This document shows positions 1 to 29,499 of a DNA stretch of 29,499 bases, piece by piece. Numbering within the stretch: the stretch's first letter is position 1; every line of letters starts with the position of its first letter. Under the pieces are notes generated by a model that had not been told where the DNA came from, made no database searches, and saw only the letters and a program-made list of their open reading frames with translations. The stretch spans positions 1 to 29,499 of the forward strand of contig CAZJHL010000001.1 in NCBI GenBank assembly GCA_964545865.1. Reading direction: 5' to 3'. The DNA comes from Candidatus Micrarchaeota archaeon (GTDB taxonomy: Archaea; Micrarchaeota; Micrarchaeia; CABMEP01). Position numbers and translations under genes: made by a program.

Positions 1-2
1 AC

Positions 3-218
3 GACAAGGAAGCATGCATCGGATGCGGAACATGCGCAGCGGTATGTTCAAAACATTGGAGAATGGCAAGCGATGGCAAATCAGAATTGATTGGCGCTAA
101 GAAGAATGGAAATGTTTTCGAATTGGAGGTCAAAGACATCGCATGCAACCAGGACGCTGCGGAGGCATGCCCTGTTAACTGCATACACATCGAAGACAAA
201 GGAAAAAGAAAGATATAA
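3..218 (+). CDS. Ferredoxin, single-cluster [4Fe-4S] type (5' partial)
   Basis: Hand translation from position 3 gives DKEACIGCGTCAAVC...DAAEACPVNCIHIE, with stop TAA at 216-218. It has the CxxCxxC...CP ferredoxin signature. Not in the ORF track. Confidence 0.9.
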   Translation, partial: DKEACIGCGTCAAVCSKHWRMASDGKSELIGAKKNGNVFELEVKDIACNQDAAEACPVNCIHIEDKGKRKI

Positions 219-286
219 TTGATGATTTTTTGATTGGTTTCTTATTTTTTCATTTTTGTTCATTTTAAATTTTTAAAGTGAAATAA

Positions 287-691
287 ATGGCTGACAAGCG
301 CGTTAAGGTCTATTGCTTCGGAAACCCGCTGGTTAAAGAAGATAGCTTACCATTGGAGATAATCCCAGAATTAAAGAAAAAATTCCCAAATATTGATTTT
401 ATTCCTGCAGAATCCCCCGATGATATCGAAGATGAAAATGAAATCAACATAATAGACATGGTAGATGGAATAGAAAATGTAAGTTTGATAACTGATATAG
501 ATGCAATATGCGATAACAGAAGATGTTCCATGCATGACTTTGATCTTGGAATGACTTTGAAGATAATGAAAAAGATGGGCAGAATAAGGAAAATAAATAT
601 ATTTGCGATTCCAATCCACTGCAAAAAAAGAGAAGCGATCAGGGAAATAGAAAAACTGCTGAGCGAAGCCCTAACTCCACTTGACTCTTAA
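287..691 (+). CDS. Hydrogenase maturation protease (HycI/HybD-like), divergent
   Basis: N-terminal FGNPLVKEDS, central IIDMV and late SMHDF match the E/D-D-H metal-binding layout of this family. It is adjacent to the hydrogenase large subunit and overlaps its 3' end by 21 bp (convergent). Confidence 0.8.
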   Translation: MADKRVKVYCFGNPLVKEDSLPLEIIPELKKKFPNIDFIPAESPDDIEDENEINIIDMVDGIENVSLITDIDAICDNRRCSMHDFDLGMTLKIMKKMGRIRKINIFAIPIHCKKREAIREIEKLLSEALTPLDS

Positions 692-1960
692 GAAATGGCT
701 TGCGCAAGACATGCACGGATCGTATGCCCTTATCAGTTTCTCTATGTTGTGCTCAATTGTGTGCCTGTCCATTCCTTCATCCAGGTTCTGTTGCACTAAT
801 TCCTTTATGTCTCTTTCCATGTTTACTTGATTCTGGGCTGTCGGAATGACAAGGAGTCCGTCTTTTACTATTCCTTTGTCTATGTTTAATTCGTAATATA
901 ATGTGCCTCTCGGCGCCTCCACCACGCCCACTCCTTTTCCTCTCGTTTCTTTGTATTTGCTAAGGTCTGGCAGATTTTCTTCCTTGAAGTTGCTGCTTTC
1001 AAGTATCTCTATCGAAGCATCTATGCAATGTAGCATTTCTATGGCCTGGGCAAGATTGTTGTGGAATATGTTTTTTGAAGGAAATACAGATATGAATTCA
1101 GACAGGTCTCTCAGTGTATCGCTATGCATGTTGTTGAGATTAAGGTTCAACCTGGACAAAGAACCGACTATATATTCCTCTCCTTTGAACTTGAAGCCCG
1201 TTGCCTGAGAATAAGGTATGACAACCCTATGCAGGTGCTCAGCGAAATCCTTTTCCTCCGCTTTCAAGCCGCTTGAGTCATATATCTTGCCGCTTATGAA
1301 GTTAAATTCTTTATCCACTAACGCAACGTTCCTCGCGCTGCAGAAGAATTCAAACTCAGAGTCAAAAAATAGCTCTACGAGATCAATCACATGTTCCCTT
1401 ACAGAGGCAAGCTCCGATATTGAGGTCTTAACGGCGTCTTTAGAAGGAATAGATGAAAATCCACCTATTCTGGGATACAGTGCATGCACCGCCCTGCCTG
1501 CAACAACAGTGGCAAGGTTGTTTGCCGCCTTTTTTACCTTAAGGCCGTTTTCAACCACTTTCATCTGCCTCTTGTCGAAATCCAATATTGAATCTTTTCC
1601 GAATATGTCTGGAAGGCAAAACATGTACAGGTGCATGGCATGGTCCCTGAGAATTGTGCCGAACATTGAAAGGTTTCTCAGCTTTATTGTTTGTTCAGAC
1701 GGCTCTATATCTAATGAGTTTTCAATCGCCTCTATGCAGCATGTCATATGGGAAAGGCTGCATGTGCCGCATATTCTTGAAACTATAGAATATATACTGT
1801 CTATGTTCATGCCTCTTACTGCCTGGGTGTAAAACCTTTTGTTTTCCACTATCTTCAACTTGGCGCTTTCCACTTTTCCGCTTTTCACCTTTATCTCCAC
1901 GCTCCCGTGCCCTTCGATCTTGCTCAAATCTTTTATTGATATGTCTGAAACATTGTGCAT
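671..1960 (-). CDS. [NiFe]-hydrogenase large (alpha) subunit, group 3b/sulfhydrogenase-like
   Basis: Contains KIEGHG, the L1 motif RICGTCSLSH, EAPRGTL and the L2 motif RAYDPCMSCASH, followed by a 7-aa cleavable tail FLRVKWS. 429 aa. Confidence 0.93.
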   Translation of the reverse strand: MHNVSDISIKDLSKIEGHGSVEIKVKSGKVESAKLKIVENKRFYTQAVRGMNIDSIYSIVSRICGTCSLSHMTCCIEAIENSLDIEPSEQTIKLRNLSMFGTILRDHAMHLYMFCLPDIFGKDSILDFDKRQMKVVENGLKVKKAANNLATVVAGRAVHALYPRIGGFSSIPSKDAVKTSISELASVREHVIDLVELFFDSEFEFFCSARNVALVDKEFNFISGKIYDSSGLKAEEKDFAEHLHRVVIPYSQATGFKFKGEEYIVGSLSRLNLNLNNMHSDTLRDLSEFISVFPSKNIFHNNLAQAIEMLHCIDASIEILESSNFKEENLPDLSKYKETRGKGVGVVEAPRGTLYYELNIDKGIVKDGLLVIPTAQNQVNMERDIKELVQQNLDEGMDRHTIEHNIEKLIRAYDPCMSCASHFLRVKWS

Positions 1961-1978
1961 AGGATCACCAATCTGAAA

Positions 1979-2485
1979 TCACGATGAGTGCTGCTCGATA
2001 AAAGAGGAAAGCTCTTTTACGAATAGGCTTCCATCCATCGGACAACCCGGAACTCTAAAATCAACTCTGATAAACTTTGAAACTGGCTCAACTGACTCAA
2101 GGTATTCAAACTTTTTCAATATCTGCTCTATTTCTTTCTTTTTTTCTGTGTCGAAATTGTTCCTCAATCCAGCAGGCATGCCGGTAAGTGCACAAGACCC
2201 CACAGCCATTACGAATTTCGACTTGTCTCTTATTTCTTTTAAAAGCTCAGCCTCTTCTTTTGTCGAGATTGCGCCTTCCACTATTGCAAGATCCAACTCA
2301 CCTAGGTTATTCTTGGATTTAAGAATCTTAAAATGTCTGAACTCAATCCTTTCAGACCATTCCTTAAATTTGTCATTTAGGAGCTCTACAAATATGATTG
2401 CACAACCTTCGCAGCAGGTGAATGTGAACCACCCCACTCTTATTTTCTTATCCTTTCTTGCATTTCCCAAATACCTTTCCTTCAT
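1979..2485 (-). CDS. [NiFe]-hydrogenase small (delta) subunit, proximal-cluster domain only
   Basis: Motifs FTCCEGC, VEGAI, GSCA and VPGCP. The start was moved to the ATG at 2485 (MKERYLG, preceded by GGTGA) because the track ORF overlaps the upstream gene. The protein ends about 20 aa after GCP. Confidence 0.88.
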   Translation of the reverse strand: MKERYLGNARKDKKIRVGWFTFTCCEGCAIIFVELLNDKFKEWSERIEFRHFKILKSKNNLGELDLAIVEGAISTKEEAELLKEIRDKSKFVMAVGSCALTGMPAGLRNNFDTEKKKEIEQILKKFEYLESVEPVSKFIRVDFRVPGCPMDGSLFVKELSSFIEQHSS

Positions 2486-2508
2486 TTCACCACTCTGACA
2501 TAGACTAT

Positions 2509-3372
2509 TCAATCGTAAATCTTTAATGACTTCCTTATTCTTGGAGATGTGAAGCTCCATGATTTCTCGAGAAATCTAATCAGCATTACAAAGATCAGAT
2601 TTAAGAAAATCCCAAATGATACGAATACAAAAACAATAGAAAGAATCGTCAATATTAAAAGAAGAAGGTTAAAAGTGAACTGCAAAGATACAAAGTTCAG
2701 AAGCATAAAGACTATGAGCAACGGAATTACAGGAAATGAGAACAGAACTGAAAAGCTTGCCTTCCAGTCGTCCTCGCTAGGGGTGGATGTAAGTGAGGCC
2801 ACGATCATAAAATATAGGAAGATGACTGAAAATAGTGATGGCGAGGTTAGCAGTGAGAATAGCAGATTAACCAAAGGAAGAACTATAGAAGATATAATTG
2901 AGATGTAAGATTCAAAGCTTAGATCTGGTTTGGCTTCTAACAATTTGTATATCGGTACGTTTACCTGGAATAGAATTATGCTGAAAATGAAAAGAGCTAA
3001 AGAAGGAATGAAAGCAGGCGCAAATGCAGCTATTATTGTTGAAATCCAACCTCCTATCGATTGAGAGGTTCTTGCTGCAATTCTTCCTCCTTTTGAGGTT
3101 ACGAACGATTCTTTCAAATTTATCTCAGAACCAGTGAATAGTGCTGCAAAGAAATGAGACAATTCATGTATGGCGATAGCAAATTCAACAATAAGCCATT
3201 CTGTCAACCTGTATTTATAAAGAGATGGAAATATGAACTTTCTTGTTATGAAAAGCAAGACAACAGACTGTATAAACCAAAAAAGAAGCACACCTATGAA
3301 TATTAGGATTGGTGTAAAGATGTACGGAACTATGTATGAAACAATCCCTGGGTCGGATGGCATTTTGCTCAC
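2509..3372 (-). CDS. Multi-pass membrane zinc metalloprotease, M50/site-2-protease-like
   Basis: IHELSH (HExxH) lies within a hydrophobic segment, there are several transmembrane stretches, and a later PSEDD motif could supply the third metal ligand. Confidence 0.65.
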   Translation of the reverse strand: MSKMPSDPGIVSYIVPYIFTPILIFIGVLLFWFIQSVVLLFITRKFIFPSLYKYRLTEWLIVEFAIAIHELSHFFAALFTGSEINLKESFVTSKGGRIAARTSQSIGGWISTIIAAFAPAFIPSLALFIFSIILFQVNVPIYKLLEAKPDLSFESYISIISSIVLPLVNLLFSLLTSPSLFSVIFLYFMIVASLTSTPSEDDWKASFSVLFSFPVIPLLIVFMLLNFVSLQFTFNLLLLILTILSIVFVFVSFGIFLNLIFVMLIRFLEKSWSFTSPRIRKSLKIYD

Positions 3373-3427
3373 TGAAAAGATATTACTGTATAAGTTTTAA
3401 AATCTGTCCAGTTGATATCTAAACTAG

Positions 3428-3778
3428 ATGTCTATGGCAAATAAGAAAAAACAAAATCAACAAAAGGAAAATGAAGATAATGTGGCTAATTTCAAAGAAA
3501 GAGTCTATCATATCCTTGCAAAGGTACCAAAGGGTAAGGCGATAACATATAAAAGACTGGCTGAACTTGCAGGTAACAGGAAGGCCGCACGGGCAGTAGG
3601 AAGCCTAATGAGGAAAAACAAAGATCCTGGAAAAATCCCTTGCTACAAAGTTGTCAAAAGCAGTGGCGAAATTGGCAGGTATTCTGCAAAGGGTGGAGTG
3701 AATAAGAAAATTGAACTACTAAAAAAGGACGGAATAAAAATAAAAAACGGAAGAATAGAAAAAGAATTTTTGTATTGA
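3428..3778 (+). CDS. Methylated-DNA--protein-cysteine methyltransferase-like protein (MGMT/Ogt DNA-binding domain only)
   Basis: KVPKGKAITYKRLAELAG..AARAVGS..IPCYKVV..GRYS matches the Ogt HTH and active-site region. The canonical PCHR reads PCYK. Confidence 0.85.
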   Translation: MSMANKKKQNQQKENEDNVANFKERVYHILAKVPKGKAITYKRLAELAGNRKAARAVGSLMRKNKDPGKIPCYKVVKSSGEIGRYSAKGGVNKKIELLKKDGIKIKNGRIEKEFLY

Positions 3779-3841
3779 CAACAAGTGCGACAAACCAGAT
3801 AAGAGGTTAAGATTGCTTCTTATTCGTTTCTCTTTTGCCGC

Positions 3842-4138
3842 TTATTTCTTCTTTGATTCGCTGAACTGCTTCTTTATCCTTTCTTCCTGCTTCTCCAGTA
3901 TCTGTATCCTTGCCTCTAATGTGGCTTTTTTGTCGTTTAAATCCTTCACGACTTCTTCTTTCGTTGATTTAAGAAGCACTGGACCTACCAACCTATATAT
4001 GTCTCCTTTTGCAGATTCTATCTCTTTTAGAGCATGGTCTATCTCGTCAGATTGTATTTTCATCTGCTGCTTCTGAAGAGAGAGTATCTGAAGCTGCTGC
4101 TGCAATGACTGCAATTCCAATTGTCTGTCTTCTTCCAT
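3842..4138 (-). CDS. pfdB: Prefoldin beta subunit
   Basis: Two coiled coils flank the beta-hairpin IYRLVGPVLLK. It occupies the usual last position of the exosome superoperon. Confidence 0.92.
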   Translation of the reverse strand: MEEDRQLELQSLQQQLQILSLQKQQMKIQSDEIDHALKEIESAKGDIYRLVGPVLLKSTKEEVVKDLNDKKATLEARIQILEKQEERIKKQFSESKKK

Positions 4139-4269
4139 AAAAACACCCCGTTTAAATAAATACTGTTACAAACGTTGCAAATATATTCTATATATAAGTA
4201 TGAAAGTTAATAATTCTTTACCTAACTTGATTACGTATAAATGCTACATCCTCTTTCTTTTTAATGTGT

Positions 4270-4512
4270 TTACTCTTCAGCAAAGTTCTGAATTCCTTTT
4301 ATGACTTTTAAGGCCCTCAACTGAGATCCTACCGCTGCATGGAGGGAAGCGAGGTCTTCTGCAGTTATCGATATTATTATATTTTGATTGGATTTTGAGA
4401 TGCTGATCCTTGCTCTTCCCTTAAAGTCGAGCTCTGGCTGCAGAGATTTATATGCATCGTCTAGTTCTTTCTTACTGCTAAACGGCATCTCTATTGTGAG
4501 TTTTATTTCCAT
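4270..4512 (-). CDS. pcc1: KEOPS complex subunit Pcc1
   Basis: 80 aa with YKSLQPE...ITAEDLASLHAAVGSQLR, and conserved synteny between Brix and pfdB. Confidence 0.85.
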   Translation of the reverse strand: MEIKLTIEMPFSSKKELDDAYKSLQPELDFKGRARISISKSNQNIIISITAEDLASLHAAVGSQLRALKVIKGIQNFAEE

Positions 4513-4533
4513 GAAAACACCTAGGAATAAACG

Positions 4534-5028
4534 TTACTCTTCATTCTCTCTTGATTCTAAAAGTTGCTTTATTTTTAATTGCATTTTTTTGTCTTTGTAT
4601 TTGAATACTAATGAATTATCCGAAATTATAAATTTTGCTGTATCATCAGTGGTAGGTTCGGGGATATCGAAAAGATTTGCAATTCTTTGAGAATTCACTG
4701 ACTTTTCTCTATTCTTTATTATCATCTCTACTTCCTTGTTTATCCTGCCTATCTTCTTATGTACGAATTCAGTATCAGCTGAAAATATTATGAAGGGAAA
4801 GACCCATCTCCACTCATCACTAGTATCTATAAATGCAAGCTTGTTCGGATTGCCTTTTGTCTCGCTCACAACGATTATCCTTGAATGCCCTAGCTCATCT
4901 GCCCTTGTTATGACATCCTCGATTGATTTCTTCCCTCTTGGCTCGTATTTTGCATTTAGGAAAGTTGCGATATTTGATGCTAGAATTTTAGTAGAAAGAG
5001 AAGATTTCCTGCTTGTAGTAACATACAT
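4534..5028 (-). CDS. Brix-domain (Imp4-like) ribosome biogenesis protein
   Basis: MYVTTSRK...RGKKSIE...ETKGNPNKL is the Brix N-terminal signature. Start placed at the ATG at 5028. Synteny is consistent. Confidence 0.88.
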   Translation of the reverse strand: MYVTTSRKSSLSTKILASNIATFLNAKYEPRGKKSIEDVITRADELGHSRIIVVSETKGNPNKLAFIDTSDEWRWVFPFIIFSADTEFVHKKIGRINKEVEMIIKNREKSVNSQRIANLFDIPEPTTDDTAKFIISDNSLVFKYKDKKMQLKIKQLLESRENEE

Positions 5029-5080
5029 CAAACCACTTGATGAATAATGAATAGGAAAAGTAAACAAAAAATAAAAAAAA

Positions 5081-5209
5081 TTAATCTGTCTTTACAACTC
5101 TTGCTACTGGTAAAGAAGGTTTGTAAAGAATTCTCCATGCGCAATATGGGCATCTTACAAAGTTTGTGACTTCTTCGATTTCCTTTCCGCAGTTTCCACA
5201 GATGTACAA
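5081..5209 (-). CDS. rpoP: RNA polymerase subunit P (Rpo12)
   Basis: Hand translation from the TTG start 4 nt after GGTGA gives MYICGNCGKEIEEVTNFVRCPYCAWRILYKPSLPVARVVKTD (42 aa): a zinc ribbon plus the RILYK motif, between rpl37ae and Brix. Too short for the ORF track. Confidence 0.93.
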   Translation of the reverse strand: MYICGNCGKEIEEVTNFVRCPYCAWRILYKPSLPVARVVKTD

Positions 5210-5262
5210 TTAATCACCTTTTTAGATCACAATAACCGATTCTAGCAGTCGTTATTTATTGT

Positions 5263-5505
5263 TTATTGCTTCTTGTTGTAGTCAGAGATGATACGGGCTA
5301 CTGTCTCTCCGAATTGGGTTGTAGGAGAATATGCTCCTCCCGCAAATCGATATGAACAGGACTTGCATTCCCAAACACCACTGGAAACCCTTCTTACCTT
5401 TGCCTTACCACATGAAGGGCATTTGTATCTCTGCTTCAACTGCTTCTTTACAGATTCCAAACGAATCTTAACAGAACGTCCTCCTCTTATTGTAGGGGAT
5501 ACCAT
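5263..5505 (-). CDS. rpl37ae: 50S ribosomal protein L37ae (eL43)
   Basis: YKCPSCGKAKVRRVSSGVWECKSCSYRFAGGAY motif. Start at the ATG at 5505, after the RBS GGAGTGA. Confidence 0.95.
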   Translation of the reverse strand: MVSPTIRGGRSVKIRLESVKKQLKQRYKCPSCGKAKVRRVSSGVWECKSCSYRFAGGAYSPTTQFGETVARIISDYNKKQ

Positions 5506-5572
5506 ATTAATCACTCCATTTAAATATTACAACTACATATGCAAATAATAAGCACATGTTCGATAGTTGCAA

Positions 5573-6352
5573 TCATATTTTCTCCAAAAGACTTAATAAA
5601 TATTTTCTTTGCTCGAAAGATTTGTCAAGCAGAGAGATGATCTCATCCTTGCTGAAAGCGCCCGGGCCTGCCTTCTGTATAGCATAAAGCATGCCATCTC
5701 CAACGCAGTAGGTAATTCTTGCGTCAGCAACGATCTCCTCCGCATATGTCGGGTCAAGGATTATGTCTTTGCCGATCTTTACAAATGTACACTGTGTAGG
5801 TATGTTCAAGAGCTTCTTTGGCGTCATCTCTTCCCTTATGATTTTCTCATTTTCATACTTTGGAACCTTCATGCTCTGTAAAGCTGCTGTAGCTGCGAGC
5901 GCTGCTGCATCAAGAAGATTTCCATCATGATCGAGTGTATATATATCTACGAATACTCCCCAGACCTTTCCTTCTTCTATGAATAAGGACTTCAAATCCA
6001 CCGCCTCTGCAGCTCGTATTCCTCTATCTACCACTCTCGCAAGCTCTATTGACTCTTCTGATGGCGGCCCTTCTTCGAATGTTTCATGCGCAGTGGGAAG
6101 AAGGTCTGCATTAACAGTCAATGTTCCTTCTGTAGGCCTGTCTGAAAATGGCTCTACAACTTCAAGCTTCACTCCAGCCATAACCCTGGATTTTCCTATG
6201 GTGACATCCGCTGATCCTTCTGCAGCAGATATGACGTTTGTCTTAATGCTTATCTCTCTGTACTGATCAAAAGACCTGCCATCTGTTCTCTTTCCGAGCT
6301 TAAGCATATCTTTTACAGCTTCCTTCTTTAACTCATCAATTACCATAACCAT
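5573..6352 (-). CDS. rrp42: Exosome core subunit Rrp42
   Basis: RNase PH fold motifs GKRTDGRSFDQYR, AEGSADV, ELARVVDRGIR and DGNLLDAA. Synteny is consistent. Confidence 0.95.
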   Translation of the reverse strand: MVMVIDELKKEAVKDMLKLGKRTDGRSFDQYREISIKTNVISAAEGSADVTIGKSRVMAGVKLEVVEPFSDRPTEGTLTVNADLLPTAHETFEEGPPSEESIELARVVDRGIRAAEAVDLKSLFIEEGKVWGVFVDIYTLDHDGNLLDAAALAATAALQSMKVPKYENEKIIREEMTPKKLLNIPTQCTFVKIGKDIILDPTYAEEIVADARITYCVGDGMLYAIQKAGPGAFSKDEIISLLDKSFEQRKYLLSLLEKI

Positions 6353-6376
6353 GTGATCACCTTTGTTGTTCTTTAC

Positions 6377-7192
6377 TCACTGTTCTTGTACTCCAGCTTC
6401 CTGCTGTCCGAGAAGTCCTTGCTCCTCTTCAATTACTGATGAACCGTTACCATTCCCTTCCTCTATGCTTGCAGATGATTTCTTAAAGAACTCTCTCAAC
6501 GCCTCTATCTGCTTTTCCCTTATTTCGGGAACCTTTGCGAATGCAAGATCAAGTGCGTGAATGAATTCATCTCTCGTCATCTTTCCATCCATCTGAAGAA
6601 GTATTACTTCGCCTGTCGTTGGGTTTATTGCCAACGGCATGTCTGCCTGGCCGAAGTTGTCCTCTTCCTTCATCATGTCAACAGCTATCTTATTGTCAAT
6701 CTTCCCTACAGACACCCCTATAGGTATGTCCTTCATAGGTATTCCTGCATTTGCAAGTGCGACCGCAGCTGCGGTAAGGCCTGCGACTCTTGTCGAGCCC
6801 TGGCCTTCAAGAATGTCCACATAAATGTCGATCGCTGTCTTTGGATAAACTTCCTTAATCACAACTGATTCGAACGCCTCTTTCATGACCTTTGATATCT
6901 CTCTTGACCTTCTGTTCGGGCCCGCTCTCCCGTGCTCCTCTGTTGAGAAAGGAGCCATCATGTACCTGCATCTAACTATCGAGCCGTAAAGGTTGGTTTC
7001 GTGCTTTGGAAAAACCTCTCTTGGCCCGTAAACTGCAGCAAGAACCTTGTTCTTCCCCCATGTGAGGTAAGCGCTGCCGTTCGCCCTGTTAAGCACTCCT
7101 GCCTCTATTGTTATTGGCCTCAAATCCTCTAAGCCTCGCCCATCTAATCTCTTGCCGTTTACGATCAACGGCACTTCTGAATTTCCTCCCAT
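6377..7192 (-). CDS. rrp41: Exosome catalytic subunit Rrp41
   Basis: RLDGR...LRPI, GSAYL, GPREVFP, RRSREISKV, GSTR and KEEDNFGQADMP, so the phosphate-binding and catalytic residues are retained. Confidence 0.96.
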   Translation of the reverse strand: MGGNSEVPLIVNGKRLDGRGLEDLRPITIEAGVLNRANGSAYLTWGKNKVLAAVYGPREVFPKHETNLYGSIVRCRYMMAPFSTEEHGRAGPNRRSREISKVMKEAFESVVIKEVYPKTAIDIYVDILEGQGSTRVAGLTAAAVALANAGIPMKDIPIGVSVGKIDNKIAVDMMKEEDNFGQADMPLAINPTTGEVILLQMDGKMTRDEFIHALDLAFAKVPEIREKQIEALREFFKKSSASIEEGNGNGSSVIEEEQGLLGQQEAGVQEQ

Positions 7193-7247
7193 TTAATTCA
7201 CCTCTAATAATTATTATATTTGATTTTTGAATCTATGTAATCCACTA

Positions 7248-7892
7248 TTAGAATCTGTATTGCTCCCTTGGAGTCTGGAATCTCTGAAGCATTTCTTGAG
7301 TAACCCCAAGATATTCCATTATCCTGTCTGTAAGCCCGCTTGTATGGGCTTCCCTCGCAATCTTTTCTATCGCGTCTATCGCCTTTGCAGAATTCTGGCC
7401 TTTAATCCAGATAAGGCCGTTCTTCCCTACGAGTATCTCGCATCCAGTCCCTGCCTTGAGTATGTTCAGCATGGACGAATGTTTTCCGATAACTCTTGAT
7501 ATCTTTGTTGGAGAAATGTCAATTATCTCTCCCCCTGTAAGCTTCATCGGCCTTGAAAGCCAGATGTCCTTCACTTCGCTTATCTCTGAAACCTCAGCCA
7601 ATATTATGTCGCCAACATTGAACGTGGTCCTAAGCATCTTTGAGGAAAGCAGTCCGTGGTATGGGGAAAATAGGTTTACACCGTATCCTATCACCTTCTC
7701 CTCTTCTATTATTCCTATCACGCTGTCTCTCAATGATGGAAGGTATGATGCTTTTATTGGCATGAATTTGGTTTGCTGCTCATCAAACATCCCAACTATT
7801 GCTGCGTATGTTTTTCCTTCCTTAATGTATGTATAAGGATTCCTTATTGGCTTGTCTAAAAGCAAATCGCCAGGTATTACTAATCTTCCCAT
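7248..7892 (-). CDS. rrp4: Exosome cap subunit Rrp4 (S1 + KH)
   Basis: VIPGDLL, YLPSLRDSVIGII, PTKISRVIGK (KH), GKNGLIWI and EAHTSGLTDRI. Confidence 0.95.
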   Translation of the reverse strand: MGRLVIPGDLLLDKPIRNPYTYIKEGKTYAAIVGMFDEQQTKFMPIKASYLPSLRDSVIGIIEEEKVIGYGVNLFSPYHGLLSSKMLRTTFNVGDIILAEVSEISEVKDIWLSRPMKLTGGEIIDISPTKISRVIGKHSSMLNILKAGTGCEILVGKNGLIWIKGQNSAKAIDAIEKIAREAHTSGLTDRIMEYLGVTQEMLQRFQTPREQYRF

Positions 7893-8064
7893 TTAATTCA
7901 CCTTTCTGTTGTTTCAGTTTTCTTAACAATATCATATCTCTTTTACAGCTATTCCATGTATAAAATAGTCAGTATGAAAAGTCCTCTCTTAATCAACGCC
8001 TAAGCAATAATAAGGGCATTAAAGCGCGAAAAGATGAGAATATAATATCTTATACACTCAATCA

Positions 8065-8072
8065 TATTTAAA
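8065..8072 (-). promoter_or_regulatory. Candidate BRE/TATA promoter for rrp4-rrp41-rrp42
   Basis: The minus strand reads AAAAGGAAAG-TTTTAAATA, a purine-rich BRE followed by TTTAAATA, within the 211-bp SBDS-rrp4 gap. Confidence 0.5.
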
Positions 8073-8103
8073 ACTTTCCTTTTCAAGCCCCTAACTTGTC
8101 AAC

Positions 8104-8805
8104 TTACTTTTTGTCTTTTGGCATGTTCTTTACTTGGGCCCTGCCCGCTGTAAGCTTGTTTATCTTGTCAAGGAATTCAGTCTGCATACCTGCAGGTATC
8201 TCTATGACTGCCACTAACGAGCCGTCAGCTTGCCATTCCTCTTTTTGCACGTTGTATGACTTTATACTTCCGTAAAGCCTCTGTGCAAGATCTGCAGGTA
8301 TTTTTATTGCGTATACTGCAGTGTCTATTTTCATAGGCAGAAGCGTTCTTAATGCTGAAATTACCTCATTAACCTGATTTTCTGCAGGCTTGAATGGATC
8401 TATATGTATCTTAACCTCTTCCATTGCCTTTTCAATTCTTTGAGGGGGGTGGGGGGCGTTTGTTCTTGGATCTATCGTCTCCCTTGCCAAGATGGCCACT
8501 ATCTTCTTTCTTTTTTCCTCCACCATCTGCCTTCTTTGCTCTGTTGTGATAGGAACGTCCCCATTAAGCACTATTCTTTTTCCTATCTCGAATACATCCT
8601 CTGTCCCGAATGCCTTCTTTACTTTTTCTCCTGAAGCCCTTTCTCCCTTCTTGGCATCCTTGAAAACCTCTTCAACCATCATCACATTGTTGAAGTCCTT
8701 CTTCTTCCCGAGCTTGAAATCAAGAGCCGTATTCGGATCCACATATATCTCAAATGTTTCTCCATTTATCTTGATGGAGGCAACGACTGCCCTCTCTATT
8801 CCCAT
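8104..8805 (-). CDS. Ribosome maturation factor SBDS/Sdo1
   Basis: [43 protein letters not shown] and IDPFKPAE motifs. Confidence 0.96.
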
Positions 8806-8853
8806 AAAACTACCTCTCCATTGCCGTTCCTATGTCTTACTTATCTGCGAAAA

Positions 8854-9567
8854 TTAAACCTTTGAAACATAGCTTGAAATCTTCTCAGGAGAAAGGAATT
8901 CGAACTTCTTTGTGGTCACTGGGACGATTCCTACATCAAATATCTCTGACTTTAGCTTCATATCTGGTATCTTTTTGAGAGCCTTGAAACCGAGAAGTAT
9001 GAGCTCATCAAGGTTCATCTTTTCGTCATATTCCTTCTCAAAGAATTCTGAAACCTCGTTCCTTCCTGCACCTATAACTGCTGCCTTCATTCCTGTGTAT
9101 GAGCCGCTTGGCTCTGTTTCGAACACTCTTGGCTCTGAATCAACTCCAGCGAAGATTAATGAAGCGCCGAAAGGTCTTGCCCCACCATACTGAGTATATG
9201 CCTGCATCATGTCAGTTATTTCTCTTGTGATGTATTCAACATCTGCGGGCTCATTGTAGGTATACCTGTATTTCTGTGCTTCTATTCTTGCTGTGTCAAT
9301 CAGCCTTCTTGCATCTGCTATCAATCCAGATGCAACTATTGCCATATGCTCGTCTATCATAAATATCTTCTTTAGCGATTCTGGAACGAATAATTTTGAT
9401 ATTTTTGTCTTGTGCGCTATGAAAACCACTCCATCCTTCCCGGCCAATGCCATGGATGTTGCTCCCCTGTTAACTGCCTCTTTTGCGTATTCTACCTGAA
9501 AAAGTCTTCCATCTGGGGAGAAAACTGTAATTGCTCTATCATATGCAGAAGGTGATGTCGGATACAT
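8854..9567 (-). CDS. psmA: Proteasome alpha subunit
   Basis: YDRAITVFSPDGRLFQVEYAKEAV alpha signature and RPFGASL. Start placed at the ATG at 9567 after AAGGAGTGG. Confidence 0.97.
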   Translation of the reverse strand: MYPTSPSAYDRAITVFSPDGRLFQVEYAKEAVNRGATSMALAGKDGVVFIAHKTKISKLFVPESLKKIFMIDEHMAIVASGLIADARRLIDTARIEAQKYRYTYNEPADVEYITREITDMMQAYTQYGGARPFGASLIFAGVDSEPRVFETEPSGSYTGMKAAVIGAGRNEVSEFFEKEYDEKMNLDELILLGFKALKKIPDMKLKSEIFDVGIVPVTTKKFEFLSPEKISSYVSKV

Positions 9568-9675
9568 AATACCACTCCTTGTCATTTGAATGACAAATAA
9601 AAATAACAATAAATATTATAGGTTTATATTTAAAAAACTATTGACGCTCTTAGCTTGAAATATATACTTTAAAAT

Positions 9676-9918
9676 CTATCTGGAAATATTTGTGCTGTTC
9701 TGCTTGTAGATGATGGATACAGAAGTCATCCCACTGTCTTGCTTTGATGTTGCTGTTGCATTGCTCTCTGAATTGCTCTTGAAGATGTTTCCTTCATTGA
9801 AAAGAACAAATGTAGTGTATAATAGAAGCGCGAAAACAAACAAAAGAAGAACAAAACCCAATAGCTGCCGGTTTGACTTTGTAAGAAAACTCTTTTCCTT
9901 TGCTTTTTTAACAGCCAT
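9676..9918 (-). CDS. Small bitopic membrane protein, function unknown
   Basis: Basic N-terminus, one hydrophobic segment of about 22 aa, and a Ser/Thr/Asn-rich tail with N-x-S/T sequons. Confidence 0.6.
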   Translation of the reverse strand: MAVKKAKEKSFLTKSNRQLLGFVLLLFVFALLLYTTFVLFNEGNIFKSNSESNATATSKQDSGMTSVSIIYKQNSTNISR

Positions 9919-9941
9919 ATTCTACACCAGTCTCTCATCCA

Positions 9942-10676
9942 TCATCTTACTATAGTGTATTTAGATAGATAAAGATGGGCCTGGAGTACTACTAAGAATG
10001 GAAGAACAACCGCTGAGTTCATCAGTATTATGAACCCCTGCCTCATCATTGGATCTAAGAACATCATGAATGACAATGATGAAAATACGTAGATCATGAT
10101 GAATGCGATCAATAGCCACATTATGAAATTCAATGGCCTTCTGATTACGTGGTTGAAGCTGCTTACTAATGCTGGAACTGGCTTCTTCTCCTCTAGAACC
10201 ACTGCCGGCGCCATGTAGAAAAGACCTAATGAAACAATGAAATCCAACACGAGAGCTGGGAGCTCGTTCATGTTAATTGAAATTAAATAGCTGAGGAATA
10301 AGAATTCAAGCACCTTTATTCCAACGAATATTGCAAATACAGTTAAGGTGTATCTACTTAAATTCCTCATTGCCTCTGCAGACACCTTCGTTCTTGTTCT
10401 TGAAGCCTTGACTACTAGGGTGACTGCAACTGCAGCTAAAGATATAAACAAGAGTGAAATGCCTGCTGAAAGTATGATTGTTATGAAATCTGTCATTGTC
10501 ATTTCTGGAATGCTTCCAGACCTAAGGAAATAACCTCCTAATGCTGTGAAAACTGGCGCAGGCGAGAATGGAGGAAGCAATAAAACTAATGAAAGCAAGA
10601 ATGGGATTGAGAAAAACAATATCATTCCTATATTCTTTGTATAAGTTTCTATCGCATTTTTCAATACATCTATCAT
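9942..10676 (-). CDS. Polytopic membrane protein (about 6 TM), function unknown
   Basis: 244 aa with repeated hydrophobic segments and composition like the core genes. Confidence 0.7.
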   Translation of the reverse strand: MIDVLKNAIETYTKNIGMILFFSIPFLLSLVLLLPPFSPAPVFTALGGYFLRSGSIPEMTMTDFITIILSAGISLLFISLAAVAVTLVVKASRTRTKVSAEAMRNLSRYTLTVFAIFVGIKVLEFLFLSYLISINMNELPALVLDFIVSLGLFYMAPAVVLEEKKPVPALVSSFNHVIRRPLNFIMWLLIAFIMIYVFSSLSFMMFLDPMMRQGFIILMNSAVVLPFLVVLQAHLYLSKYTIVR

Positions 10677-10773
10677 AGTTCCACCCTTATTTTTCTAGAA
10701 ATAAATGTCCATCAAATCTTTTAAACATTCCTTTATACACTCCTTTAGCTTCCTATAGCTTCCTATGCCTTTC

Positions 10774-12276
10774 TTAGACCTTTCTTGCGCAGCCTGGAAG
10801 ATTGAATATCACAAAATAAGCAGAATTGGTTTGGAGCTTGCTTCCTCTTGTTGCTGCATCGTCATAAGATCTGATCTCAACCTTGTAGACGCCAGGAACA
10901 TAGTTGAATGGAGGGGATGAAGATATTGTTTCATTCAAATTTATGAATACCCCATCTGAATTATTCCACCAAACCATATTTCTTCCGTTCTCACTACTTG
11001 AGCCTGTTGAGCCAGAGATATCTGTTATATTGAATTTTAATCTCCAGATCTTTAAAGTTGTATTAAAATAGTAAATTGATATGTTTGTTTTAACTTCGCT
11101 TATCAAATAATTTACAGGGTCTTCCCTCCATATTCTCGCTGTAACGTTCATTTTTGATGGAATAAATGTAGTACCTTCATTAAAGAATCCCGATGGACTT
11201 GAGTATATCCTTACACTGATCGGATTGATATCACCTATCAAAACGCTTCCCACATTGACACTAGAAACTGAAGCGGAACCGCATGTTCCGACTACTGGGA
11301 CTGTCGAATTAAAGTCAAAGCTTATTGTTGGCGAGACGATAGTTCCTGGTAAGGCATTTGGTGCAGTTACTGTAACTGCAAAATCAACGCTTTGACCGGC
11401 GTTAATTGTTGAAGGCGAGAATGAATTTACAATAAAACCATTTGAAATATAAACGTTTGAAACTGTTGCATTCATATCTCCGCTATTGTTTAGCTTGAAT
11501 CTGAAGGTTACACTGCCCCCTGGAGTTACAGTATAATCGGATTGAACTGGGGTGAGGGTGAGATTTGGACCATTATAAACTGCCAATTTAATTTCTTTCC
11601 TAATTGGACTAAAGGTAGTTGATGTATAAGTTGAATCTTTCATGGGGCCGTCTGTTTCCCAAGTCCTAACAAATATTGAACAGTTTTGAAGAGTTGAAAT
11701 AAAAGATAAACTTTTACTTAAAGGTGGGGTTAATGAATAGGCTATTGAATTATTGAGATCGAATGAATTTAATACTGTCCCATTATCGATTATTGAAAAA
11801 TTACCATAGCAAAACATGCCGTGCTTAAATGATGCATCTCCCTTAGGCTGCCCAGGATTATAATACATACCGGTGCTGTTAAAAATTGCAAATGGATTCG
11901 GTCCGGTCCCATACTGATAATATTGGGTGTTAAAATAATATGAAACGTTGTTCAAGTAATCTGTTTTGTTAACAAGCAAAATTGAGAAAGGTTGGACGTC
12001 ATTTCCAACAGATGGACGTGGACCACAACCAAAAGTAGGGCAGGGAACCATAATATTTTGTAAATTTGAATAATTCCCATTAAAATAGGTTAATGCATCC
12101 AATGTTAGACCTGAACAAACAGCGGTTCCATCACTCAATTCTGTACCTAAAGTTGATATGTTCAATCCTAAACCTACAGATACATCTGAATCTATTCTAC
12201 TTTGCTGTATTCCTATAAATGTAATTGAGAAAGAAAAACTAAACATAATTAAAAGCAATAAGAATGTTTTTTTCAT
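10774..12276 (-). CDS. Secreted/surface glycoprotein with an Ig-like domain
   Basis: Signal peptide MKKTFLLLLIMFSFSFS, about 19 N-x-S/T sequons counted by hand, and an Ig-like segment VTPGGSVTFRFKLNNSG...INAGQSVDFAVTVTAP. Confidence 0.7.
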   Translation of the reverse strand: MKKTFLLLLIMFSFSFSITFIGIQQSRIDSDVSVGLGLNISTLGTELSDGTAVCSGLTLDALTYFNGNYSNLQNIMVPCPTFGCGPRPSVGNDVQPFSILLVNKTDYLNNVSYYFNTQYYQYGTGPNPFAIFNSTGMYYNPGQPKGDASFKHGMFCYGNFSIIDNGTVLNSFDLNNSIAYSLTPPLSKSLSFISTLQNCSIFVRTWETDGPMKDSTYTSTTFSPIRKEIKLAVYNGPNLTLTPVQSDYTVTPGGSVTFRFKLNNSGDMNATVSNVYISNGFIVNSFSPSTINAGQSVDFAVTVTAPNALPGTIVSPTISFDFNSTVPVVGTCGSASVSSVNVGSVLIGDINPISVRIYSSPSGFFNEGTTFIPSKMNVTARIWREDPVNYLISEVKTNISIYYFNTTLKIWRLKFNITDISGSTGSSSENGRNMVWWNNSDGVFINLNETISSSPPFNYVPGVYKVEIRSYDDAATRGSKLQTNSAYFVIFNLPGCARKV

Positions 12277-12317
12277 CAGACATACTTAGCTCTAATAATT
12301 TTTATTCCTTTCTATAA

Positions 12318-15300
12318 TTAAAATCTGATTGAAAGGTGTCCAGTTGGGATATTGTTCTTAAATATATTATTAAAGTCAACTGTGTCTCTTCCAGCTTTTG
12401 GCATTAAGCTCAATCCGACCCCTAATTCTGATTTCTTTCCTTGTATTCTTAATTCTGCACCGAAACCCTTGGGGGATAAAACATCTCCATTAAAGTATTC
12501 CCAAATAGACCAAGCGTAAGTATTTGTTTTTACATTAAGATCTAAGATGTTTCCTAGCTCTTTATTTACTGAAGTTCTAGGTGAACCATCTATAAAATCT
12601 ATATTAAACACAGTTCTCCAATTAATGCTTGCCGGTAATCCATTTATACCTAACCAACTAAATGGAATTGATAAAGGCATTGAAATGTTATTTGTCCTTG
12701 TTTGCATAAGCCATCTGTCATCATACTTAGTTACTGAAATTTCATCAAATAAATTTACTATTTCAACAAGTTTCTTTCCTACTATTTTATTTCCTTCCCA
12801 TTCATGTAAGACGTGTTCACCGAACTTTTGGAAAATCATTTTGTCTTCTTCAGACATTGATTTAATTGTCCAATCCTTATTGCCTCCAAAAAACTCAATC
12901 TTAACTTTTTCTTTTTCATCTACCCTTAAGTGATAACCGATTCCACCTAAAATTTTCTTCTCTTGTTTTGTTCCTTCATCGTATTTAAAGATCGGATTTC
13001 CGTAATTATCGTAGTCTTTGATGGACGCATAAACGTACTTTGTATCATATTGAATCCAACCTGTTTTTATATAAAGATCTTTCTTGATATAAATGTCCAG
13101 TGCGTTAACTGATCTTGTTTGATTCACTTTTAATTGCTTTGGAACGTTAACCAATGAAATTTCCGACCCGAATTGACTTGAAAGAAGATCGCTTGGCATT
13201 TGAGTTTTAAATTTGCCTTCTTTAATCGAATCTTTATTTTCCTCAAGCCATTTCTTTGTTGCATCTCCTCCGACTTTTGCTGGATCTAATTTGTAAGCCT
13301 GATTGATGGCATCGTATATTAATTTATTAACTTCAATTAAATTAAGCGGATTTTGATCGGCATTTTTTTGTAAATTCCATGCTTTATTAATTAAAGATGC
13401 AACACTTTCAGAGAATCTAGATTCGAATCCAGTCGGTACTCCTCCGATTCCACTTCCAGTATTGATACTGTTTTTGATGAAAAATGGGATTGAGATGGGT
13501 AACGATTCTGGAGCTTTGATTTTGATTTCCGCTGTTTCAAATTTAAATGATTTTAAGAATTTAAACGCATTTCCTTTTATTTTGAATATCCCTGAAAGGT
13601 TTAAATCTTCTTGAGAACTGATTTGAGGTAAATCAAATTCAAATCTATTGTTGTTATGAACATTCATTATTGAATTAAACGGCAGACTGTATTTATCATT
13701 TTCACTATAATTCTTGCTAGACTTCCATTTACCCGGTAACCCTGCGAACACCTTGGAACTGAATTTTATGGTTTCAGTATAAAATATTATTTGTGAATTA
13801 TCTTTCTTTCCAGGTTGGACGTCTAGTAATACGTTATCTGGCGGTAAAAACTTTACAATTGCCCTAACTTGATTTCCTTTTTCAATTAATTGAACATTAA
13901 ATCTAATCTGCTGAACTTGACATTCGCCAGAAATTGAATTTATGATTTTATTTGCCAAATCTCTTATCTCATTAGGTTTAGAAGGAAATACTGCCTTACC
14001 AGATAAATAATCATTCAATGGGGTTTGATCCTTTTTGAACTCTAAGCGTACCGCACCTAACTGTGGAACCCCTATGATTTTTTCTTTGCCGTCCTTCATT
14101 ATTTCAAATACCCCTTGAACTAATGAAGACATAAACAGATAATAGTCTGCCTTGTTATCTAAATACTTTTCATTATTCTTGCTTTTCAACATAATTTCAT
14201 TTGATTTGTCAATAATCATTGGTACCATATAATAGAACATCTCTGCAAGTGCTTTCGCTTGGTCTAGCTGGCGCGACATTGCGTCTTCTTTTTGAGAAGT
14301 TGACACTGCCTTTATTAATATATTATATGCTTCATCCATGAATACATACATCATTGCGGGCAATTGTCTAAGTACATCTGGATATTGAGAATATAATGGA
14401 GCGTAATTTACTATTTGTGTACGAATCAAATCGTGGATATATAATTTAATGGCTTCATATTTTATGCCGACTTCTTTATTGGCCATTGTATAGTAATTAA
14501 AACCTGCATCAAAACTACTTGAAATTCTTCCATCGTTAATGATTTTTAATATTTGATTATATACGTCTTTGCTGCTTTTAACACCTGGAACAACATTTCC
14601 ACTCAGGTAACCATCTGGATACAATGCTGCCTTATCGTTGTTTTGGTAAAGAAGAGAATCGCCATCCTTCCACAAGCCGATTTTAACTCTTTTTAACCCC
14701 TGGACCTGTAATTCGGAAAGCTTGCACTTGCCAGTTTGATCAAATAAGGCTTCATACAATTGGCCCGAAAGTAGTTTCTTAGAATCCAAATGGATCCATT
14801 TATCTGTAATAGAAAAACCGAATTCCTTTAAATTTATTGATTCTTTTTTGTCAACTAATTCTTGGATTATTTTAAGATCCTCTTCTCGGCCCTGTATCGT
14901 CATAATAGCTGAAATATTAAGTATAGTTAAATATTGTTGTTGCTCATGTCCGATCGGCCCATAGTTTAGGCTTGAACCTAAGATAGTAGCTAGTTTTTTC
15001 CTTTTTTCATCGGATTCTTCCATATATCTATTTATTTTTTCTACTATGTGTTGTAAATATTTTTTTTGCAGGAAATCTATTTTTACTTGTTCCTCTTTAG
15101 ATGTTTTCGATCGTGCGTAACCATAAAATCCTTTTTCTTTACCGAATGGAATTTCATTAATCACTTTAAATGTATTGCTTTCTTCTTTAGCTCTTAGATA
15201 TTCTAATTTTTTAGACTTAACTTCGCTATATGCCCTTGACCAAAATAAGTTTAGATTCTTTTGTTCTCCTTCTCGCAAAAAATCTTGTTTATTCATGATT

Positions 15301-15476
15301 TCACCTACTCTGTCACCCATCCTCTCATACCTAATTGTATTAAACGTTTGGTTTTTAAATTCTTTTGCTTCGGAAACTGGAATCCCATGGAATAACGGTT
15401 CGATTAATAAAAAAGAAGAGATAAGTAATCTGTTAAGATTTAATCTTCTTGAACGTGTGTTTTCCTTTAAGCGCAT
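12318..15476 (-). CDS. Giant hypothetical protein A (1052 aa): signal-like leader and beta-rich C-terminal domain ending in Phe
   Basis: Long ORF in an AT-rich region. Its N-terminal about 57 aa are homologous to the N-terminus of 19261..22506. Confidence 0.8.
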   Translation of the reverse strand: MRLKENTRSRRLNLNRLLISSFLLIEPLFHGIPVSEAKEFKNQTFNTIRYERMGDRVGEIMNKQDFLREGEQKNLNLFWSRAYSEVKSKKLEYLRAKEESNTFKVINEIPFGKEKGFYGYARSKTSKEEQVKIDFLQKKYLQHIVEKINRYMEESDEKRKKLATILGSSLNYGPIGHEQQQYLTILNISAIMTIQGREEDLKIIQELVDKKESINLKEFGFSITDKWIHLDSKKLLSGQLYEALFDQTGKCKLSELQVQGLKRVKIGLWKDGDSLLYQNNDKAALYPDGYLSGNVVPGVKSSKDVYNQILKIINDGRISSSFDAGFNYYTMANKEVGIKYEAIKLYIHDLIRTQIVNYAPLYSQYPDVLRQLPAMMYVFMDEAYNILIKAVSTSQKEDAMSRQLDQAKALAEMFYYMVPMIIDKSNEIMLKSKNNEKYLDNKADYYLFMSSLVQGVFEIMKDGKEKIIGVPQLGAVRLEFKKDQTPLNDYLSGKAVFPSKPNEIRDLANKIINSISGECQVQQIRFNVQLIEKGNQVRAIVKFLPPDNVLLDVQPGKKDNSQIIFYTETIKFSSKVFAGLPGKWKSSKNYSENDKYSLPFNSIMNVHNNNRFEFDLPQISSQEDLNLSGIFKIKGNAFKFLKSFKFETAEIKIKAPESLPISIPFFIKNSINTGSGIGGVPTGFESRFSESVASLINKAWNLQKNADQNPLNLIEVNKLIYDAINQAYKLDPAKVGGDATKKWLEENKDSIKEGKFKTQMPSDLLSSQFGSEISLVNVPKQLKVNQTRSVNALDIYIKKDLYIKTGWIQYDTKYVYASIKDYDNYGNPIFKYDEGTKQEKKILGGIGYHLRVDEKEKVKIEFFGGNKDWTIKSMSEEDKMIFQKFGEHVLHEWEGNKIVGKKLVEIVNLFDEISVTKYDDRWLMQTRTNNISMPLSIPFSWLGINGLPASINWRTVFNIDFIDGSPRTSVNKELGNILDLNVKTNTYAWSIWEYFNGDVLSPKGFGAELRIQGKKSELGVGLSLMPKAGRDTVDFNNIFKNNIPTGHLSIRF

Positions 15477-15533
15477 ATAAATCTAAGAATAAACCTATTT
15501 CGAATTAAAATACTTTTCGGTGTTGTTTTAGAG

Positions 15534-16730
15534 CTATTTCTCAGCAATGACGTTTAATCCATTGTCCTTAAGTGTCAAATGCAATTTATTTGTTTTGCTT
15601 ATTTCGTATATATACTCAACATCTTTGACTACCCTACTCACCAAAAAATCATAAAGTTTTTTGCTGTTTTTATCATTCAAATCTAAAGTGATGGGTTCAG
15701 AAAAATTAGATGACCAATCCTTACTATTAACTTGACTTATGAGATTTTTCACTTGACTACAATTATTAATCAAACTCTGAAGAAGTGTATTTTCTTTACC
15801 TGTTAATACTAAAGTTTTTGATGCTTCTTTCTGTTTGCCTTTTTCCTTATCTTGTTCCTTTTCTTTTTCTTCTTTCTTCTGTTCTTTTCCTGTCTGAATT
15901 GATTTCTCTTCTTTTTTCTTCTCTTTTGCAGATTCTTTTGATGCAACATACTTCTCAAACGTTTGCCTTATTTCATTTAAGGATTTTTCAAGTCTTTCTA
16001 TCTTCTCTTTATTTTCACCTTTTTCTTTTTCCAATTCCTTCTTCGTCTCTTGATGTAGTTTTATAATTTTTTGCATGGCATTAACATAACGTTCAATTTC
16101 ATCTGTATCTTTTTTACTTGAAGCATACTTTACCAAATCAGGTAAATCTTTCAGTGATTTGAAATCTTCTTTAAATCTAGTCCACCACGTCTCCTTTTTT
16201 GTTTTAGAATCTATTTTTTCTAATGTTTTTTCCATTTCGGAGATTGCATTTGATACTGCTTCAGTTGACTTTTGAATATCTGTAAGTGGAACGGATGAAA
16301 CTTGAATTTCTTGTGATTTTGTTTCTAAAGAAGGTGTTTGGACCTGTTCTTTCTTAATCAATTCTGGCATTTCATCCAGTTTTATCACTCCTTTTTCTTT
16401 ATCTATAATGGGAATAATTAAACCCATCTCTTGTGCTTCTCTTGTTACATTTAAACTGGCTAAATCATCTTCAAATAAGTCAACTTGCGTTTTCTTGAAT
16501 GCAGAAGTGAATATCAGATCGATTTTGATGTGGTCTTCTTCATAAATTTTAATATCTTTAAAAATCGGTTTTTCGCCTTTGTTAATACGAATTATGTCTG
16601 TATTGATTCTTTTAAGAATTATATCTCCTACATCTTGTGGAATCTTATCTTTGCTTATATATTTTTCAATCAATTCTTTTTTTTCATTTAAACTAACTAT
16701 CTCTTTTGGAATGATCTTTTGTCCTGCCAT
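15534..16730 (-). CDS. Hypothetical Lys/Glu-rich coiled-coil protein
   Basis: Long ORF. The likely start is MAGQK at 16730 after GGTGAAGGTGG. It has a low-complexity KE tract. Confidence 0.7.
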   Translation of the reverse strand: MAGQKIIPKEIVSLNEKKELIEKYISKDKIPQDVGDIILKRINTDIIRINKGEKPIFKDIKIYEEDHIKIDLIFTSAFKKTQVDLFEDDLASLNVTREAQEMGLIIPIIDKEKGVIKLDEMPELIKKEQVQTPSLETKSQEIQVSSVPLTDIQKSTEAVSNAISEMEKTLEKIDSKTKKETWWTRFKEDFKSLKDLPDLVKYASSKKDTDEIERYVNAMQKIIKLHQETKKELEKEKGENKEKIERLEKSLNEIRQTFEKYVASKESAKEKKKEEKSIQTGKEQKKEEKEKEQDKEKGKQKEASKTLVLTGKENTLLQSLINNCSQVKNLISQVNSKDWSSNFSEPITLDLNDKNSKKLYDFLVSRVVKDVEYIYEISKTNKLHLTLKDNGLNVIAEK

Positions 16731-16813
16731 CTTGCCACCTTCACCCATAATACCACGATTATATTACGTGTCCCATATTTAAATATATTTGTTTGGTACT
16801 AAAGGTCTATACA

Positions 16814-16827
16814 AAAAAATATATAAA
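16814..16827 (+). promoter_or_regulatory. BRE/TATA-like element AAAAAATATATAAA
   Basis: Lies about 22 nt upstream of the ATG at 16849. An identical 14-mer occurs at 19184-19197. Confidence 0.5.
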
Positions 16828-16848
16828 TAGTGGTGGAGAAATTAAGCT

Positions 16849-17790
16849 ATGCAAGCACAAATTAAAGATGAATACAGTATAATTAAAAAAAGATATATCG
16901 AGATCAATGAAAAATTCAGAAATCAGTCAAAATTGACTTCTACTCAAAAAGAAGAGTTAATAAAAGAAATCTCTGCCTTAAATTCTCAACTTAAAAAGAA
17001 TCCCGAAATAGGTAAGAAACTTGAAGAAGAGATGAAAATTATTCTTTATAACTCAGATGGCACGTATAATGGAAACCGAATCAAGATAATGGCGTATTGG
17101 ATAAGAAGAGAGGAAATGAACAAGGAAATTTTAAAACTTAGAGACGATAATTTGGCAGTAATAGAATTGATTAATGAACCTAAAATGAGAAAACGACTTA
17201 AGAAAACAACCGAATCCATTGAAAACCTTAGAAACGCGGAAATTGAGGAAAATTCAAGCAATACGATGTTAAGAAAGTTTTATCTGGACATAATAGAGAT
17301 ATATGAACAAAGCATAGAAATCGCAAAAGAAAGAAATATTGAATATAAAGGAATGCTCGTTGGAATGGAAGATGCGGAAAAATTCAATAATTTCATGGTT
17401 GGACAGATAGACCTCTCCTTAGCTGGTTTGATGAGTAAAGAGTTTGCGAAAACTATGTATCCTTATATTAGTCTATTTAAAAATAAAAAAGAATATAGCG
17501 AAGAAGAAATTAAATTAATGAATAATTTAAAAAGAGAAATACAAGCAAAAATAGATCAGCTTACAAAGAAACTTGAAAATGTTAAAGAAGTAAAAGAAAG
17601 AAGTCTTACTTTTTTCAAGAAAGTCGCAAGCGGAGATAGAAGCGCAAGTTTAGAAATGGTTCAAGAAGCGGCGGAAAAATGGAAGAAATTTGTTCCGAAT
17701 GCAAAAAAAGTTGAAGAACAAACAAAGATAGAGATAGAAGGTCTCATTCTTGCTTACTCTGCTTTAGATAGGCTACAAAAAACAGTTTAA
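16849..17790 (+). CDS. Hypothetical alpha-helical/coiled-coil protein
   Basis: 313-aa ORF with heptad-like K/E/I/L composition. Its stop abuts the pop5 stop with no gap. Confidence 0.7.
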   Translation: MQAQIKDEYSIIKKRYIEINEKFRNQSKLTSTQKEELIKEISALNSQLKKNPEIGKKLEEEMKIILYNSDGTYNGNRIKIMAYWIRREEMNKEILKLRDDNLAVIELINEPKMRKRLKKTTESIENLRNAEIEENSSNTMLRKFYLDIIEIYEQSIEIAKERNIEYKGMLVGMEDAEKFNNFMVGQIDLSLAGLMSKEFAKTMYPYISLFKNKKEYSEEEIKLMNNLKREIQAKIDQLTKKLENVKEVKERSLTFFKKVASGDRSASLEMVQEAAEKWKKFVPNAKKVEEQTKIEIEGLILAYSALDRLQKTV

Positions 17791-18114
17791 TTATTTGATT
17801 TTCTCCTTAGCCTTTCTTATTGTGCCTGACGTGTAGACTGCCTTAAGGTGAATCTTTTTTCCTTCGTATGAATTTAAAAGAGCCAAAGCAGTCTTTAAAT
17901 CCTCTACGCCTTCATTCAGGCATCTTATGATCGCTTTTTGTCTTAGGTTGTCAAAATAAGCAACGCTTGGCATCACTTTCGAGTAATGAATCTTGCCAAT
18001 CAAATTCAGAAAATCCTTCCTAAGTATGGAAACTAGGTCCTCCTTGGCCAAAGGAACCTCTGAGATGACCTCTATTGCAACGTACCTGTGATTCTCCCTT
18101 AGTGTAGGTTTCAT
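17791..18114 (-). CDS. rnp2: RNase P protein subunit Pop5/Rpp14 (P2)
   Basis: MKPTLRENHRYVAIEV...AIIRC...YTSGTIRKAKEK. Start moved to the ATG at 18114. Confidence 0.93.
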   Translation of the reverse strand: MKPTLRENHRYVAIEVISEVPLAKEDLVSILRKDFLNLIGKIHYSKVMPSVAYFDNLRQKAIIRCLNEGVEDLKTALALLNSYEGKKIHLKAVYTSGTIRKAKEKIK

Positions 18115-18132
18115 GAATCCACCAACCATATT

Positions 18133-18576
18133 TTACAAATGTCTTTTAAGAAGCATGAAGGACTGCCTTATCTGGTCTCTACTCATTCCGCACAGCCGCA
18201 TTATCGATGCAGCTTCATCTATGCTCCTTATAGAATACTTATCCTTTGCAAATGAAGCAACTATGAATTTAAGCTTATAATGCCTTCCTACTCTTATGAA
18301 ATTAGAAATACGATAGATTGCCAGATGGGGATTCTCATTCAAGATATCGGACAGGGAAATAAGGAACGGCTTATTTAGGGATTTCGCCTTGGCAAACATC
18401 TCTAACGAAATCTCGTATTTTGGGCAGTAAAGAATGCCTCCTTTCCTCATATTCTTTATTATCTTATCTGGATCTCCAATCACGAGCTTAGGCTTTATCT
18501 CTGAAAATTGATAGAATTTGACCTGGTCTTTGATGTTTGATTCGCTGTCTAGAGATTCCACTATGTCGAAGTACAT
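18133..18576 (-). CDS. rnp3: RNase P protein subunit Rpp30 (P3), shortened
   Basis: Lies between rpl15e and pop5. The C-terminal IVASFAKDKYSIRS...LCGMSRDQ resembles the Rpp30 end motif. Only 147 aa. Confidence 0.7.
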   Translation of the reverse strand: MYFDIVESLDSESNIKDQVKFYQFSEIKPKLVIGDPDKIIKNMRKGGILYCPKYEISLEMFAKAKSLNKPFLISLSDILNENPHLAIYRISNFIRVGRHYKLKFIVASFAKDKYSIRSIDEAASIMRLCGMSRDQIRQSFMLLKRHL

Positions 18577-18635
18577 GCTATCAAAATAAGTTAAAAGAAA
18601 AAGAATAAAAGATTAGGCTTATCTCTCGTACTAAT

Positions 18636-19118
18636 TTATCTTAAGCCTCTCATCTTCCTTCCTTGAGAAGTCAATCCTCTGAATACTCTTCCTTTCTGTA
18701 GGTTAAGGCCCGTCTTTTCAGGATTTGCGAGTATTACTTCATAGAACTTGTATTGGCCATCATCCCCAACAAAGTATGAGTTAAGGACTTCGAAGTTTCT
18801 GTATTTCTTTCCTGCTCTCTCCTCTGCAATTAGTTGGAGTGATTTGTGTCTTGCATAGAATTGACCTGTCTTTGAAGGCTTTCTTCCTCTCATATGGATG
18901 TATCTCTTTCTCTTTCCTCTCTCTACTCTCACTCTTGCTACCACAAATCCATCCTTTGCTTTATAGCCTAATGTCCTCGCTCTTGCAAGATTAGTAGGCT
19001 TTTCCACTCTAACTACTGGAGATTCCTTTCTCCATTGAGCTATTCTTGCCCTATATGCTGGGGACCTTTCCTTGTATTCTTTTCGGAATGTTTCCTGTAT
19101 CTGCTTATAAAGAGACAT
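18636..19118 (-). CDS. rpl15e: 50S ribosomal protein L15e (eL15)
   Basis: WRKESPVVRVEKPTNLARARTLGYKAKDG, AEERAG, LNSYFVGDDGQYKFYEVIL and FRGLTS. Confidence 0.96.
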   Translation of the reverse strand: MSLYKQIQETFRKEYKERSPAYRARIAQWRKESPVVRVEKPTNLARARTLGYKAKDGFVVARVRVERGKRKRYIHMRGRKPSKTGQFYARHKSLQLIAEERAGKKYRNFEVLNSYFVGDDGQYKFYEVILANPEKTGLNLQKGRVFRGLTSQGRKMRGLR

Positions 19119-19183
19119 AGTATCACTTTAACTAATTTAATAAGTCAAAACTTAAGTTAAGACTGTAAGATATATTAACTTAG

Positions 19184-19197
19184 AAAAAATATATAAA
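19184..19197 (+). promoter_or_regulatory. BRE/TATA-like element AAAAAATATATAAA
   Basis: In the divergent rpl15e / giant protein B intergenic region and identical to 16814-16827. A second TATA-like element, GAAAATATATTAA, follows near 19217-19229. Confidence 0.45.
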
Positions 19198-19260
19198 GCT
19201 TAATCCCTAGATGGCGGAAAATATATTAACCCCTTTTGTGTCTTATTTTTGCTGATTTTT

Positions 19261-22200
19261 ATGCATATGAAGGAGTATTCGCAGTTCTATAAAAGTAATG
19301 AAAAGATCAAAAGGCTTGTTAGAATCACTTTTGCATCCTTTCTTCTAGTCGAACCCCTAATCCTTCCATTGAATGCAAAAGAGGCAGATACAAAAGCATT
19401 TAAAAATCAAATGAATAATAGTATAAAGGTGGAAAGGATGGGTGATAAAGTGGCAACCGCACAAAAACAAAGAAGTCAGTTAGTAGAGGAGGCTAAACGT
19501 GACATATATGGATTAATAAACTCAACTGATAAAGACATGCTCTTAAGAACTTATAATTCAATTAAAGAAAAAAGAGAAAAAAACAAAGAATACAATGATG
19601 CTTACAAAGAAGCATGGATAGAAATCTCAAAAAATAAAAAATATGTAGATACGTTCAATGAAAAATGGCAGAAAGCAGAAAAGGCGTATAAAACACAAAG
19701 TGCTGCAGCGCAAAATCTTATTGAAAGCTTAAGAAAAGTCTTTCCTAATGCACAAACTATAGAGGTTACTATGAGTGGAACGGGTATAACCACTGCGAAA
19801 GAAAAGCAGAGTGCGTTTGATGCTTATTTGAAAGTAACAGATAAAAACGGAAATGCGATTTGGGGTGGGATTAAATTTAAACGTGATAATAATTATGGGA
19901 TTTCTTATGAATATCTTGGCAAAACAGAAGTGACAAAAGAAGGAATAAATGAAATGGAAATTTGGATAAAAGATGGGATTGCAAAATTAAATAAATGGGA
20001 AGACGCGAAAACAAGGTTTGCGCAATTCAGAGGATATTGGCTTGAACCTAATGAAAAAGCATATGTTTTCGTAAGTGGAGAAACGGGCACTTACTCATAT
20101 ACAAAATTCAAAAAGGAATCTGATAATAGCATTACGTTGATAATATCTGGTTCAGCTTCGACTTCAAATATTACATATGAAAAAATGAAAAGGGAGGAGA
20201 CATTTTACAAGTATAGTGGAAAGATCGAATCTACGATACCAGTTATAAATAAAATAAGCGAGATTAATGGAACACTCACTCAAAATCTTGAAATTCTTGG
20301 AGAACGAGAATTAATGCTGACTATTACTCCGAAAGGTGAAAAAACTAGAAATGAATTATACAAGGGAGGCAAAGTTAAAATTGGTGATACATATTTCTCA
20401 GTATCTGCGCCGTTTGTAGAAAAAAACCCAGATATGACTAATCCCCGAATGTACGTATTTGTTTATTATTTAGATGCAAACGGGAATCAAGTTAAATCTG
20501 AAAAAATTGAGGTTGAAAAAGAAATATCTTTATCTTTCTTAGATACATATTTTAATCTAAAAGTTTCACCTTCAAAGAAATCAATAGACAATGCAATCTC
20601 TTCATTATCTGATCAAACATATTATATAATTATAAATGAGACAAAAATACCCATTAATCCTTCAATTAACAAAGCAATTAATTACCAAGATAATAAAAGC
20701 AACTATACAGTTGAATTTAGTAGTGTAAACTTTAGCGGACCAATAATAAATGGAGAAATACAAAATATGACTGGAGATCTCAATATCACTGACAATGCAA
20801 CTGGCATCACGCAAAAACTGAAATTAAATATTGGTGTGCAAACTAATGTAAAATTTGGAAATAATATTCTAGACGTTAAAATAGAACAACCTGAATATAT
20901 ATCTATACTTAACAATGTGCGATATGAAAATATGAGAATTAATTTTAGGACAAACAAAATCGAGAATGACAAAAAAGAAATAGCATACCTTAACAATGCT
21001 TCTTGGGACGGCATAGTTAAATTTAAAGAAAAAGAGTTCAATCTCCAAGCTAAGGCGATTATGCTCTCAGAAGGTCCATTTGCAGAAAAGGAAGAAAAAC
21101 TAAAAGAAAAAGTGCCAAAGAGTAGAAAACAAGAGGAGCTCTTAAATGAAGAAACGGCACAGACGGGCGCAATAGGAACTTTGACTGGCTTATCTGTTCA
21201 AAACTTGATTGGTGTTTCATTCAACGCTACAAATTCAATAGGAAATGGTATTTGGGGTGTCTTATATGACCCAAGACCTTTGATAGAAAAAGGATATAGT
21301 GACAATGGTGATGCACTTAAACAAATAACTGCGAAATTTAAAACAGCTGGATGGAAGAGCCTCGGATTGACTGGTTTAACTGCTTATGAGCAAGAACAGC
21401 TATCAAAAGGAAATATAGGTGTAGAACAAATAAAAGATGTTACAGGTTATGGTCTTTGGTTATTGTTTGACACCTTTGCATTGCATGGTGAAGGAAGAAT
21501 AATTGACGAAAAGATCAAAAAGGAAATAATAAATATGATTGAGACCAAAGGTGACAGAACTGAATTTCTTTTCAGCACTTTCGATCCTAATAGAGAGGGA
21601 TTTCAGATACTTACAATTAAATACAACCAAGAAAGGAAGAAAGGGGAAGAGAATAAAAACTATATTGGCATACAAAAAACAGACTATACTACTTCGACCC
21701 AATATAAAATAAACGATATGAATAGATTAATTAATTCATTGTATGGTAAACTAGATTTAAATAGTATCAAGAGGAGTCAAGATGAAATTATGGTTGGAAA
21801 TCCAACAAGTATAAAGCAACTTACAGAGTTTAGTTATAAGAGATGGAACCCTACAATCGGAATTGGAACCCCGTTTGGTGCTTATGAAGTTGGACTGCAT
21901 TATGCGAATGGTACTGAAATAAAAACTATTGAAAGTTCCGAACTGACAACTAATAGAACTGAGATAAAGGAAATAGGCCAGAATTTAATTTTTAAAGGAA
22001 TTCCGTTATTTGGAATGGAGATTAACGGCACGTACGAAAAAAGAAGAACGGATAGCTTAACTAAAAATAACAATATACTAAATTTATTTTCAACTAACAA
22101 CTATGAAATTATTGAAATTCAGCCATTAGCTAAACTTGGTTTAGATGCATATGCGTATCTTACAGTTCGACAGAGATTGGATTCTTCTGAGATTAACTCT

Positions 22201-22506
22201 TTGGAAAAAGGAGATGTAAAAAGAACAAAAACGATTTCCAAGGAGATAAGACCTGGTTTTAGAAATAAATGGATGGAATTAAATATATTCTACATATTGA
22301 GCGATCAAGAAACATTCAGCAAAACAATTTCTAATTTAGAAAAGATGAAAAACGAGCAGAAACAATGGGGGGTTAACGCGTTTGGAAAAGCCAGCGAAAA
22401 TTTAACGTTCAACCTTTCTTATTACAGGACATGGAATTCACTCGTAGGAACTACATGGGGCATAAATGCTAGAATTGGGTTGAAATTTGACTTAAGTACA
22501 AAATAA
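19261..22506 (+). CDS. Giant hypothetical protein B (about 1081 aa): signal-like leader and beta-rich C-terminal domain
   Basis: Long ORF. Start moved to the ATG at 19261 because MHMKE aligns with MRLKE of protein A. Confidence 0.8.
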   Translation: MHMKEYSQFYKSNEKIKRLVRITFASFLLVEPLILPLNAKEADTKAFKNQMNNSIKVERMGDKVATAQKQRSQLVEEAKRDIYGLINSTDKDMLLRTYNSIKEKREKNKEYNDAYKEAWIEISKNKKYVDTFNEKWQKAEKAYKTQSAAAQNLIESLRKVFPNAQTIEVTMSGTGITTAKEKQSAFDAYLKVTDKNGNAIWGGIKFKRDNNYGISYEYLGKTEVTKEGINEMEIWIKDGIAKLNKWEDAKTRFAQFRGYWLEPNEKAYVFVSGETGTYSYTKFKKESDNSITLIISGSASTSNITYEKMKREETFYKYSGKIESTIPVINKISEINGTLTQNLEILGERELMLTITPKGEKTRNELYKGGKVKIGDTYFSVSAPFVEKNPDMTNPRMYVFVYYLDANGNQVKSEKIEVEKEISLSFLDTYFNLKVSPSKKSIDNAISSLSDQTYYIIINETKIPINPSINKAINYQDNKSNYTVEFSSVNFSGPIINGEIQNMTGDLNITDNATGITQKLKLNIGVQTNVKFGNNILDVKIEQPEYISILNNVRYENMRINFRTNKIENDKKEIAYLNNASWDGIVKFKEKEFNLQAKAIMLSEGPFAEKEEKLKEKVPKSRKQEELLNEETAQTGAIGTLTGLSVQNLIGVSFNATNSIGNGIWGVLYDPRPLIEKGYSDNGDALKQITAKFKTAGWKSLGLTGLTAYEQEQLSKGNIGVEQIKDVTGYGLWLLFDTFALHGEGRIIDEKIKKEIINMIETKGDRTEFLFSTFDPNREGFQILTIKYNQERKKGEENKNYIGIQKTDYTTSTQYKINDMNRLINSLYGKLDLNSIKRSQDEIMVGNPTSIKQLTEFSYKRWNPTIGIGTPFGAYEVGLHYANGTEIKTIESSELTTNRTEIKEIGQNLIFKGIPLFGMEINGTYEKRRTDSLTKNNNILNLFSTNNYEIIEIQPLAKLGLDAYAYLTVRQRLDSSEINSLEKGDVKRTKTISKEIRPGFRNKWMELNIFYILSDQETFSKTISNLEKMKNEQKQWGVNAFGKASENLTFNLSYYRTWNSLVGTTWGINARIGLKFDLSTK

Positions 22507-22561
22507 TCTGAAAGATGAAAAAAGTTATGTTTGATTATTTTTTTTAGTCAAGATATTAGTA

Positions 22562-24229
22562 TTATGCTCTGAGTAATCCATTTGATATTAATTTTTGTAT
22601 AATTTCTTGTTCAGATTTACCTTTCAATTCATCGATGTGTTTTAAAATGGAATTTCCAACTACCTCTAATGAAGCCTCTATCATACCCTCATTATTAACA
22701 ACCTTAAAATAAGTTTCTAAACCTTCTGATTTTATTAATATTCTATTTGGAAGTAATAACTTTACTAATTGTTCTAATTCAGCTACTTGCGAGTTTATCT
22801 CTCTGTTTAAAAGTTTGAAATTTCTTGGTTCCATAGAAGTTTTTTTCTGTTCTCTGTAATTATTGAGAGCACTAATAATATTCTGCGCTGTGATTTTGGT
22901 TTCCTCGGTATATGTAAGTTTCTTTTGCTCTTGTTGGATTGGCTTAACTTCCATCTTTTTATTTTCAATTTGGTTGCTTTCTTTTGACTCCTTTTCTTCT
23001 GATACTTCTTCTATTTTTACCTTCCATTTGGTTGTTCCTTCTATATGTTTTGGATAATCTTGGGTAAATCTATATTTTTTGCCTGTATTTTCAGTGATAT
23101 TATTTATTGTAGATAGAAATTCATCTTTTATCTTATCAAAGGCAGCATAGTTGTATTCTACTTCTTGCCCTTCGACCAATACCTCGATTTTATATTTTGA
23201 CTTTGGATTGTTCTTATTTATGGGTTGGTTGAAGTTTACAATATTATTTCCTGTACCTAATTCTACTTTATTCTTGTAAACAAATCCAAGAGGTCTTTCT
23301 TTATTTTCATTTTCAATATTTTTTTGCTCTAGCTTAACTGCATACCATATTTTTCCATCAGATTTATCTATTCTTTTTGGATATCCATTTGAATATGTAA
23401 ATTGTATATTATAATTTTTGACTGCGTCGTTTATTTTATCCAATAACTCAGCACTTCGTTTCTTATTCGAATTCTTGACGTTCTGGCTCAAATCTGCTTG
23501 AAATTCTACCTCTACTAGTTCATTCACTAATTTTTGTATTTTGTAAGACGACTCGTCCTTTTCATCTGCTTTTTTGTTGAAATTTATACTGTCAACCATA
23601 ATCTGTTGCTTGATAATAAATTCTGATACGTTTGTTTCCTTTTTTTGCTCATCGGCTTTTAATTTTTGTTTTTCACCAATTTCTTCTCTTTGATTATTTT
23701 TATCATCCGTATACTTCTCCTTTAAATCTGATATTTGTTCACCTACATTATCTATTTTTTTCTTTATTGCCTTTAAATTTATGTCGAATACCTGCAAAGA
23801 CGATTTAGGTTTTACATCGCTACTTGGAATTTCAACTTCTTTCCCTATATAAACATAGTCAAAAAAAGCTTTAATGTCATTTTTAGCTTCAAATTGATTC
23901 TTCCAAACTTTAACATACTCATGATCTTCAGGTAGGGCTTCGGCCTTAAATTCGTAACCTAATCTTTCAAAAACAGACTCAAGAATTTTTATTTCTTCTT
24001 CATTAAGAACTAGGATCATGCCTTCCACATTGATATCTGGTTTCTTTTGTTTTTCCAGTATTTCTTCTATTTTATTCTTTGTATCTTTTACATCCAATAT
24101 TTTTGTTTTATTTGGAATAAGATCTATTTGATCTAAGAATTTCTTCACGACCTCTTGTTCTCTTTTTGAAAATTTAGTCTTTTCCTCTTTTTTAATCGAA
24201 ATTTTGGCAACTTGAAACAATATAAACAT
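22562..24229 (-). CDS. Hypothetical charged protein with an internal domain duplication
   Basis: Long ORF. The likely start is the ATG at 24229 after GGGGTGAAGGG. Two related segments YKI..LV...EVE...DKI.D...FT...YPK.I...W..VK.E. Confidence 0.72.
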   Translation of the reverse strand: MFILFQVAKISIKKEEKTKFSKREQEVVKKFLDQIDLIPNKTKILDVKDTKNKIEEILEKQKKPDINVEGMILVLNEEEIKILESVFERLGYEFKAEALPEDHEYVKVWKNQFEAKNDIKAFFDYVYIGKEVEIPSSDVKPKSSLQVFDINLKAIKKKIDNVGEQISDLKEKYTDDKNNQREEIGEKQKLKADEQKKETNVSEFIIKQQIMVDSINFNKKADEKDESSYKIQKLVNELVEVEFQADLSQNVKNSNKKRSAELLDKINDAVKNYNIQFTYSNGYPKRIDKSDGKIWYAVKLEQKNIENENKERPLGFVYKNKVELGTGNNIVNFNQPINKNNPKSKYKIEVLVEGQEVEYNYAAFDKIKDEFLSTINNITENTGKKYRFTQDYPKHIEGTTKWKVKIEEVSEEKESKESNQIENKKMEVKPIQQEQKKLTYTEETKITAQNIISALNNYREQKKTSMEPRNFKLLNREINSQVAELEQLVKLLLPNRILIKSEGLETYFKVVNNEGMIEASLEVVGNSILKHIDELKGKSEQEIIQKLISNGLLRA

Positions 24230-24249
24230 CCCTTCACCCCATATAATCC

Positions 24250-25608
24250 TCATTTAATCTCTATATTAATGCTAGCTGGAGTCAATTGTGATAGTTTAAT
24301 TGCCTGATCAATAACACCCACTTTTTCTTCCATTATTTGTAACCCTTTACCATCAAGATATCTTTCTATTTCACTCTTTATTTTATTCTTTGAATTTGCA
24401 TATAAATTATACCGATCTGGATAAATTACTATCTGAACTACATCATCTTTTTCCACAATATAATAACTCTTACTGTCAATAAATATCTTTCTTCCAGCAG
24501 TATCCTTGTTTATGAATCTTGATTCTCCGAACTCTGGAGGCTTCCATATTATCTGTGGTATATCTTGAAGATTCCAGTCAAAATTTATTGAATCGAATGA
24601 GACATAGTAGCCGTTCTCGTCAAGCCAGACCTCGTTTCCATACTGGTCCTTTGAGAGGATTGCCCATTCGCCGTTTCTCATCCTTAGCTTTGTTCCAATC
24701 TCGATTTTTTCAAGCTCTAATTCTCCGGTCTTTAGTAATAGACCTATATCTTTCTTCCTAATCTCTGCATCCGTGCCTGTGATGTATCCACCTTTTCTCT
24801 TTAATGCGTAGAATGACCCTTCTCCTACGAAAAGACAGCCTGCTGTAGTTTGATTGTAAAGGTCGTCCAGTATTCCTGCCTCGCTCCCGAGAGGCGCTTC
24901 CCCTATGAAGCCAGGGTATATGTAGGAACGGAAATGCAGTTTTTCAGTGCCTTTAAATGGGATTTTAGCTGAACCCATCAGATTGAAAATGCTCCAAGGA
25001 TGCGGAGAAGTTGAAGATGAAAAGGAATTTGGATATACTTGTCTCAGTTCTGAAAAGCCTTTCCTTCCGGGAGGTATGACCCAGCCTCCTTTTTCTAATT
25101 TTCCTAATTCAAATGTACCAGTCCTTAATGGAATAGAAATAGAAGCTCCCGAAAGGATAGTCGCGTCCTCTACTTCGCCATTGTTTACTTTTGCCAAAAT
25201 CCCAATATTCGGATTCGCATAAAGCTCATATCCTTTTCCAGTCAGTTTTTTATCCTTTATTGCATCGTCCACGAAACTTTGAAGTATATCTTTAGGTGGT
25301 GAAAAGTAGTTTATCTCTCTCGCATAGCTCTTCCCCACATAAAGCATTGGTTTTTTGTTCTCTTCTCCTATCCTGAAAACAATCTGATAGCCGTTATTTC
25401 TGATGAAATCGTAGATTTCATTTATGAGTTTCTTCTTAAAATCATCGTTTGTTATATTTATCGGTATTTTGAAAAATGAACCCTTAGCCTCCTTCAGGTC
25501 TTCGATAGAAAATTTCATCACTTCTTTCTCTGCTATTTCTTTTATTTTTTCTAGTATTTCATCGATTTCCTTTTTTTCGTTCTGAACTTCTTTTAATATA
25601 GGTGGCAT
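24250..25608 (-). CDS. Hypothetical protein, possible L,D-transpeptidase-like (YkuD/DUF5675/Tlde1-type) catalytic domain
   Basis: 452-aa ORF with the motifs IPLRTGTF, LHF and TTAGCLFVG in order. The family call is tentative. Confidence 0.45.
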   Translation of the reverse strand: MPPILKEVQNEKKEIDEILEKIKEIAEKEVMKFSIEDLKEAKGSFFKIPINITNDDFKKKLINEIYDFIRNNGYQIVFRIGEENKKPMLYVGKSYAREINYFSPPKDILQSFVDDAIKDKKLTGKGYELYANPNIGILAKVNNGEVEDATILSGASISIPLRTGTFELGKLEKGGWVIPPGRKGFSELRQVYPNSFSSSTSPHPWSIFNLMGSAKIPFKGTEKLHFRSYIYPGFIGEAPLGSEAGILDDLYNQTTAGCLFVGEGSFYALKRKGGYITGTDAEIRKKDIGLLLKTGELELEKIEIGTKLRMRNGEWAILSKDQYGNEVWLDENGYYVSFDSINFDWNLQDIPQIIWKPPEFGESRFINKDTAGRKIFIDSKSYYIVEKDDVVQIVIYPDRYNLYANSKNKIKSEIERYLDGKGLQIMEEKVGVIDQAIKLSQLTPASINIEIK

Positions 25609-25668
25609 AAGGTATCACTTTGCCTTAATACATTTGCTAAACTATTAACGTTTTTTGGATTTAAATTC

Positions 25669-26970
25669 CTATTCTTTTTTATATGTTATGTATCTTTTTT
25701 CTCCTTCCTTTTCCTTGCATACTGCTAGATACGCCTCATCAAGTGGGAAAGATGTGTAATAAGCATAATTTAATATCTCTGGCTTTTGGTTGTAATACTT
25801 ATATTTGCATCCTGTTCTTTCAAAGGAGGCTTGCGTGCCTTCTTCTATGAATATAGGAACGTGCAAGTTTCTTCCTATTCCGAAATTAATGTTTACCTCG
25901 TCCTCAACTTTTCCAGTTCCTGCAACCTCTACTGGAACCCATTCGCCATCGTAGAATTCAACCCACATATGCCTAACGAATCTGGTGTCGTTTTCCTTAG
26001 CTAGAAAGCCTTCAACATATCTTGAAGGAATTCCTGCGGACCTGAGAAGGGAGATGTAAAGGTAGCTAAGCTCATCACAATCTCCCTTTCTTGATTCCAT
26101 CATCTCAGATGGAGACTGGACGTACTCGTCCACCCCTCCCTGGTTGAAATAGGAAGTATTGGTTTTAAGCCAGATAAAGATCTCCTTTGCTATATCCCAT
26201 ACGTTGCTACTGTTTGCTCTTTTCTTTGCTTCTTCAGCCACTATTTTTATCCTTTCATTGTTTGGATCTATAATCTTCCTTACCTTTCCTGTTGCAGGGT
26301 CGGTAATTGTTCTCTCCTGAAGATAGCCTTGCATTGAAGACAATTCCTCGATCGTGGATTCCTTCCTTTCGAAGATCCTTATTTCATTTGTTCCATTAAG
26401 TGTGACTAGAAAATGAAATCTGATTGAGTTGTATCTCTGGTTAAGATTGTCAATTGAAAGCCTTACCATTTTGTTCTGGCCTATGTAATAGGTATTCTTA
26501 TTTGTTCCATCAAAGGAAACATTTAACATGGAGCCTTCAGGATATGGCAGGTCGCAAGTCAGATTCGTGCGATACAGGGTTCCGTTGTATCCGTACCTAA
26601 CCAGGTAATTTCTTTTCAAAGGAACCTCGTAATACAAGCAGTCTTTGACAAGAGTAAAGTTCCAATCATAGCTTCCAGGATAAAAAACGAATGAAAAGTT
26701 ATAGTCCTTATAACCTTCCTTTGTTATCCTTATCTTGTAGCTTCCTTGTGTGAGGTTTGAAAACATATACATTCCATTCTCATCGCTGTATGTGAAGTAT
26801 GTCTTATTAGAGATCATCTCTATCCTTGCGTTTGGAATCGGATCTCCATTTGCTGATTTTATTGTGCCGTTTAGCCCAAAAGTGGTCGGCTCTAAGAACA
26901 TCTCTTCTACTCCAATGCATCCAAATATGAAGAAAGATGAAATCATAATTAAAAAGGCTAGCAATCTCAT
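25669..26970 (-). CDS. Predicted lipoprotein: carboxypeptidase-regulatory-like Ig domain plus transglutaminase-like (Cys-His) domain
   Basis: Lipobox-like FIFGC; NGTIKSANGDPIPNARI...YTYSDENGMYMFSNLTQGSYKIRITKEGY; KGDCDE...LLRSAGIPSRYVEG...HMWVEFY...WVPVEV. Start at the ATG at 26970. Confidence 0.85.
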   Translation of the reverse strand: MRLLAFLIMISSFFIFGCIGVEEMFLEPTTFGLNGTIKSANGDPIPNARIEMISNKTYFTYSDENGMYMFSNLTQGSYKIRITKEGYKDYNFSFVFYPGSYDWNFTLVKDCLYYEVPLKRNYLVRYGYNGTLYRTNLTCDLPYPEGSMLNVSFDGTNKNTYYIGQNKMVRLSIDNLNQRYNSIRFHFLVTLNGTNEIRIFERKESTIEELSSMQGYLQERTITDPATGKVRKIIDPNNERIKIVAEEAKKRANSSNVWDIAKEIFIWLKTNTSYFNQGGVDEYVQSPSEMMESRKGDCDELSYLYISLLRSAGIPSRYVEGFLAKENDTRFVRHMWVEFYDGEWVPVEVAGTGKVEDEVNINFGIGRNLHVPIFIEEGTQASFERTGCKYKYYNQKPEILNYAYYTSFPLDEAYLAVCKEKEGEKRYITYKKE

Positions 26971-26992
26971 ACCTAATAATTTATTGATATAC

Positions 26993-27000
26993 TTTATAAA
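26993..27000. promoter_or_regulatory. Palindromic TATA box TTTATAAA, probably bidirectional
   Basis: The tRNA-Thr 5' end is 26 nt beyond one edge of the box and the ATG at 26970 on the minus strand is 23 nt beyond the other. Confidence 0.55.
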
Positions 27001-27025
27001 CATAATCTGAAAATATAATATTAAA

Positions 27026-27173
27026 GCCCGAGTAGCTCAGTGGTAGAGCGCCTGAGATACTTCTTAAAGAAAGAAGTTTCATCAATAAATTTCTTTGATG
27101 AAACTTTCTTTGTAAGGAAGTTTCGGCGAATCTCGTAAACAGGAGGTCAAGGGTTCAAATCCCTTCTCGGGCT
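27026..27173 (+). tRNA. tRNA-Thr(CGU), intron-containing
   Basis: Exon 1 is 27026-27054 and exon 2 is 27131-27173. The spliced cloverleaf has acceptor GCCCGAG/CTCGGGC, discriminator U, D arm GCTC/GAGC, anticodon stem CCTGT/ACAGG with loop CT-CGT-AA, and T arm AAGGG-TTCAAAT-CCCTT. CCA is not encoded. Confidence 0.95.
27055..27130 (+). other. 76-nt tRNA intron at non-canonical position 30/31 with a full bulge-helix-bulge motif
   Basis: Central helix CGCC/GGCG, bulges TG|A and AA|T, outer helix GAG/CTC. The intron folds into a long hairpin with a perfect 12-bp core AAGTTTCATCAA/TTGATGAAACTT. Confidence 0.92.
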
Positions 27174-27217
27174 TAGAATTAAAATACTTAAACCAATAAT
27201 ATAGTAGAGGGATTTCA

Positions 27218-27514
27218 ATGGAAAGAGTTTACAAAGTAGAAAAAAGCAAGAAGAAAGAATTGGATGCATTGATGGCGAAGGACCCGTATGCACCTATATC
27301 GTTCGGTAGAATCGCTCCTTTGCTCAAGGAGAAAGACGACCTTATATTCATTTATGTAAAGTCAGAAGAGGAGCCAGTGTTCAAATTCGTAGAAGAACAA
27401 CTCAAAACAATAAATGGAGAAAGAGCGAGTGAAAAAGAGGAATCTGAGATAATAGAGATGATACATAAAGAGGAGGAATCTGCAGCAGGGGGATTTGGCG
27501 CTATATTTGAGTAA
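27218..27514 (+). CDS. Hypothetical protein with an acidic/GFGAIF C-terminal tail
   Basis: 98-aa ORF with the RBS GAGGG and composition like the core genes. Confidence 0.8.
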   Translation: MERVYKVEKSKKKELDALMAKDPYAPISFGRIAPLLKEKDDLIFIYVKSEEEPVFKFVEEQLKTINGERASEKEESEIIEMIHKEEESAAGGFGAIFE

Positions 27515-27573
27515 TGCTGGTTGAATGGATAGAATAAACAGCTATTAGAATCCGAATATTAGAAATGTTAATG

Positions 27574-27637
27574 AGATGATGAATCTTATGAGTATTGAGG
27601 ACTTATGTCCAATGAAATAGGTCTTGAGTTCTGATCT
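27574..27637 (+). ncRNA. Box C/D guide sRNA with two guides, predicted to direct tRNA C34 2'-O-methylation
   Basis: Terminal stem AGA/TCT; box C ATGATGA at 27576-27582; 12-nt guide at 27583-27594; D' TTGA at 27595-27598; hairpin GGAC-TTAT-GTCC; degenerate C' ending in TGA at 27613-27615; guide to 27630; box D CTGA at 27631-27634. Fully intergenic. Confidence 0.88.
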
Positions 27638-27679
27638 GTCAAATAATACAAATCAACTAATAAACAAAGGCGGTATAGT

Positions 27680-28207
27680 ATGGTGACTCTTAGGGAGCTT
27701 CTAAGCGGAAGGATAAGAAAGGAACTTGAAATAAAAGAGAATCAACAAGTATCCTTTGCAGAAACAGTTACGCCAGCGTTTATTGGCGGATTACTGATCG
27801 GCATAGTTCTTGGAATACCTGGCCTGAATATATTGTTTCCGCTTGCGGCGATTGGAGGCTACTACGCTGTTGCTCTTGTAAGGGATTATTATGAGAAGTA
27901 CATAACAATACAAGATGCAATGAAAGTAGGTATAATAACTGGTTTCATAGGTGCGTTGATAGGAACTGCGATAATGGTAATCATAGCGATCCTTTACGGA
28001 GACGCGATCGCAATATTCTATAGAAGCATATTCGATTTTGAAACTGCTAACATAATGCTGATTCTTTCAGGTATAGACCCGTTCCTTACAATAACTACAT
28101 TGAAGCTAAGGTTCGTAGCGAACCTTGCGATTGGAATCGGTATGGGTGGAGTTGGCGGTGCGTATTTCATTAAAAAACACATGGAAGCGAAGGCAGATAA
28201 GAAATGA
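27680..28207 (+). CDS. Polytopic membrane protein with Gly-rich TM helices, function unknown
   Basis: 175 aa with about 4-5 hydrophobic GxxxG-rich segments. Confidence 0.75.
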   Translation: MVTLRELLSGRIRKELEIKENQQVSFAETVTPAFIGGLLIGIVLGIPGLNILFPLAAIGGYYAVALVRDYYEKYITIQDAMKVGIITGFIGALIGTAIMVIIAILYGDAIAIFYRSIFDFETANIMLILSGIDPFLTITTLKLRFVANLAIGIGMGGVGGAYFIKKHMEAKADKK

Positions 28208-28296
28208 TGTAGTTCTGTAAGGTAAATGTAAGGTTTATAATCTCTTTCCGTCTAATATTAGAATAAGCAAATTCAGAAATTTGCAGTTTTTTATAG

Positions 28297-28530
<234 letters not shown>

Positions 28531-28551
28531 CCTCGTTTTATTACTTATTTT

Positions 28552-28610
28552 CCTGCATGCAGCATTAGGGCTAGTATTAGCTTTGCCTAATGCTTACTGA
28601 CAGGTTTTTT
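28552..28610 (+). terminator. Stem-loop followed by a T-tract (terminator or structured RNA end)
   Basis: AGCATTAGG/CCTAATGCT 9-bp stem with an inner GCTA-GTAT-TAGC hairpin, closed by CCTG/CAGG and followed by T6. Confidence 0.5.
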
Positions 28611-28648
28611 AATCTTATTTTGTTAATTTATTTATACATGTTTAATAA

Positions 28649-28720
28649 GGGCCTGTAGCTCAATGGTAGAGCGCATCCATGGCATGGATGAGGCTGCGCG
28701 TTCGAGTCGCGCCAGGTCCA
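28649..28720 (+). tRNA. tRNA-Ala(GGC)
   Basis: Acceptor GGGCCTG/CAGGTCC with the G3-U70 alanine determinant and discriminator A. Anticodon stem CATCC/GGATG with loop AT-GGC-AT. T arm GCGCG-TTCGAGT-CGCGC. No intron and no encoded CCA. Confidence 0.96.
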
Positions 28721-28746
28721 TAGATAGATTAAATGGAGGCGACTGG

Positions 28747-29271
28747 ATGCCACTTGCAGTTAAAAAAGCAGCAGATGTAAAGCTTAAACCTGAATGGAAC
28801 GAGGAATTGGAGCACTACAAAAAGAAATGCAGATTTACTGATGAAGAAGCCAAATTCATTTCTGAATTATCAAGAAAGCTTAACCTATCTCCACAGAGAG
28901 TAATTGAAACGATCGGACTGAATTCCCCAAGAGGAAAACTCAATGTTGAAGCGATAGATGACCTTAAAATATCTATTCCTGAAATAGAAAGAAGATTAGG
29001 TGAAAACAAAAGAAAACTAGAAAAGATGAAAAAAGAAAAGGAAGAAGAAAAGAGTAAAGGAGTAAAGGGATTTTTCAATAAGATAAAAGATATGGTATTA
29101 GAGGAAGAAAAATTGTTAGAAGTTGACATAAAATTAGATGAACATAGATTAGAGAAATACAAAAAAATAAAATCAGTCTTAGAAGAGCTTAGCAACAACC
29201 CTAAAAAAGATGAAATAACTAAAAAAATAAACAAGCACACTAATTTCAAACCAGCTACTGAAATACTCTAA
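28747..29271 (+). CDS. Hypothetical coiled-coil protein
   Basis: Start moved to the ATG at 28747 (RBS GGAGG) because the track start at 28663 lies inside tRNA-Ala. K/E-rich. Confidence 0.7.
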   Translation: MPLAVKKAADVKLKPEWNEELEHYKKKCRFTDEEAKFISELSRKLNLSPQRVIETIGLNSPRGKLNVEAIDDLKISIPEIERRLGENKRKLEKMKKEKEEEKSKGVKGFFNKIKDMVLEEEKLLEVDIKLDEHRLEKYKKIKSVLEELSNNPKKDEITKKINKHTNFKPATEIL

Positions 29272-29309
29272 ATTTATTGCAAAAATAATTATCATTAGAG
29301 GGTGAAGCG

Positions 29310-29499
29310 ATGAAGGATTGTATTTTTTGTAAGCTTGCGGAAATGAAAGAGATTTATGTTGTGGAAACTGAGCACTTATTCGCAGTATGGGACAAATATC
29401 CTGTCTCAAAAGGACATGCGATGATAATTCCTAAACGACATATAGTTAATATGTTTGAAATGAGCAACGAAGAAGCAGACGAATTGCCAGAGATGCTAA
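29310..29499 (+). CDS. HIT (histidine triad) family protein, 3' partial
   Basis: Hand translation MKDCIFCKL...DKYPVSKGHAMIIPKRH gives the CIFC and P..xGH.LIIPKRH HIT signature, with RBS GGTGA at 29301. It runs off the window before the HxHxH motif. Confidence 0.88.
   Translation, partial: MKDCIFCKLAEMKEIYVVETEHLFAVWDKYPVSKGHAMIIPKRHIVNMFEMSNEEADELPEML

Follow-up and report, generated by a model that had tools for sequence, protein, structure and literature searches.

A leader-bearing family of giant proteins from thermophilic Micrarchaeia with β-rich, aromatic-ended C-termini: candidate envelope proteins with doubtful membrane barrels

The stretch of Candidatus Micrarchaeota DNA analysed here (29,499 nucleotides, called the window) comes from a hot-spring archaeon and encodes a giant protein, protein A, which belongs to a tiny, lineage-restricted and previously undescribed orphan family of ~120-kDa proteins. 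This is the firmer finding of the analysis. An exhaustive search of 1.84 billion representatives returned eight family members, none of them bacterial. The nearest homologue comes from a Candidatus Micrarchaeia MAG and the orthologues are 39–84% identical. The locus was found once in GTDB genomes and once in JGI metagenomes, but not in the viral contigs of IMG/VR, which makes a viral origin unlikely. Physical contact with a host is essential to DPANN archaea, yet hardly any of the proteins that establish it are known. Protein A is most likely an exported envelope or host-contact protein. In its full form, as a Sec-exported, lineage-specific envelope protein of thermophilic Micrarchaeia (DPANN) that does not pass through an Omp85-type pathway, this reading is preferred tentatively and with a probability just short of even. 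The earlier note on this DNA had instead seen an integral outer-membrane-type β-barrel at the C-terminus, and the results on this point lean negative.

The open reading frame of protein A encodes 1052 amino acids without internal stops and was divided as follows.

12318..15476, minus strand: giant protein A gene (ORF, translation, composition, orthologues)
15366..15476, minus strand: residues 1–37, putative Sec-type signal peptide (leader alignment of 12 giants)
15312..15365, minus strand: residues 38–55, shared mature N-terminal motif (A against B in BLASTP; 12-sequence alignment)
14082..15179, minus strand: residues 100–465, predicted helical region (AF2 full-length model)
13512..14081, minus strand: residues 466–655, central β-region, probably Ig-/fn3-like sandwiches (AF2 and weak Foldseek matches)
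13146..13511, minus strand: residues 656–777, most conserved segment, made up of a Gly-rich loop and then a helical module (conserved columns, AF2)
12321..13145, minus strand: residues 778–1052, predicted C-terminal β-rich domain (AF2, A3 alignment, Foldseek)
12321..12353, minus strand: residues 1042–1052, NIPTGHLSIRF, predicted last strand with a β-signal-like ending (AF2, conservation, motif statistics)

Protein A has a mass of 120.7 kDa, a pI of 9.1 and six N-glycosylation sequons (0.57 per 100 aa). In the full-length AF2 model, which was built on five sequences, roughly half of the protein is α-helical. The large helical N-terminal part proposed earlier was borne out, with residues 100–260 helical at a pLDDT of 84–94; residues 340–430 reached ~70. 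Foldseek searches of the PDB gave no significant match for the full-length model and no structural match for the helical region 100–465. The strands of residues 466–655 (pLDDT 55–70) weakly resembled the folds of nanobodies and of cytokine-receptor fn3 (E 0.07–0.9), and this region probably folds into Ig- or fn3-like sandwiches. The invariant columns of the homologue alignment are densest between 655 and 790. This segment comprises the Gly-rich loop (PESLPISIPFF...GSGIGGVPTGF; pLDDT <50) and the helices 684–772 (pLDDT 78–92). Pfam matches to SH3_15 (E 0.024–0.066) and fn3_3 (E 0.033) were far below the families' own cut-offs and were disregarded.

The leader of protein A consists of a basic n-region, an h-region LLISSFLLIEPLF with a conserved Glu-Pro/Ser, and then SEA, after which the signal peptide would be cleaved. 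The same pattern of n-region, h-region and small residues was found in 12 of 12 giant leaders and has its textbook form in the distant relatives at locus L004, where classical signal peptides (AWA↓R, ANA↓R) stand directly ahead of the shared motif. In protein A this motif reads K-E-F-K-N-Q-x-x-N-x-I-x-x-E-x-M-G-D and in the family K-x-F-K-N-Q-x-x-N-x-I...M-G, with K38, K41, I48 and M53 invariant in all twelve sequences. Export is not certain because the h-region has a conserved Glu inside and little hydrophobicity (Kyte-Doolittle maximum 1.56 in a 19-residue window). A twin-arginine leader (SRRLNL) was rejected as its RR is not conserved in the homologues, and a pilin-type (class III) signal was discarded because the conserved motif lies after and not before the hydrophobic core.

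Otherwise unrelated giants carry the same leader, namely P0013, P0014 and, in the window, protein A and a second giant.

19249..22506, plus strand: giant protein B, 1085 aa, A-type leader on an unrelated body (translation, BLASTP)

In BLASTP, A and B matched in the leader region only (E 2e-9). The C-terminus of B is β-rich as well and ends in ...WGINARIGLKF-DLSTK; homology of the two C-terminal domains was rejected with an hhalign probability below 1%. In the A/B paralogues of locus L001, the 53 nt encoding the motif are 98% identical, and judging from this identity the leader is homogenised within the genome.

Protein A is flanked by genes that recur at related loci.

10774..12276, minus strand: p500, partner downstream of A (Pfam, composition, synteny)
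9942..10676, minus strand: p244, multi-pass membrane protein downstream of p500 (translation)
15534..16748, minus strand: p404, Lys/Glu-rich, directly upstream of A with a 57-nt gap (translation, composition)
16849..17790, plus strand: p313, conserved Lys/Glu-rich neighbour (translation, synteny)

The order p404-A-p500-p244 is operon-like with gaps of 41–97 nt. The p500 gene starts 41 nt past A and is also the next gene after the giant in L001, L002, L003, L005 and L006. Its product is clearly extracellular, given a classical signal peptide, a CARDB/DUF1573/fn3-like Ig domain and 19 sequons (3.8 per 100 aa). It has a conserved Cys five residues from the C-terminus. No C-terminal hydrophobic or transmembrane helix and no coiled-coil stalk was found. 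For p244 there was no family match in Pfam or NCBIfam; a 242-aa gene takes its position in L001. The position of p404 holds weak relatives of it in L001 and L006 and a 408-aa ORF in L002; p313 is 56% identical in L001. L003 and L006 share 94.5% DNA identity beyond a point midway through the p500 gene. On the upstream side of this point the two loci carry unrelated giants (A-type in one, P0014 in the other) and divergent N-terminal halves of p500. Between strains that are otherwise nearly identical, the giant is thus exchanged as a cassette, along with the N-terminal half of p500.

This arrangement recalls slaA-slaB of the Sulfolobales, and one alternative is that giant A (or B) is the large subunit of an S-layer lattice with p500 as its smaller partner, the C-terminal β-domain making lattice contacts. 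The adjoining, co-oriented genes for a large and a small exported protein, kept as a pair in five related loci, would fit such a system, and so would the Ig-like, sequon-rich p500, the lineage-specific, fast-evolving character of the proteins and a cassette-type variability that suits an exposed lattice. With ~120 kDa, protein A also falls within the 40–200 kDa range of S-layer proteins and in a size class similar to the 101-kDa S-layer protein of Ca. Micrarchaeum harzensis (10.1101/2021.04.28.441871). However, protein A is basic where S-layer proteins usually have a pI of 4–6, has just six sequons and is about half α-helical instead of mainly β-sandwich. No S-layer family was matched in Pfam or NCBIfam and homology to slaA-slaB or the M. 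harzensis protein was not detected. p500 lacks the C-terminal membrane anchor of the SlaB type, be it a transmembrane helix or a coiled-coil stalk, and several different, paralogous giants with one leader per genome would be unusual for a single lattice protein. An S-layer pair is therefore considered improbable. Slightly less probable still is that protein A stays inside the cell, its hydrophobic stretch being an uncleaved anchor or a cytoplasmic helix and the protein a scaffold within the cell or at the membrane periphery that works alongside p404 and p313. The conserved Glu and modest hydrophobicity of the h-region are in line with this, as are the cytoplasm-like sequon density and Lys/Glu content of protein A and p404, p313, p563 and p452, which are without signal peptides. 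It is at odds with the canonical, cleavable A-x-A signal peptides at the homologous position in distant relatives, with the tight linkage to the clearly extracellular p500 and with the hypervariability of the cassette, which is unexpected for a housekeeping scaffold.

The last ~275 residues of protein A are predicted to form an antiparallel β-meander. Both AlphaFold2 runs gave the same 15–17 β-strands and two helices (~876–909) within residues 781–1051. All peptides that had been singled out as amphipathic strands or as the chain end were present, namely ALDIYIK (791–797), LYIKTGW (801–807), LGGIGYHLRV (843–852), VKIEFFGG (858–865), ASINWRTVFNIDF (949–961), LDLNVKT (978–984), GFGAELRIQG (1004–1013), ELGVGLSL (1017–1024) and GHLSIRF (1046–1052). 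Most strands keep an alternation of hydrophobic and polar residues across eight homologues, with Gly on the polar faces. The conserved hydrophobic runs cover just three to four alternate positions, and the long hairpins 801–852 are highly charged. The helical hairpin at ~876–909 is conserved and holds an invariant W-E-G.

The last strand, NIPTGHLSIRF, was predicted as such with a pLDDT of 64–81 in the C-terminal model. It ends, as had been claimed, in Phe at −1 with Ile at −3 and Leu at −5, and its sequence fits the β-signal pattern of bacteria, for which GVSYRF-G (OmpA, internal), GIVYQF and GVGYRF of E. coli served as comparison. The likeness to outer membrane proteins (OMPs) includes the form Hy-x-Hy-x-Phe with Arg/Lys at −2, as in YRF/YQF. 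All eight homologues have F or W as the closing aromatic, even where identity drops to 18%. As the terminal residue it holds for protein A but not for P0005, P0010 and P0012, in which Gly and a Lys-rich tail of 9–14 aa follow, nor for P0011 with ~145 more residues; Gly and a tail after the last strand are also found in OmpA. The last strands of the homologues end in TYKF-G, TFYF-G, TWTF-G and ISW-G, and non-homologous giants end likewise (KITFGYSF, MIPFLF-KKSKK, FFGLW). The motif Hy-x-Hy-x-[FWY]-COOH was found in three out of 65 ORFs of four archaeal loci, all three being leader-bearing giants. In an E. coli sample, five of 120 ORFs had it, four of these OMPs. Compared with the non-OMPs of the sample (1 of ~115), the E. 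coli OMPs show an enrichment of ~50-fold.

The amphipathic strands are less telling. Period-2 amphipathicity in the last 285 residues exceeded that of composition-matched shuffles modestly (z 2.3), and H-P-H-P-H windows numbered 11 compared to 5.8 in the shuffles (p 0.05). E. coli OMPs gave z values of 0.6–3.1 and soluble fimbrial β proteins of −0.6 to 2.6. As both ranges overlap the value of protein A, the argument from amphipathic strands has no discriminating power; the measure failed to split OMPs from fimbrial subunits and chaperones and was rejected as a test. A home-made count of TM-β segments, calibrated with three classes (16 OMPs of E. coli, 19 soluble β proteins, 89 others), was uninformative for the same purpose, as the distributions of the classes (medians 7.5, 4 and 3) overlap; A-type proteins scored 3–7. 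The terminal motif is the stronger signal that the pattern is not due to chance. To call an outer-membrane protein from its sequence only, it is thus not sufficient to find amphipathic strands and a Phe at the end.

The C-terminal domain was also modelled separately on eight sequences. A meander of 16–17 strands and two helices was obtained, but the model is weak (mean pLDDT 61.6, pTM 0.38), with residues 888–947 below 50; in the full-length model, all of the C-terminal 275 residues had a pLDDT <50 and were unusable. In Foldseek, PDB ranks 1–47 were all bacterial outer-membrane (OM) barrel proteins, among them OMPLA, PelB, FadL, TonB-dependent transporters, porins and FapF, while ranks 48 and 50 were the β-pore toxin assemblies OlyA/PlyB and perforin-2. 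The best match, OMPLA, had a probability of 0.98 and an E of only 4.9e-3, and none in the PDB reached E < 1e-3. Matches in a viral library included DUF481, OmpC, SusC and autotransporter β-domains. With TM-scores of 0.13–0.26 and an rmsd of 15–26 Å to the OM barrels, the model superposes globally on no barrel. Strands within 912–1051 are 3–10 residues long with ~12 residues per strand and loop, compared to ~18–22 in E. coli barrels. No OMP family was matched in Pfam by the eight homologues, with E allowed up to 10, nor in NCBIfam, nor in the PDB with phmmer and hmmsearch. Alignment with 15 E. coli OMPs in hhalign gave probabilities below 1%, and POTRA, Bac_surface_Ag, Omp85 and OMP domains were absent from the 18 larger window ORFs scanned. 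Of the integral barrel that had been proposed, the β-meander, the β-signal-like last strand and the OM-barrel neighbours in Foldseek thus stood; a closed barrel and a hydrophobic belt are hypothetical features.

It is rather unlikely, on this evidence, that residues ~778–1052, alone or as an oligomer, are a genuine membrane β-barrel or β-pore that inserts without Omp85. Such a domain could be targeted to an outer lipid layer of the archaeon, to its own membrane from outside or, as a self-inserting pore-forming module, to the host membrane, and the N-terminal ~750 residues would be a passenger or periplasm-like part in an architecture analogous to an autotransporter. The fold neighbours argue for it, from the 47 OM barrels and the two β-pore toxins to the OMP-like entries of the viral library. 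The meander resembles the barrels of the bacterial Omp85/BAM pathway (OMPLA/PldA, OmpA, OmpX, porins, FadL) in its up-and-down antiparallel course of ~16 strands over ~270 aa, and OMPs are its best, though weak, neighbours. The endings (xGHLSIRF and those of the homologues) mirror GVSYRF-G, VGYRF and IVYQF, the motif is restricted to giants in the archaeal loci and the style recurs in non-homologous ones; Gly on the polar faces and Lys-rich tails after the last strand also agree. Against it stand the low TM-scores (<=0.26), the high rmsd and the E values, the low pLDDT, the short strands with few conserved alternate hydrophobics, the charged hairpins, the conserved helical hairpin in mid-domain and a TM-β count of 3–7, compared to medians of 7.5 in E. 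coli OMPs and 4 in soluble β proteins. Sequence and profile homology to OMPs is lacking, no OMP, POTRA or Omp85 family occurs in the larger window ORFs scanned, and no bacterial homologue was among the 1.84 billion representatives. We know of no recognised Omp85 in archaea. Two membranes were once postulated for Micrarchaeota/ARMAN from older cryo-EM (cited in 10.1101/2021.04.28.441871), which would favour a barrel, but in the Micrarchaeota that have been cultivated an S-layer, and not an outer membrane, covers the one cell membrane (10.1101/2021.04.28.441871; PMC11329633). The premise of a second membrane in the earlier note is therefore weak.

A bolder version is a little less likely again, namely that the leader-bearing giants of thermophilic Micrarchaeia as a group are the first archaeal membrane β-barrel or β-pore proteins independent of Omp85. 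Their aromatic-ended C-terminal domains would enter a lipid layer, one by one or as oligomers, and could form a pore for exchange of material with the host or a docking structure. If a membrane barrel were true, it would be the first transmembrane β-barrel in an archaeon and would reopen the question of an outer layer in Micrarchaeota. In Microcaldus ARM-1, a barrel-shaped complex of 21 nm was seen beneath the S-layer by cryo-ET (PMC11329633). The giants can be likened to it by analogy only, because the homologues of protein A are a handful of metagenomic relatives; a link to this complex has no homology support, and none of the eight family members is tied to ARM-1 by species name.

For the preferred envelope protein we infer the following course. 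The signal peptide 1–37 would carry protein A over the cytoplasmic membrane and be cut off after SEA. The exposed N-terminal motif, common to the giant paralogues of a genome, would then dock each of them at one envelope receptor or assembly site. Three parts would make up the body, namely the long helical stretch, the Ig-like centre and the conserved Gly-rich/helical module. The ~275-aa β-meander with its aromatic-ended strand would act as an assembly or contact module and not as a classical monomeric transmembrane barrel, with p500, the S-layer or the surface of its own or the host membrane as candidate partners. Diversifying selection, typical of exposed proteins in contact with hosts or viruses, would explain why nearly identical strains differ by a cassette made up of the giant and the N-terminal p500 half. 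This course is consistent with the n-, h- and c-regions of the leader, its presence on unrelated giants and homogenisation in L001, the cleavage sites of the relatives and the recurrent pairing of the giant with the extracellular p500, and with a C-terminal domain of short strands that fits no barrel and no OMP family. The cytoplasm-like sequon density and the pI of 9.1, unlike those of archaeal surface glycoproteins of the p500 type, speak against it, as does the fact that almost all Foldseek neighbours are membrane barrels. The OMP-type terminal motif recurs in non-homologous giants, and a non-membrane role leaves that unexplained. Should the C-terminal domain be soluble, the family would still be a concrete candidate for the host-recognition apparatus of the symbiont.

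In architecture only, protein A resembles type V secretion systems (autotransporters, two-partner secretion and their extended signal peptide region), with at least 1000 aa, a leader that is unusually long and conserved in the family, a large body resembling a passenger and a β-domain at the C-terminus. It differs in that no T5SS family or PF03797 autotransporter β-domain was matched in Pfam, the body is helical and Ig-like instead of a β-helix, the conserved part of the leader follows the hydrophobic core instead of preceding it, and the organism is an archaeon. The SPEARE proteins of Nanohaloarchaeum antarcticus are giant, lineage-specific orphan surface proteins of DPANN symbionts with reduced genomes and are presumed to make host contact. 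Protein A shares with them that it is a large orphan protein of a DPANN symbiont. The A-type giants are, however, much smaller (~1000–1200 aa), without recognisable adhesin, protease or lectin domains, and are defined by the shared leader and the β-rich, aromatic-terminated C-terminus. The unusual traits of the family are one leader and N-terminal motif on unrelated bodies, homogenised per genome, giants that are swapped with half of the p500 gene, and β-rich C-termini that mimic an OMP signal.

Beyond the giants and their neighbours, the gene content shows that the organism is an archaeon. In Pfam, the window matched exosome Rrp4, SBDS, Rpp14 and, weakly, Rpp30, and it has an intron-containing tRNA. 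The syntenic locus L001 carries an RNase PH of the Rrp41/42 type, proteasome alpha and L15e.

Protein A is the 1052-aa product of the ORF 12318-15476 on the reverse strand. All peptides quoted in the earlier note were found in its translation, and the observation of a beta-rich, aromatic-ended tail was confirmed. A word-indexed search of 5.8 billion proteins yielded four relatives and an exhaustive profile search of 1.84 billion cluster representatives eight matches, several of them via the leader alone. One locus each was found in the GTDB species genomes and the JGI metagenomes, and none in the IMG/VR viral contigs. Given these few matches and the fact that Pfam, NCBIfam and PDB sequences gave no meaningful match, A represents, as far as sequence searches reach, a new orphan family without detectable relatives among described families. 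The full-length AF2 model, built from five sequences, had a mean pLDDT of 56.9 and was organised as follows:

Residues 1-99, disordered (pLDDT <40)
Residues 100-260, helical (pLDDT 84-94)
Residues 340-430, helical (pLDDT about 70)
Residues 466-655, beta-sandwich-like (pLDDT 55-70)
Residues about 656-682 (13430-13511, reverse strand), Gly-rich loop PESLPISIPFF..N.GSGIGGVPTGF (pLDDT mostly <50)
Residues 684-772, helical module (pLDDT 78-92)
Residues 778-1052, beta-rich (pLDDT <50)

Foldseek found no significant match for this full-length model in the PDB. The hydrophobic Gly-rich loop is the best-conserved stretch of A and is without match anywhere; it may be a functional site, e.g. a membrane-contact or binding loop.

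The C-terminal ~280 aa had been taken for an outer-membrane-type beta-barrel. Residues 761-1052 were re-predicted from an alignment with the C-termini of seven homologues, among them the distant P0011 and P0012, which gave a model with a mean pLDDT of 61.6, a pTM of 0.38 and blocks of pLDDT 70-83 over about 790-870 and 970-1050. From residue about 816 on, its secondary structure lay at the same positions as in the full-length run. The predicted elements were:

Residues 781-796, 801-822, 828-852, 856-865 and 868-875, strands
Residues 880-892 and 897-907, helices
Residues 912-1051, eleven short strands

Hydrophobic/polar alternation is conserved in most of the C-terminal strands. In a Foldseek search of the PDB, the best 47 matches of this model were all bacterial outer membrane barrel proteins (OMPLA with a probability of 0.98, PelB, FadL, TonB-dependent transporters, a BAM substrate, porins, FapF and OmpG), followed at ranks 48 and 50 by the beta-pore toxin assemblies OlyA/PlyB and perforin-2, and the few OMP-like entries of the viral library surfaced as well. 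However, the best E-value was 4.9e-3, and the barrels were matched with TM-scores of 0.13-0.26 and rmsd values of 15-26 Å over the full length, so that the similarity is local, a hairpin meander, and not that of a global barrel. The strands in 912-1051 comprise 3-10 residues, and a strand with its loop takes up about 12 residues compared to about 18-22 in OmpX, OmpA, OMPLA and OmpF. Conservation in each strand extends to just 3-4 alternate hydrophobic positions, and the long N-terminal hairpins are rich in charged residues. All hhalign probabilities against 15 E. coli OMPs were below 1%. A true membrane barrel or pore is rather unlikely, and the outer-membrane reading of A leans negative.

The sequence arguments were calibrated on E. 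coli K-12 regions with 16 OMPs, 19 soluble secreted beta proteins and 89 other proteins. Period-2 amphipathicity against shuffles gave z-scores of 0.6-3.1 for OMP barrels, overlapping with -0.6 to 2.6 for fimbrial subunits and chaperones, and 2.3 for A. Amphipathic strands, on which the barrel proposal had drawn, therefore do not discriminate OMPs. A stricter count of TM-beta segments overlapped too, with medians of 7.5 (OMPs), 4 (soluble beta) and 3 (other), and 3-7 segments in A-type proteins. The terminal motif is more informative than either. Hy-x-Hy-x-[FWY]-COOH ended 5 of 120 E. coli ORFs, four of them OMPs, and 3 of 65 ORFs in four archaeal loci, all three giants. The closing aromatic is conserved in all eight homologues and is internal in four of them. 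In P0005, P0010 and P0012, a Gly and a Lys-rich tail come after it. P0011 continues for about 145 residues (residues about 226-373), with a Lys/Pro-rich linker and then an extra domain, which resembles the barrel-linker-periplasmic domain layout of OmpA. OmpA shows that a beta-signal can be internal and precede a Gly, so these tails do not refute the beta-signal idea. Non-homologous giants have similar ends (KITFGYSF, MIPFLF-KKSKK, FFGLW, IGLKF-DLSTK).

A and giant B (19249-22506, forward strand), the second giant of the window, are related over about 70 N-terminal residues only (E 2e-9). This leader is encoded in the window and in the related archaeal locus L001 at:

Window 15312-15476, reverse strand
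Window 19249-19450, forward strand
L001 about 9950-10010
L001 about 5190-5245

In other genomes, P0003 and P0009 likewise have a leader in common, as do P0005/P0010, P0013 and P0014; some orthologues were truncated by gene callers and the leader was found in frame upstream. An alignment of 12 leaders showed a basic n-region, the hydrophobic core SSFLLVEPL, small residues and then K-x-F-K-N-Q-x-x-N-x-I...M-G, a region with four invariant positions. In the most distant relatives, those of locus L004, this motif comes right after a textbook signal peptide with the end AWA|R or ANA|R. We infer that the leader combines a Sec signal peptide with a shared motif at the mature N-terminus that would serve docking or assembly. 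In L001, the stretch of 53 nt for GKVFKKQTSNSIKVDGMG has 98% identity in the A and B paralogues, and the remaining gene parts are unrelated; this identity suggests gene conversion or a common recognition partner.

The gene order B / L15e-Rpp30-Rpp14 / p313 / p404 / A / p500 / p244 recurs in L001 at about 45% protein identity; L002 and the distant loci L004 and L005 keep part of it. The neighbourhood of the giants includes:

10774-12276, reverse strand, p500, adjacent to A, with 19 N-glycosylation sequons and 7 Cys
L004 15325-23390, forward strand, gene for >2,680 aa downstream of a distant A-like giant, with signal peptide, many sequons and weak TSP_3 matches

The latter features point to a much larger surface protein in this neighbourhood. 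For p500, a classical signal peptide and CARDB/DUF1573-like Ig matches were found, and its sequon density is 3.8 per 100 aa compared to 0.57 in A (pI 9.1). At the C-terminus of p500 and its homologues, a conserved hydrophobic stretch precedes a Cys with four more residues after it (FVIFNLPGCARKV, FVIFNASSCVQRI, FVIFNASSCVKRI, VYSLSCEDRA); this end could be a modification or anchoring signal. In two near-identical strains, loci L003 and L006 share 94.5% DNA identity starting at the middle of the p500 homologue (PolX 95%). Upstream, at the same site, L003 (1-3326) carries an A-type giant and L006 (1-5413) P0014, which has only the leader region in common with A by BLASTP and about 250 N-terminal positions by profile search. 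The p500 proteins diverge in their N-terminal halves too, with the breakpoint inside the p500 gene. A cassette has been replaced here, as is typical for exposed contact proteins.

We tentatively favour A as an exported envelope or host-contact protein whose beta-rich C-terminal domain would serve assembly or contact and which would work together with p500. That A and p500 form an S-layer pair is improbable, as is a non-exported scaffold. Inner and outer membranes had formerly been postulated for Micrarchaeota and Altiarchaeota; an S-layer of a 101-kDa glycoprotein was later shown in Ca. Micrarchaeum harzensis (bioRxiv 10.1101/2021.04.28.441871). Microcaldus ARM-1 has an S-layer too, and beneath it a 21-nm barrel-shaped complex of unknown components that docks host nanotubes (PMC11329633). 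As no homologues of A were detected beyond a few metagenomic relatives, a link to this complex is an analogy only.

The window is archaeal DNA, as evident from exosome Rrp4, SBDS, RNase P Rpp14, a weak Rpp30 match and a presumably intron-containing tRNA, and from Rrp41/42-type RNase PH, proteasome alpha and ribosomal protein L15e in the syntenic L001. Micrarchaeia are placed by NCBI in the phylum Microcaldota, kingdom Nanobdellati (DPANN), and the nearest relative of A (83-84% identity) stems from the hot-spring MAG Candidatus Micrarchaeia archaeon DRTY-6. GC content is 29-34% in 12000-25600, with the giants and the Lys/Glu-rich orphan genes p404, p313, p563 and p452, compared to 38-46% in flanking housekeeping genes and 39% in the embedded L15e/RNase P genes. 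Further features are:

671-2560, reverse strand, [NiFe] hydrogenase large and small subunit genes (NiFeSe_Hases, Oxidored_q6) in a DPANN genome
22562-25608, reverse strand, two orphan genes (452 and 563 aa) with a 4-nt overlap (ATGA), without family match
25669-27003, reverse strand, exported transglutaminase-core protein with N-terminal carboxypeptidase-regulatory-like domain and 12 sequons
27026-27173, forward strand, presumably intron-containing tRNA (148-nt Rfam match, missed by ARAGORN)
28649-28720, forward strand, tRNA-Ala(GGC), overlapping the first codons of the mechanical ORF 28663-29271

The transglutaminase-core protein is a further envelope protein close to the giants. The real start of ORF 28663-29271 must be further downstream because of the tRNA overlap. 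In L001, a [NiFe] hydrogenase small subunit lies at the same end of the syntenic block, and a weak relative of the Lys/Glu-rich 563-aa orphan adjoins giant B.

Follow-up and report, generated by a model that had tools for sequence, protein, structure and literature searches.

Two giant genes of hot-spring Micrarchaeia share a conserved promoter and leader ahead of unlike bodies, pointing to cassette-style variation of probable envelope proteins

Campylobacter fetus possesses several sap (S-layer protein) genes that have a common 5' region and N-terminal segment and otherwise differ in their bodies; the copies can be oppositely oriented, and recombination in the conserved 5' region changes the body that is expressed. 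Through its conserved N-terminus the protein is anchored to the envelope (LPS binding), and its type I secretion signal is C-terminal. The autotransporter ESPR and YSIRK-G/S are sequence-conserved N-terminal signals of large bacterial surface proteins that have dissimilar passengers and are exported by Sec. In Thermococcales, hypervariable VARTIG modules are built around a large Ig-domain protein whose N-terminal part is constant and whose C-terminal domain, the only part to vary, undergoes recombination (PMC8416519). Ca. Micrarchaeum harzensis makes a heavily glycosylated S-layer protein, SLP_Mh, with TIGR01564/TIGR01567 S-layer domains (bioRxiv 10.1101/2021.04.28.441871), and internal transcripts giving truncated isoforms are documented in archaea (PMC6161675).

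Here we analyzed a stretch of 29,499 nucleotides from a Candidatus Micrarchaeota archaeon (the window), which carries two giant genes, A (12318-15476, minus strand) and B (19261-22506, plus strand). An archaeal origin had been proposed for this DNA and is confirmed by its Pop5, Rpp30, L15e and exosome genes and by its closest record, a Micrarchaeia MAG. BLASTP aligned the N-termini of the two giants with 29 identities in 74 positions (39%, E 2e-9), all other segments beyond the first 74 residues having E > 1, and hhalign comparison of the A-family and B-family bodies with the leader removed returned a probability of 0.1%. The likeness is also present in the DNA, as the longest inverted repeat in positions 15200-19560 pairs 15307-15367 with 19391-19451 (61 nt, 75%) and a common promoter motif lies 5' of both ATGs. 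A preliminary description had placed both leaders in the right coordinates and reading frames (Table 1) and had confined their likeness, at protein and DNA level, to the N-terminus, as these results bear out. The start of B at the ATG at 19261 is confirmed by two further loci (L008 and L003).

Table 1. Features of the giant-gene locus, in positions of the window
Feature	Position	Strand	Details
Hypervariable region A	11571..16886	.	N-terminal part of 500-aa glycoprotein gene, giant A, 404-aa coiled-coil gene
Body of giant A (A-type)	12318..15305	-	No known domain; C-terminus beta-rich, ends GHLSIRF
Junction of A	15294..15320	-	In-frame Met53 (15318-15320) after AGGTA; Met61 (15294-15296) after canonical AGGTGA-N4 Shine-Dalgarno
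Leader of A, residues 1-57	15306..15476	-	Basic n-region 1-16; h-region L17-I25 (LLISSFLLI); then E26-P27; c-region ends A37; possible signal peptidase I site SEA↓KE; conserved segment K38-V57 (KEFKNQTFNTIRYERMGDRV)
Promoter of giant gene A	15505..15520	-	BRE/TATA-like CCGAAAAG-TATTTTAA; TATA-ATG gap 28 nt; without Shine-Dalgarno motif (leaderless type)
Conserved core between giants	16849..19118	.	313-aa gene (+), Pop5 (-), Rpp30 (-), L15e (-); Pfam matches
Promoter of giant gene B	19214..19229	+	GCGGAAAA-TATATTAA; TATA-ATG gap 31 nt; without Shine-Dalgarno motif
Leader of B, residues 1-64	19261..19452	+	n-region 1-21; h-region I22-V30 (ITFASFLLV); then E31-P32; possible signal peptidase I site LNA39↓K40; conserved segment K45-V64 (KAFKNQMNNSIKVERMGDKV)
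Junction of B	19427..19440	+	AGGTG at -11..-7 before in-frame Met60 (19438-19440); like genuine SD sites here
Body of giant B (B-type)	19453..22506	+	No known domain; ends ...GINARIGLKFDLSTK
Hypervariable region B	19452..24419	.	Giant B body and 563-aa gene; left edge at leader/body junction

The likeness of the two leaders is not due to chance: in an exhaustive search of 1,835,955,588 proteins, the leader profile matched only nine (protein clusters), every one at the N-terminus. These matches begin at residues 8-34; eight of the proteins are 1,080-1,231 aa long, the ninth is a 126-aa fragment, and all those with a named source organism are from Micrarchaeia. A single strict core-2 peptide pattern searched in 185,579 species genomes occurred in three Micrarchaeia MAGs only. 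The leader motif, generalized as [SA]-S-[FL]-L-L-[VIF]-E ... K-x-F-K-[NKY]-Q-x-x-N-[ST]-I-[KR]-x-x-x-M-G, occurs just twice in the six-frame translation of the window, and in every locus examined the giants were the sole matches to the leader HMM, with scores of 85 bits for A and 104 bits for B. The preliminary description had predicted that a leader profile would find many matches, always N-terminal and on diverse large proteins; the position and the unlike large bodies were as predicted, but a widely used tag does not fit two genes per locus and so few proteins. The A/B pair is best explained as two members per genome specific to one clade of hot-spring Micrarchaeia.

The two leader-bearing genes of each locus occupy fixed places flanking Pop5-Rpp30-L15e, and the order 244-aa membrane protein, 500-aa protein, giant A, coiled-coil, 313-aa, Pop5, Rpp30, L15e, giant B is identical in the window, L001-L004 and L014. 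Only L001 and L002 have an archaemetzincin gene. In hypervariable region A, where GC is 29-34% versus 38-46% at 5001-11000, the leader is the sole conserved island; between the window and L003, blastn found flanks of 78-80% identity and, inside the region, leader matches alone. In region B, homology to the window ends at the leader/body junction, at 19452 against L003 and at 19453 against L005. The MAG JAVZCX01 carries the window's A allele (82% nucleotide identity over 8.4 kb) and another body behind its B leader, with homology stopping at 19453. In JGI sample 3300044273, three alleles co-exist at the A locus; their contig ends are identical over 120-127 nt, and only an island of ~296 nt comprising promoter and leader, 88-93% identical, is common to them, its flanks being unalignable.

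At least five body types, A, A', B, C (P0012) and X (L005), stand behind one leader without BLAST or hhalign similarity past it, and types B and B2 are joined by profile comparison alone (hhalign, 99% probability). The A bodies of orthologs are 38-84% identical. No match to the A body was found in Pfam, NCBIfam, PHROGs or the PDB, and its AF2 model (pLDDT 56.9), which has a helical N-terminal half, a beta-sandwich at ~466-650, a helical stretch at 684-772 and a beta-rich C-terminus, returned nothing below E 0.001 in Foldseek; the model of giant B was unusable (pLDDT 37.6). This diversity of bodies, together with the break of homology at the junction, upholds the earlier proposal of a portable N-terminal module on interchangeable large cargoes. 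A and B did not turn out to be full-length paralogs of a known family, and the motif is no relic of a recent duplication, as purifying selection has kept it in lineages whose bodies cannot be aligned.

Selection holds the hydrophobic core of the leader at the protein level and leaves synonymous codons free. The codons for Leu, Ser, Val and Pro in SSFLLVEPL vary freely while the residues are constant, and third-position changes dominate in diverged leader pairs (e.g. 13/7/24 for L002_A versus L002_B). A and B leaders of one lineage are closer to each other than orthologous leaders of different lineages, with 74% identity for A versus B of L002 and 33% for W_A (from the window) versus L002_A, and lineage-specific residues (FKKQ..VDGMG versus FKNQ..ERMGD) are common to both paralogs. 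Of the Glu-Pro previously called invariant, the Glu is kept family-wide (Asp once), whereas several lineages have Ser or Thr in place of the Pro, and the sequence of the suggested A↓KE cleavage site is not conserved across the family. Upstream, the promoter motif cgAAAnnTATTTTAA starts 29-39 nt before the ATG in 14 of the 14 leader-bearing genes compared, and L014 carries it too.

In its layout the leader resembles a Sec signal peptide, behind which 16-22 conserved residues would form the mature N-terminus (a rule-of-thumb assignment). The n-regions are basic, the h-regions are uncharged runs of 9-12 residues (..SSFLLV), the c-region contains Glu/Pro, and most leaders have small residues at -3/-1 (SEA↓K, LNA↓K, AFA↓G, ISA↓E, FSA↓Y, SMS↓Q), with K-x-F-K-x-Q-x-x-N-x-I-K-V-x-x-M-G following the putative cleavage. 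By the positive-inside rule, the body would be outside the membrane. An envelope reading is favoured by the adjacent 500-aa protein, a typical secreted glycoprotein, and hypervariable islands like those here typically encode envelope components. Against a Sec signal, the h-region is moderately hydrophobic (Kyte-Doolittle mean over 19 residues of 1.3-2.0, compared to 2.3-2.7 for clear signals and membrane helices of the same genome) and the hydrophobic stretch carries the conserved Glu. Furthermore, small residues are absent from the plausible -1/-3 positions of L003_A and L004_A (..FEPIYVKETK); any cleavage is thus either not universal or takes place elsewhere. Against export, the giants are Lys/Glu-rich (about 14% K+R, 12-14% D+E), are not enriched in N-glycosylation sequons and resemble in composition their cytoplasmic coiled-coil neighbours rather than the 500-aa glycoprotein, and cytoplasmic-looking coiled-coil genes (404 aa, 563 aa) vary along with the giant bodies.

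Our preferred reading, which we hold tentatively and at a little less than even probability, is that A and B are Sec-exported giants with a constant 5' cassette, swappable bodies and a shared docking N-terminus. Together, the data point to cassette-style variation of probable envelope proteins and not to a general new export tag. Each giant gene would consist of a replaceable body of ~1,000 residues behind a cassette in which an archaeal BRE/TATA promoter, positioned to give mRNA of the leaderless or very short-leader type, is followed by a leader some 55-85 codons long and, at the junction, by a Shine-Dalgarno-like motif with an in-frame ATG. Both giants would leave via the general Sec system, their signals being cut near A37 in A and A39 in B, and the shared mature N-terminal peptide, a putative short amphipathic strand, may dock them to a common envelope partner or to one another. 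Strains would swap the exposed bodies through recombination with breakpoints at the leader/body junction.

The junction also suggests a second reading that may coexist with the first and that we consider possible but rather doubtful, namely that, beside the leader-bearing product, each gene yields a leaderless one from an internal start at Met53/61 in A and Met60 in B. In 12 of 13 giants AGGT(G) stands at -11..-7 before an in-frame junction ATG, a combination that is rare in frame elsewhere within giant genes and whose motif and spacing equal those of the genuine SD sites of the Rrp41, Rrp4, Rrp42 and 244-aa membrane protein genes. The motif is kept via unlike codons (AAG-GTG for K-V, AGG-TAT for R-Y, AAA-GGT-G for K-G-V), the junction AAG being the sole AAG among the seven (W_B) or six (L003_B) Lys codons preceding GT, and in giant A the expression AGGT[GAT]N4-7ATG finds codons 53 and 61, both in frame. 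Annotation likewise picks junction starts, at the Met61 equivalent in the NCBI record of P0002 (an 84%-identical A ortholog) and at the equivalent of B Met60 by gene callers in P0006 and P0007. K-x-F-K is encoded by AAA-GNN-TTT-AAA-AA, which resembles a BRE/TATA element and lies 39 nt before the junction ATG, inside the range of real TATA elements (29-39 nt). However, TATA-like strings are common at about 30% GC, the SD before Met53 is weakened in L014 (AGA), where the Met61 site alone is canonical, P0015 does not match the strict SD-ATG pattern, and the effective independent lineages number only about 6-8. Alternatively, the SD-like motif could be a programmed pause that aids SRP capture of the signal. 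Because the internal SD-ATG is conserved, some product may lack the leader, which weighs against our preferred reading.

Other alternatives concern what the leader itself does. The preliminary description proposed an undescribed secretion route, and in such a scheme a clade-specific export or assembly machine, and not Sec alone, would read the conserved Glu and the K-x-F-K..I-K-V..M-G segment as a recognition code. Sequence conservation within a signal peptide is unusual, yet this core is selected at the protein level; paralog leaders co-evolve per lineage, as expected of one receptor; the giant cargo is cytoplasm-like in composition; and three uncharacterized neighbours, of 313 aa, of 452 aa and the 244-aa membrane protein, are conserved and always linked to the giants. 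We nonetheless consider such a machine unlikely: a new route is unnecessary because the leader already has the n-h-c layout of an ordinary Sec signal, there are two substrates per genome, and the conserved neighbourhood contains no recognizable ATPase, translocase or peptidase of the kind expected to co-occur with the leader, the archaemetzincin gene being limited to two loci and P0015 bearing the leader in another neighbourhood without the conserved genes flanking the giants. Equally improbable is an uncleaved signal anchor, in which the 17-24-residue hydrophobic stretch around the Glu would stay in the membrane N-in/C-out, with the Glu pairing with a partner helix, e.g. of the 244-aa membrane protein, and the K-x-F-K..M-G segment beside the membrane. 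The whole hydrophobic span, R..LLISSFLLIEPLFHGIPVS, is 19 residues, L003_A and L004_A are without a signal peptidase I site, and the S-layer protein of Micrarchaeum harzensis presents a like ambiguity between signal peptide and membrane helix (bioRxiv 10.1101/2021.04.28.441871), but Glu and one to three Pro lie mid-span, mean hydrophobicity is below that of real membrane helices of the same genome, and most leaders have good -3/-1 sites. That all giants are instead ancient full-length paralogs from one ancestral protein, diverged past recognition without swapping and with the leader most constrained, is quite improbable. Giant lengths are alike (1,050-1,340 aa), an amphipathic beta-strand whose last residue is aromatic closes every body type, and the link between B and B2 illustrates fast divergence; on the other hand, hhalign gave at most 4% for all pairs except B/B2, whether full bodies or the last 260 residues were compared, and orthologous leaders are no better conserved than bodies (W_A versus L002_A, 33% in the leader and 47% overall). 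Moreover, flanks are about 80% identical in DNA, yet similarity vanishes at 19452/19453, and because it ends at one nucleotide position, replacement is indicated over gradual divergence. We give very little credence to a purely DNA-level element, a recombination homology arm or regulatory region whose peptide has no function. At synonymous sites, core 2 hardly differs between the L001 paralogs or between the L002 paralogs, recombination breakpoints fall at the block end and assemblies break at the block (L015), but in every lineage the reading frame is open and preserved across indels of 52-82 codons, core 1 is rich in synonymous change with invariant residues, RNAalifold found no conserved RNA structure, and no frameshifted or stop-containing leader was seen in otherwise intact giant genes.

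Compared with described systems, giants A and B resemble C. fetus sap genes in their constant 5' part, differing bodies and opposite orientation, but unlike this bacterial system with one movable promoter, each archaeal giant has its own; no inversion was observed among six giant loci, and bodies are exchanged between strains, not within a cell. As in ESPR and YSIRK-G/S proteins, a conserved N-terminal signal heads dissimilar large bodies, although the motif is unrelated to these bacterial signals, conservation extends ~20 residues beyond the predicted cleavage, and there are two genes per genome. The ambiguous N-terminus recalls SLP_Mh, a Micrarchaeota envelope protein of ~100 kDa, from which A and B differ in matching no NCBIfam or Pfam model and in their lack of sequon enrichment. 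An in-frame internal start would give a shorter giant isoform, as do archaeal internal starts, which in Halobacterium were shown experimentally (PMC6161675), whereas here a conserved SD-ATG and a TATA-like string would be the only signs of one. Finally, the whole body of ~1,000 residues is replaced in the giants, unlike in VARTIG, and contains no recognizable Ig, toxin or immunity domain; nonetheless, the constant N-terminus and co-varying neighbour genes are features in common with VARTIG and polymorphic toxin systems, a likeness that suggests, by analogy, a possible role in conflict or self/non-self discrimination.

The two giant genes, A and B, had been described in preliminary form as encoding otherwise dissimilar proteins that share a conserved N-terminal leader, and this description withstood comparison by BLASTP, in which A and B share one significant segment, residues 1-74 at 39% identity (29 positions, E = 2e-9), and no other segment falls below E = 1. 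At the DNA level, the longest inverted repeat in 15200-19560 pairs 15307-15367 with 19391-19451 (61 nt, 75%), the regions upstream of A and B can be aligned with each other, and the leader motif occurs exactly twice in a six-frame translation of the window. The mechanical ORF of B begins at a TTG at 19249; in close relatives the start is the ATG used in the table. The host is archaeal, with Pop5, Rpp30 and L15e in the interval that separates A from B and, to the left, PsmA, SBDS, Rrp4, Rrp41 and Rrp42, and the nearest named relative of A is a protein of a Candidatus Micrarchaeia MAG.

Features of the giant-gene locus, with archaemetzincin genes of two related contigs
Feature	Sequence	Positions	Strand	Remarks
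[NiFe]-hydrogenase large subunit-like and NuoB-like small subunit genes	window	671-2560	minus	
Archaeal exosome/proteasome superoperon	window	5573-19118		Rrp42, Rrp41, Rrp4, SBDS, PsmA ... Pop5, Rpp30, L15e; interrupted
500-aa protein	window	10774-12276	minus	classic Sec signal; CARDB/DUF1573-like domain; ends ...NLPGCARKV
Hypervariable region containing A	window	roughly 11571-16886		leader is the constant piece
Giant A	window	12318-15476	minus	ORF, 1,052 aa
C-terminus of A, inspected	window	12318-12380		
Coiled-coil gene beside A	window	15534-16748		404 aa
Giant B	window	19261-22506	plus	1,081 aa counted from ATG at 19261
Hypervariable region containing B	window	roughly 19452-24419		leader is the constant piece
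C-terminus of B, inspected	window	22440-22506		
Coiled-coil gene beside B	window	22562-24253		563 aa
tRNA-Ala(GGC)	window	28649-28720		
202-aa ORF	window	28663-29271		
Archaemetzincin gene	L001	6849-7397		Peptidase_M54
Archaemetzincin gene	L002	6829-7377		Peptidase_M54

Gene order is identical in the window and in the related contigs L001, L002, L003, L004 and L014, running through a 244-aa membrane protein, the 500-aa protein, giant A, a coiled-coil gene of 360-408 aa, a 313-aa gene, Pop5, Rpp30, L15e and giant B; on the contigs that reach past giant B (window, L001, L002 and L003), a 520-810-aa gene and then a ~450-aa gene follow. Orientation is also the same in all six, and inversion between the two inverted leaders was therefore rejected. 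A distant database member, P0015, lies elsewhere in its genome. A block of ~8 kb between PsmA and Pop5 interrupts the superoperon, and in it lie the genes for the 244-aa membrane protein, the 500-aa glycoprotein and giant A together with those of 404 and 313 aa. The archaemetzincin gene found between the coiled-coil and 313-aa genes in L001 and L002 has no counterpart at this position in L003, L014 or the window. The coiled-coil genes beside each giant are Lys/Glu-rich, lack a signal peptide and are exchanged along with the giant bodies, and their products may be cognate partners or chaperones. The 500-aa glycoprotein is scarce in charged residues and carries 19 sequons against 9.7 +/- 2.5 expected, an approximately two-fold excess of N-x-S/T; its N-terminal ~235 residues fall within the hypervariable region of A and are allele-specific. 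Elsewhere in the window, the hydrogenase-like genes occur in what is a reduced DPANN genome, and the tRNA-Ala(GGC) gene covers the first 58 nt of the 202-aa ORF, whose true start is thus probably a later Met.

To define body types, we removed the leader and compared the remaining sequences all against all by BLAST and hhalign. Type A is carried by the window, L001, L002, L014 and the database homologs P0005 and P0016; type A' by L003, L004, P0010 and P0017; type B by the window, L001 and L002 and, distantly, by L003 and L004; type C by P0012; and type X by L005, while the body of P0015 stands alone. Past the leader region we found no likeness between types, either in full bodies or in the last 260 residues, with the partial exception of B and X, whose similarity runs ~80 residues beyond the leader (hhalign probability 91.5%). 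The boundary is sharper still in genomic than in protein comparisons. Over 9002-11571 and 16886-19452, the window and L003 share 78-80% identity and then become unalignable, with the right-hand block stopping at the final codon of the B leader. MAG JAVZCX01 carries the A allele of the window, as it matches 82% over 10186-18531, and its other contig, L005, matches only over 19331-19453 (85%) before entering an unrelated 1,343-aa body. Finally, three contigs from one JGI sample (L009, L010 and L011) have ends of 120-127 nt that are 100% identical, as alternative paths through an assembly graph typically do, and bear A-, C- and A'-type bodies; their ends aside, the only sequence they have in common is an ~296-nt island of 88-93% identity that extends from ~35 nt upstream of the ATG through the leader end. 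From these comparisons, we recognize two hypervariable regions, with a GC content of 29-34% versus 38-46% for the superoperon genes at 5001-11000. The earlier proposal that the leader precedes interchangeable large cargoes is borne out by the unrelated body types behind it and by the break in genome homology at the junction. The leader/body junction seems to be a point at which assemblies break, as would be expected where a conserved block meets strain-variable sequence. In L015 (positions 1-15), the contig carrying P0007, the sequence starts 14 nt ahead of the junction Met.

A search of 5.8 billion clustered proteins returned a handful of homologs each for A and B, and the same leader is present in those whose gene call begins at the first ATG. 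A word-index search queried with just the two leaders gave no match, which reflects a limit of sensitivity. An exhaustive profile search later succeeded: a profile built from six leaders and run against 1,835,955,588 representative proteins (E <= 0.001) produced 9 matches, each beginning at residue 8-34, eight of them in proteins of 1,080-1,231 aa and one in a 126-aa fragment. When one genome per species (185,579 species) was scanned with a single strict peptide pattern from the second conserved block (core 2) of the leader, three Micrarchaeia MAGs and two chance matches to DnaA were recovered; the latter, bacterial loci L006 and L007, were rejected as leader carriers since NSIRYDRMGD was matched by chance. 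A scan of JGI metagenomes added one further, near-identical contig, and the leader was not found in IMG/VR viral contigs. A viral origin was rejected on that ground, together with the lack of PHROG matches and the stable synteny among housekeeping genes. The leader had been put forward as a possible dedicated export tag; with nine profile matches and two genes per locus at fixed positions, it is no general tag and belongs to a two-gene system.

Each of the 14 genes compared has a BRE/TATA-like motif, cgAAAnnTATTTTAA, whose start lies 29-39 nt ahead of the first ATG, and in none of these genes does a Shine-Dalgarno motif follow this element; such spacing without a Shine-Dalgarno is expected of leaderless or nearly leaderless archaeal mRNAs. 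The leader frame is open throughout and varies in length from 52 to 82 codons, and RNAalifold predicts no pairs that would indicate conserved mRNA structure in it. The residues of its hydrophobic core, [SA]-S-[FL]-L-L-[VIF]-E-[PS]-L, are fixed while codon choice for Leu, Ser, Val and Pro varies freely, and changes in diverged pairs of leaders fall mostly at third positions, which indicates purifying selection on the translated peptide. Within a lineage, paralogous leaders are more alike than each is to orthologs elsewhere: A and B leaders of L002 are 74% identical, compared with 33% between the A leaders of the window and L002, and the A leader of L003 is 59% identical to that of B in the window. 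Lineage-specific residues recur in both paralogs (FKKQ..VDGMG in one lineage, FKNQ..ERMGD in the other), and the paralogs of L001 and L002 are near-identical in the second conserved block, synonymous sites included. This pattern is consistent with co-evolution with a shared partner, with gene conversion, or with the two combined.

In most members, the leader appears to be laid out as a Sec signal peptide, and cleavage is predicted after A37 (A) and A39 (B). Three to six Lys/Arg precede the hydrophobic run in all leaders, the h-region consists of uncharged runs of 9-12 residues of moderate hydrophobicity (LLISSFLLI, ITFASFLLV, IATLSLSSFLLV), and the c-region contains Glu and Pro and, in most leaders, small -3/-1 residues (SEA/K, LNA/K, AFA/G, ISA/E, FSA/Y, SMS/Q, with the slash marking the cut); the A leaders of L003 and L004 (PIYVKE and PIYTKE) lack them. 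We considered other signal classes as well. A Tat signal places S/T-R-R-x-F-L-K before the h-region and was rejected, since SRRLNL is present in A but no RR stands there in B, L003, L004 or the P0005 type and the RR column is unconserved. Class III (type IV pilin-like) signals carry [KR]-[GA] at -2/-1 and, after it, ~20 residues of hydrophobic helix; the S-S/F-L-L-V-E of the leaders mimics the pilin F+1/E+5 pattern, but this class was rejected because -1 is Ser, -2 is Ser or Ala and just ~8 partly hydrophobic, Pro-rich residues come after the Glu. A lipoprotein signal has the Cys of the lipobox at +1 of the cut and was rejected, since no leader has a conserved Cys.

The leader ends at an in-frame ATG with AGGT(G) at -11 to -7, and a regular expression for a Shine-Dalgarno plus in-frame ATG matches at the junction in 12 of 13 giants while its in-frame matches elsewhere are rare. 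Genuine genes of the window (Rrp41, Rrp4, Rrp42 and the 244-aa membrane protein) carry AGGTGA or GGGTGG equally far from their starts. The junction motif is kept across different codons and residues, namely AAG-GTG (K-V), AGG-TAT (R-Y) and AAA-GGT-G (K-G-V), and in the B genes of the window and L003, where GT follows 7 and 6 Lys codons, respectively, the junction codon is the sole AAG among them. In A and its close ortholog, an additional perfect AGGTGA-N4-ATG is found at Met61. The K-x-F-K codons (AAA GNN TTT AAA AA) form a string that resembles a BRE/TATA element, 39 nt ahead of the junction ATG. Gene callers and NCBI annotation took the internal Met as the start in 4 of 9 database proteins; because public calls begin there (P0002, P0004, P0006 and P0007; L014, position 3306), the leader is missing from those records and has been hidden by annotation. 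Truncated isoforms arising from an internal start or internal transcript are documented in Halobacterium (PMC6161675), and this precedent, the conserved junction motif and the BRE/TATA-like string together make a leaderless isoform of the giants plausible; it is also plausible that the motif acts as a Shine-Dalgarno-like pause site.

Sequence searches against Pfam, NCBIfam, PHROGs and the PDB returned nothing for A, B or the neighbors of unknown function. Among S-layer families (TIGR01564/01567, SlaA and others) there was no Pfam match at E <= 0.01 and no NCBIfam match at E <= 1, and comparison with the PDB gave no match in sequence or in fold. AF2 gave a mediocre model for A (pLDDT 56.9) and an unusable one for B (pLDDT 37.6), Foldseek found nothing below E = 0.001 in the PDB or BFVD, and its only matches were weak, Ig/FN3-like ones to the middle beta-sandwich of A; judged by these models, structure prediction is too weak for fold assignment of either protein. 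At the C-termini, for which L003, L005 and P0010-P0017 were inspected alongside the window, an amphipathic beta-strand closes every body type, with an aromatic residue at or nearly at the terminus (..GHLSIRF, ..HLGLKVRY, ..GVSLKIPF, ..INFYYARRF) and, in some, a Lys-rich tail. Archaeosortase sorting, in which a C-terminal PGF motif precedes a membrane helix and a basic tail (PGF-CTERM), was rejected as these ends (..GHLSIRF, ..GLKFDLSTK) have no membrane helix. A C-terminal domain common to the body types was rejected: hhalign on the last 260 residues gave a probability of at most 4%, and a beta-amphipathicity profile was no more than weakly suggestive. A check for an autotransporter-like architecture (extended signal, passenger, C-terminal 12-strand beta-barrel) found amphipathic strands and a terminal aromatic residue in all types, no Pfam match, mutually unalignable C-termini and a C-terminal AF2 pLDDT of 25-45. 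These ends resemble the beta-signal of bacterial outer-membrane proteins, a likeness that is unexplained in an archaeon; to our knowledge, archaea have neither an outer membrane nor Bam machinery.

The system is real, well delimited and restricted to a small clade; its conserved peptide is unexplained, its internal start signal is unusual, and its function is what we infer. Taken as a whole, the reading that we favor, tentatively and at somewhat under an even chance, combines Sec export, docking to a shared partner and body replacement at the junction. The giants would be exported by the general Sec pathway, leaving the K-x-F-K..N-x-I-K-V..M-G segment as the N-terminal 16-22 residues of the mature protein after the cut; this segment, a short amphipathic strand, would dock both giants to one common, putative envelope partner; and the exposed bodies would be replaced from strain to strain with the junction as breakpoint. 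Several observations sit uneasily with this sequence of events, namely the conserved acidic residue in an h-region of moderate hydrophobicity, the want of a good cleavage site in the A leaders of L003 and L004, the Lys/Glu-rich composition of the giants, whose sequons are not enriched in contrast to those of the 500-aa glycoprotein, and the co-variation of cytoplasmic-looking coiled-coil genes with the bodies. The main alternatives are that the leader is an uncleaved anchor or that it is read by a dedicated recognition system, and the production of two isoforms would be compatible with either of these as well as with Sec export. We consider it improbable that the giants use a private, as yet undescribed export or assembly pathway of this Micrarchaeia clade in which the leader would be the address label for two cassette-swapped giants, the junction Shine-Dalgarno-ATG would yield labelled (exported or anchored) and unlabelled (cytoplasmic) forms, and the exported form would enter an envelope layer or the host membrane by way of its outer-membrane-protein-like C-terminal strands.

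Almost nothing is known of the molecules by which DPANN archaea attach to the host cells on which they live. Two giant genes with strong-looking promoters of their own, a front end that is shared and selected, and bodies swapped wholesale between co-existing strains are features as expected of strain-specific envelope or contact proteins. The leader offers a concrete handle for study as a 60-residue peptide that can be fused to reporters, the two hypervariable islands now defined can be traced in population data, and if the internal start is used, the giants would provide a natural case of dual localization from one archaeal gene. The S-layer sap genes of Campylobacter fetus reportedly have a conserved 5' region and variable bodies, and in this arrangement of conserved front and variable body they are functional analogues of the giants, as are the ESPR and YSIRK signal peptides, which bear sequence motifs of their own. 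Further analogues are the VARTIG modules of archaea and polymorphic toxin loci (PMC8416519); together, these systems are the nearest in function. The giants' system is a member of none of the sap, ESPR/YSIRK, VARTIG or polymorphic toxin families.

Follow-up and report, generated by a model that had tools for sequence, protein, structure and literature searches.

A shared leader and predicted beta-meanders resembling outer membrane proteins in two unrelated giant proteins of a Micrarchaeota archaeon

Two giant genes in a Micrarchaeota window

The DNA analyzed here is a 29,499-nucleotide stretch of a Candidatus Micrarchaeota genome (the window), low in GC and including hydrogenase genes. Its gene context is archaeal, with genes for the exosome, the proteasome, SBDS, and ribosomal protein L15e. 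An earlier note, made from the DNA letters alone, took the source to be a probable DPANN symbiont, and homologues agree, pointing to the Micrarchaeota. An Altiarchaeota source with a double membrane, suggested by the low GC and the hydrogenase genes, was set aside on the evidence of these homologues. Protein B (1081 amino acids plus stop) is encoded on the forward strand at 19261..22506, a reading frame supported by its homologues. The ATG at 19261 is its most likely start, the TTG at 19249 that opens the reading frame being less so, because both the orthologue P0008 and the protein of a near-identical strain (L009) start at the same Met. Only about 10 relatives of B were found among 1.8-5.8 billion proteins, all at Micrarchaeota-type loci adjoining the gene for L15e, and a scan of GTDB genomes returned one further locus only, in Ca. 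Micrarchaeum sp. In at least four lineages the gene stays full-length next to L15e/Rpp14. Protein B is a real orphan gene; its product contains no Cys and no membrane anchor apart from a signal peptide. Protein A (1052 amino acids plus stop) is encoded on the reverse strand at 12318..15476 and has homologues P0012-P0016. In one close relative the gene at the A position has been replaced outright.

Searches of Pfam, NCBIfam, and the PDB with A and B, as single sequences and as profiles, found nothing. No Pfam match to the autotransporter beta-domain (PF03797) appeared in A, B, or any of 14 relatives in their families when the threshold was relaxed to E <= 10, and at that same threshold neither A nor B has a sequence match among outer membrane protein (OMP) or pore-forming families. 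The S-layer domains PF05123 (S_layer_N), TIGR01564, and TIGR01567 are likewise absent from both proteins in Pfam and NCBIfam. These domains define SLP_Mh (Micr_00292; bioRxiv 10.1101/2021.04.28.441871), and identity of A or B with that S-layer protein was therefore rejected. SLP_Mh otherwise resembles A and B in phylum, in size (about 100 kDa), in an N-terminal element whose nature, signal or anchor, is debated, and in a paucity of sulfur-containing residues, and all three are presumably located on the cell surface. A phage or viral origin of A and B was ruled out, as a search of a viral fold library gave no match below E 1e-3.

A leader common to unrelated giants

The signal-peptide part of the B leader (19261..19389, forward strand), delimited by hydropathy and leader alignment, has a K/R-rich n-region, then the short h-region ITFASFLLVEPLILPL, in which one Glu is invariant, and a site resembling A-x-A near LNA/KEA. 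At a Kyte-Doolittle maximum of 1.84 (19-residue window) it is the sole hydrophobic segment of B, just as the leader is in A and in P0011, a third giant protein. The basic n-region, single hydrophobic segment, and A-x-A-like site are those of the N-terminal Sec signal of type Va autotransporters, and at the equivalent position P0009, a divergent homologue, has a canonical signal peptide ending ...AASAWA. From these sequence features the signal peptides of A and B are probably cleaved. Immediately downstream, BLASTP and hhalign delimit a conserved motif at the N-terminus of the predicted mature protein, DTKAFKNQMNNSIKVERMGDKVATAQKQ (19390..19473, forward strand), that is common to otherwise unrelated giants. 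The corresponding leader of A (15297..15476, reverse strand) aligns as a signal peptide (about residues 1-37) followed by the motif KEFKNQTFNTIRYERMGDRV.

The earlier note's observation that A and B share a leader is borne out by BLASTP (E 2e-9). The leader also heads the unrelated P0011 family, whose match to the A family in hhalign is confined to this segment (probability 95%). Between A and B, 15 of the 27 identical leader residues are specified by different codons, so conservation acts at the level of the protein. In the loci L001 and L012 the motif was found in frame upstream of mis-called starts. A profile search with the leader in the set of 5.8 billion proteins yielded a single protein, the partial P0010, and unexpectedly missed known bearers. 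One contig, belonging to a strain nearly identical to the window organism, matched a degenerate DNA pattern encoding N[ST]IKV..MGDK, and no further leader families came to light. A parallel may be drawn with ESPR (extended signal peptide region), the conserved leader module found in bacterial autotransporters and two-partner-secretion proteins of very large size. Both modules are common to otherwise unrelated very large exported proteins, but in A and B the conserved stretch continues into the mature protein for about 30 residues beyond the predicted cleavage site, an invariant Glu sits in the h-region, and there is no sequence relation to ESPR.

Middle and C-terminal regions of protein B

Between leader and C-terminal domain, B has a beta-rich, fast-diverging region (19474..21198, forward strand) that is probably an ectodomain. 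It is 23% identical to that of the orthologue, whereas neighboring genes of the same genome are 72-92% identical. In a hydrophobic-moment scan, residues 250-600 show strong beta periodicity and score above the C-terminus; as the scan did not single out the C-terminus, beta periodicity alone is no evidence for a barrel there. A K/E-rich helix (about nt 21124-21186, forward strand; helix H2-22 of the AlphaFold2 (AF2) model) leads into the C-terminal domain.

The C-terminal domain was modeled with AF2 over residues 620-1080 from a 9-sequence alignment (mean pLDDT 54, pTM 0.40). The model, together with Foldseek, describes an antiparallel beta-meander of about 430 residues and roughly 20-22 strands, a candidate barrel, at 21199..22488 on the forward strand. 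The earlier note had placed a barrel-like domain of about 220 residues at 21841..22503; the predicted domain is about twice that size, beginning at about residue 646 (nt 21199), and its most confident part precedes that interval. This best-predicted part (residues 670-815; 21271..21708, forward strand) comprises seven strands of 14-18 residues with pLDDT 63-86. By translation and model, the interval of the earlier note opens with residues of low confidence as far as about nt 22128 and continues with the last eight or so strands (forward strand). The peptides that the note quoted all lie where it placed them in the translation of 19249-22506, with nt 21841 falling at about residue 860. Of its nine proposed strand segments, seven fall in long antiparallel strands of the AF2 model; QNLIFKG-IPL is modeled as helical or unstructured with pLDDT below 50. 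Segments that match modeled strands are PTIGIG, GAYEVG, FGMEIN/YEKRR, YAYLTVRQR, WMELNIFY, QWGVNAFGKA, LTFNLSYYRTW, and WGINARIGLK.

The last five strands of B (residues 983-1074) show two-residue periodicity, one face being 56-83% and the other 11-43% hydrophobic. The rims of the predicted sheet alternate, with conservation of 0.37-0.42 and positive hydrophobicity at connections 3, 5, and 7 against conservation of 0.21-0.26 and a mostly polar character at connections 4, 6, and 8. In the 9-sequence alignment, indels fall at predicted turns in 21 of 31 cases (14 expected, P = 0.008). The domain finishes on the terminal amphipathic strand GTTWGINARIGLKF and a short tail, DLSTK (22447..22503, forward strand; from alignments), so that B itself ends ...IGLKF with the Phe five residues from the end. 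Relatives end in ...LRLQF-LGSKEKKK, ...FTKQF-GGSKTEKK, and ...LGLKVRY-stop; across the family, an F, Y, or L stands at or near the terminus, with 0-10 further residues, mostly G/K, behind it.

The C-terminal region of protein A

In A, an invariant Gly-rich motif, GIGGVPTGF, is followed by a helical bundle (13158..13427, reverse strand; AF2 pLDDT 89-97, with invariant columns) that directly precedes a predicted beta-meander of about 277 residues and 12-14 strands (12321..13151, reverse strand). The AF2 model of the A C-terminus was built from a 5-sequence alignment (mean pLDDT 72, pTM 0.55), and 7 of its 14 strands show two-residue periodicity. The meander ends on an amphipathic strand, ...NNIPTGHLSIRF, at the extreme C-terminus, with a C-terminal Phe (...HLSIRF-stop). 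Within the family, four of five members end ...GHLSI[RK]F-stop and the fifth (P0016) ...YKF plus a tail, the Phe being invariant in all five. The A and B families thus both carry the amphipathic, aromatic-ended last strand that serves as the C-terminal beta-signal of bacterial OMPs. P0011 and a 1257-amino acid protein of L012, a fourth positional analogue, end in an amphipathic strand too. As the earlier note had stated, the C-termini of A and B are unrelated in sequence, by BLASTP and by hhalign; the B C-terminal profile gave probabilities below 1% against both the A family and P0011, and common ancestry of the A and B beta domains was rejected at a detectable level.

Confidence in the models is uneven. 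The five models of each protein spread widely (pLDDT from 54 down to 30 for B, and from 72 down to 48 for A), residues 815-955 of B fall below pLDDT 50, and RIIDEKIKKEIINMIE, which by eye has a helix-like heptad pattern, was modeled as a strand. These features would be expected if the meanders were for the most part artefacts of alignments with very few sequences and the proteins in truth folded differently. We regard this as very unlikely, as pLDDT reaches 70-86 in B 670-790 and 64-87 in the first three strands of A, indel placement and rim alternation fit the hairpin register, and the same fold class was predicted from two unrelated sequences.

Similarity to solved structures

Foldseek comparison of the models with the PDB brought up bacterial outer membrane barrels as the nearest solved structures. 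For B they account for 48 of the best 50 matches (E 4e-4 to 3e-2, TM <=0.29), with the autotransporter beta-domains 3aeh, 2qom, and 3qq2 among the best; for A all of the best 50 are outer membrane barrels, led by OMPLA (E 9.5e-4, TMt 0.27-0.29), with NanC at TMt 0.38. Overall, matches of the two proteins have E-values of the order of 1e-3 to 1e-1, TM 0.1-0.38, and rmsd 13-30 A. The best target-normalized scores, 0.25 for B and 0.38 for A against NanC, fall short of the TM of about 0.5 above which a global fold would be superposable on a solved barrel, although a shortfall in models of such low confidence carries limited weight. With marginal E-values and TM of at most 0.29-0.38, a closed barrel is not demonstrated, and the similarity, as far as the models reach, is that of a local meander rather than of a closed barrel. 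In low-confidence models, the structural check that the earlier note had proposed upheld beta-rich C-termini, with outer membrane barrels as their nearest solved structures, and, with TM <=0.38, stopped short of closure.

The low TM to real barrels would also be expected of beta modules that never meet lipid. The C-terminal domains may be soluble or lattice-forming (a sandwich, an open sheet, or an oligomeric ring), anchoring the proteins to an S-layer or pseudo-periplasm or building a proteinaceous envelope complex, with the likeness to OMPs being that of any long-strand meander. The best match in the viral library was a MORN-repeat beta-meander, so Foldseek matches meanders in general. Many of the predicted strands of A and B are very long (16-25 residues) and as much as 50% charged, and some have two hydrophobic faces. 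The beta periodicity of the B middle region, which is equal to or stronger than that of the C-terminus, fits this view as well. The reported Micrarchaeota S-layer over a single membrane (bioRxiv 10.1101/2021.04.28.441871) is in keeping with it, and the Thermotoga toga is a precedent for beta-barrel proteins that build a sheath of protein poor in lipid (PMC10160955). Against it, all strands in both AF2 models pair with their nearest neighbors as hairpins and none is predicted to cross over as in a sandwich, a conserved hydrophobic rim and a last strand ending in Phe are what membrane barrels typically show, and the S-layer domains are absent. We consider the soluble or lattice-forming module a real possibility, though a doubtful one.

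Lipovitellin (1lsh), matched by B only, ranks second and tops the list by Foldseek probability (1.00; E 6e-4, TMq 0.21), and LptD also ranks high. Several core strands (GLWLLF, FLFSTF, FQILTI) are hydrophobic on both faces, unlike those of a water-filled porin. Such features might indicate a large open or curved sheet round a hydrophobic cavity or groove that binds or transfers lipid, like lipovitellin-type sheets or LptD/AsmA-type grooves, by which the symbiont takes host lipids. Lipid synthesis is incomplete in Ca. Micrarchaeum harzensis, whose lipids are those of its host (PMC8975820). The lipovitellin match is, however, single and marginal (rmsd 16.5 A), the A model has none like it, and no lipid-transfer family of Pfam matches A or B; a lipid-transfer sheet is improbable.

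The hairpins of 22-25 residues in the AF2 model of A exceed ordinary OMP strands and are nearer the stem hairpins of oligomeric pores. They raise the prospect of released pore-forming proteins whose C-terminal hairpins oligomerize, insert into the membrane of a wall-less host, and open a conduit. The lack of any anchor except the signal peptide is in keeping with release, while the fast divergence of the middle region and the replacement of the A-position gene in a close relative are expected of host-interaction proteins. Yet neither sequence nor fold bears any likeness to known pore formers, with aerolysin, haemolysin, and MACPF/CDC absent from the Pfam matches and from the best 50 Foldseek matches of both models, and the 12-22 strands per chain far exceed those of known beta pore-forming toxins, which contribute one or two hairpins per subunit. 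The chance that A and B are released toxin-like proteins therefore appears small.

Comparison with autotransporters and outer membrane proteins

Classical autotransporters (type Va; Hbp, EspP, BrkA) of diderm bacteria resemble A and B in the order of parts. A Sec signal at the N-terminus, with its conserved extension, is followed by a large exposed region that varies, then by a helical segment, and at the C-terminus by a beta domain with an aromatic end. Their beta-domains rank best in Foldseek for B, although TM-scores of the low-confidence B model against the Hbp, EspP, and BrkA barrels are 0.09-0.24. The beta part of A, after its helices, is the size of the 12-stranded translocator, while that of B is far larger. 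The closed autotransporter barrel of 12 strands carries a linker helix in its lumen, against a helical bundle and 12-14 predicted strands in A and a helix and about 20 in B. A and B differ further in lacking a match to a beta-domain or OMP family and any indication of a beta-helical passenger, and in belonging to an archaeon without a known outer membrane or BAM complex. Of the autotransporter-like or pore-forming architecture proposed in the earlier note, the leader, middle, and predicted beta end survive; a closed barrel is at most plausible, and the sequence searches gave no membership in an OMP, autotransporter, or pore-forming family.

With bacterial outer membrane beta-barrels (OMPLA, porins, TonB-dependent receptors, LptD) the two proteins share predicted long sequential antiparallel hairpins, a Phe-ended amphipathic terminal strand, glycine- and aromatic-rich strands, and conserved short turns opposed to variable long loops. 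They differ in that the predicted likeness is local only, the strands are longer and more charged, and there is no sequence homology. The Thermotoga toga, a sheath of beta-barrel trimers, sets a precedent for barrel proteins that build an outer, largely proteinaceous layer (PMC10160955). It is bacterial and unrelated in sequence, and nothing in the sequences or models of A and B points to trimers or arrays. A toga-like proteinaceous layer could reconcile the 'second membrane' of ARMAN cells with the S-layer reported later.

A model for the envelope

The evidence supports a modular architecture in which A and B are Sec-exported orphan envelope proteins of about 1,050-1,080 residues built on one plan. 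The leader (signal peptide plus a mature N-terminal motif of 25-30 residues) would direct export and probably docks the N-terminus to a common partner, and the quickly evolving middle part would probably be displayed and bear interactions. The C-terminal module is predicted to be an up-and-down antiparallel beta-meander, of about 430 residues and 20 strands in B, and of about 280 residues and 12-14 strands behind the helical bundle in A. One rim of the predicted B domain is conserved, hydrophobic, and short-turned and the opposite rim variable and polar, and both domains finish on a Phe-ended amphipathic strand. Alone or as an oligomer, this domain may close into an OMP-like barrel embedded in a hydrophobic layer beyond the cytoplasmic membrane, be it an outer layer that belongs to the Micrarchaeon itself or the host cell's membrane. 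We favor, tentatively and with less than even confidence, this model-based reading of the beta domain as an anchoring or assembly module. Barrel closure, membrane insertion, and a role in host contact or transport are inferred. A membrane barrel with conduit function is plausible, and such a barrel might conceivably serve in host attachment or as a nutrient conduit, as the earlier note had conjectured.

Micrarchaeota symbionts rely on their hosts for lipids and metabolites, and to our knowledge no protein mediating their contact with the host is known. The Micrarchaeota/ARMAN envelope is itself disputed, some accounts giving it two membranes and others one membrane under an S-layer. The first descriptions of ARMAN cells gave them two membranes (review PMC4243693); Ca. 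Micrarchaeum harzensis in culture shows a single membrane covered by an S-layer (bioRxiv 10.1101/2021.04.28.441871). The envelope of Micrarchaeon ARM-1 contains an unidentified 21-nm barrel-shaped complex (PMC11329633). In a bolder version, A, B, P0011, and the 1257-amino acid protein of L012 would be the first archaeal integral transmembrane beta-barrels, autotransporter-like and invented independently of bacterial OMPs, exported by the leader and set by a C-terminal barrel into a Micrarchaeota outer layer or host membrane as a tether or conduit; we think this rather unlikely. We know of no Omp85/BAM-type barrel insertase in archaea, nor of any integral beta-barrel membrane protein characterized in an archaeon. 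A real membrane barrel in A or B, if confirmed, would thus be unprecedented for archaea, and its placement in a genuine Micrarchaeota outer layer would reopen the question of the two ARMAN membranes.

A and B form a small, clade-restricted set in which a private leader runs across unrelated families, the bodies diverge or are replaced much faster than adjoining housekeeping genes, and the C-termini are OMP-like. They are concrete, expressible candidates for envelope or host-contact machinery. Should the domains prove soluble, the set would still add a new family to the surface proteins of Micrarchaeota, and the conserved export and docking leader would stay of interest. Downstream of A lie two co-oriented conserved neighbors (9942..12276, reverse strand, from gene order): a 500-amino acid secreted CARDB/DUF1573-like protein (10774-12276, reverse strand; weak Pfam matches) and a 244-amino acid polytopic membrane protein (9942-10676, reverse strand; placed by gene order, its search returning no match). 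Their order is kept in L001, L002, and L004 at 44-92% identity, and these two proteins are possible partners.

The Shared Export Leader

The two giant secreted proteins encoded in the window, protein A (12318-15476, minus strand) and protein B (open reading frame 19249-22506), have a leader in common, as the earlier note had proposed, with about 58 residues aligning at an E-value of 2e-9 (BLASTP). BLASTP aligns nothing else in the two proteins, and hhalign comparison of the two C-termini, which the note had called unrelated, found nothing. Different codons are used for 15 of the 27 identical leader residues, which argues for selection on the peptide. Translation of protein B most likely starts at ATG 19261, which is also the start used in the orthologue P0008 and in a near-identical strain. 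The leader opens with a basic n-region; the h-region after it is short ([SA][FL]LL[VIF]E[PS]L) and contains a Glu that is invariant, and an A-x-A-like site is then followed by K.FK[NK]Q..N[ST]IKV[ED][RG]MGD[KR]. It provides the only hydrophobic segments of A and B, and at this position the divergent homologue P0009 has a signal peptide of textbook form.

Gene calls for the homologous or leader-bearing proteins often begin at the Met of 'MGD' (P0001, P0002, P0005, P0007, P0013, and P0015, together with those at L001 and L012, two loci of relatives), so that automated annotation has missed the export signal in public records. The leader was found in frame upstream of the called starts in L001 (5335-5493, minus strand) and L012 (about 7800-8000, plus strand). 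It also heads P0011, a protein of 1111 aa that otherwise resembles neither A nor B. In the ERZ795125 genomes (loci L001 and L002) the leader of A differs very little from that of B (...SSFLLVE[PS]LL.P.AF.G..GKVFKKQTSNSIKVDGMG), and the two are closer to each other than either is to its window orthologue, which points to gene conversion or to co-evolution with a partner common to both.

The C-Terminal Beta Domains

Every peptide of protein B that had been cited in support of an outer membrane protein-like C-terminal barrel is present in its translation. An AF2 model of residues 620-1080, built from a nine-sequence alignment (mean pLDDT 54, pTM 0.40), contains about 22 strands of 12-18 residues, paired as nearest-neighbor antiparallel hairpins almost without interruption. 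Seven of the nine segments proposed as strands coincide with predicted strands in this model. The strand series begins upstream of nt 21841, the position from which a domain of about 220 aa had been proposed, so the predicted domain is instead about 430 aa long (nt 21199-22488). Its best-predicted part, residues 670-815 (pLDDT 63-86), lies in this upstream region; pLDDT falls below 50 over residues 815-955 and is 54-68 in the final eight strands.

Of the 31 indels in the B family alignment, 21 fall at or beside predicted turns (14 expected, P = 0.008). Within the confident part of the model the strand connections alternate in character, with connections 3, 5, and 7 conserved and hydrophobic and connections 4, 6, and 8 variable and mostly polar, a 'short conserved turn/long variable loop' pattern that matches the asymmetry of short turns and long loops originally described for B. 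Hydrophobicity alternates cleanly with a two-residue period in the five final strands. On the other side, beta periodicity in the middle region of B is at least equal to that of the C-terminal part, charged residues are abundant in many strands of the model, and both faces of some core strands are hydrophobic.

Foldseek comparison of the B model with the PDB returned outer membrane barrels as 48 of the 50 top matches, including the autotransporter beta-domains of Hbp, EspP, and BrkA as well as LptD, maltoporin, CymA, OmpG, and TonB-dependent receptors. Lipovitellin ranked second, and a lipid-binding open sheet is a minor rival to the barrel reading. With E-values of 4e-4 to 3e-2, TM-scores of 0.09-0.29, and rmsd of 16-31 Å, the modeled B domain resembles outer membrane barrels in its local meander and does not superpose on a closed barrel.

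For protein A, residues 665-1052 were modeled by AF2 from an alignment of five sequences (mean pLDDT 72, pTM 0.55). A very confident helical bundle (residues 684-773, pLDDT 89-97) is followed by 12-14 predicted strands, some of them 22-25 residues long. All 50 top PDB neighbors of this model are outer membrane barrels, the best being OMPLA (E 9.5e-4, TMt 0.27-0.29), with NanC at a TMt of 0.38; a viral fold library gave no match below E 1e-3. Two unrelated sequences, each modeled with outer membrane barrels as structural neighbors, thus point independently to the same fold class, and to this extent the common architecture claimed for A and B stands, but closure of a barrel is demonstrated by neither model.

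In bacterial outer membrane proteins the hallmark C-terminal signal is an amphipathic last strand that closes on an aromatic residue. Four of the five members of the A family end exactly in ...NNIP[TS]GHLSI[RK]F, and the fifth in ...FVTYKF followed by GGKKKEKIVGPSK. Termini in the B family are ...ARIGLKF-DLSTK, ...LRLQF-LGSKEKKK, ...FTKQF-GGSKTEKK, ...LRWAF-AKL, and ...LGLKVRY-stop; P0011 ends in ...YGFSIKIGLK, and the 1257-aa positional analogue at L012 in ...AFQYKF-DGG and a K-rich tail. Such a strand thus recurs here in families without detectable homology.

Both families are rare. A search of 5.8 billion proteins found four relatives of protein B, and nine matches came from 1.84 billion representatives searched with a B profile, seven of them full-length relatives (identity down to about 20%) and two matching the leader only. 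Protein A has four relatives besides itself. Neither A, B, nor any relative matched Pfam, NCBIfam, or PDB sequences, even at E <= 10.

The modular plan, in which an export leader precedes a variable body and the chain ends in a C-terminal beta-meander whose last strand closes on Phe, is well supported. A membrane barrel as the identity of the beta domain, including a variant inserted into the host membrane, is a tentative reading of the models to which we give somewhat less than an even chance; its main rival is a non-membrane beta-sheet or lattice module. Literature on the Micrarchaeota envelope points both ways: the first descriptions of ARMAN cells gave them both an inner and an outer membrane (review PMC4243693), an S-layer is seen on the cultivated Ca. 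Micrarchaeum harzensis (bioRxiv 10.1101/2021.04.28.441871), and the envelope of Micrarchaeon ARM-1 contains an unidentified 21-nm barrel-shaped complex (PMC11329633). The mostly proteinaceous outer sheath of Thermotoga, the toga, can be built of barrel proteins (PMC10160955). Micrarchaeum needs host lipids (PMC8975820). A released pore-former is a further minor rival to the barrel reading. A and B were also considered as S-layer proteins like SLP_Mh, an identity rejected because the domains that define it are absent. On paper the architecture works like that of autotransporters, but A and B do not qualify for that group by sequence family or by superposition of the global fold. We rate A and B as a putative orphan archaeal version of a barrel-anchored giant surface protein, the barrel part being predicted by low-confidence models.

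Locus Conservation and Divergence

The window encodes archaeal genes, including an exosome operon (Rrp4, Rrp41, and Rrp42), proteasome alpha, SBDS, and ribosomal protein L15e, along with a tRNA with an intron. Homologues of A and B belong to records named Candidatus Micrarchaeum, Micrarchaeota, or Micrarchaeia, which bears out the 'probable DPANN' source given in the earlier note. The tRNA (27026-27173, plus strand; Rfam 54 bits) was missed by ARAGORN, and its length of 148 nt implies the intron; tRNA introns are common in archaea. A second tRNA, tRNA-Ala(GGC) (28649-28720, plus strand), overlaps the 5' end of a K/E-rich 202-aa open reading frame (28663-29271), which therefore either starts further downstream or has a spurious 5' end.

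Gene order around A and B is kept in at least three genera: proteasome alpha, a 244-aa membrane protein, a CARDB-like secreted protein of about 500 aa, giant A, a K/E-rich coiled-coil protein, a 313-aa protein, Rpp14, a 147-aa protein, L15e, giant B, two further proteins, and a transglutaminase-like protein. The B gene still adjoins L15e/Rpp14 in more distant members. In GCA_038885315.1 (loci L004 and L006) the neighboring genes are 72-92% identical to those of the window, but the B orthologue has only 23% identity over its middle, and the A position is held by P0011, alike in leader only, so the body of the A gene was either exchanged for another or has changed too far to be recognized. A and B are thus genes of a chromosomal core locus with bodies that change or are exchanged far faster than their surroundings, a pattern typical of exposed interaction proteins. 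Together with their K/E-rich neighbors (12318-17000 and 19000-24300) they make up the window's most AT-rich part, with a GC of 0.29-0.34 (0.41-0.46 in the exosome and proteasome genes).

Conservation is also poor in the K/E-rich coiled-coil proteins next to A and B (15534-16748 and 22562-24253, both minus strand), which have only partial matches of 28-42% in relatives where other neighbors are 47-92% identical. The secreted transglutaminase-core protein that ends the block (25669-27003, minus strand) has an N-terminal CarboxypepD_reg domain and is 79% identical in L006 and L007. In the ERZ795125 loci the coiled-coil and 313-aa protein genes are separated by an archaemetzincin-like (Peptidase_M54) gene (L001 6849-7397, L002 6829-7377), which is absent from the corresponding position in the window. 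Toxin-antitoxin-type pairs (RHH/PIN, HicA/HicB, and nucleotidyltransferase/HEPN) are inserted directly beside the B-family gene in more distant lineages (L010 6952-7595 and 12744-13204; L012 11846-12801). At the other end of the window (671-2560, minus strand) this Micrarchaeon carries [NiFe]-hydrogenase large-subunit-like (PF00374) and small-subunit-like (Oxidored_q6) genes, and the corresponding end of L004 also has an Oxidored_q6 gene.

Follow-up and report, generated by a model that had tools for sequence, protein, structure and literature searches.

The stretch of DNA analysed here (the window, 29.5 kb) is archaeal and encodes the exosome proteins Rrp41, Rrp42 and Rrp4, SBDS, proteasome alpha, the RNase P proteins Pop5 and Rpp30, ribosomal protein L15e, prefoldin and an LSm protein. 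Near its end, a gap separates a 98-aa gene (27218-27514) from a 175-aa membrane-protein gene (27680-28207) on the same strand, and this gap contains, at 27573-27636 (+), the full layout of an archaeal box C/D sRNA: box C, a 12-nt guide, box D', a hairpin, box C', a second 12-nt guide and box D. No ORF of at least 40 aa overlaps this region on either strand. Homologs of the 175-aa neighbour in NCBI MAGs carry the names Candidatus Micrarchaeia or Micrarchaeota archaeon, and the fetched loci that encode such homologs constitute the comparison set of this study. The gene order conserved among them is tRNA-Thr, 98-aa gene, sRNA gap, 175-aa gene, LSm, tRNA-Ala, HIT, YjbQ, tRNA-Val and Trm5. RNA-related genes are densely clustered around the sRNA, and this clustering is conserved (window 27000-29500; positions 7000-12000 of locus L001), with tRNA-Thr, LSm, tRNA-Ala, tRNA-Val and a Trm5/TYW2-type tRNA methyltransferase as its members; the RNase P subunits, L15e and the exosome operon are found further upstream in the window.

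From 27574 to 27637 the strand reads AGATGATGA-ATCTTATGAGTA-TTGA-GGACTTATGTCC-A-ATGAAAT-AGGTCTTGAGTT-CTGA-TCT, with G-A-G ahead of box C and T-C-T after box D (Table 1). The C-D' and C'-D spacers are both exactly 12 nt long in every ortholog, which is the archaeal optimum for the guide spacers of C/D RNAs. The terminal stem has two invariant base pairs only, to which some orthologs add a third, and is short but within the archaeal range. The initial annotation had described this stem as AGA against TCT, a register that is not conserved because G27575 (alignment column 15) is G, A or U among the orthologs; the stem compatible with a K-turn is the one given in Table 1, and the variability of G27575 fits what would be a bulged K-turn nucleotide. 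The same annotation had also appended AT to the D guide, but these two letters are part of box C' and are unlikely to pair. Its canonical intergenic layout holds, as does its placement of G27590 opposite the C of CAU and of G27626 opposite the C of CAA. As read from the alignment, U1 of box D' (UUGA) can pair with the invariant A6 of box C' (AUGANAK), a pair that could stand in for the usual C1-G6 pair; the GA dinucleotides of both boxes are invariant, and a covarying hairpin closes the C'/D' motif. Folding of single sequences by minimum free energy gave no significance (z = -1.7 to +0.6), which is expected because the guides must stay unpaired.

Table 1. Elements of the box C/D sRNA gene in the window.
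Element	Positions	Strand	Remarks
Terminal stem, 5' strand	27573-27574	+	G27573 and A27574 pair with C27636 and U27635; both pairs invariant in the 8 orthologs
Box C, ATGATGA (RUGAUGA consensus)	27576-27582	+	Invariant in all orthologs
D' guide, ATCTTATGAGTA, 12 nt	27583-27594	+	Complement of U30-A31-CUCAUA(32-37)-AGAU; G27590 opposite C34 of CAU
Box D', TTGA (CUGA variant)	27595-27598	+	Invariant
Hairpin GGAC-TTAT-GTCC closing the C'/D' motif, followed by A	27599-27610	+	Compensatory changes in 3 of 4 pairs
Box C', ATGAAAT (degenerate RUGAUGA)	27612-27618	+	A-T-G-A and position 6 (A) invariant
D guide, AGGTCTTGAGTT, 12 nt	27619-27630	+	Complement of (A/G)30-(A/G)31-CUCAAGA(32-38)-CCU; G27626 opposite C34 of CAA
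Box D, CTGA	27631-27634	+	Invariant
Terminal stem, 3' strand, T27635 and C27636	27635-27636	+	Invariant; pairs with A27574 and G27573

When the C/D'/C'/D arrangement is written as a strict regular expression, it matches the window once, at the site of the sRNA, versus a mean of 0.003 matches per shuffle in 300 dinucleotide-preserving shuffles, of which just one gave any match. No second intergenic C/D candidate was found by a relaxed scan of the window and of seven Micrarchaeota-related loci (L005, L008-L011, L222 and L039). A relaxed match at 10076-10144 (+) lies inside, and antisense to, an ORF at 9942-10676 (-), and was judged to be probably a chance match. At the gathering score, two tRNAs are all that Rfam reports in the window, and no C/D family is among its matches. 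When the E-value limit is relaxed, the 301-nt stretch 27450-27750 gives nine matches, every one of them to a C/D family. The sub-threshold scores for C/D families are 11-20 bits versus gathering scores of 37-70, and failure to reach the latter is expected because the model library is family-specific. The family RF01126 (sR41), whose gathering score is 54, reaches 13.1 bits in the window and 19.8 bits (E = 0.004) in the orthologous locus L011, in each case over only half of the model, whose C'-guide-D half lies on the C-guide-D' half of the sRNA. By score, therefore, the sRNA is not a member of Rfam sR41.

The sRNA is present in the same syntenic gap of every related Micrarchaeota contig that was fetched, in eight distinct sequences, from NCBI MAGs (GCA_038885315.1, GCA_038885895.1, GCA_026413625.1 and GCA_038874185.1) and from ENA, JGI and Logan contigs, across loci whose flanking proteins range from 99% down to 57% identity. 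Mean column identity is 0.90 within the RNA and falls to 0.71 on its 5' side and to 0.55 on its 3' side. The invariant parts of the alignment are box C, TATGAGT of the D' guide, TTGA-G, ATGA.A of box C', GGTCTTGAGTT of the D guide, and CTGA-TC. The hairpin between D' and C' varies in length, from 2 bp with a GAAA loop to approximately 15 bp. For the whole tested structure of six pairs, 95.7% of the cells pair, versus 25-46% when the partners are slid, and 1 of 500 shuffles reaches the value of 95.7%. Box-like words might arise by chance in AT-rich intergenic DNA, given that the boxes are short and that the window is 64% A+T. Nonetheless, this explanation has a negligible probability and is effectively refuted by the shuffles, by the conservation of eight distinct orthologous sequences and by their covariation.

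Across the loci the sRNA begins 10-60 nt past the upstream stop codon and ends 20-45 nt ahead of the downstream start codon, and inspection by eye across these loci found no TATA-like or other promoter element at a fixed upstream distance. In archaea, processing out of mRNA flanks or longer transcripts is a common origin of C/D sRNAs, and the RNA described here may likewise be processed from a longer transcript. The same location, on the strand of both neighbours and with no promoter conserved at a fixed distance, would also suit a regulatory K-turn, such as a translational operator that binds L7Ae, rather than a methylation guide; it would belong to the 3' UTR of the 98-aa gene or, on the other side, to the 5' UTR of the 175-aa gene. 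We consider this very improbable, given that a regulatory K-turn needs neither two pairs of boxes nor two spacers of exactly 12 nt, and that here 11 nt of one spacer and 7 nt of the other never vary, in contrast to the drifting flanks. The anatomy, the statistics, the synteny and the pattern of conservation strongly support a box C/D guide RNA, and we regard it as established, at the level of sequence comparison, that the locus is a genuine and conserved box C/D sRNA gene.

In the D' guide, the seven letters TATGAGT (27587-27593) are invariant and lie opposite tRNA positions 37-31 (ACUCAUA), whereas 27583-27586 and 27594 vary by lineage, the former being ATCT, ATTT, ACTT or GCTC. The four variants of the guide, ATCTTATGAGTA, ATTTTATGAGTA, ACTTTATGAGTG and GCTCTATGAGTG, have as perfect targets UACUCAUA-AGAU, UACUCAUA-AAAU, CACUCAUA-AAGU and CACUCAUA-GAGC, respectively; they are carried, in this order, by the clade of the window, by that of L227, by that of L010 and by that of L011 and L226. 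The limit of conservation in the D' guide thus coincides with tRNA position 37, the canonical intron site, and the variable remainder of the guide behaves like intron sequence. The same pattern characterizes the 17 euryarchaeal sRNAs that carry the guide (G/A)CC(C/G)UAUGAG(U/C)N, including Pyrococcus sR49 and Haloferax sR-tMet (Grosjean et al. 2008, PMC2584109, section 13 and Additional file 5). The partner of these guides is 5'-CACU-Cm-AUA-ggg, of which ggg belongs to the intron; because the guides pair into the intron, methylation of C34 must precede splicing. The D' guide of the loci L011 and L226, GCUCUAUGAGUG, shares all but one of its 12 letters with GCCCUAUGAGUG, the sequence of the known Met guides. 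In the ARMAN lineage of Micrarchaeota, tRNA-Ile(CAU) is absent (PMC3239211), which leaves only Met tRNAs as CAU tRNAs, and the letters of the guide that vary are not accommodated by the GGG/CCC stem of the initiator. The intron-containing elongator pre-tRNA-Met is therefore the best candidate for the target of the D' guide.

One feature of the guide is at odds with this assignment, namely that the bases opposite position 30 and opposite the third nucleotide after 37 covary (U/A, U/A, C/G, C/G). Such covariation would suit a 30-40 stem pair in an intronless tRNA, and it raises the alternative that the D' guide acts on a mature CAU tRNA, elongator or initiator tRNA-Met, rather than on an intron-containing precursor; Cm34 has indeed been observed in the initiator tRNA-Met of M. 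maripaludis and P. furiosus (PMC7668247). However, position 39 would then be mismatched, given that A31 requires U39 and the guides have C or U opposite 39, and L011 would in addition need G38. The invariant GGG/CCC stem of the initiator would allow pairing over approximately eight positions only and leaves the lineage-specific variation unexplained, and 17 of the 17 known Met guides pair into the intron (PMC2584109). We therefore hold a mature tRNA to be an improbable target and retain the elongator pre-tRNA-Met. The initial annotation had proposed a CAU tRNA or its precursor as the target: this is borne out in so far as the features point to tRNA-Met, with the conservation of the D' guide ending at 37 and L011 matching half of Rfam sR41, while the corresponding gene was not retrieved from a genome bearing the sRNA.

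In the D guide, positions 27620-27630 are invariant in all orthologs, opposite positions 30-40 of a tRNA-Leu(CAA) arm GG-CUCAAGA-CC, and only 27619, the twelfth nucleotide of the guide, varies (A, G or C). Such arms were looked for by scanning the GTDB representative genomes for AGGCTCAAGACCT followed by a gap and a T-loop, which gave 83 loci, at least 54 of them genuine archaeal tRNA-Leu(CAA) genes from many phyla with the arm AGG-CUCAAGA-CCU. Micrarchaeota are represented in that scan by one MAG only (L039), with the arm GUAGG-CUCAAGA-CCUAC, to which the D guide would pair through ten Watson-Crick and two G-U pairs, the wobbles being needed at tRNA positions 30 and 31 (G30-U and G31-U). None of the 83 loci lies on the contigs JAWAAD, JAVZZA, JAOAKO or JAVZCX of the sRNA-bearing MAGs, which are possibly absent from the collection. 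The pattern of the scan possibly missed further Leu genes because its fixed A29-G30, which is probably too strict, breaks on introns between positions 30 and 31. Two genes of this kind were seen outside the genomes that bear the sRNA. In the MAG CAZKOV010000012.1 (L033, 2480-2615, minus strand), a tRNA-Leu(CAA) gene has an intron of approximately 51 nt at 30/31 and the arm AUAGG-CUCAAGA-CCUAU. In the Aenigmatarchaeota MAG JAWBZR010000020.1 (L026, 2319-2437), a tRNA-Leu(CAA) gene has an intron of approximately 33 nt at the same site; this intron holds UCUUGAGCG-CUGA, with C34 opposite the fifth nucleotide upstream of CUGA, and a downstream AUGAUG. Possibly the intron thereby carries a C/D-like guide, in permuted order, for Cm34 of its own tRNA; alternatively, these letters may just reflect the pairing of anticodon and intron in the splicing motif.

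The arm AUAGG/CCUAU that the initial annotation had predicted for tRNA-Leu(CAA) is found in L033, an unclassified MAG ('uncultured archaeon'), and the Micrarchaeota MAG L039 has GUAGG/CCUAC; no such arm came from a genome bearing the sRNA. For Pyrococcus, it has been predicted that C34 of tRNA-Leu(CAA) is methylated with the help of a C/D sRNA other than the one for tRNA-Met (PMC7668247, PMC7994747), and the assignment of the D guide to this tRNA is plausible from its complementarity. The survey of P. furiosus tRNAs records Cm34 in 'some tRNAs' and does not specifically report it for tRNA-Leu(CAA) (PMC7668247).

Neither a tRNA-Met(CAU) nor a tRNA-Leu(CAA) gene was recovered from any sRNA-bearing genome by the scans or in the syntenic loci. 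Across all the Micrarchaeota loci, the motifs ACTCATA and CTCAAGACC match only the antisense strand of the sRNA gene itself and the tRNA of L039. Walking outwards with the window proteins and with metallophosphoesterase homologs, which added approximately 25 kb in three genomes, gave only tRNA-Ala and tRNA-Val and no target motif, and the homologs of the large protein that adjoins the tRNA-Leu gene of L039 (two matches) provided no route to a target tRNA by synteny. A scan of metagenome contigs for a Met target of the L011 type (CACTCATAGAGC and a T-loop) gave no tRNA-Met among the matches listed, which are mostly an unrelated repeat, and scans of viral contigs for the Met target of the window type and for the D guide with box D gave phage coding matches only. 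The repeat (...GGCGTATGATCACTCATAGAGCTAGCGAGTCTGTATACTGTACCACTAAGCGCCGTTAATGGTTCGAGTCG...) is present in high copy in dozens of contigs from a few JGI metagenomes (L102, L106, L107 and others), and is unrelated to the sRNA. Genes for fibrillarin, Nop5 and L7Ae were not found within approximately 60 kb of syntenic DNA.

Given that neither tRNA target was found in the same genome, that the majority of archaeal C/D guides are directed to rRNA, and that in sRNAs that target tRNA one guide is usually without a target (PMC7994747, PMC6009581), it has to be considered whether this is a genuine C/D sRNA in which one or both guides act on 16S or 23S rRNA or on another small RNA, or are orphan, the likeness to anticodon loops being partly a coincidence. 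The register of the guides stands against this. The form of an anticodon loop, Y32-U33-NNN-R37-A38, appears in the methylation register in approximately 2.6-2.9% of the 12-mers of the window, and therefore two such guides in one RNA would be expected by chance with a probability of approximately 7e-4, which upholds the contention of the initial annotation that a coincidence of both guides on position 34 is unlikely. Furthermore, the Met guide is nearly equal to the known Met guides, and both guides are under strong purifying selection, so that neither looks orphan. Targets other than the two tRNAs are for these reasons unlikely, although this is a reading that deserves some weight, and we regard tRNA targets for both guides as probable from the complementarity and its conservation.

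The RNA most closely resembles Pyrococcus sR49 (the 'sR41' of Rfam RF01126) and Haloferax sR-tMet, which are exonic box C/D sRNAs for Cm34 of elongator pre-tRNA-Met, with the same chemistry and the same logic of the target. They share a guide of the form ...YAUGAGY..., complementary to (C/U)ACU-C34-AUA, that runs into the first nucleotides of the intron; the L011 guide differs from the Met guide of haloarchaea and Methanosarcina by one letter in 12, and the Met-guide sRNAs of Halobacteria also have a long spacer between D' and C'. The differences are in the architecture: in the 17 of 17 published cases the Met guide occupies the C'-D spacer, with no conservation of the D' spacer, whereas in all the orthologs described here it occupies the C-D' spacer and a second conserved guide is found in the D spacer. 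Moreover, box D' is here UUGA, box C' is AUGANAK, and the phylum is Micrarchaeota. In Pyrococcus, C/D sRNAs are predicted for C34 of tRNA-Leu(CAA) and for U34 of tRNA-Leu(UAA), which, compared by description, is the same target nucleotide and the same mechanism; there, the Leu and Met guides are on separate sRNAs, whereas here both are on one RNA. These precedents had been named correctly in the initial annotation, both for sR-tMet and sR49 in the methylation of pre-tRNA-Met and for the separate Pyrococcus sRNAs for C34 of tRNA-Leu(CAA).

Among other systems, the C/D guide in the intron of pre-tRNA-Trp (Cm34 and Um39) likewise has two guides for the anticodon arm and acts on a precursor (PMC2584109), but it is encoded by an intron and its two guides share a single target tRNA, whereas the sRNA described here is a stand-alone gene with two different tRNAs as its predicted targets. 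Human SNORD97 and SCARNA97 direct Cm34 of elongator tRNA-Met(CAT), as is proposed here for Micrarchaeota; that system is eukaryotic, uses two cooperating RNAs for one site and involves no pairing with an intron. Wobble 2'-O-methyltransferases that consist of protein only, namely bacterial TrmL (tRNA-Leu CAA and UAA) and eukaryotic Trm7, act at the same positions and with the same presumed role in decoding, with no guide RNA. Reviews of tRNA-directed sRNAs state that one guide is normally functional and the other without a target (PMC7994747; 80% of the cases in PMC6009581), and an RNA in which both guides are strongly conserved and face the wobble bases of two tRNAs is therefore unusual. Nonetheless, guide replacement and circular permutation are known from the evolution of such RNAs, and the pairing of guides for two tRNAs stays within that range. 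The mechanism is the one shared by all archaeal C/D sRNPs, and no new mechanism is revealed.

Taken as a whole, the evidence favors, with a probability that we place at roughly 0.65, a Micrarchaeota C/D guide RNA that would direct Cm34 of pre-tRNA-Met through its D' guide and of tRNA-Leu(CAA) through its D guide. A transcript of approximately 27573-27636 (+) would fold into two kink-turn motifs, the terminal C/D motif with its 2-bp stem and the internal C'/D' motif closed by the hairpin, which L7Ae, Nop5 and fibrillarin would be expected to bind. Each 12-nt spacer would then pair with the anticodon loop of a tRNA, and fibrillarin would 2'-O-methylate the nucleotide opposite the fifth position of the guide. 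For the D' guide, the partner would be the elongator pre-tRNA-Met with its intron, bound across the 37/38 exon-intron junction, in which case methylation of C34 would precede splicing. For the D guide, it would be the anticodon arm of tRNA-Leu(CAA), where C34 would likewise be methylated. The layout of the RNA, its conservation and the fit of its guides to the two anticodon loops are seen directly in the letters; that the RNA is expressed, assembles into an RNP, acts on these two tRNAs in this genome and brings about their modification is what we infer from them.

The analysis adds a well-supported non-coding gene to the genomes of Micrarchaeota, and within the collection of papers that was searched in full text there is no paper that joins Micrarchaeota with fibrillarin, nor any description of C/D sRNAs for Micrarchaeota or for DPANN lineages except Nanoarchaeum. 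The gene would imply that the fibrillarin/Nop5/L7Ae system persists in a symbiont lineage with a reduced genome, and it suggests that the Met-guide module known from Euryarchaeota can also be placed in the opposite half of such an RNA, next to another guide for a tRNA. Two predictions follow: an elongator tRNA-Met with a 37/38 intron whose first four bases vary by lineage exactly like the guide, and a tRNA-Leu(CAA) arm in which position 41 tracks nucleotide 27619 of the guide.

The sRNA is the sole intergenic C/D candidate in the window and in the syntenic loci scanned. A broader idea, which we put forward tentatively and regard as more doubtful than probable, is that in reduced DPANN genomes one sRNP methylates the wobble C of both pre-tRNA-Met, before splicing, and tRNA-Leu(CAA), and that this RNA may be among the very few C/D RNAs that are kept. 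If this is true, the C/D machinery would be kept chiefly for the fidelity of decoding (AUG versus AUA, UUG versus UUA) rather than for the stabilization of rRNA, the RNA would be the first C/D RNA described in Micrarchaeota, and it would be an exception to the rule of one functional guide in tRNA-directed sRNAs. To call the use of one RNA for both targets economical, as the initial annotation did, is speculation.

Further observations were made on the tRNA genes and on the neighborhood of the sRNA. The tRNA-Thr(CGU) gene of the window (27026-27173, plus strand) has an intron of approximately 76 nt (approximately 27055-27130) between positions 30 and 31, which interrupts the 5' strand of the anticodon stem and folds as a long hairpin. 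This gene is missed by ARAGORN or miscalled as tRNA-Phe, while Rfam detects a tRNA with an 85-nt insert. In the orthologous tRNA-Thr genes, the intron is 26-28 nt long in L005, L009 and L010, and there is none in L008, L011 and L227. Introns at 30/31 seem to be recurrent in the tRNA genes of DPANN archaea. In L226, a nucleotidyltransferase/HEPN pair (8550-9505) is inserted upstream of the 100-aa gene, and in two ENA contigs a Cas6 gene adjoins the PPDK gene (L224, 1851-2591; L225, 1917-2657).
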